NCBI GenBank assembly: GCA_965287045.1
Contig: OZ336885.1
Coordinates: 61,070,001 to 61,134,000 of the forward strand
Source of the DNA: Carcharhinus amblyrhynchos
Lineage: Eukaryota
DNA length: 64,000 nt
Direction: 5' to 3'
Numbering within the stretch: the stretch's first letter is position 1; the number at the start of each line of letters is the position of its first letter. The notes beneath the pieces are model-generated. The model searched no databases, was not told where the DNA came from, and saw only the letters and a program-made list of their open reading frames with translations. The position numbers were made by a program, and so were the translations under genes. Positions 1 through 64,000 of this stretch are shown in pieces.

Positions 1-704
1 TTTAAGACAGTGAACGAACAATGAAAATAGGTTACTAACCCTGGAATCACACAGGGCAGTTTGGTTTCTGTTTTCATATGTTTACGCAACAAACTGAATC
101 TGATTAATTCATTGAGACGATTGAGACCGGTAAATCAACAGGAAAAGGGATATTGAGTGCAATTCAATTGATTGGGATATTCTGAATTGGCACTAATATG
201 TATTTCGGTGACAGGAAAGCATAGATGAGCTATTGAGTTAATACATTTTTCTTGGTGATATTTATGTCATTGTCTGCGTTTTTAAGAGAGTAGAGTTTGA
301 CACAATGACAGCAATACATGGAGAGAAGGGCAAACATTTCAAAATCTTCTGATAGGATAACCTGAGATTCAAGAAGCTGTTGGCATGCTAGTGAGATATT
401 GCAAATGTGTGCACATGAATTGCATACGAAGCAACTGATAGAAATGAAACCATTCCAAAATTGGCCCGTTTAGTATTTTGCATGTACTTGCAATGATACT
501 TTGAAGGTCACATCTCAATCATGCACACTCATTGATCAACAACGTGACGTGTAATGGGAAATGGGACCAAAGGAAAAGTGGTCGCCCAAGAAGCTTCTGA
601 CGATTCTTACTGGGGATTCAACGTGGGCACAGCGTAACACGCAACATCTTGAGTTAAATATAATCGGCTGGCCGTGGTGGTGAAAGGGAACACTTCCAAA
701 AGAC

Positions 705-3610
705 TATACGATATAGAAGCAGAATTAGGTCATTTGGCCAATCGAGTCTTCTCCACCACTCAATAATGGCTCATAGGTTTATCATCCACATTCTCCAGCA
801 TTTTACTAGTGACCCTTGATCCCCTTATTCATCAACTACCTATCTATCTCTGCCTTAACTGGACTCACTGAACTACCCTCTATTGTCCTCTGTGATTTTC
901 ACAAATTTAGCTGAAGAAATTCCTCCTCACCTGAGTTTTAAAAGTGTGTCGCTTCACTCTGAGTTCTAGTCTCTCTCAGTAGTGGAACATCCTTTTCACG
1001 TCCATGTTATCTTTGCCCATGAGTATTCTCTAAGGTTCAGTTAGATCCCCCTGATCCTTCTAAATTCGATTGAGTATAGAAACAGCTTAATCAACCACAT
1101 CACATTTGACAAATGCTTAAGGCCTGTCATCATTGTCGTGAACCTCCTATGCACCCACTTCAAGACCAAATGATCCTTCCTTAAATATTTAAAGGACATA
1201 AAACTGCTCACAGTATTCCAAAACAGGTTGGGTCAAAACCCTACATAACCTCAGCAGCAGATCCTTGCTCTTACATTCCACTCTCTAGAAATGAATGTTA
1301 GCATTGAATTTGCCTCCCTGTCAGCTGATCCTTGAGGTTCATATTAATTCCTGATCCAAGACTGCCTAGTCCCTTTGTGCCTTAGATTTCTGAAGCGTTT
1401 GCCCATTTAGAAAATAGTCTAAGCCTCTATTCATCCTGCAATCGCATAAAACAACATTTTCCTACATTTTATTCCTGTTTGCTCAGGTTCTTTTCCTGTC
1501 CATGTCGTTCTGCAGCCGGCCACCTTCTCAACAGTATATTTCCCTCGACATATCTTGGGCTGAACCGCAAATTTAGCAACTGTGTCCTCAGTTCCATGTT
1601 CCGGATCATTAATGTATGTAATGAAAAATTGTGGTGCTAACACTGACCCATACGGAACACCACTAACCATCGGTTGCCATCCTGAAATGGACCCTCTTAT
1701 CCCCACTGTCTATGCTATATCTGTCAGCCAATCTTCCACCCATGCCCGTAGACTGCCTCTCACAACATTGACTATTAACTTATTCCGCAGCCTTATGCCA
1801 TCTTGTCAAGACTTTCTGGAAATCCAAATAAATCACGTCAACTGGCTCTCCTTTGTTTACATTCTTCGTTACCTGTTGACATAATTACATCAGATTTGTC
1901 AGACTTGATCCCGCTTAACGAGGCCATGCTTGCCCAGCCCTATTTTGCTATGCATTTGCAATTACTCGATAACTTCATCCTTAATAACAGACTTCCAGAT
2001 GTTACCCACGACGGAGATCAGGATAAATGGCCTGTAATTTGCATTTTTTTTGCCTTCCCACATATTCAACAGGGGTTACTTTGGCCTTTTCCTAGTGCTT
2101 TATGCCTTCCCTGACTCGAGAGATGCGCAAAATACCACCACGAATATCTCCACAATCTTCTTAGCTATCTGCTTCAGAATCCTGGGGTCTAATCCATCCG
2201 ATTCCAATGACTTATCTACCTTCAGACCTCTCAGCTTCCTAAGCAGCCTCTCCTTAGTAAGGACAATTACGTTCACCTCAACCCCCCATTCTCTTGAAGT
2301 TCTGGCATATTGCATGTCTACCACCGTGATTTATCCACCTTCAGACCTTTCAGCTTCCCAAGCAGCTTCTCCACAGTGAGGAACATTGCGTTTATACCCT
2401 GATTCTTTTGAAGTACTGGCATGTTACTGGCGTCTTCCTCCGTGAAGATTGATGCAAATTACCCATTCAGTTCCTCCACTATTTAATTGCCCCATTCCTA
2501 CTTCTCTGGCCCAATGTCCATTTTTAATTTTCTCTTACTTTTTCTTTATATTTCTAAAACAAACTATTGCAATCTTTTATATTATAACTGCATTAACCTC
2601 ATATTTTGTCTTCTCCACCCTTTTTTTTTTAATTGGCCTTTTCTTTCTTTTAAAGGCTTCCCAATCGTTTGGCTTACCTGTATTCCCAAAATCACGGTGT
2701 GCTCTTTCCTTTTCTTTTCGGCTACTCCCGACTTCTCGTGTCAGCCGTGGTTGTCTCGGCTTGCCCTGAACATGCATCCCCTTCCTTGGAATAAATTAAT
2801 GCCGTGCCCTTTGAATTATTCTCAACAAGCTTCTGCCAGGTTTGTTCCTCAGTAATTACTACTAGGCTCCTTTTTCAACCAAATATGTCCAACTTCTCCC
2901 TCATGATATTGTGCTTTCCGTAACTCGATTGTTGCACCGTTATATCCGATTCCATCTCTCCCTCTCAAACTTCAAAGTGAATCCTTTTAATATTTTGTTC
3001 ACTGTCCCTTAGAGGTTTCTTCACCTTAAGTTCCCTGATCAAATCTGCCTCATTACACATCAGCGGAGTTCCCACGTGAACTCTAGGACAAGCTGTTCCA
3101 AAAATCCATCCAGTAGGCATTACGTAAATTCTTTATCTTCGGGTCTGCTACCGAACTGATTTTAACAGTCCACCTGCACATCGAAGACCAATGATTACTG
3201 TAATATTGCCTTTCTTACATGTCTTTTCTATATCCTGATTTATTTGCCGTCTGACATTCTGACTACTGCTAGGGATCTGTATAAATCCCATCAGCTTATT
3301 TTTCACTTTGTGATTCTTCACCTCCATCCACACAGATTCTACACCTGCCGACACTGTGTCACTTGGTGCAAATGATTGAGTTCCATCTCATGTCAACACA
3401 GAAATCTGGCTCCTTCCGATCTGCCTGTCGTTTCCATGGGGCACAGACCTTTGGATATTCAGATCCCGCCTCTGATTCCCTTGCAGTCAAGTCTCCGTGA
3501 TACGCATAACATCGTATATTCTAATTGCAATGTGTTTTTGCACCTCATTTGTACTCTTCAGCGTGTATTTTTGTGCAGCACCCACACATGCAGTGTTGGC
3601 TGCCGCCCTT
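705..3610 (-). mobile_element. Old degenerate CR1 LINE (ORF2 EN+RT remnants to 3' UTR)
   Basis: Minus ORFs carry decayed CR1 motifs: SGVPYGSVLAPQFFITYIND..AKFA, LKVDKSLESDGLDPRILKQIA, VESVWMEVKNHK. Many stops and frameshifts; ends approximate. Confidence 0.85.
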
Positions 3611-3859
3611 CCTTCTATCTATAATCTCTACTCTGTGACTAATTATGGAAACTTGACTAATCCCATGGGGTCTCGTCCCCCATTAATTAGATTTCAGCCC
3701 TTGTGACTTACCTATTTAGCCTTTCCAATAGGGTCCCTGTCTCAAATCGGTTCTGAGGAGAACATCCCACTGATGTCGGTGTTCAAGAAATGGAATGTAT
3801 CTTTCCCACACCACTACTTTAGCATCCTATTTCCCTCCCCGCTATGTCTCTTTGGGAGT

Positions 3860-4317
3860 GGGAAGAAAATAGTTCAGGTTGTCAACATTGCAATATGTGA
3901 ACCCTGTCCAACCATGGAAAAAACAATAAAAATAAAGCCATCACCAGATTCCTGTCCAAGGACCTTGGGAACTGATACAGATTGTTGTTATTGTTCCGTT
4001 AGGCCAATGAAAGAGAAAGAGATGTTGCTGAGTTATTATGGATCATTCTATCAGGTGCGTGAATGTATTCTATATCAAATATCACGCTGCTTGAAAAAAT
4101 TACAGAGAAGCGAAAAGCATGACAATTGCATGAGGATGCAGGATCCTAGGGCACGTTAGAAAATTGAGCGAACAATTTGAATAAGAAAATAGTTAGAGTC
4201 TAATGGGTAATGCGGGATCTGTACAGCGGTCAGCAAGTTGAAAAAAAAATGGGCTCATATGGGAGATCCAGTAAAAATTGGATCGGATTGCAGTGTTCTC
4301 CAACTGTGATGCCATTG
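3860..4317 (+). mobile_element. Degenerate LTR-retroelement integrase fragment
   Basis: Manual translation QIPVQGPWELIQIVVIVPL...VIMDHSIRCVNVF matches the integrase core pattern GPWxxLQIDFIGPLP...LVIMDxFTKWVEAFP. Contains stops and is cut by the young CR1. Confidence 0.6.
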
Positions 4318-4888
4318 GCCACGCAGCTGGAGTACTGTGCGCAGTTTTGGGCACCGCACCTGCGCAAAGATATTTTGGCCTTGGAGGGAGTGCAGAGGAG
4401 GTTTACTAGGCTGATACCGGAGTTGAGGGGGTTGAGCTATGAGGAGAGGCTGAATAAACTGGGCTTGTACTCGTTAGAGTTTAGAAGAATGAGGGGAGAT
4501 CTCATTGAGACGTATAAGATGATGAATGGGATGGATAGGATAGAGGTGGAGAGACTCTTCCCGCTCAAAAAAGACAGTAGGACTAGGGGGCACAGCCTCA
4601 AGATAAAAGGGGGGCGGTTTAGAACGGAGTTGAGGAGGAACTTCTTCACTCAAAGGGTGGTGAATCTCTGGAATTCTCTGCCCGTTGAAGTGGTGGGGGC
4701 TGCCTCGCTAAATATTTTTAAGACGCGGGTTGATAGGTTTTTGATAAGAGAGGGGATTAAGGGTTATGGGGAGAGGGTGGGAAAGTGGAACTGAGCAGCG
4801 ACAGATCAGCCATGATCTTATTGAATGGCGGGGCAGGCTCGAAGGGCTAGATGGCCTACTCCTGCTCCTATTTCTTATGTTCTTATGT
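4318..4888 (+). mobile_element. Young CR1 LINE 3' fragment (5'-truncated)
   Basis: Open frame QLEYCAQFWAPHLRKDILALEGVQRRFTRLIP...RRNFFTQRVVNLWNSLP, followed by 3' UTR ending TTTCTTATGTTCTTATGT. Confidence 0.97.
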
Positions 4889-6376
4889 ACGACATGTGAT
4901 ATAATCGTGCTTGCAATTACAAGAACATGAAATGTGTCGAAGTACTATACTCCGTTAAAAATGTATGAGGGCATTAACGAGCATGACGACCAACGACTTG
5001 TGTGGATGCACATTAATGTTTTCACAGGTTTCTTTTTACTCCAATGATGGTGCAGGAATTGTGTAAGTCACCTTCCTCCTACGAGGGCCGAACAGAGAAT
5101 TAGATAAATAAGCCCAATATCTGCCCCGAGAAAGACCAATCATGTCAAACTGAATATTTGAAACAGGTTGTGGATAGTCTGAACTGGGACTCTGGGATGA
5201 AAAAATATTTACAGACGGCAACTTGTGTATGGAAAAACGATTCAATTAATTGATTTATCTTAACATGTATTCATTGTCACGTAACCTGTATTTTGAGGGT
5301 CTATACTGTCAATAACGAAGCAAGCGTATAACATGCGGAGACTTGATTGTAGAGATATTAAATGTTACCAACTGAGCACCTGTGTATGTCAAAAAAAATC
5401 CTATGCTCAAACGTGTTGAGTCCCCTAGAACGGTTAGTTAGGACTGGGAAAGTTAAATTTTACTACATTACGGGACAACCGCATCTCTAGGCGTAATCTA
5501 CAACGTTTTGGGCTATTAGCAATATTATATTTGAACATGCCACGAACGCATAGGCATTTATTGGGCCGAGGTGCTGCTGGAGGAAATCATTAATGATAAC
5601 ACTTACATAATTGCCCTGGACAGTGAATACGGGATAATGTGGCATAGTTGGGCATATCAGCGAACTGTTTGGAGTACAAACTCGGTACTTAATTCAGTAC
5701 AATTATCTGAAGGAGTAGATATTCATCCTGGGTTGCCAAAGATGTTGAAAAGACAGTACAATATGGTGCCTAAGTAAGAGTATGCACTCACCTTAATAGA
5801 CATGCAGGAACCCCCAGAAACATTTAATTGCATATTTGGTTAAGTAGTTAAGACAAAAGATAGGCGTATAATAATTTTGCCAGAGATATGACAGGTGAAG
5901 TTAAGTCTGATATTGATGATTTGAGTTTCGGAACAATTCCCTTGAAATTTAATTATCTACCGACAAAACAAAAAGTCTCAACTTTCGCGGTACAGAATTG
6001 AATTTCTAGTCACTCAAACAAGAACAGCAACAATATAAGGCAAGATTTGGGGATATGCTATAAAAATTGAGGAACAGCAGAAGTCTCTTTGTCATCGAAT
6101 GGAAAAGTTGAAAAGCCAGGATTTAATTGGCAAATACGTATGCCAATGAATGAGGTGAAAAATCGTTTGTTCCTGATGTGTTGTAATTGACTATGATTTT
6201 TTTTTCTCTCTATAATGTCAGAATCACTCCAGTCTTTTTTTATGTCTTGGAGGGGAGTTCTCCTTCTGCAGAAGTTATTAAAGTCATTTCAATGGATGCA
6301 CGGCATCTTGCGCTGTTTGTATTAAGAGTCAAATGAGTGCCTAACGTTACTGATACCCAAGGTCCATAACAGTTTT

Positions 6377-6394
6377 TGGAGGTTCCGCCGAGAT
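6377..6394 (+). promoter_or_regulatory. Primer binding site, tRNA-Gln
   Basis: TGGAGGTTCCGCCGAGAT, one mismatch to the Gln PBS TGGAGGTTCCACCGAGAT, 5 nt after the LTR-terminal CA. Confidence 0.85.
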
Positions 6395-7552
6395 TGCGCA
6401 TCTCTAGGTTATGAACATGGGAAGGAAGCCTGGTTTCTCGCTGGCAAATAACTCAGGGAAAGCGGCTGCCTGATTTTGAGCATTGAGTCATCGTGAGTGG
6501 GGTAACGCACATGCTGACCTGGGTAAACATTACCGAGATACGCAACGGGGGTTCAATCAGCCTGGGTGATACATATGAGTTGGGGATCGGACTCCGTGCG
6601 TAGGCAGTGTTTTATCGGTGTTCCAGTCCCCGTGAGTGCTTATCTTGATTAATGCAGTCCCGATTTGATTGATTATCGCATGCCAAATTCATTCATATCT
6701 CTTTGTTGCTGCGACACCATTTTCTGCCACACGACAGCGCTCTGGACCAGCTGATTTCACTTTGATAGAATCGTGTCTTAACCATTCATTAGCCTTTTTG
6801 TTAATTAGTCTAAACACCTGTTCGATGTTTGTCAGGTTTTTTCTATGTCTGTGTGGAACCGTATCCCACGCCGGCTGACAGGATAGAGCACGTCCCCTCT
6901 TTGACCATGGAAAATTCCTTATATCCCTTAGTTCGTTTTTAAGGGTTTTCTTACAGTCTGAACTCTAAATGCACATTTGCACTGGATGCAGAACAGGGTA
7001 CAGGAACCTGCTAAGGATGCATTATATAGTGAAATGTTTCTCGGTGTTCATGAATTTTTTTGGGGTGTTTTTGAAAACGATGGAATGTCATCGCCTTTAT
7101 GTACCCTTGTACTGAGTTTGCATCCTGATCTGAAGAAAATGTTTCGAATGACTTGGGTTGGGCTGGAGGGAAGACAGAACCTACCCAAGCTTGTTAGTGC
7201 TCTCCGGCATTGGGAACATCAGTTCCAATACCAGAAGTCAAAGTCAAGAAGTAAGGTTACAGATAATGTATGTAATGTTGGCCAGCTAGGGCGGAGATGG
7301 AGTCCGTGTGCTGGGTATAGGGCAATCAGCTGGCCGAGGCAGTGACGCAACTGCCTGATTCACCTGCAGTCTTCAGGGACACTGGTCCCGAGATTGTAGT
7401 CGGAGACGTTCGGCCGTACCATCCCACCCTCCGCCACCACTTGCACCCCCAACAACTCCCTGTGCGATTCATTTAGTCATAAATGTCAATGCATGTGTCT
7501 GCTGCTTAAGATAGAATTTACTTGCATAATTACCCTACGCAATATTATTCAT

Positions 7553-7862
7553 AGATTCCCTATAAGACTCTAGCGAGGCCATTCAACCCACGTCCAGCAC
7601 TGACCACATTCCCATTCATGCTGTGTCCCCCCACATATTTACCCTGCTGGTCCCCCTGCCAATAAATGGACAATTCGGCTCGCCGATCCACCTAAATCAC
7701 ACATCGTTAGACTGTGAGAAGGAACTACAGCACCCGGAGGAGACCCGTATAGACGCACGGAGAGAACATGTAAACTCCATACAAGCAGTGATCCGCCGAC
7801 GTAATTGAATCCATAACTCTTGCACTGTGAGGCAGCAGTGCTAACCACTGCGCCACATTGGC
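7553..7862 (-). mobile_element. tRNA-derived SINE (HE1/V-SINE-like) inserted in the ERV
   Basis: Minus strand GGCGCAGTGGTTAGCACTGCTGCCTCACAG head, core ...GGAGTTTACATGTTCTCTCCGTGCGTCT..., and a CR1-like tail. Confidence 0.85.
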
Positions 7863-9839
7863 GGCCCTGCTCCTATCCCCGTAATATGATGTTTTGTTTG
7901 TTTGTTTTGCTTTTCTTGACCTTGTGAAGTGTTTTGCTTTTCTTGACCTGGTGAAGCTTCAGTTTTGTTGTGCAATTTCAATTTAACTTTTAGTGCTTAG
8001 TTTTGTTTGCACCCGAGTCAATGGCAGTTTCTCTGAGGTCAATTAGTGCATGCGTATTTGTTGAACATCTTAGAAATATTTGAATGAAAAATTGCGTCTG
8101 CAATGTTTAACTGTCGAGCGAACACAAGGTGTTTATTTTTGTCAACCTGTATCGACGATGCCGTTATCGATATCAATATTGTTTTGGATGTTAAGTTCTA
8201 TTTTCCAGCGTCCCTGCCAGCGACGTCTGTCTGTCTTTTCGCAGCAATTTCTCTGTCGGGTTGACGAAATTGTAAATTAATACAGCTGGTAATTTACTTT
8301 GTTGCTTACATTTATTCTTGAATTTTGCGTATGCAACGTTATCTTTCTTATTGCTTCATGTGTGAACATCTCATGTATGAACTGATGTTTCTAAGTGTTG
8401 TTACATAAACAACATGCATTAATGATTACAGTACATATATATATATACAAAAAAAATCTGCAGCCATTTGGGGGCGGGCATTTGTGATACGTTTCATCGA
8501 TTGCAATTTTTACTTGCATAGCATATTGAGAGTTGTATTTAATATGTGATCAACTGACTTTTTCGTAACCCATAACATTGGTTCAAACATTGTTGGGAAC
8601 CTCAATGCTCATTGCTGTCTTTAGCATGTATTTTAATATCTGTGAAGATATACGTATTCTGTGATGGAAATGGTGATAGGAAGTTTGAATTCAACCCCAA
8701 CATCTTGCCAAATATTTCGAGGGAGAAAACATTCCCCTGTGATAATCGTAAACTATTGCTTCTTAGCACTGGTTGATATGGAAGTTAAACACTTACAGTA
8801 CTACAGTTTGACATCGCTATGGTCCAATCAGCTGATCATGTAAAGTATGAACCTTACAGAGAAACTTAAATTTATACTTTTACTCATATCAAATGTAAAA
8901 AAAACGTTCCTACACCATGACAAGCGAAGCACTTCGTTGGATATAAAATAGCTGGAGCTATTCAGTAGGCTTAAAATGTACAACAATGAAAGTGAGGGAG
9001 CGATCTGTCTCTTGTCATTTGCTTACAATGAGCGATTTCGGATTTGCTGCTCATTTTACACACCTCTCAGAAAGCCAGCAGAGTGTTGTAACCTTGATTT
9101 TTACAATATTGCAATAAATTAATTTCACTGATTCTGGGGGTTTAATTTAGGGAATTTTCCACAGCCTTGTTGCTGTTTAAAACATAGATAAATTGTGTCA
9201 CATAGCAAGTAGATTGAGCTATATAGTTTTGAAGAGTGAAAAACAAAATACTGCCATTAGCGTAGTCTGCGTTAACCCTAATTGCCGACGTTCTTGAGAT
9301 CAGCCACTGTCCACAACAAAAGCTCTGTGGTGTTGCTTGGAACCAACTATAGCTGCCATAATGTTTATTAGGCTGCGTCAGAAGTTCACAGTGGCTTCCT
9401 ATTGTTCCACAGATTCAATCAAATGTAGACATATGTATAGGCGTTGATTCCCAGCTATGGTGGAATTAGACATCCCCTCCAGGGCCTCACCGTCTACTGA
9501 GCCACTGACAACGCACTCTGGGAGTCTCATTCGGAGGCCACCGTGGCCTCTGCAGCTGTATTAGTGCTACTAGACTACAATATTAACCTTTTATGTACAC
9601 AAGTGAAATAGGATGTCCCAAGCTGTATCCACCCACACTCACGGGATGGGATCCTAATACAGCACATCTGCCTTGACTTCCCCACATGTTACATGAGATT
9701 GCCATGTGGGCAATAAAGAACAAAGAATAAAGAAAATTACAACACAGGAATAGACCCTTCAAAGTTCCAAGCCTGCGCGGACAATACTGCCCGAATGTAA
9801 CAGTAATCAGGATAATGAAGCAATAGTAGTTTGGACCAG

Positions 9840-10710
9840 GATTTGTCACCATGACATGAAACATTGCTGATCAATGCCTACTCTGCCAAAGCCATAACAC
9901 AGGAAGGGCACTGTCAGTGAACGTAGCAGCAGACCCAAAACCGTGTTTTTTTTTGTGCAGCTACAACTTGACTTTATACAAATGCCCAAACCTGTGGGGT
10001 ACAGCGGGGTGCTTGTTTTTATAATTATTTTCAGAATTGTTCAAATCATACCCAACTAGAAGGAATGACGCGGTTACTCTAGCTAAGTTACTGTTACATG
10101 AATATGTTCTTGCATTCGGGAATCCCAAAACAGTATCCCCCCAACCCCCTTTACGGGAAAAGTGATGCAGCAATTATTGAAAACATTACAATGCAGACAC
10201 CGTCTCCCCTGCCCTGCTGTCCCAAGTCTACGATTGCAGCTGAGAGGCAGAACGGCATACTAAAGAATAAACTGGCCAAATTGTTTGAGGAAACATGCTT
10301 GAAGTCGCCTGAAACCTTCTTCCTGGCCAACGTGGTCATGCGCTGGCACCCTTACTGTACCATCTCGTTGACACCTTACGAATTGTAATGGGACGCCTAA
10401 TGCTCCTGTCTGCCCAGTCCTCAGTATTACATCGATGATATCTAATCCCTGGATGACACAATGATGCATTATTGCATAGCTCTAATTCAACTTTCTTAAA
10501 AGGTTGCACTGCACGTCCGTGAACCTTAGAAAGTAGTCACCAGTAATAACTCCCATAGCCACCGACCAGGAAAACTAATCTTAGTTAGGCCCTTCTTAAT
10601 AAAGCATTGTCTGGAAGCTCTGTGGGAGAGTCTTACATCGCCCTGCTGACAACTCACACAGCTGTGAAGTTGGAAAGGAAATCTTTGTGTGCGCATGCAA
10701 CCCCCCCGAA
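9840..10710 (+). pseudogene. ERV integrase remnant
   Basis: CxxC..HN motif, LQLDFIQMP, AERQNGILKNKLAKL..LTPYEL and TTHTAVKLE, spread across frameshifts and stops. Confidence 0.85.
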
Positions 10711-10744
10711 AAAAAAACTTAAAACAGGAGTTGGTACTGTTTGA

Positions 10745-10900
10745 AATGTGGATTTATTTTATTATCATTAGCGTACTGACCTTAGCAGATGCAGAGATTC
10801 GTAATTCCATGATTCAAAGAGTGCATGATATCACTTCACAGAGCAACCAGACCCAGTGCTGGATCTATACCCACCACCTTGCCACCCGCATCTAATCAAA
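10745..10900 (+). pseudogene. ERV env N-terminal remnant
   Basis: Hydrophobic signal MWIYFIIISVLTLADA followed by NQTQCWIYTH (decayed CWIC motif), directly after integrase. Most of env is missing before the 3' LTR. Confidence 0.65.
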
Positions 10901-11456
10901 ATGCAAGTTTTGCTCTTCCCTCAAACTTTGAATGTTCTGCAGAAACTATGGTGATCCTCATTCAACGGGCATCAGCTGGAGGCAAAAGTTTACCCCTCTG
11001 GCCATTAATGTACCAGCATCGTTGTGTTAGGATGAATTATACTCTTGTGACATTTCCATGGGCAAAGTCAGATCAACTCCAGTCGTTTTGATGACTTGGA
11101 GTGGGTTTCTCCTTGTGCAAAGTTAATTAAAGGCCTTGCATTGGATGCGTTGCGTCTAGCGCTGTTGATATGAAGAAACGACGAAGTGCGCCTAACGTTG
11201 CTGGTACCCATAATCTCTGACAAGATATTTATGGTAAGCTAATATTCGAATCAAGCCATAGGGTTAGAAGAAGGGGGCTGGATTCCCCAAGGTGAATTCA
11301 AAAGCATACCTTAACTATTAGGAGCACCTGGCATAAATGAGGACGACAGAATGCTGTTCAAAATCAAAGCATGACGTCGTGTGTGCTTGCCGGACTTTGG
11401 ACCCTCCAGGGAACGTTGATAACTTATATTGAAACATGCATATAAATCAGTGCAGT

Positions 11457-11502
11457 TGGTGGTGGTGGTGGTGGTGGTGAGGGGGGGAGGGGGTGGTGGT
11501 GG
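11457..11502 (+). repeat. (GGT)n / G-rich simple repeat
   Basis: Visible GGT tandem run with a G tract. Confidence 0.9.
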
Positions 11503-11814
11503 TTAATGTAGTGATCAATTCAAAGGCCGACATGAAAGTTCGCAAAAAGAAACGGGAACATGTCCAAGGTGAGAGGAAAATGAAAACAGGAAAAGCCACG
11601 ATACAGATATTAAGTAGACGTGGCAACAAGTGGTTAGAGTCGGTGAAGTAGGCTTCCATGTCGGTGATCTTTCAGCTTATCTGAAAAGAAAAGTTGAAAG
11701 AAATTCAGAAGCATAACAAATCTTGTAAAACAGGAATTGCCGAAAGAACGGCGATGTCAATGATAGCCTTGGGGTTAGAATGGACAGTAAGACGTTTCAA
11801 AACATCAGGTTACA

Positions 11815-12208
11815 GTTTAGCAGGTTTATTTGATAGCACAAGCCACAAGCTGTCAGAGCGCTGCTCCTTCATCGGGTGAGTGGGAGTTCTGTTCACAAGC
11901 AGGACATAGAACGACAAAAAATTCAGTTTACAAAATAATGATTGGAATGCGAATCTTTACAGGTAATCAAGTCTTAAAGGTGCAAGTTACTTGAGTGGAG
12001 AGAGGGTTAAGCGCAGTAAACGAGATGTATATTCTCTCCAGTCATGTCAGTTAGTGAGATTTTGCAAGCCCAGACAAGAGCTACAGATAATGTGACATGA
12101 ACGCAAGATCCCAGTAGAGGTCATCCTCATGAGTGTGGAACTTGGCTATCAGTTTCGGCTCAGCGATTCTGCATTGTGGTGTGTCGTGAAGGCCGCTTTG
12201 GAGAATCC
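11815..12208 (-). mobile_element. Penelope-like element 3' end (GIY-YIG C-terminus + pLTR)
   Basis: Minus translation ILQSGLHDTPQCRIAEPKLIAKFHTHEDDLYWDLAFMSH resembles the Penelope endonuclease tail (..EQKLIxKFxT..xGLN.DxGFMSHY). Confidence 0.75.
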
Positions 12209-12889
12209 ACAACACACGACAAAGCTCTAAGCCTGGCATTGTGCTCACGCAATGAATGCAATTGATATTTTTGGTGTTCAGACAACTGTATAATGAAGTC
12301 AGGCTTTATAATATTCAGCCGGTTTAAATCTTCACGCGATTTAAATTTGAGTACATAGGTCCATCACGTTGTCGTCAACTTTAATATATGCAAGGAACAA
12401 TTAAACATATTAAGCTGTCTTGTCTGTATATTTATTTTTATTATCAGTCAATTTACACATACGTTGTAATGGAATTCGACATTATGCTCCAAAGCGTAAG
12501 ATGTTTAATTCGATTGCAAAAATGAATTCAGATGGAATGCACCTTTTTGATTCACCGTGGTAGAACTATTAATCATTGTCATGATGGTCAAGCTACAGCT
12601 ATGGGACCGTCAAAGTGATCAGTGCTAAGAGCTCAGCATTTATTGCTTGGTTTCTGGCAAATCGAAGAAAGCTTCTATTCTATTCTATGACTGAGCAAAC
12701 TTTGAAAGGTAGTGTACTACCAAAACAACAGTGTCCGTAATATTTGAAGGGATGTGGTCATGTTAATTGGTCAAGCAATTCATGCTACTATGCAGAGGGA
12801 TTTTAGTTTGCATGCAAATGAATCCTCTCTCGAATTTCCTCCCCCCAGGAATGTTAATGGCAGAAACCTCACGATAGCGCCAAGTAAAA

Positions 12890-13330
12890 ACGAACTTTGG
12901 TCATCAGCGTGTTGAGATCACTCAAGATGTCAAAACAGGTGAAGAAAACTGGAAGTGAAGCATATAGTATTAGATGTTTACTACAAGGGGCATACAGTGA
13001 AAGCACAAATCGCTCATGCAAACTTTATAGGGAACAGCCGTTGCCACTCAGCTGGAATAATGCGCCAATTCTGGGTGGCCCGTTAGAGGAAGGATGTAAA
13101 GATATTGATGTGATGTCTTTGTTGCGCATTTTCTCCTCGGAAAAAATACGGCAAATAGGAGATGTGCGTGGAATTTAAAAGTCATGAGTTAGGTAGCCAT
13201 AGTACATAGGTGATGATGTTCCCCTCGCAAATAATCAAACTCAGGAACTCATTGATTTTCAAAGAATACAAACGTTGTATGAGAAAAACAATCTTGTTGG
13301 ATAACGACGAACTCGATTCAAAAATACGCT
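12890..13330 (+). mobile_element. Very old CR1 RT C-terminal remnant
   Basis: Decayed similarity (SKQVKK...AYSIRC...KLYR...WNNAPILGG) to the CR1 C-terminal region seen intact elsewhere in this window. Confidence 0.5.
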
Positions 13331-13963
13331 GTCCATATATCTTGTCAAGGCAACGTTCAGGTAGATCATCTGAGAGTCCATTGTATGATGATTTGAATGT
13401 TTCGAGGAACATCGAAAGAACAGATGATTAGTACAAAGCCCTGTTGCTCGCCTGGAGAATCGAAGCAGACAGATAAACCCAAATGGCTTCCACCTGCACA
13501 GGAATATTACTGTGATTGCAAGGGCTTCTGTGATTTGAAAGGTGCTGCAACTGAAAATGACACTGAAAATAATACAGTTAAAGTAATGTGGCGAGGCTTG
13601 GTCACATTACGTAAGCAGAGCTACACTTGCACTGAATAAGATTGTCCGAGTTTGGCTGCGCTGATTGTAATGGACTTGTCGGACAAGGATTATGCACTTT
13701 GGCAACTTTGCCACCATGAAATTGGAAGAATCAATGTTCACCTTATTTCATCGTGCAAGGTTCTTGAGCTGCTTGATATGAAAGAGTCAGAATGGATCAT
13801 GCCATCCGTTTCTGAATGTAAATCTGGCAGCGAACAACTTAAAACAAACAGATCTTCTTTTAAAGGTTGAAGATTAAGATTAGTTGGGATGAGCGTGGAA
13901 ATTGCCTTCTGCAGCGACAAATATAGGCTGTATCTTCATCTTATTTATACAGATATGGAGAAG

Positions 13964-13969
13964 TTTATT
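13964..13969 (-). promoter_or_regulatory. Candidate polyadenylation signal of the B30.2 gene
   Basis: AATAAA on the minus strand about 230 nt past the B30.2 stop codon. Confidence 0.4.
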
Positions 13970-14199
13970 TGACAAACATGTTAACATTTATGTGGGGGAG
14001 CTGTCCTTTTTTTGTGGGCGGAGACGAAATTGTAGTTACGTCTACACAGATGGTAAGTCTACACTCTAATTCCCAGTGAGTGGTAGTGTCGATGGCCACT
14101 AATCCATAACTCAAATTTTCTTCACGTTGTTTGCATTAGCTTATTCCCAGAATAAAGGTATTTGATGTGATTTTGTGCTGTGAACTGACTTACTTCGAT

Positions 14200-14720
14200 C
14201 TACTCTAAGTCTAGAGAGCTATTACCTCCACTGCTGACCCAGAGTGTGAAGACAGGATAAACAGGCCCGGTGAACTTGACATTGAAAGTGTGGATATGGG
14301 TTCCCAGGTTGGGGTTATAGAAACTGACTAGCCCTCCATTATAGTCCAAATAAACACCAAGCATTCTTTGCTGAGCCAGAAACACGTTGTGACCAAATGA
14401 CCTGAAATGTTTTGTATCACCGTTAACATTCCAAATTAACACTGTCCAAAAACCATTCTTGGGTGAATGTCTCCGCCACCTGGTTACTGCCAGACGTCTC
14501 TGAGACACTCCCACTCTCCACACCGTCCCTGCACTCGTTGACACCTGCCAGTAATACTTTCCATTTGTGAGTGCATCTTTGCTCCAGACGGTCCAGCTGT
14601 CTGAATGTTTCAACTTCTTCTCGCCTCTCGGCAGACGCCTGGCATTCAAAATGCTGATCTTTCCTTCCTTCGATAGAATAAAGCGTGGATCAGATGTCTC
14701 CGGATCTAGGGTGAACCTGA
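14200..14720 (-). CDS. Terminal exon: B30.2 / PRY-SPRY domain
   Basis: Acceptor ttgttcttgtttcaacaacag, phase 1, open to TAG: (V)RFTLDPETS...GKYYWQV...WRVGV...GFWTV...LGVYLDYNGGLVSFYN...HIHTF..KFTGPVYPVF. Contains the LDP, YWxV and LDY motifs. Confidence 0.95.
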
Positions 14721-16737
14721 CTGTTGTTGAAACAAGAACAAGGGAAAAATCAAATAAGCATGCTTGTAACATTACATACTATTAAATAATCCGGGCAGTG
14801 TTATGTTAAGCATAATTTCATTCAGAATGCCTTATTTCTAAAATTAGGTGTTTAGATGTTGTGGAAAGGAGAAAACATTTATGCCAGTTAGTAACAAAAA
14901 AAATTGAAGGAACGTTCAATGAAAATATTTGGTAGACTTCTGACGAGAACTATGTAAGAAAACCAGACGCAAGGCGAGGACGGGCCAGCATATTTACTAA
15001 GGGTTTAGACAAAATACATAAGGCGCTGACAGCACTACCAGTAAAGACTTAACTGCTTCTTGAAATGAAGTTAATAAATTAATGAGAGCAATGATTTACA
15101 TATGTACAAAATCAGTAAGAGAATCAAACAGGTAATTATGATTTTAACTATTAATGATCTCAAAATGTGTATTAAGAATGTTATGCATACATTCTCACTT
15201 CAGCAAAAAAAAACAGATTGCCTTAAGGAATGATGGCCAATGTGAAGATTTCAGGATCACAGGTCTGGAAACCCTCACAGTTAGCAGAATTGACATCAGG
15301 GAGTTTCTGGGGAGGGAAAGTCTTTTGCAACTTTATGAATAGGAATACATATTACCCAGGCATTGAAAATATATGTAACTGAGCGCAGGATCATATGTTT
15401 ATTCAACTTGGCAGTCTGCTGGTGAGATGGTCGTTTTGACTTCTATGATGAGCCCCTGTAGTTACTTACCCAACTAAAGTGAGTTCAGCCAAGTTGAGAG
15501 TTAGTGTCAGGACTGAATTTCCACATGTGATATGGTTATGTTAAATGACAAAATATGACAAGGATGTTTATTGCTATACATGCATTGAATACAATTGATT
15601 TCAAACTCATATAAGGCGGGAATGATCGTTAAGAAAATCGAAAATTGTCTGTATTTGATTGTATGCATTCGATTCATTGGAAAGCTGTGTCGCTCTACTC
15701 TGCAGCTACCTAGCGCTCTTGGTGATCTCAAAGGACCAACTTGTGGTGTTTTCCTTTCAAATAAATATATATTTATATCTTCAATAAATATGCTGTCCTC
15801 GTAAGTTTTGCATTTGATGTCTGTTTTTGAATCTTCAAACATAATTAGCCAACTCAAGTTTCCCCACGGAAAGCACTATCGACAATGGAGAAGAAAACAC
15901 GTAGAGAAACAATGGAAGAACTTTGCGTTTAGGAATTCTATGATGCGATGCATGGCCTGATTTTATTTTGTCTATGTTTCATGAAAAATGTTAAGGAGAG
16001 ATTTAAAGATAAGTTTAGTGGGAACAATATCTTTGGTTTAGGAGCCTGATAACAATTTATATTCGAAGGTACCTGTTTAGCAATGTATATTGGTAGAGAT
16101 AAATAGAGTATAATACATTTGTATGAATTTACTATTTTACGACCACAAAGGGCATGCATGAAGCCGCACCGTGTTAACAGGGACTCGGGATAGGAAAACA
16201 ACACAAGATATATGCTATATTTTAGCCACGTTTCAGAACACCATGAGCTGGCTTGAGCATAAGTTTGTGTACTGTGACTGGTACCAGTCTAGGATCTGAG
16301 GTCTCGGATGAAAATCAGACACCGAGGGTTAGGGAGGGCAGTCATGGACGGTGATACGGAGACCCACTGGGCCAGGGGTATTGTATACTCAAAGACTCCA
16401 GATGAGAGAAAGAAAGATATTCTTGATGAAGTACAACGAGTGATGCCCATGAGACCACGAACTGATCATGCACAAGCCCACATTACGTAATGCGTTTTTC
16501 ATTGGATATGTGACTACTATATGTGATCTGTAATCAATATTATTGGACAAGGTTCAGCCGAGGGGGGCTGTGTAGATGTTTAAAAAATGGGTAAGAATTG
16601 ATGTTTTACCTTGTGCGTTGGAGAGAGGCACTGGATTTAACAGAAGCCATTTCCCGCCGGCAAAAAAAAATAGTTTGATGCGGGCACCGACCCTGAGCGT
16701 TGAGTGATTTTTGTGAAGCTTTCTGCCGCTAACAGTT

Positions 16738-16755
16738 TGGTGCCTTGGCTCGGAT
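16738..16755 (+). promoter_or_regulatory. Primer binding site, probably tRNA-His
   Basis: TGGTGCCTTGGCTCGGAT, two mismatches to TGGTGCCGTGACTCGGAT, 3 nt after the LTR-terminal CA. Confidence 0.7.
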
Positions 16756-17384
16756 TCCTCAGTCGACTGATACCATCAAAGAACGGGTGAGTATATTTAC
16801 TGATTATAAGTACAGGCTTTTCCCGGGATGTAGGTGATGTTCGGCGACTGTATTCCGAACTTGTGAACAGCGTGTGGCCAGCAGTCAAAACGGCGGTGGA
16901 TAGTTCGTTAAGTGATGTCGGCCTTTTCCGGTATTGTTTACTGTATTAGAATAAGCAACTGACTTGGGAATGACAGTCAGCCAAGAGACGTTCCCAATAC
17001 AAGTAGCGCGGGCGTAAGCGAGGACCTCTGAAAATGGATTTCCAACCTTTCTCATCCCAGCCAATCATGACAAGGAGAGAATGGGAGCTCGAATGGGGGA
17101 AAACAAGCCTCCTTGACTAGTAGAGAAAAATAAGAAAATTATTGACAAAATGATCAAACCAGTTGGAAGGCCCACGACCCCCAGCTCCTCGCCCCCCCAC
17201 TCCAGAAAACCAAAGACAGTGGTAGAACACTGAAAAGAAAGGAGAAGGTTGAAATAAAAACATTAGCTTTAATGCTTCGCACCCATGCAGTCCTGACAGA
17301 AAATGTAAATGCCAACAGTAGAAGACAACGGCTGTCAGTTAATGCAGGGCAGGCAGTGTTGTCAGCACTCACGGATCAAATCCC

Positions 17385-17635
17385 GAGATCTCCTTGTGCT
17401 CTGGTTTCCTCCCACACCCCAAAGATGGGCTATTAGTCTGATTGGAGGTAATAAATTGTCCCTAAATTAGTTTCCCTCAATGTGGAATGCCATAAACAAT
17501 AGACAAGTGTCATGGGTGGAGGCGGGGGTGGGGGGGGGGGGGGCGGAGGGGGCGCGGGGGGAAATGGCGGCTCGGGCTCGTTGGGTCGAAGGGCCTGTCT
17601 CCTGGGCTGCTTTTCTTCTTTCTTCTTTGTTCTAT
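17385..17635 (+). mobile_element. SINE 3' fragment with G-rich tract
   Basis: GTGCTCTGGTTTCCTCCCACACCCCAAAGATG core and GGGTCGAAGGGCCTGT tail, like the other SINEs in the window. Confidence 0.6.
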
Positions 17636-19238
17636 ACTGAGGATGTAAATTGAACAACCAGGACGTTAGAGATGCTCAATCGAGGTTTAGGGAGGGACAG
17701 GAACGCCCTGCCACTTTATGACCCGGAGAGTCAGGCTTAGGCAACCACTGTAAAGATTGATTACATCCCAGCGATTCTTGCAGAACAGGGAATACGGGGA
17801 ATAGCACCTGGGGTTCTCACATGACAACCTCAGTTGAGGATGACATATGCCTCTCTGTCCCTTGGGTAGACTATGGCATTACGAGACAAATTACGTTTCT
17901 TGAAGCCCCGCTGCAGTAACGCAGTTATCTGGTAGAAATTCAGGACTGCCACCACCTCCACAATGGGGATGTTGCGGGGCTAGATAGAACAACAATCCCT
18001 GAAAGATATTGGTTGCGATTGCAATCTGCCCACTGAGGCGGAAATTGATGTGTAAACTTGGCCACAAACATTCAACAGCAGGCACAACACTTCCTGGCTT
18101 TTAAGGCCGACGTAACTGATGCCCTAGGTTAGATAACGTAAATTGGAATGCCATCGTACGGGTCACCCAGATCAAAAGAGAAGGAGCACAAAAATATGGA
18201 AATAGGAAGTTTGAAGCTTCCCGTGCAAAGAGCGGCACGCCTATGTGCACATTTTCCCCCAATTATATCGTGACGGACTGAGTCCTGCGCATCAGGAGAT
18301 ACTAAATACAGGGCTTGTATCTTTTAACAATTATGGTGATTTGGAAATTTGGGCAACGCTGTAGATAACCACCAGAAATCTGAGGTAACCGTCGTTGCCC
18401 CGATGAGTATTACAGGCACCAGCGCCATTGCGTCTACAAAGACGAAGATACTCGAATTGTGTTACATTAGTTGATCTGAAGCGCCATAGACAAAAGAGCG
18501 GAGTGAAGAGTTAAAATAAACAAGCAGGCACGAAGTCTCTGTGTATGACAGAGAGAGAAAGAGGATGTAATTGTGAGATATAAAACATCACTTGGTGGAA
18601 TAGGCTATAGCAGGTTGAAGTGGATTGCTTCTCAGTGTGCAAGTTTAACAAATTATTTCCCCCGTTTGAAATTTTACGATAATGCAATTGCGGTAGGGTC
18701 AGGCTACCTTAATCTTAGTGGCCATGGTCATTTTTAAGAATAGGAATCCGGCAGAGATTTGAGCTCTGCCATGTGGGAAAGGTGGTATTGCATTACATCT
18801 GAACAGCTGTAAGGAGATTTAATCATTTAGACACTTTACTGGCTTGAGTTTGTATCTGCCTGTGTTGATTACAGGGGCAGAGCTGTAGAAGTAATTAATC
18901 ATGCAAATTTTGAACTTTAACAGGAGAGATTGTAAGAAAGTGTAAAAACCTTAATTTAGTAGGGTTATTTAAAAGTGATAAAAATAAATCATGTGTTTGT
19001 ATCAGGCCTTTGTTAAGTTTGAAAATATATTCTTGGAAGGACTGACAGTAAAAGAAAAGATAAAAGGAAAACGTTATTCCGGAGTGTTTGAAATGATGAT
19101 GTCCATCTGGGTGAACTTACTCTGTCCCTGCTGAAACAAGCAGAGAATTAATCCATTCTGTCCCAGACAGGATGATCTTTGGGTTATAAGACTTGCAGTA
19201 ATTTTAAGGCATAAAATAAAAAAAAATCTACAAGAAAG

Positions 19239-19249
19239 AGTGTGTGTGT

Positions 19250-19280
<31 letters not shown>

Positions 19281-19330
19281 GGTGGGGGTGGGGCGGGGGG
19301 GGGGCGGGTAGAGGGGGAGGCGGTGGAGGG
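19239..19330 (+). repeat. (TG)n microsatellite followed by poly-G / G-rich tract
   Basis: Directly visible. Confidence 0.95.
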
Positions 19331-21443
19331 AACGTTTAATGGGGAGTTACATCTGGTAAAATGGGAGTTCGAGTTAATTGATGGGAATTAATATACTGCC
19401 ATAATGCATTCTAATTGAGATATGTGTATGGGTATGCAAACTAATGAATTACCCACACAACTGGCACAGTAGTTCTGAACACAAAGTGCGCCCTATTGAA
19501 AATATTGAATATGGGAAAGTTGAAAACTGTATTAGATGCCAGGCGGACTAAAAGGGGAGCCTGCCTATATCACAAATTGACAGATTAATATAAATATAGA
19601 CGAGGGAAATATTCAATGGAATAAATGAGAAAAAAATGATCAGGGTAATAAAAAATATGTTACAGCGGAGCTGATAATAAACAGCAGAAGGCAGAATCAA
19701 AGTGGGATTAATTTAATACAATTTAAGAGACATTTAAAGGGTTTTTCTGGGAAGTAGAATGTACTTCAGGTGATAGCTATGGATGAAGGATAACATTTGT
19801 CTAAAAAGAAAGAAGGGATTAGACAGTCACTAATGGGCAGTCGAAAGCTCACAACATTGTTTTCTGAGTTTGTTATGATTCTGACATATGAAGTGCTATA
19901 TGTAAGTTACCTGAATAAAATGGCGTTATTTACGATAACAGCAGACAATCAAAAACATTTGTTTGGGATCAAATTGAACAATTTGATACCCGTTTCAAAT
20001 ATGTTACCAGGTTTTAGAATTTGGAAGAAATGATTGCACAGGACAGGAGGAAGGTGATTTATGTACGAAGGCTTTTCACCAGAAAAGGGGAAAGATAAGT
20101 ATTGAAGACAATTTAGCTATTATATGAAGATGGAGGCAGATTATGCTCAAGTGGTCAAGCCCTTATAGGACTTAATAAGGGGAAGAAGAGCTAGTCAGGA
20201 AAAAAATAGAGAGCGGAAATGCAGAAGGCTCGTTTCAAATTTGAAGCTGATTTTGTGAGACCACCAGCTTTGGGATTGCCTGAATTATACCGTAAAACGG
20301 TTTCAATCGGACTGAACGGAGGAAAGAAAACATAAGAACATCGCCAAACCGTTCCACATTTTCTGTGAGGAAAGTGATGGAATTCAGGCAGCTGTAGTTG
20401 AGCAGCAGCACAGACAGAAAATTCATGAGCATGACCTCTGAACAAGTAAGCTTTCAACCAATTGGATTGGAATCTACGACATAATTATGATCAGTGGCTC
20501 TTGTTTTTTTTATTGATATGACAACTGAAGAGTTATAATACAAACGTATTGGCTGAGCCCACCATGGTCCGATTGTGGGAAACCGTCTGGCATGCTGAAC
20601 GTTACCCAGCGTGGGTTAGCGCTCAACACATTCGAGATAGGTGTTCGCATTTACCTTTCTTTTAAATGGGGTGTAAACTATTTTTAAATGGGCAATATGG
20701 TGAACTCGACCAAGGCACCGGGGGAAAAAAAAATATTGATGAGTTAACATGAGCCGTGTCCATGAGACCACGAACTGTTCATACACAAGCCTACCATACA
20801 TAATGCGTTTTTCATTGGATATGTGACTACTGTATATAATCTGTAATCAATATTATTGGACAAGATCCAGCGTGATCTGCTGTATAGATGTTTTGAACAT
20901 GTATCAGAACGGATGCTTTCCTTTTGTTCGTCGGAGAGAGGCACTGCGTTTAAACCATCTCCCCGCCGACGGAAACAGTCGATGTGAGGACCAACCCTGA
21001 GCGTTGAATGATTTATTTGAAACTCTTTTCTGCTAACAAAATGTATTGACGGTCACATCAATATTGATAAGCAATGACGTGGCAATGATATCTGAGCAGA
21101 CTCCACAAACTGTACTTCATCACTCCTCTGAAAAAAAGGGGTTTACTAAGGTATCAGTTCATTCTCATTTCCGAAACATGGTGAATGTTGAGACGAAGTA
21201 ATTAAAAAGGAAACAGACCTGTAATTGTACCATTGTAAACAATTGAATATGAATTTCATAAAGCAAAAACTGTGGAGGAAGTAACACAGTGTGACAGGGA
21301 ATCAGATTACGTGCCATTTTGTCAGGAAAATTTAGAGTTAGAGCAGTTGCAAGACTAGATCATCGAATGGAAAGTTCTCTGCGTGAGTTCAAATGAGATG
21401 AGTCCAAAATATATGTACCGTAACTGAAATACATACGCCTTAC

Positions 21444-21470
21444 CTTTATGACTAATGATTTTCTCAAAAT
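21444..21470 (-). CDS. 27-nt phase-1 micro-exon preceding B30.2 ((D)FEKIISHK)
   Basis: tgctgtttag|ATTTTGAGAAAATCATTAGTCATAAAG|gtaagg; splices in frame to VRFTLDP. Confidence 0.85.
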
Positions 21471-21739
21471 CTAAACAGCAATAATTGAAACAGAGAAAGG
21501 AATACTGAACCTTCAATGAATAACTTCATGTTAAACAGCACTAGCAGTGGCAGAAATCAAACACACTTTTATAAGCCGGGAGTTGAATGGGCTGCGTTCA
21601 CTTCTCGACAACGAAGTTTGCAAGGCTGAACTCAGCAGAATTCTGAGAAAACTTCTTTAACATCACTTCTGAGCAAGCACTGGGATTAACATTCGAATGT
21701 AAAAATAAGGTAACATTTTCCCTGTCTTGTGTTGTTCTC

Positions 21740-22070
21740 TGTTAATCTTGCTCTCTCTTTCTTTCTCCTCGCTCTCTTTCGCTCTGCCAATTTATTTGTG
21801 TCTCTCTGCTTCTGTATCCCTTTCTCTCTCTTTCCCTTTCACTTCAACTATCTGTCTATCTATCCATCTATCTGTCTATCTATCTATTTTTTTTCTCTTT
21901 CTCTCTCGCTGTTTCTTTGATTCTTTTCTGCCACTCTCCCTCTCTCAGTTTCTCTCACTTTCTCTCTCTCTCGTTTTTATCCTTCACCCTTCTTCTCTGT
22001 TTCGCTCTGTTCTTCTCGCTCCCTTGTCTCTTACTTTCTCGTTCCCACCCCCTCTCTCTCCTCTTCCCTA
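21740..22070 (+). repeat. CT-rich low-complexity tract with (TATC)n
   Basis: Long pyrimidine tract of TC and TATC units. Confidence 0.9.
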
Positions 22071-23136
22071 GTGGAAAGTGAACGGTTCCCTGAGGGAGAG
22101 TGAAAATTTATTCTCCATATCCAGTCCGTAAGTGGAAATATTATTTAATTATAATTGTGATACAAAGCAAATTATCTCATACTTGTTGCGATGGAAACAT
22201 ATGGGCGAATTATCTGAAGTGCTAAAGTTGTAAGGACGCCTTCATATCTTCACATCAGGCACGAAAATAACAAAATCCAAATCCTCAGCTATGCAAGGGC
22301 AGAATTTCCTCTTTCATGTTTGTGCGCTTGCTGTCCTGCAATCTGCTTATGCATAGAGTTCTACATATGAGTGATAAATAATACGTTGCCTGGCTGTTAG
22401 TAGATGTTAACAGGCAGCAACCACCCTACCCAACTCAGAGGTCTTCCCGCACATATGCTTTATCTTTAAGTGAAGCATAGAGAAATGGGCGGCTTGTATA
22501 GTTGATACGGCCTGCGATAAATTGCATTGAACTTTACCGAGGCACAGCAGGTAATTACATTAGGTGAAAGGATCTTACTGCTCATTGGTAAAAAATCAGT
22601 GCTATGCAAGCAATATTGAAGGCAGATCAGAATAAATTGTTGTTGTTTATTTGGGAACGGTTTTTATCCAGTAGTCAACTCCACTAACAAGTTAATTATT
22701 TGGTTACTTGGGCATTGACGCATATGACAACTTGCTTACACTCAATGTTTCAATACTGGCGATAATTTGGGAAACATGGCCGGTCAACCACTTGGAATAT
22801 TGGACAGTTCTGAAACTAACTACGCAACGCAAGGTCTTTGTATCGGTTTGATCAGAGCAATTCAATAAATACATCACATGGCCAGATGTTCACACTTGGG
22901 TGATAAGTATAAATGTGCGTAGCTTTGGATCAAAATTTACCTTAATAAAAATAGTGTAATTTGTACGTATCGTCGTTTAGAAGGCTGAATATAGTCGTAA
23001 AATGCCTACTGACATATTTCACTTTTCGTGAGTTATCCGTACTCTAACTGGACAAGACTTTGAAAAATGAAGAAACACCTTCGTTTGCAAAAACAGAGAA
23101 AAAAATCTATCCCAATAGACCTTTCACTATCCAGAA

Positions 23137-23400
23137 AGTGGTTAGCACTGCTGTCGCACAGCGCCAGGGACCGTGGTTTGATTCCAAGCTTGGGTCATTG
23201 TCAGTGTGGAGTTTGCATATTCTTCTCGTGCCTGCGTGGATTTCCTCCTGGCCCTCCGCATTCTTCTCACATTCAGTAATGTGCAGGTTTGGTGAATTGG
23301 CCAATGTGAAATTTCTCTAAGCATACCCGAGCAGGAGAGTGGCAACGAGGGGATTTTGTTACACTTGCTTCAATGCTGTGTTAATATCAGACTAATTGTG
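23137..23400 (+). mobile_element. tRNA-derived SINE
   Basis: AGTGGTTAGCACTGCTGTCGCACAGCGCCAGGGACC...GTGTGGAGTTTGCATATTCT core. Confidence 0.85.
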
Positions 23401-23559
23401 ACAAAAAATCTTTAATATTGCATCAGTGAACGCGCCCTAAATTTACTCTCTAAGTTTAGTCGCCAAAGGGACACGAAATACTCGTTACCATCAGGACAAA
23501 AATTCTCGTTTGTTCCACAGGCCATCCAGCAACGTCACACTTGTCTCCCTGTAGCAGCA

Positions 23560-24600
23560 GCGGCGTTTGACGACAGAAACTATACTCTCACATGTCACTG
23601 GCATTTGTCGCCACACCTCGCCCATAAATTTTCAACACGAGTTTATGAAACGGGGGGAGATCATCACGAGTCTGTAGCACAGAAAACCATCCTTAGTTTC
23701 CTCCTACTATCCGAGTTGGTTTCATGTGAATTGCCAATTATTGTTTGGCCAAACATACCGAGTCCCGTCCCCAACATCGTTTTCATTGAGGTAGATATCG
23801 AAATTAGGCAACCGATCATTTGCCTAGTTTGTAACACACCAAGTGACCTTCCGGTTCTCAGATCCTTGCAGAGTTCCTTGTGCACCTATGACTGTGTGGC
23901 CAAATTCCCCAAACTCGAATTTCACATTTGCTGTTGACTTCACGGTAGTGAGTCGATCTTACAGAATTGCAAACCGGAGTACATGGAAGATGTAGAGGAT
24001 CTACTGAACTGATGCGACGAAACCAAACTCTCCCTCAATGTGAACAAAACGAAGGAGATATTAATCAACTTCAAACAGCGAAATGAACGATGTGCTCCAG
24101 TCTACATCAACAGGGAAGAGGTGGAAATGTCCAGAAGTTTAAGTTTTTATTTGGCCAGATCACCAAACAACCTGTCCTGGTCCCTTTATGGCAAAGTTGT
24201 AGTTAAGAAAGCGCACCAACCTTTCTACATCTACATGAGGGGAAGCAAATTTGGCACATCCGCGAAGACTCACACCACCATTCACAGATAAACACAGGAA
24301 TATTTTGTCATCTTGTGGTCCCACAGTTTGGCTCCTGGTCTGCCCAAGATGGCATAAAACTACAAAGGGTCGTTAATGAAGCCCAGTCGATCATTCAAAC
24401 GAAGCTCCAGTCCATTAACTTCGTCTGTACTTCCCGCTGCCTCGGAAAAAAACAACTAGCATAATCAAGGAGCCCATGCACCCCAAACATACTCTCTCCC
24501 ACGCTCTTCCGCCAGAAAAAAAATACAAAAGTTTGAGGACGCATACTATCAGACTCAAGAATAGCTTCTTCCGTGCTGCCATCAGACATATAGTGTCGTA
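23560..24600 (+). mobile_element. Degenerate Rex1/Babar-type LINE RT 3' part
   Basis: LCTYDCVAK, LSLNVNKTKEILINFK...PVYINREEVE...NNLSWS...KKAHQ, HPKHTLSHALPPEKKYKSLRTHTIRLKNSFF. Confidence 0.8.
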
Positions 24601-25374
24601 TTTGTTGACCTTTCTCGAGAGTCTAATTGTGGCCGTAACATTACATTCTGAACTTCCTCCTTTCCATCTCTATGCATGTTGCGCTGCGTTTCTATACTGA
24701 GGAAGAAACACTAATTTCCACTTTATACTAAAATATGCAAATCAAATCAAGTCATATTGTGTACCAGCCTTCAAACGTGTTTGTGCTAGATGCTGTAACC
24801 GATCGTCTAATTATCTCTCAAATCGGATGATTGTTTCTGCCTCCCCAACTTCCCGGAAGTATGTCCAATATTCCCACTGCCCTCTCTATGAAAAATGTTT
24901 TCCTCAGCTTCAAAAGACTTCCATCCCCTAGTGATGCTCCCTTGTCAGATATTTTTCCGATGCTCGACGAAGGGGAAATGTTCCTTCCTACATACCCTCT
25001 CTGTTTCATTCATAACTGTACGCTGAATATTGTAATTATTAATTGTGGATTAAATAATTATCTTTACGTAGCAGTTCCTGATATATATTTAGTTTAAATT
25101 TCAAATAGTTAATCATTTGGAATTTCAATTAATTTGACCAGTAACAATTGATTCCATCCAATCGCTTGTGACGTATTGCATCTCATTTCTAACACAATAA
25201 TGCAATTATTCATTATGTCAATACATATGATATGCTACTGTTACATTTTATATGATTACTTATTTCTTATTCAATTGAAAAACAAATATAAATATATGTT
25301 GTAAAATTAATATATAAATTTCTCCCAGTTCTCTTTACAGTAGAACATAGTATGTTGGTCTTCCCTTCACATAC

Positions 25375-25410
25375 CTGTATCTTTGCCCACTTTCATCAAA
25401 TTCTGCGTTT
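25375..25410 (-). CDS. 36-nt phase-1 micro-exon ((E)TQNLMKVGKDT)
   Basis: gtctcttatttcag|AAACGCAG...GATACAG|gtatgt. Confidence 0.8.
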
Positions 25411-25553
25411 CTGAAATAAGAGACACATTTTTTGTTGTCACAGGACACATATCAACGAGCATGTAAATTCTCTGTCGTTCTCTGTTTTCCAAATTATGTG
25501 GTGGTAAATGATTCTGGAATACTACGTAATGCATCTGCAATCATCAACTTTAC

Positions 25554-25580
25554 CCAAATCCTTTGCTTCCGAATCTTTTC
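25554..25580 (-). CDS. 27-nt phase-1 micro-exon ((G)KDSEAKDL)
   Basis: tttcatatttcag|GAAAAGATTCGGAAGCAAAGGATTTGG|gtaaag. Confidence 0.75.
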
Positions 25581-25836
25581 CTGAAATATGAAACAAAATA
25601 TCCACTGAAAGACATGACAATTATCCATGCTTTATGACATCATTTCCCTGAAGTGCATGGAAGACAGGTATTATTGTAAAGGGGAAATGTCTTCTTATGG
25701 AGATACGCCCACGCACAAAATGTCTCCATCTCACTCGCCCTCAGTTTTTTGAAACTTTCCTGCCTTTTGTATGCGGACATTCTTTAAAAACATAAAATGT
25801 CACTTGCTCGACGTCCGCTGGAATAACTGAAATATA

Positions 25837-25905
25837 CGGGGCGGGGGGGGGGGGGGGGGGGGGGGGGTAGGGGCGGGGCGGTTGGGCGCAGGTGGGATGG
25901 AGGGG
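25837..25905 (+). repeat. Poly-G / G-rich tract
   Basis: Run of more than 20 G plus GGGGC units. Confidence 0.9.
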
Positions 25906-26894
25906 ATGATTCTTCTCGCCCGCTGCGCTGCGCTCAGCCGATCACCAGCCTCTCAGAACTTTTTCTCTAACGTAATCATACTCCCGCTGGAAATCACTGC
26001 AAGGCAGATTACCACATCGAATTCCACATGTCCACGTGAGTAGTGGTAGAAGAACGTTACTTTCTCCCTACTGCCAACCGACGCCCCCGCCCCCATTCCC
26101 ACCCCACAGCCCGCGCGTCAGGCGGCGATGTTCGATATTAAAGAGTTCCAGGCTTGAACACTCCAGAGCTTGGGACAAAATCCGTTAAGCCACCCCCGCC
26201 CCCTCCCCCACCCCCAGCCCAATCAGTCCAATTGATTGACTGATTGACCGATCTGTGTATGCGCAGTTGGCAGCTCAGTCCACCCATACCGCCTCTCCAT
26301 GGAAATCAGACAACCCCCTACAACCCGCTCCTCGCTTATAGGCATCTGGAGCAGAGAGTGCCGGATATTCGTTGAACTAAATATGCCTAAAAACATTGGG
26401 AGCTTCGTTATATGTTTCAGGGCGATGGTTAATTCTTGTCCAGAGCTTATCGCTGTTGTCACAAGGGATGACCTTCCAATTGTAATTCGGCTGCTGGCAA
26501 AACACTAATGTTCATCGTGACTGAAGTTCATCGTCTCATATAATTTAGATATAAATGCACGCGGGGGAGGACGTTTAATGTTCTTCCACTATCTGCATCA
26601 TTCATATGAAATGTACACGAAATTGTATCGAAGCACCTCTGAATGCAACACCCACTATGTCAACAACTGAAATAGCCTTACAAATTATGGAATGACCATT
26701 TCTAAAAATCTGTGATGTTCATGTGGTTACATTAAAGCAGCTGGGGACCATAATAATCTATATAAATACATAATACGTGATAACACAAACAAAATTAACA
26801 TAGTATAATGTCATTTAAACTGTTTGTAATATAATGTCAGATACTTTAAGAATGAAGTCTTTTTTGCAAAAAGAAGTATTTTATTATGTACAAT

Positions 26895-27055
26895 TGTGGT
26901 GGAGGCGGACACGCTGGGATCCTTTAAAACTTATCCGGATAGTCACATGAGCAGACTGGGAATGGAGCGATACAAACGAAACATCTAGTTGAACCAATGA
27001 GCGGCAGAGAGTTGGAGGGCCGAAGGGTCTGTTCTCTGTGCTGTATTGTTCCTTG
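26895..27055 (+). mobile_element. CR1 3'-end fragment
   Basis: GTGGTGGAGGCGGACAC...TTTAAAAC...GAGGGCCGAAGGGTCTGTTCTCTGTGCTGTA, a CR1-type 3' UTR. Confidence 0.65.
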
Positions 27056-28858
27056 TTCTATGTCTGTATATGAATATTTGGGGTTACATACTCCACTTTG
27101 ATCGGATGTCTTTAAGTTTTAGGGATACAGATGGTGTTTTATTTCAAACAGAGCCATTCATGGATGACGCACAAATTCCATATATTTTTACTTTTAGAGT
27201 GTTTTTGATAGTAAATAAGCTAAGTTTTATGTCAGAGATGATTTGCTCATCGGGAAGTTGTAAAAAGTTTTCAAGCCCAGTATTCACATGTTGCCTATTT
27301 TTACTTGCCTCCAATGTAATTTCCGTTGGATCTAGATCATAGTCAGAGTTGGAATGAAATACCACTTCTTTAATTACTTTAATGGGAGCTGAATATCAAT
27401 GCCCCGAATTTCGCCCCTGGTGTGTTAAGAAATTTGAAGAAAAAAATTAAACGGAAAGATTTCATTGCTGGTCAGCAACGCCAAATAAAGTCATTCATTA
27501 TTTTCTACCACGCTAGACGCTACAAACCATGGTCAGTTAATGAGCGCAGTGATGCATATAAATAGTATTGAAACAGGTATATTTTTGAATTACATTAATG
27601 TTTATGTTGACAGTTGGCAGGCTGGAGGCACTGGAATTTTGATCACAGAGTGTGATTTTTTTTTAAGCCAGTAGACATGGCAGCCAACACATGAGAATGC
27701 GTGGAGTTGTTTGGGTTACCGTGCTGTTGAGCGGAGTGGTGGCATAGGAGTGGTAATTTCAATGGAGAAATGAGTCGGCTCGAGTTGGCAGTACTGGAGA
27801 TAGCGGTGGCGTAGAGATTTTAATAATTTTCCCATCATCTCGTCGGTTCAAGGTAGAATGCGTGTCCCCTCGGGTTTTCTGCGCAGTGTAAGGGATATAA
27901 TCAGCGACGCTGCACAAAGTTGGAACCTCGTGTTTTCTTGGTTCTGGGATGTAGTGGGAAAAGCTGAGTTGGCTTCGCTGAATGATGGAGTCATTGCAAA
28001 TGTATAGGTTGGGACGGATTCAGAGAATTGAGGGGGTATGTCTTTGTTCAGTTGATAATGAAGTATCTTAAGGCTGTGGTAGTAGGTGATAGTGTGACTT
28101 CCGTCAACGGCGAGTTCGGCATGTTGGGGAATTGGGAGTGGTTTGGGAAGTCTACTGAAGTGTTGGAAAGCCAGTGATATCGCGTGGTAAAGATTTAGAA
28201 ATGACACTAGTCGTACTTATATTTCCTGGAATATTATTCTGTTAACTGGATAGGAAGCAACTGGAGTCTCCAATGATTTCCACGCGAATATTCATCTTTC
28301 TATGTGCCAAAGACTTCCATGGATTACTCGCCAGTCTCTTGGTGTGGCTACGGTGAACAATCAGAAGTCCTTGGAAAATATCAACATTCCTTCAGCTGAG
28401 TCTTTTGCATTGTCACCATTTGTCCTTTTGAAAATGGAATTTTTGAACTGACTTCTTCAATGCTGACCGGCCTTCACCCATCTGAGATTGTGCGATATTT
28501 CCTCCTGCTGCTCCTTTATAGGTTGCCTTAATTCCCGCCACTAAATGTCTCCTTTGTTAGCAATGCTTCCTGTTGACTCAGGGTCCACACTGAACTAAAA
28601 CAAATGCGAACTCATCATTTGCAACTATGTCTGAGGTCGATTTCTGAGGCCGATATTCTAATACAACACAGTCAACGCTCTGTAATTTTTCCTATGCTTG
28701 GGAGTGTCTCCTTTCATTTGGTTTTCCAGAGAGATTGCTTGCAATACCACAATTCACAATATATTCAAAACATAATGTTCGTGATGCACGCACGTTCAAA
28801 ATCCTAATATTCTTCAACCGATGGTGAGCACCTGGGACAATGTGTTGTTGAATCTTAC

Positions 28859-28885
28859 CATTCATTTTCTTCTGCAATTGTTCCT
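28859..28885 (-). CDS. 27-nt phase-1 micro-exon ((E)EQLQKKMN)
   Basis: gtctttatttacacag|AGGAACAATTGCAGAAGAAAATGAATG|gtaaga. Confidence 0.8.
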
Positions 28886-29534
28886 CTGTGTAAATAAAGA
28901 CATGTTTCAGGATCGCTTGAAATGGAAGTTTATTGGGAAGTTGTCTGCACAAAGAGGGAATGCCCTTTATAATAGTCAGACGTTCTGAAATGTGCATCAC
29001 CTCCATGTCACAATTTGTCCTACGTAGTGACCGATCTCACCACAAATGTTTCTACTTGCGTTTCAGAAAAGAAGTTTAAACTGCTTCTGTGGAGATAGAT
29101 ACTCATCTGAGGATGAATTTTTAAAAAGATGCTAACGTTAAAAAAATCGAAACTAAGTAATAAATGCGTGAATCGATCTGAAACGCGTCATATTAAATCT
29201 GTATCAACGAATTCTGTGTATATCCATACTTGACAGCGTTTGGAAAAAGTCAGTAATTAAATATTCTTCAATGGCATACTGCACCATAGTGTTCTCAAAA
29301 TGTTCAGGGAAGTTCAATTTTCTTTTTGAAAATCCAACACTGAGGAACACTGCACCATTGGCTGCTGGGAAAATAAGTGATATCTCCTTCATGCTAGTGA
29401 TCCCATTCTCTGGCAACGTTTCTTCACTTGACGATCAGTAAAAAGACGCGTCTGCTGCTGTACGTAATTAGTTTGAAACAGTTTGTTACTCAGTCGCCAG
29501 CAGATTTTGCTCAAGGGGCACTACATCACCTGAA

Positions 29535-29750
29535 GGATAACTAGGCATGTACACAATTAAATGAAAATTCGCGTGACTAATCCAGCTGAATTGCCTATCG
29601 TTGAACTGCGGGAGGAATTAGGAAAACCTAGCCAAACCCCGGCAGACAGTTTGAGAAGGAGCAAACATCACAGACAGAATTACCAAGACCAGGATCTAAC
29701 TGATGTCCTTAGCGCTGTGAGGCAACATTGTTAAACATGATGTCTCAGCG
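29535..29750 (-). mobile_element. Degenerate SINE
   Basis: Minus-strand AATGTTGCCTCACAGCGCTAAGG...CTGTCTGTGATGTTTGCTCCTTCTC resembles the SINE head and core. Confidence 0.55.
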
Positions 29751-29937
29751 CACCGCCCATCCATCCCTCCATCTCCCGCCCCTGTAGTCACCAACACTTA
29801 TCGCTAAATGAGCAATGATAAAATCAAAATCAAAATAGCCACTTACGACGTTGCATTCCATGAGTACATAATAAGCTGCGACACGGCATTTACAGTGACA
29901 TTCGCCATGTGAATGATTTTCATCACTTATGTCCCAC

Positions 29938-29973
29938 CTTTACTTTCCAGATTTTCTCGTAAAAAGTCAATCT
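29938..29973 (-). CDS. 36-nt phase-1 micro-exon ((E)IDFLRENLESK)
   Basis: gttcaattttcag|AGATTGAC...GGAAAGTAAAG|gtggga. Confidence 0.8.
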
Positions 29974-31130
29974 CTGAAAATTGAACATTGAGGAGAATGG
30001 TGTGAACTGAGCAATTGGGATATACTCTCTTTTTTTCCACTATCACTTTTTCGAGAATCGTTCAAGAACTATCATTGCTTTGCAATGCGATTTGCTCCGA
30101 TGGTGGCCAAAACCGATACACAGGAACCAAACAAAAAATCGTCACAGTCAGAGAGCGTTTCGATGATCAGGATTTAAGCAACATGAAATTGGACTTGGGT
30201 TGACTTTTCTCATGCAGATCCTTTAGGCGTTTACAGAATTCATGTTCATAACAAGATTTATCGGTCTCTGCTTGCAATATGACATGAATCACTAACGTTA
30301 TTTTAAGGAACAATATCGAATAAGTAAGTACACGAAATGTGGAAATGTATTGCCTGCTTCTACATTTGAATGTTCCAAATGTAACCACAAGCTTTTAGTA
30401 CTCAATTCCTAAGCTTTCATGCTCAGCGACAACTGAACACCCTACCTACACTGCTACATTTCCTAACTTTCGACCCCAGGGTCTTCTTCTCCACTTGAGG
30501 GCAATCGTTCGAATCGATGCCATAAGAAAAGTAATCTAACATGTAACCTCAAACTCACATTCCTACTAAAGTAGATGATATTGTTGATCCCTTGATTTAA
30601 AAAAAAACATATGTCTGGCTCTGCCGTAAAAGTATCCAGTACTCATCTTCCACTGTCTTTTGATGAAGAGATGTCCTGCGTTTCACGATTGGCTGACAGA
30701 AATATTATCGTCAACTTTCTCTTCTATGGGTGACCACTTATTTTAAACGGTGGCATCTAGTTCTAGATTCTCGTACACGATGAAATATTCTCTCCACTTC
30801 CACAATTTTAATATCCGTCACGATTAACTTTCGAACATGCCCCCACTTACACTGATATAATTTATTGGTACTGTCATCTTTTCAACTTTTCCCATTCCTT
30901 GTATTCATTAGGAAACAGACTCTGAATTGCAGCTAACGTGATTGACTGCTTCTTCCAACATTGATTTTAGCTTCAAATTTTGTGTTGGGGGATCCATTCT
31001 ATTGAATTTTAACCGCACTCCAGGTGACAGATATGTTATCCCTGACAATGTTACCTGGAAAATTTAAAGACTAAATCGTTTCTGAATGCGAATCTTACAA
31101 GAGTGTCGGAACTAATCGGTTGTAGCTTAC

Positions 31131-31159
31131 CCTTCCTTTTTTACATTTTTCCGATATTT
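31131..31159 (-). pseudogene. 29-nt micro-exon, frame-breaking ((E)ISEKCKK...)
   Basis: Strong sites tttgtttttag|...|gtaagc in a slot where 27 nt is expected. Length is not a multiple of 3; contains A5 and A6 runs. Confidence 0.6.
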
Positions 31160-31416
31160 CTAAAAACAAATCTATGAATAAGTTGTGTTTGACACAATTT
31201 GTTGTGGAAGATGCTGAAGATCCATTATAAGCTGTGTATTAGTGAAATTCAAATTAGGAATTGGTTCACATAACAATAGTTTTGATTACCCATACTCTTC
31301 TCTTTCATACGGTCATCTATTTATAAAATAAAACGTCATTTAATCCTCACAGATGGCGTGACAAAAACGAGGAAAGAGGCTCGCAACATTGCATAACCTA
31401 AGATGTGACTAACGAG

Positions 31417-31418
<2 letters not shown>

Positions 31419-31473
<55 letters not shown>
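31419..31473 (+). repeat. (CA)n microsatellite
   Basis: Perfect AC repeat of about 27 units. Confidence 0.98.
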
Positions 31474-31477
<4 letters not shown>

Positions 31478-32760
31478 ATATATATAAGCGTAGCGTTTCT
31501 GACGACAAGATTCAGCAATGAGTTTTGGAATCATTTGACAACCAGCCACCGGAAGAGATCTTAATAGAAATGGGCAAATGGTGTCCTAGGAGAAGTCATG
31601 TATTGGGAGCAAGAATCATAAAGAAAAAATGCAAGATGTTCCAGAACATCCAATTAAATAAAAGAAGGAACAATGGCCAATGGTTTGCTGAAGAAGTTGT
31701 CTACGATGAAGGAGAAATAGTAAAATGAGTGCAGATATCTCAGAGGGTAGAGAATGTCGAGGGAAAACAAAATCTTTCAGGAGTTTTCCGACAATGACCG
31801 TGCTTGCAAATCGAATTAACTATGCATCTGTTATCGAATCATTCTTTTGTATGTGTGTGCTGCATCTCGTTAGAACAATATGGAAACCTGGACGAGGTCT
31901 AGTGAAAAAGGGCCGAGAGGCGGGATAGGGAGTTACGTGATATGTCCATCAATGGCTTGCAATAACCACGTTTGGAGACGAATGCTAAACGGGAACATGC
32001 TGTGAGCAGCAGATTGGCACGGCTGAGGGCAACGATTTTCATTGAATAGAAATGCACCATGACGTGCCATTATAAGACTGAGCACGTATGACTGAGGATA
32101 AGCAGTACGTGGCTCGACCCTTCAGCCCTGTCCGGTCTTTAGTACGATCACGGTGTATCTCTTTATAAATTCAATACACTTCAAGAGGAGCACGCAATAG
32201 CATGGATGCAAAGCAATATCACTTTTGTCAATAGTTTAAAGCTGGCAAACCCGCTGGACAGGAAGAAAGCTGGAGTAAACATCTCTGACCACAGTCATCC
32301 CATCATTCCATTGGAAAATATATCGTGTCAGTTATCACTGGAACTTTGGAAAATCGTTTGATCTGTTTTTTCTTTTGAAGGGAGCGCGGCAACTCGACAG
32401 GTTGTGGTGTCACAGAGCGACACTTTGTGAATGAGATGTTTTCGAGTAATGATGAAATTATTGTATAATTCAATTATTCAGTGGAACAGAATTTCTAATC
32501 TCATGGGTTCTAATGTGTTGGAACTGGATTTGCATTATTAACATAACACATTCATATTTCGTATTAACATTAAACATTTTGTTACAAATTAGTGAATAAA
32601 GCGGACAATATCGAATTTCATGCACGCTGAATTTATCGAGCTCCACATGTAACATTATTGGCTGCAAATCGTGTTATTTCAAAGGCGAAGGCGGTTTGTA
32701 TGTAAAACGATCTGTTTCTGAGAAAATATTTCAAATATCAGCCAGATGAGGACTTCTCAC

Positions 32761-32796
32761 CTAACTTTTTCAGCTTCTTCACATTTTCTTGATTTT
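32761..32796 (-). CDS. 36-nt phase-1 micro-exon ((E)NQENVKKLKKL)
   Basis: ctgtatttaag|AAAATCAAG...AAAAAGTTAG|gtgaga. Confidence 0.8.
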
Positions 32797-33234
32797 CTTA
32801 AATACAGTTATAATGCTTCATCATTAGACTTGGAATGTGAACATCAAACAACAAAGACGGACGGCAGTCATAACAGTGAGCCTGCGCCTTTTTTTAAAGA
32901 GAGCCAATTTAAATCATTGACAATGAACACGCGATTTAATTAGGTCCGATATCAGATGGCTACTTGCCTTTGTCTTTATTGACAAGATTCTCTTCTGCCG
33001 TTTTAATGAGAGAAATGATTTTCACTTAGCATGCTTTGATCGCGGAAAATGAACAGAGATATGATGCCTACTTCATTCTATACTTGTTACCATTCGTCTA
33101 TCGATATATATTGGACACATATTCTGTGCAATGGGGCGTCGGACCAATTCATGATTAGGAAGCCTACATCCTAAAATGTAATCATCTCCTGCTGTTTCTT
33201 CCAACCCCCGCGATTCAAAATTATATCCTAGCAC

Positions 33235-33562
33235 CATCGAATCCCCAAAATGCAGAAGAGGCCATTCGACCCATCCAGGTTGCACTGAGCAGCTTACACA
33301 GGCTTCTTTCCTCCGTTTTATCCAGCACCCTCAAACATCAACCCCAAACAGATGGTTAATCCATCTAAAGTGCAAATTTATTACAGTAAGTTGGAATTTA
33401 GCATGCCCAATTGATAATTTCCCGCATACATTTTCACTGTGGGAGCACCCGGGGAAACACGCAAATACGGAAATACGCAAACTCCACACAGACAGTCGCC
33501 CAAAGGCGAAAGTGAACCCCTATTCCTGGAGCTGTGAGGCAGCAACTCTAACCGCCGTGCCA
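33235..33562 (-). mobile_element. tRNA-derived SINE
   Basis: Minus GGCACGGCGGTTAGAGTTGCTGCCTCACAGCTCCAGG...GACTGTCTGTGTGGAGTTTGC and CR1-like tail. Confidence 0.85.
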
Positions 33563-33595
33563 CGTCTCACACTTTATTGAAGCAACATTACTTAC

Positions 33596-33622
33596 GCACG
33601 TCTGGTGCTAATTTAGCCAATT
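33596..33622 (-). CDS. Possible extra 27-nt phase-1 micro-exon ((E)LAKLAPDV)
   Basis: ccccgccgcattag|27 nt|gtaagt; open frame but weak polypyrimidine tract. Confidence 0.35.
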
Positions 33623-34951
33623 CTAATGCGGCGGGGCTCAGAGGTAGCGCCTTGGGCGCTGCAGTCGACACTCCAAGCTCGAATAAAATGGCGCAACATG
33701 TTCGCCACGGAAGGAACGCTCATCAGGTTAAGGGGCCTAATAGTCAGTTTTAAAATCTTTCCACCACGCTCCCGACTGTTACGAAAATGTAAAGAAAAAC
33801 ATTATGGATAGGAAAATATGCGAAACGAGCGAATAATTGAAAATGTTCAATTCAATCTTTTAAAGACATCAGACAAAAAAAGCCGGTATTGTGCAAATTC
33901 CATCCAGAAAATATGTTTCTGACCTGCAGCACGCAATGCTTTTTTCAGGTCCGCAATTTCTGAAGAGGTACAATAAAACATAAGTTCTTTGCACTTTTTA
34001 GTAAGACTTCGAGGTTGGGCAAACAATCTCCACAATTGGAGCTCCAATAAGTCAGGAGTTTTATCTACTCCATTAGTTATCTTATTCTCTCTTTCATACT
34101 TTCATTGAACTTGCAAGTTGTACATTCAAGAACTTCATTTAACCGAGGCTGAACGCTATTGTAAGAGAGATTTTTAAAAATGTTATTACTGTTATAAAAC
34201 CGTATTTCGGACTGCTGTTAAAATATGACGGTCTTCCCTATTCTCCTGAAGTTTAAAAAAACAACGATTTCATTAACATGAACATCTGCAAACTAGCACT
34301 TTTGTCTTCCTGCACAGTGGACCGTCAGACTTCATGCTCCTGATGAAAATATTCAGGGTCAGTGTGGTGCAATGGGATGTTCACTAAACGTAAAATGTAG
34401 AGCACCAATAAATGTTTTGCTGACCAAAGCTGAAATCACAAAACGGCAAGTCGTGGAAATTAAGCCAACAACCTTTCCACTTCAAAGTCTAATGATGAAC
34501 AGGGAACCAGTGGCGAGTTTGCAGAGGAAACCCCTCTTCTGTCACGAATGACTTCTCACATGAACTTGACTCCCGTTCCAGAGCAATGTGCGAAAATCCG
34601 AAATTTCCTCTGATATTCATTCGAATGCATAATAGCTAAATGTATAGTTTGAGAAACCAACATCCCGAAAAGACTTTTGTTATATTTCTCAGAAACCGCG
34701 ATCTTCCTGACGAGTGTTGAGACCCGTAATACTCAAGTAAATACGCTATTTAACATATAATTTGGCAACATGTATTCTGCTCATCCGATTAACACTACAG
34801 TTGCTTATTTGTCCAATGTCATTTTCCAACCACTGGATGCCAAACGCTTAGAGTAGATGGAGCCGAAACATTCGTGTTATCATTGCTTCAAATAGATTAG
34901 TATTTGCAGCGTATTAACACCTACCACATGAATTTCAGCCATATTGCTCAC

Positions 34952-34978
34952 CTGAATTTTTTTCCCGTATTTTGTCAT
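34952..34978 (-). CDS. 27-nt phase-1 micro-exon ((D)DKIREKNS)
   Basis: ccactcactctacag|ATGACAAAATACGGGAAAAAAATTCAG|gtgagc. Confidence 0.8.
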
Positions 34979-36240
34979 CTGTAGAGTGAGTGGACGAAAC
35001 CAATTTGAAGTAAAGTCCCAGTCGTTTCCATGCTGAATACAGCTGCTTGTAACATTTGATAGATCATGATTGTATTGCTTTTGCGCATGACACTCAGTGC
35101 ATGTTAACATATGGTCCCCTTCATGTAATCCTTGCACAGATTAAACTTAAATGCATCAATTCAATTCAGAGAATTACATCCTTATTTCCATGCAGAAGAT
35201 TAACACTGGGTCCATTGTATCTGTTCCTGTCCTTCAAAACAACTTCAATTTAGTATCATTCCCTTCCACTGCCCATACAGCAACACAGCTTTATTTGCCG
35301 AATACTCTTCGAATGCGCTTTTCAGCATTTGCATTAAATATTCCTGAATCAGAATTCGTGGCATTCCCGATTAGAAGCAGCCACAGTGGAAATAAACATA
35401 TTTCAGACTCACAGCACATTGCTTATTTTGCAAACCATGTTAAAGCTATGTCCATGCCTTCTTGACCTGTGTTACAATCAGCATCTGTTGCTCCATTGTA
35501 CATCATCCTTTCCCATTAAACGTATTTTAAATATCTCTGACAAATCTACTTTTAACCATTTTTTTTCCTTCCTAGGAGTCAAGTAACTAGCTGGGTAATG
35601 CATTTTTATAATTGTACATCCCCGTCCCAGAAACATTCTTCGGAATCACTTGTACCTGCGGCCCAACGTACTAGCAATCTGTCTATCGTGTGCCGTCCAT
35701 AAGTGTGCAGAATGCATCAGTAGATTAAGCAACGTATTATACTTTACATTATTCCCGTCTAGAAATGATGCAGTATTATGTATTAACGTATGTTCTTTCC
35801 TGAGCGTCCTGCGAAATACATCACATGCAGCTTCTCCAGAATGGATGCAATTTACCAGCTACCTTCGGATTCCAGCAACTTCCCTAACTCCTTCTGAAGT
35901 CCTGAAATGTTTTATGGGCATTTGAAAATTCTTCCAAGTTGTAGCCCGACATAAATTTTGAAATTGTCCCCTGCATACTAGGAACTACAGCATTAGCATA
36001 CCTCAAGAAAATCAAGAGTGACAATACCGACACAGATGGAGGACAACAAGAAGAATACATTCTAACTGAATGAGATCAGTTGGTGACATGATTTGCTTTC
36101 CATTATTCGAACATTTATTTTTGTATCCATTTGCTGCCTTCTGATTTATTCCAACAGGGCAAATTTCTCACAAATCTATTTTGTGGCAGTATAAAAAAAT
36201 TACCTCGAAAAGAAATGTATACCAAAAACGACGGTCTTAC

Positions 36241-36276
36241 CTTCAGCGAGGCTTTGTGCCACCTTCTCGACCATTT
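36241..36276 (-). pseudogene. 36-nt micro-exon with mutated acceptor ((E)MVEKVAQSLAE)
   Basis: Perfect donor AAG|gtaaga and open phase-1 frame. Exactly 36 nt upstream the acceptor reads ttacGG instead of ttacAG. Confidence 0.6.
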
Positions 36277-38660
36277 CCGTAATATTAATTTGCACGTATA
36301 AAAAATACAGGCTACTTCTTGCGACTACTACCTGTATGTAACTTATTTTTTCGTGACATTTTACAGCTATAATGTACTAAGTAAAACTGATTTTGCATAA
36401 GGGCATGACAGCTGCAGTTTCTCAGTCCTCTGCCACCTCACCTGAGTACAGAAAAAAGTCGCACAATTAAGCCCAAATCCCCGGAAATTTCCATTGTCTG
36501 GTTCGTCAATATTTTCCCCAGAGTTTCAGAAATCACGCGTGCACAACTAATTCTCCCTAATAAGTTAGAACTCGCATAGTTACAAGGTGCCCTTGTCATT
36601 CACACGATCCTGGATAGCATTCGTCTCCTCGAAAAAGACGGATGTAAATTATCGATTAATTATTGCAGCTATGCGTCCTGTCTCCCGTGTTCTTAAATGT
36701 TTTAATCCATAATCGACCCAATTGCCCATTTTAACATCGTTGTACTATATTTATCTCCATTTATGACATCGGGGTGCTCTCTTATTTTTGTTACCAGTCT
36801 TTATTTTCACAACTACCATCACTTTTCTGATGAAATATTTCAAATCTCCACTGAAACTTCTGCATTCAAATAAGTTTTCAATTCACCTCCAACAAATTCT
36901 GAAGTTCTTTTTTTAAACACTCTTCGCCCTTTACACCGTTATCACCGTTCGGTTCTTTAAAAACCGTCATTAAAACTACTTTAGAATGTCGAACTCTATC
37001 TGCAATTTCTCTTAGATTTCTTCTTCCACATCATTCTCACAAATTGGTATTCTATAGCTTATGCAACCTATTGCAATTGCAGACGTTTCGTTTCATAGCT
37101 TTAGGCACATTTATTGTATTATTCAATCCTTTGGAATATTGTTTCGCTTTCAGCAACGCAGTGAGCTCCGTAACCAGCAACACCGTCCCTTTTTGTTCCA
37201 TTCCATATCCTGCTTGTAGCCACGAATGTTAGTCACACACTCAGTCCCTTCCTTGAGTCAGGCCTCCGTTATCATTCGAAAGTCATATTACCACAATTGT
37301 ATATGTTGCTCGAACTTGCCAATCTTATCTCTTGCATCGTGTATCCAGGGATATGCACGGTAAACCAGATTTTGACATCATTATCTCATTCGATCGAACG
37401 TAATTCACCATCCCACCCTCCAACTTTTTATTTGTTCTGTTCAGTACTTTGTGTATTCCAATATCCTTTCTAGGAACTCCTCTAAATTTCGAAGCAAAAA
37501 TCTAACACGTCAAAGCCCTTCGTCCAGAGCAATGGCAAAACGCCCCAAGTGTCAGTCCCAACTCTGTTCCGGAGGCAATGCTTCCGGCTTCCGCAGTTTA
37601 ATCTCCCACACAGTCCGACCCACTTTCCCAGAATTCAAATGTCCTCCCTCCTGAAATACCTTCCCAGCCGTTCAAAAATCTGCGTGCCCTTCCATTTCTG
37701 TGATCAAGTTCACGTTGCAATGAGGATAATGTAGGCAAAAGTGTGATTTATCGACACTTATTTAGATTAAGATCAATTTACAAAGTATTTTCGTTTGAGG
37801 GTGGAACCTCTGGCTTCTCAGTTCGTCTCGGCACTTTGAAAACTAGTGTGCACTCTCATGGTCCAATGCAAAATTGTAGAATTTTTTTGACATTTCCAGC
37901 CATATAATAAGGGAAACATTACGCGGAAGTGGAATAGAGAGGAGCTTCGAGGTGGCGGGGACAGAAGTTTTGTAGTTAGGGTATGTCGGATAGGAAGTAG
38001 GAATTGTTGCAGCAGTCTGGAAGTTGAGTTATTTCAAAAGAAATGTGCAAACTGGGACTTAGGCCGGTGCGGATGTTTCCATAGCTCTGACTGATTTGTG
38101 AGCTAGCTGTATTAAAACCATGCTAAAATGTGCACCATATTTAAAACAGCAAAATAAAACAAAATAAAAACAAATTAGACCCATTATCGATTTGTGATGT
38201 TCGTGGCAACTTTCAGTGCACAACATTACTGTTCGGTTTCATCCGTTAGCACACCATGCCGAAGTAATTATTTGTTTCAAGTTTCTGCAAAACACGGTAA
38301 GAATTAAGATCGGCAGGATGTTGTCGTAAAACAATATTTTTTTCCTCTGCAACACATTTGTAGCGAAACAAGGATGATGTTTTTTTTTGTTGCGTCGTTT
38401 CAATTAATGTGTTTTAAAGAATTTACTTCTACTTTGCTTAATCGTGACGGATATAGCGCGACGCCCTTTCTCTGGCATCTGATATTTCATGATCTCTTTG
38501 TGCTCACCATCAATCCGTGGTTTAGATTCGAGTTCTGAAATGCAATTTTCGAGGAGTAGTTAGATTATGACTAAATCGTGCAGCAGAAATTATATGAATG
38601 AAAGCGCGCAAGCATGGGTATCAAACGTGGAATGCAAATGGTTCGTTTTTCTCCAATTAC

Positions 38661-38687
38661 CTTTTTTCATGTCGTTGATTTTTTGTT
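38661..38687 (-). CDS. 27-nt phase-1 micro-exon ((E)QKINDMKK)
   Basis: gattctcaacag|AACAAAAAATCAACGACATGAAAAAAG|gtaatt. Confidence 0.8.
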
Positions 38688-39249
38688 CTGTTGAGAATCA
38701 GATAACATAATTCAGTTTTTTTTTTCTGGACATTGGACGAGTCAGGTACTCTGCGTGTATAAACACAAGCAACATACTTGTCTTAGTGTACCATTCGACA
38801 CTGATACAGATTCCGTGAGCCGATACTTTCTCTTGACGGCTACAAACTTGGCATAACTACGGGCACCTGGATTTTTTTTTCATTTAATGTGGTAACTGTA
38901 AACTTGGCTATACAAGCCAACGAAATGCGTAGCTACAAATTCATTATAGACCGCAGAACGTCAAGCTTTTTGTAGGACCATATTTAAGTGCCTGGTGGTA
39001 TCAGTTTAATCAAGACATAGACTATTTGCCCATTGAGATAATTTCCAGATTCGGGTGTGCCACATTTGGTTTTGCTGGTTCAATCGCTATATTTGGGCAC
39101 TTTAATTCCATAACTGGGGCTGGTCAGAAGGATTGGACTTTGTCTTCTAATAACATAGCACAGCTAGATATTAGAACGAACATTTAAGATAAATTAGTGT
39201 GATTTCCGACGATCAGTTCTTAGTTCCGAAACCAAAAAATTGGACTCAC

Positions 39250-39285
39250 CCAAGCCGTTGATTTGTTTCTGCAGTGTGGCTATCG
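39250..39285 (-). CDS. 36-nt phase-1 micro-exon (xIATLQKQINGL)
   Basis: tttcatttttcctctcag|CGATAGCC...GGCTTGG|gtgagt. Confidence 0.85.
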
Positions 39286-41153
39286 CTGAGAGGAAAAATG
39301 AAACGTAATTTCAAAAGTTTCGCCAAGTCATATTTTTTTTTACTGGTATCGCATCTCTTTGTGCATTGAAATATCCTGATTGCCATATTCACTTCCGCAG
39401 AATGTGTAGAACTGCACCATCAGCATGGAGTAATTCTGTTGCTAACTCTTAGCTATAAAATGGGAATCGCCAAGTCTCCCTTTGGCGCACGCAGGGGGAA
39501 ATAGGATGGAAAAAAAAGTCACAGCGAAATGAATGGATCCCTTATTTTTATTGAATTTTGTTGTGATATGTTCCATGGATCACATACCACGGAATAGATC
39601 GATGCGCGTTTTTTTTTCTTTTCAGTTGAAAATATTGCAGCATATTCCGATGTAACTGAATGACCGGATAGGGATAGCATTTAAAAAAAGACTGACAGTT
39701 TTAGATTGTCAGTCAATGATTAATCTGTCCCACAATCAAATTAATACCTAACATTCCCCTCTTTTTTGTAAACTTTAACAGCAAGGCGACATGACGTCAA
39801 AACCCCAGGCACGAGTACGGACAGGAACTGGAGAACATTCAGATGGGCAAAATGTCACAAAAAATGTTCTGAATTGCCGCAAGCTTCCATACGAAACATA
39901 TTGTATAAATATGTTTTTGGGTCCAGGACAGTGTAAACATGCTCTTAAGGATTTCATTTCCAAGAGTCTTTACTTGCAAGTCACGGTCTGGCGTAACGCA
40001 AACATGGAGAATATGAGCGAGAGACTGATGAAGAGGACACCTCTCAGAAATGATTCCGTGGCCTGAATATAGCAGCACGTATCAGACTGTATGACTAGCA
40101 CGGAAACTGACGTAATAAAGACGGCAACTACGGAAAAGCCAGGTCAATTTTGAAGCAATAGTTCTTCACAAAAATGTTGGAATTTGATAAAATATCAGCA
40201 AGATATTCAAAACAATTGTTGTAGATTACTTTACAGAATTCAAGTGAAGCAACAGGGAGAATTAATGGATAAATGTCATTAGTCCTGGTTTGTCAATATC
40301 CTTCAAAGTCCTTAACGAAGAAACTGAAAATTGTGAAGCAAGCACAGTTTAATAATAAGGAATTTCGAATTTAAGATGCGATTGATTTTTTTTTTACATT
40401 TTTTATCAGTTGTCCGCTTCTCTTTGAGACTTAAAGCACAACATTCCTAATATGCACACGGTATTAACCTCTGAACATTTCCACATTCATCAAAAATTTC
40501 ATCCCGAAGAAGTGGACAGGGCCCTGGGTTAAATTCCGATTGACATAATGGAGAAACAAAATATTTTGATTTTGTAAGAAATTGGGGCCGAAGTTTGCTA
40601 TTTGGTCTCCAAATCTCTTCTTTTCATTGAGATCATGGCTAAACTAAATGAAGTCAACGAAAATTTTCCCTCGCCTACTGCTCAGTCGATTATCGATGAG
40701 AAAGAAATATGTTTGACGAAGCTTTGGAAATGTTCAATTTTTCAGCCTTTTTCCAATTAATTTCATTTCCAACGTCAAACTACGCGTTGATACAGGATAA
40801 ACAAAAATATTCCTCATCTGTATCTTAAATTGGAAACAAAATATTGTGGAATTGTGCCTCTTCATTTGCTCATGCCCCGTAATGGACGCACACACACAAA
40901 AAATACAGCTAATCCTGCGTGCCCTGGCGTTCAACATCTCGTCATAAATCAAAGTTTTGTTGCCAAATAACGGCGGAGTGAACAATTCGAAATGCTTGAT
41001 ATCTCTGCTTAAAAAAAAAGAACAAATGAGATGGAATTCACAAGATGGAGTTTCATTAACTTAGTGTATTGCTAGAACAACAATATCCTATATTAATTGC
41101 ATATTTTCTTAGAAAAGCTGAAAATGAAGTTTGAAGTCAATTGCTCGAATTAC

Positions 41154-41308
41154 ATGCTTGTGACGTGCTTGTGAATCATTCGTCATTGCACGAGATCTAC
41201 GTCGCCCTAGGCCATGTATCCTGGCACCGATTAGATCATAATAATAATCGTCAGCATAATCATCGTAATCGTAAGAATACAGCGGATAATATTACTCGAA
41301 AAAAAAGA
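41154..41308 (-). pseudogene. Disrupted transmembrane-like exon
   Basis: Acceptor ccaattttcag. One frame gives FFSSNIIRCILTITMIMLTIIIMI*; the adjacent frame continues LIGARIHGLGRRRSRA (basic stop-transfer-like). Donor position uncertain. Confidence 0.5.
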
Positions 41309-41552
41309 CTGAAAATTGGAATTGTGAACAACAATCACGTCGTATTTGCTGATACAGTATATGCTGGTAGAATCTGAATGATGTGCACAATAACATATTA
41401 CATGCAAAATAGGAAAACAATGCACGATTATTTTTTCCAGAATAATTCGCATTTCTCTTTCCGATGTAATCTTTCCTCTACGAAAGATAAACTATGAAAT
41501 ATGTAGTGACATGGAGCAGTAGTTTCCCGTCACGTAATAACACAAAGCGTTT

Positions 41553-43487
41553 AGTTAGTTAAGGAGCACATCACAGTCGTGCAGAGGGAGGATAATATGG
41601 AGGAGTTAGGGATTGGGTCGCTGTGGGTGGAGTTGAGGAATAGGAAGGGAGCGATTGCTATGTTAGTGGTGTACTATAGGCCACCCATCAGCCCAAAGGC
41701 AGTGGAAGAAGACATTTGTAAAGACATTTCAGATAGGTGCAGAAAGAATAGGGTTGTTGTAGTGCGTGACTTTAACCTTCCTGTAGTGGATTGGAAGGTG
41801 CCTAGAGCTGGGCGTTCGGAATTTGTAAAATGTGTGCTGGAAGGGTCCTTGGGGCAGTACGTAACTAGCCCGACTAGGGAGGGGGCTATACTGGATTTAG
41901 TTTTGGGTAATGAGCCAGGTCAGGGGGTTGAGGCTGCAGTAGGTGAACATGTGGCTAACAGTGACCACAAGTCTGTCTAATTTAGGATAAAAATGGAAAA
42001 GGATGAGTGCTGTCCAGAGGGGAGGGTGCTAAACTGGGCAAAGGCGAGCCATAGCCGGATCAGGAAGGAGCTGAAGGACACTGATTGGGAGAGGGTGTTA
42101 GCAGGTAAGTCCACGGCTGGCAAGTGGGAGGCTTTCAAGGACAAACTGAAAATGTTGCAGGAAAGACATGTGCCGGTAAAGAGGAAGGATAGGAAAGGCA
42201 GGATTAGAGAGCTGTGGATTGCCGGGGATATTGAGGACTTGTCAGGAAGAAGAGAGAGGCATATGTTAGGTCTAAACAACTGGGAACGGACAGGGCACTG
42301 GAGGAATATAGAGAGAGCAGGAGGGAGCTGAAAAGGGGAGTTTGAAGGGCGAAAAAAGGGCATGAAATTGCTTTGGCTGATATGATTAAGGAAAATCCTA
42401 AGGCATTTTACTCTTATATTAGGAACAAAAGAGTGGCTAGAGGGAAAATCGGTCCTCTTAGGGACAAAGGAGGGGAACTGTGCATAGAGTCTGAGGGAAT
42501 GGGTGAGATCCTGAATGAATACTTAGCGTCGGTATTCGCGAAGGAGAGGGGCTTTGTATCTTGTAATGTCTTGGAGGGAGCTGTCGACCAGTTGAAGGAA
42601 ATATCCATTACGAGGGAGGAAGTGTTAGGGTTTTTAGGCAGATAAAAACTGATAAAGCTCCGGGGCCTGATGGCATTTATCCCAGGCTGCTTCGGGAGGT
42701 GAGAGATGAAATTGCTGTGCCTCTGACGCAAATCTTTGTCTCTTCTTTGGACACAGGTGAGGTCCCAGAGGACTGGAGGATAGATAATGTGGTACCGCTG
42801 TTTAATAAGGGCAGTAGGGATAACCCTGGAAATTATAGGCCGGTGAGCTTGACTTCAGTGGTAGGAAAATTGTTGGAAAAGATTCTTAGGGATCGGATGT
42901 ATAAGCATTTGGAGCGTTGCGATCTGATTAGGGATACACAGCATGGTTTTGTTCAGGGGACGTCTTGCCTTACGAATCTAGTAGAATTTTTTGAGGAGGT
43001 GACAAAAATGGTTGACGATGGGCGAGCCGTTGATGTCATCTATATGGATTTCAGTAAGGCGTTTGACAAAGTCCCTCACGGTAGGCTGGTAGAAAAAGTT
43101 AAGGCTGATGGGATACAGGGATAGGTATCTAGGTGGACTGAAAACTGGCTCGGCAACAGGAGACAGAGAGTAGTAGTGGAAGGGTCCTTTTCTAGCTGGA
43201 GGTCTGTCACCAGTGGTGAGCCGCAGGGCTCAGTACTGGGACCTCTTCTATTCGTAATATATATAAATGACTTGGAAGAGGGCGTACGTGGTGTGATCAA
43301 CAAGTTTGCAGATGACACCAAGATGGCAGGATTGACGGATAGCGAGGAGGAGCGTCAGGTGACACAGCAAGAGATAAATAGGCTGGTATACTGGACAGAT
43401 AAATGGCAGATGGAATTTAATCCTGATAAATGCGAGGTGATGCATTTTGGAAGGAGTAATGCAAGGAGGAGTTACATGATAAAGGGT
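41553..43487 (+). mobile_element. CR1 LINE internal fragment (EN C-half + RT), truncated at both ends
   Basis: [61 protein letters not shown]; a few stops and frameshifts. Different subfamily from the young copies. Confidence 0.97.
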
Positions 43488-43897
43488 ATTCATCCCGATT
43501 CTCCAAAGCCCTAATTGAATGTACAATGCCCTTTCGAATCTTATCTGTAACTGATAGAAAAAAAATCTCAACATCCTCCGATGAATCCGAAGTTGTCAGC
43601 GACTTTAAACATTCCGAAAAAAAATCTAAATATACACAGCTTCCGAAGTCGTGTGTAACATTTGCCACATACTATGCCCTGTATTGGGCACAATGTTCCG
43701 GTTGTAACACTATGGTGTTCATCGTAATGGCTTCAACAACTTTGGTCTGCAAACCAAATTTCCAAATAATCTTTTATAACACACTGTGGAATTGTCTTTC
43801 AAAATTAGAAGGCATGCGACATTTTCCCAATCTCTTCTGATATATGTCCCCATTATGTGTTTGCCGATCAGTGGGATTCCTTTAAAATTACACTCAG

Positions 43898-44180
43898 CTG
43901 GCACGGTGTAATATTAGTTAGCACTGCTTTCTCACAGCGTCAGGGTTCCAGGTGCAATTCCAGCTGAGGGTGATTGTATGGAGCTTACAAATTATGCCCG
44001 TGTCTGCGAGGGTTTTCTCCGGATGTTCCGGTTTGTTCGCACACGCCAAAAATGAGCTGGTTAGGTTGTACGGCCACGTTACATTGCCCCGAAGCATCAG
44101 CAAGATCACTTGGGTTCATTCGTAGGTTTGGGGGGTCGGGCGTCGATGGGGTCTCTGGCGGTGCAGGTTCGATTGGCCAA
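43898..44180 (+). mobile_element. tRNA-derived SINE
   Basis: GGCACGGTG...GTTAGCACTGCTTTCTCACAGCGTCAGGG...CCCGTGTCTGCGAGGGTTTTCTCCGG. Confidence 0.8.
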
Positions 44181-44984
44181 GTGACCTCTTTCTGAACTTT
44201 AGCGATCCTCTGATTCTCAAAACACCCCGCGGATCTTTCCAAGTAAATCCATGTGATATTTCCCAGCACTGTGTAAAAGAAACGTTGAACTGCTGCCCGT
44301 TCCCTGCCGCCGTATGAATATTTTCTCCATAATATTTAACACATCCAATTACAGTGACTTGAACTCCACTGTTAAGACGACCATCATACCCTTTCAAAAC
44401 AAGGTTTGTAAGCAGTACATAACAATTAACTGTCCTGCATTAATCGGTTTTCTCTCATTCCTCATCCTAAAATGGAATCAATTAAATAAAGTTTCTCTTT
44501 CCATATTCAAGCAGCATTTGCCGAACTGCATTGTTTGTTCCCTTTGTTTTCAAAATCAATTGTAATCACTGCCTTTAATGTGTTTGTCATTGTCTCCTCA
44601 TTAAGGACATTGCAAACCGTTCGTTTTCTCGCACATCTCTGCATGATTAGGAATTGAACATTAAGCCCAATATTTCTGTAATTATTGAAATGATTGAACT
44701 TCCTCGGAAATCTGCTGACTTAATACTTTAACGGTACATTTTCTAATAGTTTATAATGATTTGTTCGAGAGTCAAGTTTTATGGGAGATTTTTTTTATTA
44801 GTAAAAGAAAAGGCGTTGAAATGTTTGACAACCGTAGCTGCTCCGCTTTCACTGACCTGCTTGTTTTAATTCATTCTTCAAGTACGAAGTTTCTGTAACG
44901 GCAAATAGCAGATTAATTCCGAAGCCTAGGATTACCGTTCCGAAAGCGTCCTTCAGAAACGAGAATTCGGCTTTTGCCATTCAC

Positions 44985-45302
44985 CTTTTTAGTTCAACTG
45001 TCACAATCGTTCTTAATCGTATCCCATATATGTTGTTTTCTCTTCATTCTCTTAGTTAAAGTAGTTCGCAGCAGTCTCAAAGCTAAGTCTGGAGGCTGCC
45101 TCCACAATTCGTACTTTGAGCAAAAAATAAGTTTGAAGTAAAACTGCAGTCCTGAGAGAAGACTGCTTGGTGAAACTGTTCTTTTTGACTTGCGACTTGA
45201 AACATAGGTTCGATCTGTCCACTTCTGTGGATCAGAAAATTTCCATGACAACATTTTGCAAAGGGCGTGTTATGTGCGGTGACAGAGCCAATATCTATCT
45301 CT
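44985..45302 (-). pseudogene. Decayed second Ig-like exon (tentative)
   Basis: AG...GT bounded, 318 nt (Ig-exon size, multiple of 3). F-strand-like RLSFETAANYF and G-strand-like TIVTVELK lie in different frames; several stops. Confidence 0.35.
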
Positions 45303-46944
45303 CTATTTGCACGAAAGAAAATTACTGCCCCGAGTCAACATGCTGTTATTAATGTGGGATGATGAAATCGTATTGGCTGCTGGAATAGTTGTTATGAGTT
45401 ACGCAACTTAGGACATGTCTATATAAGATTTCGTTGAATTCAATGGTATGGATGCTCACGTGGCAGAATACCATTTTGAAATGTATGCTCATGATCACGC
45501 AAATTGTGCTCCTTTCATTCTGCTATTCCAAGAACGTGACTTTGTGCAGTAATTCCGACAATTTTGGAAGAATTAAGAACATTTTCCGACTTCAGTCTAA
45601 TTATTGTAATGACAGCGACACATGCTGCAACAGCCACGACTACCCCCGTGGTTTAAACAACCGCTAAGATCCACCAAGGGATCGACTCCCCTCCCCCCTC
45701 CAACCATGACCACCCCGAAAAAAATAGAAATCCAAGGTGTCAGGACGATGAGAAGACCATCTGGGAATCCTGAATTCCTTGCTGTTCTATTCAATATCGT
45801 ACTTCGGACACTATTCCACAGAATTCCATCAAATCAGCTTCTGTATCATGCCCATTATTTCATATTCAGCCCAACACACCAGGAGGTGATGACGGCTGAT
45901 AAATTTCGGAACTCAACAATCGATCTATGCTTCGGCATTATCTCAGTAAAAACATGTCTCTTCATTTCAGTTTGTATTGGCCGATATATCTGAAGATTTT
46001 GCGGAATATGCTGTGGATTCAACAGACAAAATATTTTATTTGGCGAACTTCATCAGTGTCCTTGACAGTGCGTAGGCAGCCAATTTCTCTATTAACTTCA
46101 GGACTGTGAATTTACAATAACTTCTGAAAGTCGTGCCAGGTTTCTGGGCAGGTGAATTAAAGGGAGGCGCGGTGCATATAAATCAGGAGTGCTTTTGGCT
46201 TCTCTTCTAAAAATCGCACGTTTAGTTGATCAATCTGCTAGCTACATTGGCCTTCCTGCTCGGTACAATTTGATTGCTGGCAGATAAGGTAAAATAAGAT
46301 TTGTAAGTCTTGGTGGGGCATTTTGTAATTGTAAAATTGTCAACAAAGAGCACGGGTGATGAATCGAGTGACAGCCACAAGAATTGTTAGAAATTTGCTC
46401 AGCGCACCTTTGATTTGGAAGAACAAAATGTGATGGATCTGGCTGAAAGTTTAATTACGACTGATTTGAAGCCAAGGTTCTGATGCATAGTGATTTTATT
46501 GTGTTGTGCTAGATCACACCAAATTTCTTGCTGTTGGTGAAGAACCGGGTGTAGTTACATTTCTAATTGATTGTAACTGAATTTCGTGGCATAGTGATAT
46601 CATCGCTGGCCTACAGAACAATAGGGATGCTTGAAATTTGAGCGTAAAATAAATCTGGAATTTGACGAAGAAATCTTGGTTGATTCTCGTCCATAAGACT
46701 TTCATTCACTAACGCCTATTAGGGAACGAAATATGCCTCCCTTACCTGTTTTGACCTCCATATAAATCAGAAAGGTCTATGACTACCGCTCCGCAGCACA
46801 GTAGTTGACTGATAAAATATTCTCACTTCAAGATAAATTGAAGTTATTCACCCAATCAGAGACTGCCACATCCAAAGAACAAATGTGGACTTTTTTTTTA
46901 TTTTGATAATGCCATGAAATGTGAAAGGCAGAAGTTTGCATTCT

Positions 46945-47266
46945 CTATTTTTGAAGTTGAGTTTTGTCTGCCAATTGTTTTACTAGTTATTCATCAGCCC
47001 AATCACGAACGTTTCACGTTTACTCCTGCATCTGTTTCAGTTAAATTCTGGCTCATGTTTCTGCTTGCTGAAGAATAAAAAGACCAGTTCTTCTTCGAAA
47101 TATCTGCTCATAACTTGCATTTTCTTTTCTAATGAAATTGCATCCTTCCTTCCGTAGGAAGAATAACGATGACTACCATGCCTTGTCTGGGCCAATTTCG
47201 ACGATTATTTTTTTCAGTGGAGTACAGGGTTTAATTTTCTTCAACGCCTCTTGCTATTATATAATT
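46945..47266 (-). pseudogene. Decayed IgV-like exon
   Basis: Across frames and in IgV order: GVEEN*TLYS (B strand, Cys lost), NWPRQ (C-strand Trp), YEQIFRRRTGLF (D strand, cf. B7/BTN RGRTELF), QNLTETDAGV (DxGxYxC remnant). Confidence 0.5.
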
Positions 47267-47327
47267 CTTAAATGCATTTATTTAGCGTTTTCTTATATTT
47301 TAAATATACACTAAATGTATTACCCAC

Positions 47328-47441
47328 CTTTGTTATCTTCAGGCAGCACTTCATCTGTTGAGCACAAAACGAGATTACAATGATTGATAGCAGGAAGGAG
47401 AACAAGCTACGTTTTCCCTGAAACACCGTTTCGCACTCCAT
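47328..47441 (-). CDS. Candidate signal-peptide exon
   Basis: ATG...MECETVFQGKRSLFSFLLSIIVISFCAQQ... with hydrophobic core; donor AAAG|gtgggt 61 nt upstream of the IgV-like exon. Confidence 0.55.
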
Positions 47442-48365
47442 GTCCAATTTGCTTTGTTTTTGTTTTGATTCTGGAGGTCCATTGCAGAATCAATGTAACG
47501 GGGAAGTGTGATGCATACATCGGACTTCATTGTCAGCTGGGCTGAGATAGGAAACATTTGCCTCCGAGTTTGAACATTTCAGTTTTAATTCCTAAAGCAG
47601 TGAACTGAAAATAACAACTAGGTTTAAAGAGGTGTCGAGAAAATAAGGATTTTACGCATCATCCGATGTGACATAGTCATGCATAAGTATTACATCCATG
47701 GCTCACATATATCACCAAATTTAAAGCATTACTTTTAGTGACACTGATTTAAGATATTGCAACAGGCTGTTTTCAGCCAAAATATATCCCTGAAGCAACA
47801 TTAGCAAAATATCCTATTGAGTGTTACCATGTTGCTTTGACATGGCTGCAAGCAGGACGCTGTTGTTGTTCTTTCCAGTTACAATTGTCCCAATCTTACA
47901 CTCCCTGGTTTGATAAAAAAGACACTTAGTGACATGATAAAACATTGAAAATGACATGAAAAATTCCTGTAATGCCTTTTTCACTTCTGTTGTCTTCAGG
48001 CTTCAGATTTTCAAAGTAGTTATCTAAAAATGAGCTGTATTTTTCTACTGTAAATTTAAAACAAAATTCCAATTTGCAGACCAGGAAATCAAATAACTCA
48101 AACAGGAATTAAGAAGCATAAAATCAATTTCGGCTTCGTTGAATTGCGCAATTACATTATCGCCGCTGGGCGGAAGAAACCTATGTTCATCTTTTATTTT
48201 GTGTCGAGGGATCGATTGGGCCCAGCTGAATGGACAACGGATTAAACAATGCAATTGGAAGACGGCAGGACTGCTTGTTGCAACAGCATCGCTATTAACA
48301 AAAAACGACTTGTATTACGAGCTTCATGACCTGGAATAATGGAATTGTGTTTTTTGCACTGTAAT

Positions 48366-48646
48366 TGTGTGCTGGGCTCTCTGCATTTTCGAAATTATAT
48401 GGATGATATAAATTGTGGAAGCGAGGGTACCACAACAAACTTTACAGTTTAAGTAAAGATTAATCGAAAATTAAGTTCTGGAACGGATAAAGGGCCTTGC
48501 AGAGCGGTATAAGCATGCATTACCTATAGGAGGACAATGATCAGAGCACATCAGGATAAAAATGTGTAGTGTTTGCCTCCTTAAATTTAGATAAACGCAA
48601 ATATGCTGGAGACGGTCCAGGTGAGAACTATTAGATTGATAGCTGG
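48366..48646 (+). repeat. Copy 1 of a duplicated, internally deleted old CR1 RT fragment
   Basis: Colinear with 50624-50904 (CTCTGCATTTTCGAAA, TTAAGTAAAGATTA, AAATTAAGTTCTGGAAC, TGCTGGAGACGGTCCAG). Confidence 0.8.
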
Positions 48647-50623
48647 TACAAATCAGAAGTAGGATCCCCAAAGCAGTGCAGCTGCAGTCGGGCAAACGAC
48701 AATCCCCTTTCACTTTCGTTAGTGGCAATTCCAGAGCTGAGCATAAAATATCGTAAGAACAGTATTATGCCCAGAATGCAAAACCTCGTTGTCTCTTCAG
48801 TGAAACACTGGTCTGAGATTCATCGTTGATGAAACTTTCGAAGCTGCATATCAACCGGATGTACAACAGAAGTTGAAAGTAAACACGATTACGTAATGGA
48901 CGGCACAAGATTAAAATAACTGTTCACAGGTAACAGGTTTTATTGAGTAAATGTGAACACTTTAATTTAGTTATCTCTCGGGGAAGTCGTTCTTGGAAAA
49001 ATCGTAATTTCCAAATACAAACATTTGGTGCACTAAAATTATTCACTATATCGTGGAGGTGTAATTTTCATCTCCTGGAGAACAAGTGCGAATGAATCAG
49101 GCGAATTATTTGCGAGCCACGTTGTACAAAATGACACAAATGGTTAGATTGAATTATTGAATTATATTCTCCCTGCTAGCGGCATGAAATATCTCCTGAT
49201 TAGATGGTATTCCGTCGTTCAACTTAATTCATCAACATTTCTCTCGTGTGCATTGAGTGTCCACTGATTATGCATTAACCACCGTTAGACATGAAAATAA
49301 AATAGCAGTTAATAATCTGGACCTTTTTTTCAAGTAATGAATCACTGCTATGCTTCTCTCATGTACCAGTTGTAAATATGTTGAACACATGTGTCTGCGT
49401 TGCCATTGAAGACAGGCCGGGTCAAATTACCTTATTTTCGGTATATAATTTTGGAATCAAATAATATTCTTTAACCTGTATTTGTCCGTGATTAATTGAT
49501 GGCGTGGTCCCCATGCCCAACAGTGGCTGTCCAGGAGGTTATAGCCGGTAATATATTCAGTTTGGTATATTGCAAGAAGCTCAACTTCCCGAATTTGGTC
49601 AAGCTGGATGTTGGTATTCCCCCTCCAGTATACCATTTGCATTTTGCTCAAGCATAAAGAACAATTTGTCACGAAAATACCAGTTGGATGCATTGGTGTA
49701 TTTAATTGCGATCAGACACCCATTCCGGAGGCGTACCTGCCATATTAAAATTACATTAATTGCTGTGCGAGAGGAAGCAAGTTTGGAAAATAAAAAAAAT
49801 GCAACAAGTGTGCCTCTACATATTTGGAATGGATGCGAGCAAACGGATTTCGTGACTTTCTTTCAAGATGGAGAGATAGAATGGCGGGTAAACAAGACCA
49901 TCAGACGTAAAGCGAACGTAACATGTTTCCTTATGGCTTCAAATTAGAGTATGCAAAAAATCTACCATTTTGCGGTGGAAATCATGAGGTAGAAGTATCG
50001 GAGACGCTTTCTGAAATTGCAGTGATCGCATGGACGATATTGAGACAACGTATGGAGCTGAGAGTTGTCAATTATGCTGGCCAACACGGGATTCACCGTA
50101 AAGTCTCGAAATGTGAATACAATGAAACCGTCAGGATATTAATGTTAATTTATCTGTATTCCTGAAAATTTCATTTAGAATCGAAATTAGATATAATGTT
50201 CCATTCATACTAAAAATAAGAGGGAGCTTAACGAAAGGAAGTCAATGAGAGTTTGTAAATCGCCTGTCTTGGGGCAGGTGTCTCTATCCAAGTTATTGCT
50301 GGTCACTTCGGACATCTTTGGATGATCTGTAAGAACTGTTTTTTAGTTGCGAAATAAATCGCGTTTGAATAATTTGTTACTTTAGTAGAAAGGAACAACT
50401 TGCGTGGGGGTGGAGTGGAGACTGTTGTTATACTATGGCTTAGCTTCATGAAAACATACGTCAAATTGCATCAACATATAATTCCACGAATTACAAGTCA
50501 TTACGCGGGTTTAATAGCTTAGCATGCTTTTGTTATTTGTGGGCTGAAAAGAAAGAAACGAGCCAGCAAAAATTGATTTTTTCTTTCAATTGGCAGGAAG
50601 TAACCAATAAGGGTGCAAAAGAT

Positions 50624-50904
50624 TGTGCGCTGGACCCTCTGCATTTTCGAAACTATATGGATGGTTTAAATTAAGGAAGCGAAGGCACCACAGCACACTT
50701 TACAAATTAAGTAAAGATTAGTCGGAAATTAAGTTCTGGAACAGACAAAAGACGTCGCAGAGCGGAATAGGTATGCTTCACTTATAAGAGGGCAATGACC
50801 AGACCACATCTGAACTAAAGTGTGCAGTGTTTCCCTCTTTATATTCAGATCAATGTAACTGTGCTGGAGACGGTCCAGATGAGAAATATTAAATTGATAG
50901 TTGT
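50624..50904 (+). repeat. Copy 2 of the duplicated old CR1 RT fragment
   Basis: See 48366-48646; the minus-strand ORF translations also align (HLDRLQH...AYLFRSA/ACLYRSA..RSRT/CSRT). Confidence 0.8.
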
Positions 50905-51712
50905 AAAGGGCAGTTTGTTGAAATCTGAAAAGAATGATCGGACTCGTCGTGTTTCCCCTGCAGATAAGTTGGACAGAGAACATCTAGATTGAAGTGCATG
51001 AGTTCCTGAAAGTGATCGCCAAAGCAGCCGTGAAAAATGATATTCCATCATGTGTATTTGTCCCTTTACTAGGGAACAATGAAGTAAAATTAGGGGTTGC
51101 GTTTTTAAACAAAGATAAACTTGTTTATTTCTCTCAAGGTGGTGACTCTCCATCTCTCAGATAACGCTGCGATTGAGATTATTGGTTGTTCTTTCAAGAT
51201 ACATGTGGATGCGCTGTTGCTCGGCCGGGAAATCGCAAGTTATTTGGGCTCGACGCATATGTGGAATTCGAGGGACAAATAGGGGAGTGGAAGTGGAGAG
51301 GCTGGAGTCATTATCTGGGGACCTGCTTCAGATGAACTTCTGGAACTTGAACACGAGAACGGAGGGACAACTGAAACTACTCATTAACAACGTATGAAAT
51401 GGACCGACCTGACCGTACAAAACACGCATGAACAAATGTCTCCGCAGGAAGCGAACCTCTGAGATTATCAACATAAAAACAGCAGCAAGGCGTATTTCTA
51501 TTTGGCAGCTCATCATGGTGTGTTACAATCTTGCAATATATTTTCAAATAAAGAGATTTTCTAAGCCTTTAAGTCCATACCATTGCAAATGTAATACTAC
51601 AGAACTGAAAGAGGACAAACAAAGTGGAAGGGCCCATGAGCAACTCTGTACAAGACGAAACGGTATAGATAATTCGGTGGTAAATGTTATTCCAATCCAC
51701 TTTTCCTTTCGA

Positions 51713-52446
51713 AGAACATAAGAACATAAGAAATAAGAGCAGGAGTAGGCCATCTAGCCCTTCGAGCCTGCCCCGCCATTCAATAAGATCATGGCTGATC
51801 TGTCGTGGCTCAGGTCCACTTTCCCGCCCTCTCCCCATCACCCTTAATCCCCTCTCTTATCAAAAACCCATCAACCCGCGTCTTAAAAATATTTAGCGAG
51901 GCAGCCTCCACCACTTCAACGGGTAGAGAATTCCAGAGATTCACCACCCTTTGAGTGAAGAAGTTCCTCCTCAACTCCGTTCTAAACAGCCCCCCCCTTT
52001 ATCTTGAGGCTGTGCCCCCTAGTCCTACTGTCTTTTTTGAGCGGGAAGAGTCTCTCCACCTCTATCCTATCCATCCCATTCATCATCTTATACGTCTCAA
52101 TGAGATCTCCCCTCATTCTTCTAAACTCCAACGAGTACAAGCCTAGTTTATTCAGCCTCTCCTCATAGCTCAACCCCCTCAACTCCGGTATCAGCCTAGT
52201 AAACCTCCTCTGCACTCCCTCCAAGGCTAAAATATCTTTGCGCAGGTGCGGCGCCCAAAACTGCACACAGTACTCCAGCTGCGGCCTCACCAATGCCCTA
52301 TACAGCTGCAGCAAGACCTCCCTACTTTTATATTCAATCCCCCTCGCGATGAAGGCCAGCATCCCATTCGCCTTCCTGACCACCTGCTGCACCTGCAAGC
52401 TGGGTTTTTGCGACTCATGCACAAGGACCCCGAGGTCCCTCTGCAC
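51713..52446 (-). mobile_element. Young CR1 3' fragment
   Basis: VQRDLGVLVHESQK...KIKGG, near-identical to the 4318-4888 copy; same microsatellite tail. Confidence 0.97.
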
Positions 52447-53173
52447 TTGAATAGAACCGATGAAGAAAGAACAAATCTTAATAAGTGGCAAAGTAATTTC
52501 CAGGGGTCTGGTGGCCTATTGCTGCTCCCAATCGATGTTCTTCCTGTGTGCTTACGTTCGTTGGTGTAGGTACAAAACGCCGTTCTAAGTGACGGGAGAT
52601 CTAGTTTAATTGAAATGAAGACAGTGACGGTGTCACATTCTTTGTTTTAATCTGTCTGGCCTGCCATTGGATGACATAGAGCAGGGGTCACGTTTCCAAA
52701 TGAAATGATCTGGAAAATATGAGTTATTATCGATACTGGATTCTCCATATAAATGAATAATCTCATCGCATGAACCAGGAAACGATATTCTCGAATATGA
52801 GAGAGATTGAATGCACCTGACTGATCTTAAACCGCATTGGTATCGCAATATGCTCTATCGTCAACAGTTTGGTTGGCCTCTTAGATAGCTGGTGTTTTAT
52901 TTGAATTTAATCACTTACTCTATTCTAAATGAGGATACGCTGTTTATCAGTCAAACTTCAGGGAATTGATCTTTCATGTTTATTTCCATGCAGAGTTGAG
53001 CTTTAAATTTCTTACCGAATTACAGAATGCAGTCATGTGGATCGGCACTCTTTGCCCGATATAACATATATAAACGCTTCAGCAGAACAGTGAAATTTCT
53101 AATGTGACTGCCAATTCCAATATTAAAAGCAGACGTCAGTCAGTACTAGTTCCCAAACTTGGGAACTGCACTC

Positions 53174-54266
53174 AACATATGAACATAAGAACATAAGAAA
53201 TAGGAGCAGGAGTAGGCCATCTGGCCCTTCGAGCCTGCCCCGCCATTCAATAAGATCATGGCTGATCTGTCGTGGCTCAGTTCCACTTTCCGGCCCTCTC
53301 CCCATAACCCTTAATCCCCTCTCTTATCAAAAACCCATCAACCCGCTTCTTGAAAATATTTAGCGAGGCAGCCTCCACCACTTCAACGGGCAGAGAATTC
53401 CAGAGATTCACCACCCTTTGAGTGAAGAAGTTCCTCCTCAACTCCGTTCTAAAACGCCCCCCCTTTATCTTGAGGCTGTGCCCCCTAGTCCTACTGTCCC
53501 CTTTGAGCGGGAAGAGTCTCTCCACCTCTATCCTATCCATCCCATTCATCATCTTATACGTCTCAATGAGATCTCCCCTCATTCTTCTAAACTCCAACGA
53601 GTACAAGCCTAGTTTATTCAGCCTCTCCTCATAGCTCAACCCCCTCAACTCCGGTATCAGCCTAGTAAACCTCCTCTGCATTCCCTCCAAGGCCAAAATA
53701 TCTTTGCGCAGGTGCGGCGCCCAAAACTGCACACAATACTCCAGCTGCGGCCTCATCAATGCCCTATACAGCTGCAGCAAGACCTCCCTACTTTTATATT
53801 CAATCCCCTTCGCTATGAAGGCCAGCATCCCATTCGCCTTCCTGACCACCTGCTGCACCTGCAAGCTGGGTTTTTGCGACTCATGCACAAGGACCCCGAG
53901 GTCCCTCTGCACCGTCGCCTGCTGCAGTTTTTCGCCCCGTAAGTAATAGTCCTTCCTACCATTCTTCCTACCAAAGTGGACAACCTCACACTTGCCAACA
54001 TTAAATTCCATTTGCCATTTCCTGGCCCATTCGCCCAGCCTATCTACATCCTTCTGCAGACTCTCCACACCCTCCGCACAATTTGCCTTTCCACCAATCT
54101 TGGTGTCATCCGCAAATTTCGACGCCCTACACTCGGTTCCCTCCTCCAGATCATCTATATAAATGGTAAAAAGCTGAGGCCCCAGCACCGACCCCTGGGG
54201 CACTCCACTAGTCACCATCCGCCAATGCGAATAGCACCCGTTGACCCCCACTCTCTGCCTCCTATT
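53174..54266 (-). mobile_element. Young CR1 3' fragment with open RT C-half
   Basis: 324-aa [14 protein letters not shown]...KFADDTK...GKWN plus 3' UTR. Confidence 0.97.
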
Positions 54267-56937
54267 TTCTTGCTGGCAGGTGTTGACTCGGACGATGTGG
54301 AAATAATAATGCTTGCAGCTCTGTCATCCATCTATAGCTTTCTGATTTGTATTCTAAATCTCTATCTGCGCCATTTCCACAAATTCACAATAAATTTGCT
54401 GCAAAGCTTTCAAATTACTTTTAACAATTTCCAATTCGTGGAAGACTGTTGTAAAGTATTGTGTGGTGATACTATGCTTTTAAGAAAAAATGATTACATT
54501 TATTTATTTTTTTTCGAACTGCGTCTACCGTTTTATTCTGCCACCGTTAGGTGAGTAGCCAGGGTCCTATAATTATTACAGAAGAATAACGATTAGAATG
54601 GTTTTTTTTAAACTGGGCTAGGACAGGACCCTGGAAGGTTATAATTCATTTGGAAATGCTTGATAGTGCATGACTGACAGGTCAGGTGCTGCCTGGAAAC
54701 AATATTCTCTTCCACAAAAAAAGTTGGTTTAGGTGGAAGAAAGCATTCTCTCTCTGTCTCTACCTATCTATGGATCGATCTATCTATCTATCTTACACAA
54801 TCCCTCTCTCTCTCGTTCTCCCTTTCTCTCTGCCTCGCTTAACTGAATAAAAAACAATTTTTGAAGTGACAAGCACGCTGGAAGACGGAGATAATTATAG
54901 CAATTGATCAGCAGTCAACATAGCCAGAAGCACAGTCGAGATGATAGGAAACATCTAGAGTTCAATTAAAAATAAAACTGCTTGCATGTGAAAAAAAAGT
55001 CAAGCAGATTGAATTCGAAGCAAATGATAGAGATCAGCAAAAGAAAGAGAAGAGTTGGCATGTGTAGCAGCAAAAAAAAACAAACCATAGAGAGAGAGAG
55101 AGAAAGAGAAACAAAATGCAAAAAAAGAAAGAAAATGCTCGAACTTCAGGTGCTGGAAACAAAAGAGATGCTTTGAATTCTGCAGACTGGCAATGAAAAG
55201 TGAACATTAATTGAAAATTACGGAGCTTAAGGTTAAAGTACAATATAGGAGACGTGATTCGGAATGTGAGGAAGAGGAACAGTGTCACAATCAAAAACCT
55301 GGTGAGGATCTATTAAATTCCAAGTGTTGCCAAGCTTTTATGAGAAGGGTGTAGAAGTTTTCTTTTTATTTCGTTAGCGAATGTAGCTAAGCACATGAAG
55401 TGGTAAAGCCCACTGCTTATTATTGATTTAAACGCAGTTGGAAGGGAGAGCGAGCGATGCATTTCCAACACGGTCAGAGGATTTACCTGTCGATTTGCAG
55501 GAGGTGAAAAATGTTTTATGTGCACATGAACTAGTGCCAGAAGCCCACAGACACGCTCTTTAGAAATCTAAGCAAACAAAGTGGTCAAATGTACACATAA
55601 TTTGAATGGATCAAACAAGTTTATAAATAGTTGGGAAAGGACATTGAAAATGGACCATATGTTTTTCGTGAAATACGTGTTTTGGAGAAGTTTAAAGAGT
55701 CACTTTTTGACTACGTGAGGACTCGTGTGGAAGGGCAGAGCGTTGAAACTGCGAGGTTAACAGCAGACATTACAGATGATGTTGTATTACTTTTTAAATA
55801 AAAGATTGGATTCCGGATTCAGCATCAGTATGCTTGGGGCATCAGCTGGGAAAACGCGAAATTTGTAGGTGGTAAAGTACACGGCGATCACTTGGAGACA
55901 TTGAAGATGAACATCACAGGTAACAAAGGAAACACGGGAGACTTGAAGAGTAAGTTTTTTTTTAAAAAAAGTGAGATGTTTTCACTGCAGTAAATTAGGA
56001 CAAACAAATTGGCAATATTGGTGGGTTAAGAAAATCACGGGGAAGGCAGAGGTCATAAAGCTGGATAAGCCAATGTGGATTATCAATGCGGGATATTAAA
56101 CTTGATTTGAAGTTAAAGAAATGAAAAGCTTCGACAGGGGTTTGTTGATAAGAAAGTGACAGATCTCTTGAATCACTTCACCTGATTCGGTAAAGTTAAC
56201 TCATACGTCCCATAGGAGTACGTAAATAAGTTTATTTGTAAGAGATACGGGGGAAGTCAACCTTTGATAGTGTGAGATGAGGAATGATGCAATTTAGAAG
56301 AATATTGCAGGAAAGGTGTTAATATGTGAAATTCAGCATGGGCCGCGCAATGTTCCACTATATCAGATGAGGTCAGAAAGGCCACTGAAAAATATTGAAG
56401 CGGCTGTAGGAGTAATAGAGAAATTGTTATCTAATTATACAGTTTGTATTTGGTAACAATGTAATTGGGTAACAGGTGGCAGCTATGCTTCCTGTGATTG
56501 GAAAGGCAGTGGAAAGTGAAAGGACTTTGTTTTTAATGGGTGCATATCATGGGATTTTCCTGATTATGTGGTAACAAGATCACAAAGCCATGTGTTAAAA
56601 CAAAAGGAGGAATCAAATAGTGAAGATAAAGAAGTTAAACTTGAATTATCAGAAAAGAATTTTGACCGTAAAATTGCAAAAGAACTATAATAAACAGGGG
56701 ATGAATTGAACTGTCATTTTTATTTCTGGAATGTTAGTAGAGCTGCACAAGAAAGATCCCGAGATTAAAACATACTTCATTAAAAAACAGACACGGAAAA
56801 TATTCTGCTTGTATACGGTAGTATCATTAACCTTGCAAATGACGTCTCAATCAGGAAATGGCGAACATTGCATAGTTAGGTGGATGAAATGTGGGCAGAC
56901 GTTTAGCAAGTGCTGCAGCGGGTAAGGGATAGAAATG

Positions 56938-58503
56938 AGGGCTCCGATTCTCCCGTCTGCGCCCTCCACTTTTCTGTCCGATCCGGCAGGGAGATGCCCG
57001 TGCTGGCCATTTCGCGGGTCCCCCGCCAGTTTTTTTTTGTCCGTAAGCATCTTCCAGCCGGAGAAAAAAACGTCGTCATCGAGCAGTGGCTGAAAAACGG
57101 TGCGCCGGTGTTTAACACAAATTTACATGCTTTTGCATGTCATTAGTGAATTCCACACTGCAATCTCCGCCAACGTCAGCGTCTCCCGACTCTTCGATGG
57201 CTATAATTTTGGCGCGAACCAGAACAGGTATTTAAACGTGGCAACCTGACCTGGCAGCTTTGAACAGGCTTGAGGAAGTAAGTACTGCTCGCAGAGCACG
57301 GGGGTGGTTGCTGCAGGCCCTGGATATGCCCGGTAGCCTCCCTCCTGCTTCTTTCAGGTTTTGGCCTATTGATTTGTGACATCTCGGTGTGGGAGTGGGG
57401 CGGGGGGCGGGGGGGAATGTTGGGGGGATTGGCATCGGCGAGGCTTCCATTTCCTCACACCTCCCTGGTGAAGTTCGTCGCATTCCCTTCCCCCCTCCAA
57501 GCAGCGCTGAGGCTGACTGTGGGAAGCAGCCTTGAAGGCTCCCGCTCCACCACACCCTCCAGCCCCTCTACAAGCAACGCTGAGGTTGATTATGGGAAGC
57601 AGCCTCGAGGGCTCCCGCTCTCCCTTCCCCCTCCATTACTTCTCCATACAAGGCTGTGGCTGACTGTTCGCAGCAGCCTCGAGGGCACCTGCTCCCCTCC
57701 CCCACCCTCTAAGCACATTGCAATGGCATTGTGTTTCCACTGGGTATGATCCCAGACTCTACCAAGTGCTGGTGTACCGGGGTGGGGAAGGAGTATACCA
57801 TGTGCTGATTAAGGCCTAACCGGGTGAAGCAGCTGCTGCTCCAGGCCGTGTTGCAAAGGTTCAGATATGGACTTCATGGAATCGGCCGTCACTGCACAAA
57901 CATCGGGTTCTTTTATGCATTGTCTCCCTGCCCTGTGACGCTGACCAGCAACACATGCATGTAACAGATGCTGCAGTTGCACACATGGCAATGGCTCAAG
58001 GGTAGGCATTCCCAATTTCTACACACTGACCTGCATGATCCGTGCAAGCAATTGTCATGATCGGAATTTTACAAACCATAATCGAGCAACGCGTGGCACC
58101 ATAGACTGTGAGGGGGGTTGCCAGCTCCATCAAGTGGGAACGCTGGCTCAAGTGCGGGATTGGGCTGGTGCTGGATCTGTGCAGTCAATGGTCATAATCC
58201 GTCATGCTAGGCGTTTTCCAAACCGTACTGTGCAGATGGATCCCAGTTTGCTTGACCTGGAGCAGACCATGTTGATGGCAGGGGTGGTGGAGAAGGAAAA
58301 GGAGGAGGAGGCTGTGGCTCAGAGGGTGGCGGACGTGGAACGACTACCACAAGAGGAGCCACCACCAGACCCTCAGGAAGGAGGGCAGAAGGATGCCGCT
58401 GAGGGCCAGGAGGTGGAAGAGCAGGCTCCAGAGAGAGTGTGCAGAAAGCGGAGGGTGCCGAGGCAAGTGGGTACAGGACCTACAACTCATTCAAGGCCCT
58501 TTT
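56938..58503 (+). mobile_element. Probable PIF/Harbinger DNA transposon 5' fragment
   Basis: Abrupt GC-rich block starting GGGGCTCCGATTCTCCC. Ends in an acidic ORF followed by RKRRVPR..YRTYNSFKAL (frameshifted), resembling the Harbinger transposase N-terminus; no DDE core present. Confidence 0.45.
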
Positions 58504-59189
58504 GAAGGGGATTTGCCTTCTCACCGGATATCATTCACATTTTGTGTGAATCGTTTTTCAAATCCACTTGCCGATTATTTGAATATGGCTTGACTTTGTT
58601 TAACTTCGGGCAACTGCCGACGAGAGTCAAAATGTTTGCCTGCAAACATGAAATTTCCTCGACATGAGTCACATCTTGGACCGTTACCTGTTATGCAATA
58701 CAAAACTAGTTTATTTTGGAGTTCCCGATATAGTTGGACTACTATTGCCCATGCACATCCTGGGAGTGCGAGAAAGAAGGACCTCCAGAAGTTTTATATT
58801 CCTCAAATCTATCGCTCACAAAAACTCGTAATGCAGTTTAATCTGGTTTTGCTCGTATTGCCTATGTTGTCTCAAGTCAAATATCGTCAATTCTGCATAT
58901 TCTATGCCATTTTCTTTAATTTTTGAAGTTCTGGAGACACGGTGCATCGAACGAATTGATAAAACAACGCTGAATTTGTGAAAAAAAAACATATCAATCT
59001 ATGTCAATCGGTATCGACGGAACAAAACGCATCAGTAATTGTTGTTGAAAACGTTCTGAATTCACACAACATTCATTTGACTCCGATAGTGTTAGAAATC
59101 TCATTTGTGAAAATATTGTTTGTCATATGTATATATATATACATATATACATTCTAATATATTTCAGGAAAAAGGAAAGTAAGCAATGT

Positions 59190-59295
59190 TGACAAAAGAT
59201 CTTTCAGACTTGAGGCGTTAACGTTGTTTCCTCTCCACGGATGCTGCCGGAACTGCTGTGGAATCCCAGCATTTTCCATTTTTCCTCCAGATTGT
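59190..59295 (+). mobile_element. Penelope-derived short repeat remnant
   Basis: CGTTAACGTTGTTTCCTCTCCACGGATGCTGCCGGAACTGCTGTGGAATCCCAGCATTTTC resembles a common chondrichthyan Penelope terminal repeat (recalled, not searched). Confidence 0.5.
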
Positions 59296-62200
59296 AGGTG
59301 CATTATGATTGTCGACCAGCCCAAGCAACCGCGCTTTCCATGTTTATTCATCCTCTGTAATTCCTATCATACAAATCTCCCCTGCCGTGTCATTTACGGC
59401 ACTCTCTCTCTCGTTGAACCATTGCATGTTTATGTCTGGTCATCTACACCAATTTCAGGGACAAATCTATATCTCTCGCGCCCTCTTCTACGTCGAGAGG
59501 CAACCTGCATGATTCTCCACTCCACTCTGGTCTCCCCACGTAGCTCTTCTTATAAGAATCACTTCATCCTTGATTTCGGTATTTGCAGGAAATGTTGTCC
59601 TTTTGAATATACACTTAATATGATGATATAAGAAGATGGAATGAAATAAAAGTTTCAATTTTCAATCTATTTGGTTAGTGTGGTCAAAGGACTTAATTTT
59701 TGTAGCACTTGATATATTTTTGGTGTCAGGGTTTGCGTTTCTTTGATAAAATATGGTAAAACTGTCATACAACAGCTAAAGCGCTGAAAGAGTCAATTAC
59801 CTCATCAGGTCTGCACCCTTTCTCCCACAGATCATCTTTCCCAGGCGCAAGCCCAGCCTACCCGTGAACTCCACGCGTGCGCCGCGTTAATACATCAAAT
59901 CCACAGTTCCGCGGACGTGAGCGGGCATTTTTGTATGGGTATTCCGCCTAATCTTCCAATGTTTGGATTGCTTGACGAAAACGGAGCATCCAGATAAAAC
60001 ATACGCAGACAAAGGAAGAGTAAGCAAAGTCCAGATTGTCAAGCTTTCGCTTGACTGTAGTATTCATTCGCAGATAAGCCTGCAAGTCAATCAACGATCG
60101 TAGGCTCTTACCAAAACGTTTTGCTCGTAGCTGTTTATCTATTGAAAATGCAATATGTTTTAGCGTACATTTGAAACAAAGAAAACGGGAAATCTTACTC
60201 CTCAAATTCTATATTACCGTTCCAATTCCCTGTATGCCATCAATTGGTCGATCTTGATTATTTGTTGCCACTGTTTCAGAAATCGTTGACGTTCATGTTT
60301 ACGTAATGAACAGTTTTGGAAATTGCAAATTGGGATATTTGACGTGAAACCATTTAAAATATGGGATGCATCATTATTGGCGTAATTCCTATTTAACTAG
60401 ATTAACAATGTAACAAAGGAGCAAGTAATATATATTTTTAATAGTTACAGTTGCAATATTCCGAAATACAATGCTTGACAGCACTTTCAGGAAAGGCGAG
60501 AACATCATCGAGTCTGCAGCCGCTTTCAGAAAGATATTACAAGTCCCACACATTAGTATAATCGTGACAAGATTTTCTTTTCTGTTAGAATTCTAATTTA
60601 ATACCGACTACTCCTTTGTTATGTGTCGTATGTTTAACGAGGAATGGGGCCATTCTTAAGCAACGGATTTGCTCATATGCAATCCCACAGTGAAGGAGAT
60701 TTGAATAGCATGTTAGCACATGCAAATTGACGCATATTCTGCTGAATTTGTTTCGTTCAAATATAAAACAAACAACTTCAAAATGATCAACGAATGTCTT
60801 TTTTATGAATTCGTAGAAAGTAGTAATTTCACTTGACTATCGTTGGGCTAATGATACGCGAACATTGCATCTCTCGATAGGAGCTGGGGATGTTCAAGTT
60901 TAATCGATAATAACGAAAAAAAAAACGGGACTGTGCTATCGGTTTTACAAAATATAAAACTCCAAACGTATAGTGAAACGGGTGATCAGGAAATAAAATG
61001 TGTCAACCTTCGTCGAATTTACCTGCATGTCACTCCGAGTTGCACGTTAATGTTCCTACCGCTTAACTGTTATGGAAGCTCGCATTGACAAATGACCAAT
61101 GTTTCCAAAATCTCAGCGGTGTCCGCACAAATTTGAATATATTTACCAGATGGGAAATATAGCATTTGTAATGTTTCGAAGGTCAGACGTCATCCAAATT
61201 CTACGCATGATGCGCACACAGGTCATGACTCAGCAGGGATTCGATAAACTGACTTTGAGTGAGGGCTAGAAAATCAGGACAGCCTGAGAATGGGAAAGCA
61301 CCACTGGCAGGCCAACTGTAGTAAAGCAGCACTCGGAAGTTCAGGATGTGAAATGAAGAAGTTTATAGTTCAGAAGAGGAAGTGCTCGTCGAGCTTTTTC
61401 AGCAAGGCCGTTATTTCAGTGGGAAAGCTATGTATTTGGTAACCCATTACTTGAACAAAATAATAAAATACGATAACTCAGAATACATCTGAAATATGGA
61501 TTAAATAGCTAGTCTTTATTCCAAACTATAGTAATCCATTGTTACCGAGAGTATCGATGTATTAATTATACAATGTCGTGACTTGTCACATTCCTGCATG
61601 TGAGGATTTTGGTCGAGGCCAATCGGCATCCTCTGTCACTCGGGTATAACGATATATGTAGATGTAGATTCCATGATTCAAGTACTGATCAAAGTTTCAA
61701 TCGAAATATGTTATCTCCACGTTCCCGTTCGCGAATATAGTCGGGGTCTTCATTTAAAGCATTTCCTTTGGTACTTCCATCGCACCTTTCTTGTGCAGCT
61801 CTTCTGATATTGAATCCAGTTCTGATGATAAAACAAAAAAAAACAATTGTTGACATACACTCAACGGGAAATGCTCGCAGAAAAAAATGCACTTTATCAA
61901 CATATAAGCTCTAAAGGCAAAATTATTAAAAATGTAACCAGAAAAATGTCAGGAATTGATGGAGTCCAGGCAATGCCACTGGAGACTTGCAACTAACTTT
62001 TGTTGCGCTCCAAATTCCACAGTTGTGTTTTGATGAACCTTCAGTGAATTCGATTACAAACAGTTTCACATTCAATCTGCGATTGAGGCCCCAGTCCAAG
62101 AAACGTTTGATGATGCGATTTCAGGAAGTCCACGGCATTTTACATGTTCAGTATCATTGATGGCGCCACGTCTGAACGAGTTTTGCCCGCCTTTGTTTCT

Positions 62201-62388
62201 CGTGTTCGGAAGTGTTTCATCATTGGAATTAATCTATCCATATCTTGAGCAAATCTTCTACGTTAAATACCTACATTTGTTATCTTTATGTGGCGGAATT
62301 CGAACTAATTCTATTCAATCATCGAAAAAGTTGCAAAATTTGAACGGGAGCTTTGAATCTGATTAACCAGAGTTTCGTTCCAACCAGA

Positions 62389-64000
62389 ATAAGAACATAA
62401 GAAATAGGAGCAGTAGTAGGCCAACTAGCCCTTCGAGCCTGCCCCGCCATTCAATAAGATCATGGCTGATCTGTCGTGGCTCAGTTCCACATTCCCGCCC
62501 TCTCCCCATAACCCTTAATCCCCTCTCTCATCAAAAACCCATCAACCCGCGTCTTAAAAATATTTAGCGAGGCAGCCTCCACCACTTCAACGGGCAGAGA
62601 ATTCCAGAGATTCACCACCCTTTGAGTGAAGAAGTTCCTCCTCAACTCCGTTCTAAACCGCCCCCCCCCTTTATCTTGAGGCTATGCCCCCTAGTCCTAC
62701 TATCCTTTCTGAGCGGGAAGAGTCTCTCCACCTCTATCCTATCCATTCCATTCATCATCTTATACGTCTCAATGAGATCACCCCTCATTCTTCTAAACTC
62801 TAACGAGTACAAGCCTAATCTATTCAGCCTCCCCTCATAACTCAACCCCCTCAACTCCGGCATCAGCCTAGTAAACCTCCTCTGCACTCCCTCCAAGGCT
62901 AAAATATCCTTGCGTAAGTACGGCGCCCAAAACTGCACACAGTACTCCAGCTGCGGCCTCACCAATGCCCTATACAGCCGCAGCAAGACCTCCCTACTTT
63001 TATATTCAATCCCCCTCGCGATGAAGGCCAGCATCCCATTCGCCTTCCTGACCACCTGCTGCACCTGCAAGCTGGGTTTTTGCGACTCATGCACAAGGAC
63101 CCCGAGGTCCCTCTGCACCGTCGCCTGCTGCAGTTTTTCTCCACGTAAGTAATAATCCTTCCTACCATTATTCCTACCAAAGTGGACCACCTCGCACTTG
63201 CCAACACTAAATTCCATTTACCATTTCCTGGCCCATTCGCCCAGCATATCTAAATCCTTCTGTAGACTCTCCCCACCCTCCGCACAATTTGCCTTTCCAC
63301 CAATTTTGGTGTCATCAGCAAATTTCGACACCCTACACTCGGTTCCCTCCTCCAGATCATCTATATAAATGGTAAATAGCTGAGGCCCCAGCACCGACCC
63401 CTGGGGCACTCCACTAGTCACCATCCGCCAATCCGAATAGCACCCATTGACCCCCACTCTCTGCCTCCTATTTGACAACCAGTCCTCTATCCACGCTAAC
63501 ACCCTGCCCCCAACTCCATGCCCCCTGACCTTCTGTAATAACCTCTTGTGAGGTACCTTGTCAAACGCCTTCTGAAAATCCAGACAGACCACATCCACCG
63601 GCTCTCCTCTATCCACCGCCCTAGACACATCCTCATAGAACTCCAGTAAATTTGTCAGACACGACTTCCCTTTAAGGAAACCGTGCTGCGTCTGCTCTAT
63701 CAAGCAGTTCCCTTCAAGATGCCTCGCTATTTCCTCCTTGATGACGGATTCTAACATTTTACCTACAACAGACGTTAAACTAACAGGCCTGTAATTCCCC
63801 GCCTTTTGCCTGCCACCCTTCTTAAACAACAGCGTAACATTAGCCGTTTTCCAATCTTCCGGCACTTCCCCGGAATCCAGCGACGTCTGGAAAATAACCA
63901 CCAAGGCATCCACTATCACCTCCGCCATTTCTTTCAGGACCCTCGGATGCATTCCATCCGGTCCTGGGGACTTGTCCACAATCAGCCCCTGCAGTCTGTC
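62389..64000 (-). mobile_element. Young CR1 LINE ORF2 (RT) running off the window end
   Basis: [16 protein letters not shown]...[10 protein letters not shown]...[11 protein letters not shown]...KFADDTK. One nonsense codon at 63218-63220 (CAA>TAA) and a G-run frameshift near 62665. Confidence 0.98.

Follow-up and report, generated by a model that had tools for sequence, protein, structure and literature searches.

The question raised by this locus is what kind of protein is encoded by a series of very short exons on the minus strand upstream of a single B30.2 exon, and how far the gene extends. The answer that we prefer, and consider rather probable, is a predicted secreted protein translated from one spliced message, in which a coiled-coil rod of ~2,150 residues connects an N-terminal signal peptide to a B30.2 domain at the C terminus. 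Within the window (the whole 64-kb stretch of DNA analysed), a sequence-only reading had listed nine clean and two damaged micro-exons. All were recovered: the nine clean ones lie on the minus strand, are flanked by AG and GT, are in phase 1 and have G as the last base, and the two damaged units are present as well. The list was incomplete, as three further exons and one weak candidate had been omitted (Table 1); with these four restored, the 36/27 alternation becomes stricter than previously described. A scan for splice sites alone returned, on the minus strand of the window, 9 candidates at 27 nt and 8 at 36 nt, none of either length on its plus strand, and at most four candidates for each other length from 15 to 60 nt. 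The scale had been underestimated ~20-fold, the nine exons being only the 3′ tip of the array.

Table 1 Features of the gene; positions are those of the window unless prefixed with C16.
Feature	Position	Strand	Remarks
Terminal B30.2 (PRY-SPRY) exon	14200..14720	-	phase 1, open to TAG stop, divergent subfamily
Terminal micro-exon before B30.2, 27 nt	21444..21470	-	clean
36-nt micro-exon	25375..25410	-	clean
27-nt micro-exon	25554..25580	-	clean
27-nt micro-exon	28859..28885	-	clean
36-nt micro-exon	29938..29973	-	clean
Possible decayed 27-nt exon	30851..30877	-	acceptor purine-rich, last base T; identified by eye only
Damaged exon-like unit, 29 nt	31131..31159	-	inclusion would shift frame
27-nt micro-exon	31290..31316	-	absent from earlier list
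36-nt micro-exon	32761..32796	-	clean, AAG acceptor
27-nt micro-exon	32968..32994	-	GC donor, absent from earlier list
36-nt micro-exon	33924..33959	-	absent from earlier list
27-nt micro-exon	34952..34978	-	clean
Dead 36-nt exon	36241..36276	-	acceptor CGG
Weak 27-nt exon candidate	38508..38534	-	absent from earlier list; similar units recur upstream
27-nt micro-exon	38661..38687	-	clean
36-nt micro-exon	39250..39285	-	clean
27-nt micro-exon	41451..41477	-	GC donor, upstream of earlier range
36-nt micro-exon	44857..44892	-	upstream of earlier range
27-nt micro-exon	47328..47354	-	upstream of earlier range
27-nt micro-exon	60112..60138	-	end of one copy of ~28-kb internal duplication
36-nt micro-exon	61786..61821	-	array runs on past window to G000:C16:62,183,193
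Candidate leader exon	C16:62,193,785-62,193,845	-	ATG, hydrophobic 20 aa, phase-1 GTAAGA donor

Upstream of the B30.2 exon, about 220 phase-1 exons are spread over 1.1 Mb of the minus strand, and the array reaches ~1.07 Mb beyond the range considered earlier. At a score of at least 13, we counted 106 exons of 27 nt, 95 of 36 nt and 12 of 21 nt, the last forming one block within the array. Candidate counts over the 1.1 Mb differed sharply between the minus and plus strands (73 versus 9 for 27 nt; 81 versus 9 for 36 nt), and phase 1 was the stop-poor frame of the candidates; length spectrum, strand bias and this frame ruled out a chance origin. A repeat origin was likewise ruled out, the other protein matches in the region being LINE fragments only. 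Furthermore, a trained exon model found 225 high-scoring exons against 7 plus-strand decoys, exons of 36 and 27 nt alternated in 153 of 200 neighbour pairs (100±7 in shuffles), and no stop arose from the split codons at exon joins across 210 exons. The 1.064 Mb searched for B30.2 exons contained one only. Judged from sequence, the ~220 exons likely splice into one message. Four sequence runs aligned here, consisting of contigs of unrecorded type, gave genomic coverage with no junction at these exons and carry no information on expression. In both copies of an internal duplication of ~28 kb, 13 of 14 candidate exons have kept their length, frame and splice sites, a retention with P of about 0.02 at the 6.9% divergence of the flanks. 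Two measurements count against our preferred reading: in this duplication the exons diverge by 5.4% versus 6.9% for their flanks, which is not significant, and a pN/pS of 0.71 over 18 pairs of duplicated stalk exons indicates weak amino-acid constraint.

The proposed two-exon, three-heptad module (36+27 nt) was supported, as was a coiled-coil stalk whose reading frame continues into the B30.2 exon. Read in exon order, the rod comprises about 2,150 residues and would span roughly 320 nm. Heptad power reached 55 in the true order versus 25±4 with exon order shuffled. In the 21-residue unit, the a positions (residues 2, 9 and 16) are Leu, and the d positions at residues 5, 12 and 19 are Cys/Leu, Leu/Lys and Lys, respectively; Cys occupies core d in 27 of 93 36-nt exons and 5 of 12 21-nt exons. 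AlphaFold predicted long helices and a B30.2 domain for a skate relative, and a homodimer prediction for the same protein scored 0.01, a value uninformative on oligomeric state. The suggestion that exons could be skipped in frame is supported indirectly by 9-aa differences between the annotated isoforms of Narcine, Callorhinchus and Scyliorhinus, which are RefSeq predictions with exon boundaries inferred from isoform differences only. Loss of a single exon would move the heptads out of register by two residues, and register is preserved only when a 36+27 pair is skipped.

The terminal exon matched Pfam SPRY with E=4.6e-17, and the predicted fold of the head matched the B30.2 domains of BTN3 and TRIM proteins, with BTN3A1 as the best solved match (E 4.6e-35). 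The AlphaFold model of the window's B30.2 domain was of moderate quality (pLDDT 64), its first 42 residues being poor. The head is basic, with 23 K/R versus 10 D/E. In a quick tree of 65 rows, for which 50 of about 150 outside rows were picked by best score, it fell outside the Ig-bearing rows, ungrouped with BTN B30.2 domains, and within a separate 15-row clade (SH-aLRT 100). All named members of this clade are chondrichthyan, and the cartilaginous-fish context suggested earlier is supported by these nearest named relatives. RefSeq names the relatives 'TRIM39/58/69-like', and most are annotated at 200-460 aa, which counts against the preferred reading. A chimaera model of 1,697 aa shows the same leader-rod-head layout in 12/9 units, with the leader, about 1,480 rod residues and B30.2 joined in one frame. 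Parsing this protein into the array's 12/9 units gave 239 versus 79 when shuffled (z 13.7), a parse valid for two chimaera models only, with 5 of 120 other proteins reaching z>=4 (best 5.4). The two chimaera annotations differ at 14 places, in 10 cases through an indel of 9 or 12 residues or a 9/12 exchange. Since a chimaera shares it, the module predates the holocephalan-elasmobranch split. Word-indexed protein searches recovered few family members (1, 2 and 7 matches), and a literature search, mostly of non-subscription journals, found no description of the family.

Earlier, the stalk had been likened to the cytoplasmic coiled coils of butyrophilins and chicken BG genes. A butyrophilin/BG-type cytoplasmic tail behind an Ig ectodomain is not supported, as no Ig, RING, B-box or credible internal TM exon was found and the 5′ end of the gene carries a signal-peptide-like leader exon instead. 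Profile searches of 1.264 Mb detected no Ig exon (best match E 1.3; control, 8/8 held-out domains), no RING exon (E 0.13; 31/31 recovered) and no B-box exon (E 0.11; 27/27 recovered). Searching with 14 Ig-bearing proteins by tblastn revealed no Ig domain in the region, and a genome-wide V-set search found none on C16 among the 150 of 1,793 candidates scored, a share too small to carry weight. Among phase-1 exons of 45-400 nt, the one internal TM candidate lay at the edge of the hydrophobicity cut and was not TM-like. The gene shares with butyrophilins and BG genes a coiled coil written in symmetric phase-1 micro-exons (here mainly 36+27 nt), with butyrophilins a C-terminal B30.2 in a single terminal exon, and with class IV TRIMs the combination of coiled coil and PRY-SPRY. 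An ordinary BTN or TRIM is ruled out by the missing Ig, RING and B-box profile matches; with TM exons not found either, the gene belongs to neither group.

The candidate leader exon sits 10 kb above the first micro-exon. At the same cut, for which the thresholds were chosen with the candidate already in view, no comparable leader occurred in the 1.108-Mb gene body on either strand. Against the preferred reading, one equally good chance leader was found on an empty strand elsewhere, and at looser cut-offs leader-like exons arise by chance. The hydrophobic stretch covers ~14 residues and includes Glu and His. Hydrophobic N-termini are present in relatives from skate (XP_055510696) and chimaera (XP_042192744), and their absence from Narcine and one Scyliorhinus member is a further point against; downstream of the chimaera leader lies a basic cluster, compatible also with a membrane anchor. 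Secretion is considered likely.

Six paralogous B30.2 exons, all free of stops, lie within 6 Mb on C16, and micro-exons occur upstream on the same strand for five, among them the present gene. On a different paralogue, the exon model gave 36 versus 0 and 24 versus 2 for the gene versus the opposite strand. No clear leader was found for the downstream neighbour, which again counts against the preferred reading, and the sole leader candidate of the head-to-head gene falls inside the first introns of the present gene. For the gene at C16:63.15 Mb, several weaker candidates accompany one of 14 aa, which has a strong donor and is located 31 kb above the last micro-exon.

Set against a secreted rod is the opposite topology, in which an uncleaved signal anchor would leave the rod and B30.2 in the cytosol as a butyrophilin-like tail without Ig, tethering far from the membrane. 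BTN and TRIM B30.2 domains are intracellular, the best solved match is BTN3A1, a basic run follows the chimaera leader, and chicken BG genes are described as building their cytoplasmic tail from 21-nt heptad exons (PMC5938342), of which 12 occur here; but a stretch of ~14 residues with Glu and His is short for a membrane span, and Cys recurs at core d in both exon classes counted above, so that we regard this topology as rather unlikely. It is improbable that the leader is fortuitous, or that the array is divided into shorter units with internal promoters, and that the product is a soluble cytosolic coiled-coil-B30.2 protein resembling a TRIM without RING or B-box. Several annotated relatives are short and have no hydrophobic start, which, with the chance leader-like exons at looser cut-offs, would suit such a protein; however, a single B30.2 exon serves the entire array, and the chimaera model already joins leader, rod and B30.2.

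Alternatively, the gene could be a pseudogene that was silenced recently and is now decaying throughout, the damaged exons being its first lesions. This would account for three stop-bearing exons and 19 copies in which a single splice base is broken, beside 210 clean exons. Five broken-site matches, more readily taken as intact exons of 24 or 30 nt, were removed from this count, and 36241 was added by hand. The pN/pS ratio points the same way, and the intact B30.2 exon is indecisive (at an implied decay of 2%, it would be free of stops with P 0.6). Uniform decay, however, predicts 7.8 stop-bearing exons versus the 3 observed, and a single 340-kb stretch contains 17 of the 19 broken copies along with 85 of the 213 intact exons (Fisher p 3e-5). 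Given also that all six B30.2 exons on C16 are without stops and that splice sites persist in both copies of the duplication, we consider a pseudogene very improbable.

Under our preferred reading of a secreted protein, the exons would be spliced in the present species, the leader would be cleaved, and the chains would form a parallel coiled coil in which Cys at d links the chains through extracellular disulfides; the basic head may bind an anionic partner. By analogy with collectins and angiopoietins, the rod might act as a long spacer or tether. Its length could be set over evolution through exon duplication and death, and within a tissue by skipping, where loss of a pair would remove three heptads in register and loss of a single exon would introduce a kink. 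More tentatively, chondrichthyans may possess a family of megabase genes that is ancient and mostly unannotated, each with up to 200+ micro-exons, encoding secreted, disulfide-stapled rods of at most ~300 nm with a distinct B30.2 head, in which 36+27-nt skipping would act as a spliceable molecular ruler. The gene would rank among the most exon-rich in vertebrates; titin has 363 exons and nebulin 183. It was missed by annotation because nearly all of its coding sequence lies in exons of 21-36 nt, and its cluster of six paralogues covers about 6 Mb. It combines three designs, namely BG-type heptad exons, a BTN/TRIM B30.2 head and, probably, secretion, exemplifies exon size fixed by coiled-coil register, and makes it possible to ask directly if the physical length of a protein rod is determined by exon skipping.

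Among known systems, collectins, angiopoietins and C1q/EMILIN-type proteins join a signal peptide, an oligomerising rod and a C-terminal binding head, although their heads are other than B30.2, and we know of none with a micro-exon-coded rod of such length. The products of schistosome micro-exon genes (MEGs) are small and are not known to contain B30.2; their likeness is one of analogy only, and homology is not expected. MEGs are described as encoding secreted proteins almost wholly from short exons (bioRxiv 2023.06.21.545858). Vespryns (ohanin), B30.2-only proteins in a secretion, set a precedent for extracellular B30.2 (PMC12730704); likened here by description, they differ in being stalkless, snake-specific and about 107 residues long. 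Class IV TRIMs (TRIM21/39/69, fish ftr/btr/hltr) resemble the present family in coiled coil, PRY-SPRY and multigene clustering, whereas the present gene has no RING or B-box that we could find and a far longer coil written in micro-exons. Butyrophilins (BTN1A1, BTN2A, BTN3A) likewise place a heptad stalk before a single terminal B30.2 exon; they are reported to combine IgV, IgC and a TM segment with a small number of heptads (PMC5938342, PMC12841164), with longer heptad runs in reptile BTNs. Chicken BG genes, in the account available (PMC5938342), have signal, IgV and TM exons, a cytoplasmic tail and 27-38 heptad exons, each 21 nt long; that source contrasts this tail with the B30.2-ending tails of mammalian BTNs, and exon number varies among genes and alleles. 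Unlike them, the present gene has ~220 exons, mainly in a 36+27 module, and a B30.2 domain, with no Ig or internal TM exon found; what it shares with BG genes is a long coiled coil assembled from many symmetric phase-1 micro-exons, each with a split first codon (PMC5938342).

Each of the eleven units listed in the sequence-only reading was located on the minus strand of the window, where generic splice-site scoring alone produced peaks at 27 and 36 nt; the same scan gave no 27- or 36-nt peak on the plus strand of the window. Within its own range, that exon list had omitted four exons, of which three are clear and one is weak, so that the transcript order there becomes 36, 27, (27), dead 36, 27, 36, 27, 36, 27, dead 29, 36, 27, 27, 36, 27 and then B30.2, the dead units being damaged. 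The scale reported for the array also proved far too small: when 1.2 Mb of neighbouring DNA was followed upstream, the array was found to be much larger. Over the initial 1.064 Mb tblastn detected a single B30.2 exon, and the stretch from the candidate leader's ATG to the stop covers 1,109,646 bases. The window's long ORFs are LINE reverse-transcriptase fragments, presumably CR1-like.

Features of the array gene and its surroundings (ext, window numbering carried into adjoining DNA; C16 position = ext + 61,070,000)
Feature	Coordinates	Strand	Remarks
B30.2 exon	window 14720-14200	minus	Pfam SPRY
Dead 29	window 31131-31159	minus	damaged 29-nt unit
Dead 36	window 36241-36276	minus	acceptor CGG
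LINE reverse-transcriptase frame fragments	window 4,204-4,794; 41,555-43,514; 51,982-54,323; 62,642-63,217		intronic
Tandem duplication, ~28 kb	window 60,100-64,000 on to ext 60-115 kb		91-93% identity; 13 micro-exons copied
Older block duplications	ext 527-551 kb; 906-924 kb		
Block of 21-nt exons	ext ~986,000-1,034,000		single block, 12-14 exons, inside 36/27 array
Upstream limit of array	ext 1,113,193	minus	1.2 Mb of adjoining DNA examined
Candidate leader exon	ext 1,123,785-1,123,845		ATG start, hydrophobic, 20 codons, phase-1 GTAAGA donor
Head-to-head paralogue, ATG exon	ext 1,098,577-1,098,649	plus	signal-peptide-like; within the array gene's first introns
Start of a plus-strand array	~ext 1,147,500	plus	
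Head-to-head paralogue, repeated exons	ext 1,189,000-1,260,400	plus	42-45-nt Gly/Pro-containing exons amid 36-nt exons

Splice scores alone returned 73 minus-strand versus 9 plus-strand candidates of 27 nt, 81 versus 9 of 36 nt and 25 versus 10 of 21 nt, the background at the remaining lengths being 3-18 candidates on either strand. Read in phase 1, 11 of 103 27-nt and 16 of 105 36-nt candidates contained stops; phase 0 gave 54 and 78, respectively. A trained exon model with leave-one-out scoring retrieved 225 exons versus 7 plus-strand decoys, and only 3 of the 213 exons scoring 13 or more bore a stop. About ten additional exons of 24-42 nt are likely. It is very likely that the array exons are parts of one real coiled-coil-B30.2 gene. 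Thirteen of the 225 exons use a GC donor, and 35/106 27-nt exons start with NAG, a tandem acceptor at which one residue could be lost, versus 2/95 36-nt exons.

Exons of 36 and 27 nt alternate at 153 of 200 neighbours (shuffles, 100±7; maximum, 124). Hydrophobic residues occupy positions 2, 5, 9 and 12 of the 12-mer encoded by the 36-nt exon and position 4 of the 27-nt exon's 9-mer, in which Lys predominates at position 7; over 21 residues these sites read a-d-a-d-a-d in heptad core positions. Power at period 3.5 was 55, versus 25±4 with exon order shuffled, and this drop indicates that the heptad register is carried by the order. The 210 stop-free exons encode 2,145 residues without a stop at split codons, for a predicted continuous coil of ~320 nm (0.1485 nm per residue). 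Cysteine occupies a d position, which would favour inter-chain disulfides in two-stranded coils, in 27 of 93 12-mers, and the same core position in 5 of 12 exons of the 21-nt block.

Profile searches that recovered every held-out control found no Ig, RING or B-box match in 25,962 open frames (1.264 Mb), and a search of the gene for an internal transmembrane exon yielded no credible candidate. The hydrophobic ATG exon was unique at its cut-off across both strands of the gene body; because that cut-off was picked with the candidate already in view, and one chance exon elsewhere equalled it, we regard it as a good candidate for the start of the gene, not a proven one. The most likely product, by a modest preponderance, would be a secreted coiled-coil rod, stapled by disulfides and acting as a tether, with the basic B30.2 domain as its head. 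A rod anchored at its N terminus and facing the cytosol appears doubtful, and soluble or internally started forms improbable; both the splicing of the array and the secretion of its product are predictions from sequence.

A splice base is broken in 19 copies, stops interrupt 3, and pN/pS is 0.71 across 18 duplicated pairs, all of which speaks for a young pseudogene. However, if decay ran uniformly at the implied 2%, 7.8 exons should bear stops where 3 were found, 17 of the 19 broken copies lie in one stretch (p 3e-5), and both copies of the 28-kb duplication retain sites and frame for 13 of 14 candidates, the lone exception being low-scoring and LINE-fragment-like. We consider a pseudogene very unlikely; the pattern is consistent with single exons arising and dying in a spacer for which register counts above sequence.

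Related B30.2 exons, all seven free of stops, lie at C16:60.45, 61.08, 63.07, 63.15, 63.74 and 66.44 Mb and on C9. Tight patterns for the two exon classes (36 and 27 nt), searched genome-wide, placed 15/15 and 9/10 matches within C16:61.4-66.2 Mb, each on the strand of its downstream paralogue, and the trained model found 17 exons versus 1 on the opposite strand above the 60.45-Mb gene, and 36 and 24 versus 0 and 2 above the 63.15-Mb gene. On C9, a 27-nt pattern match (103,490,008) and a family B30.2 (106,383,661) sit within a large TRIM-like B30.2 cluster and may mark the family's origin. Since the head-to-head paralogue's ATG exon sits in the array gene's first introns, the two 5′ ends may overlap; the paralogue's Gly/Pro exons constitute a separate module and may serve as hinges.

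In a quick tree, these B30.2 domains grouped in a 15-row clade (SH-aLRT 100) with proteins from Leucoraja, Narcine, Scyliorhinus, Cetorhinus and Callorhinchus and with one unnamed record; Ig and RING are absent from all of these proteins. The chimaera (Callorhinchus) model XP_042192744 (1,697 aa) opens with a hydrophobic stretch and combines a B30.2 of the same type with a rod that splits into 12/9 units as here, with Cys at the matching position; its two annotations differ in 14 places, and in 10 of these the change is a 9/12 swap or an indel of 9 or 12 residues. Among predicted models, a single 9-mer separates isoforms in Narcine, Callorhinchus and Scyliorhinus, while other isoforms differ by 6 and 7 residues or begin at alternative starts. 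AlphaFold models the skate relative as long helices together with a B30.2 fold. LINE-derived stretches in the public models XP_038668997 and P0020 point to annotation pipelines assembling genes wrongly within the family's introns. An ESM Atlas cluster of 137 chordate proteins (~1,579 aa; SPRY + coiled-coil family, score 0.84) could, as a lead only, be this family or an analogue. Outside the clade, bowfin (Amia calva) MBN3300211, in which long neck repeats connect a type II membrane segment to a B30.2 at the C terminus, is possibly another extracellular B30.2.

Our literature search, cited works included, found no description of the 36+27 module or of this B30.2 rod family in the portions of text available. 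Schistosome MEGs encode their secreted products in micro-exons (bioRxiv 2023.06.21.545858), vespryns represent B30.2 proteins of the secreted-gland kind (PMC12730704), and fish TRIMs occasionally lose RING or B-box (PMC3137616). A 2026 survey defines BTNs, including those of cartilaginous fishes, by IgV, IgC, TM and B30.2 (PMC12841164). Chicken BG tails are encoded by 27-38 exons of 21 nt that follow the exons for IgV and TM; mammalian BTNs, by contrast, combine few heptads with B30.2 (PMC5938342). Each exon of the 21-nt block resembles a single heptad of BG type, and the array gene's B30.2 matches those of BTN3 and TRIM7/21 at 26-32% identity; the gene is a member of neither BTN/BG nor TRIM, and still belongs to the B30.2 world.
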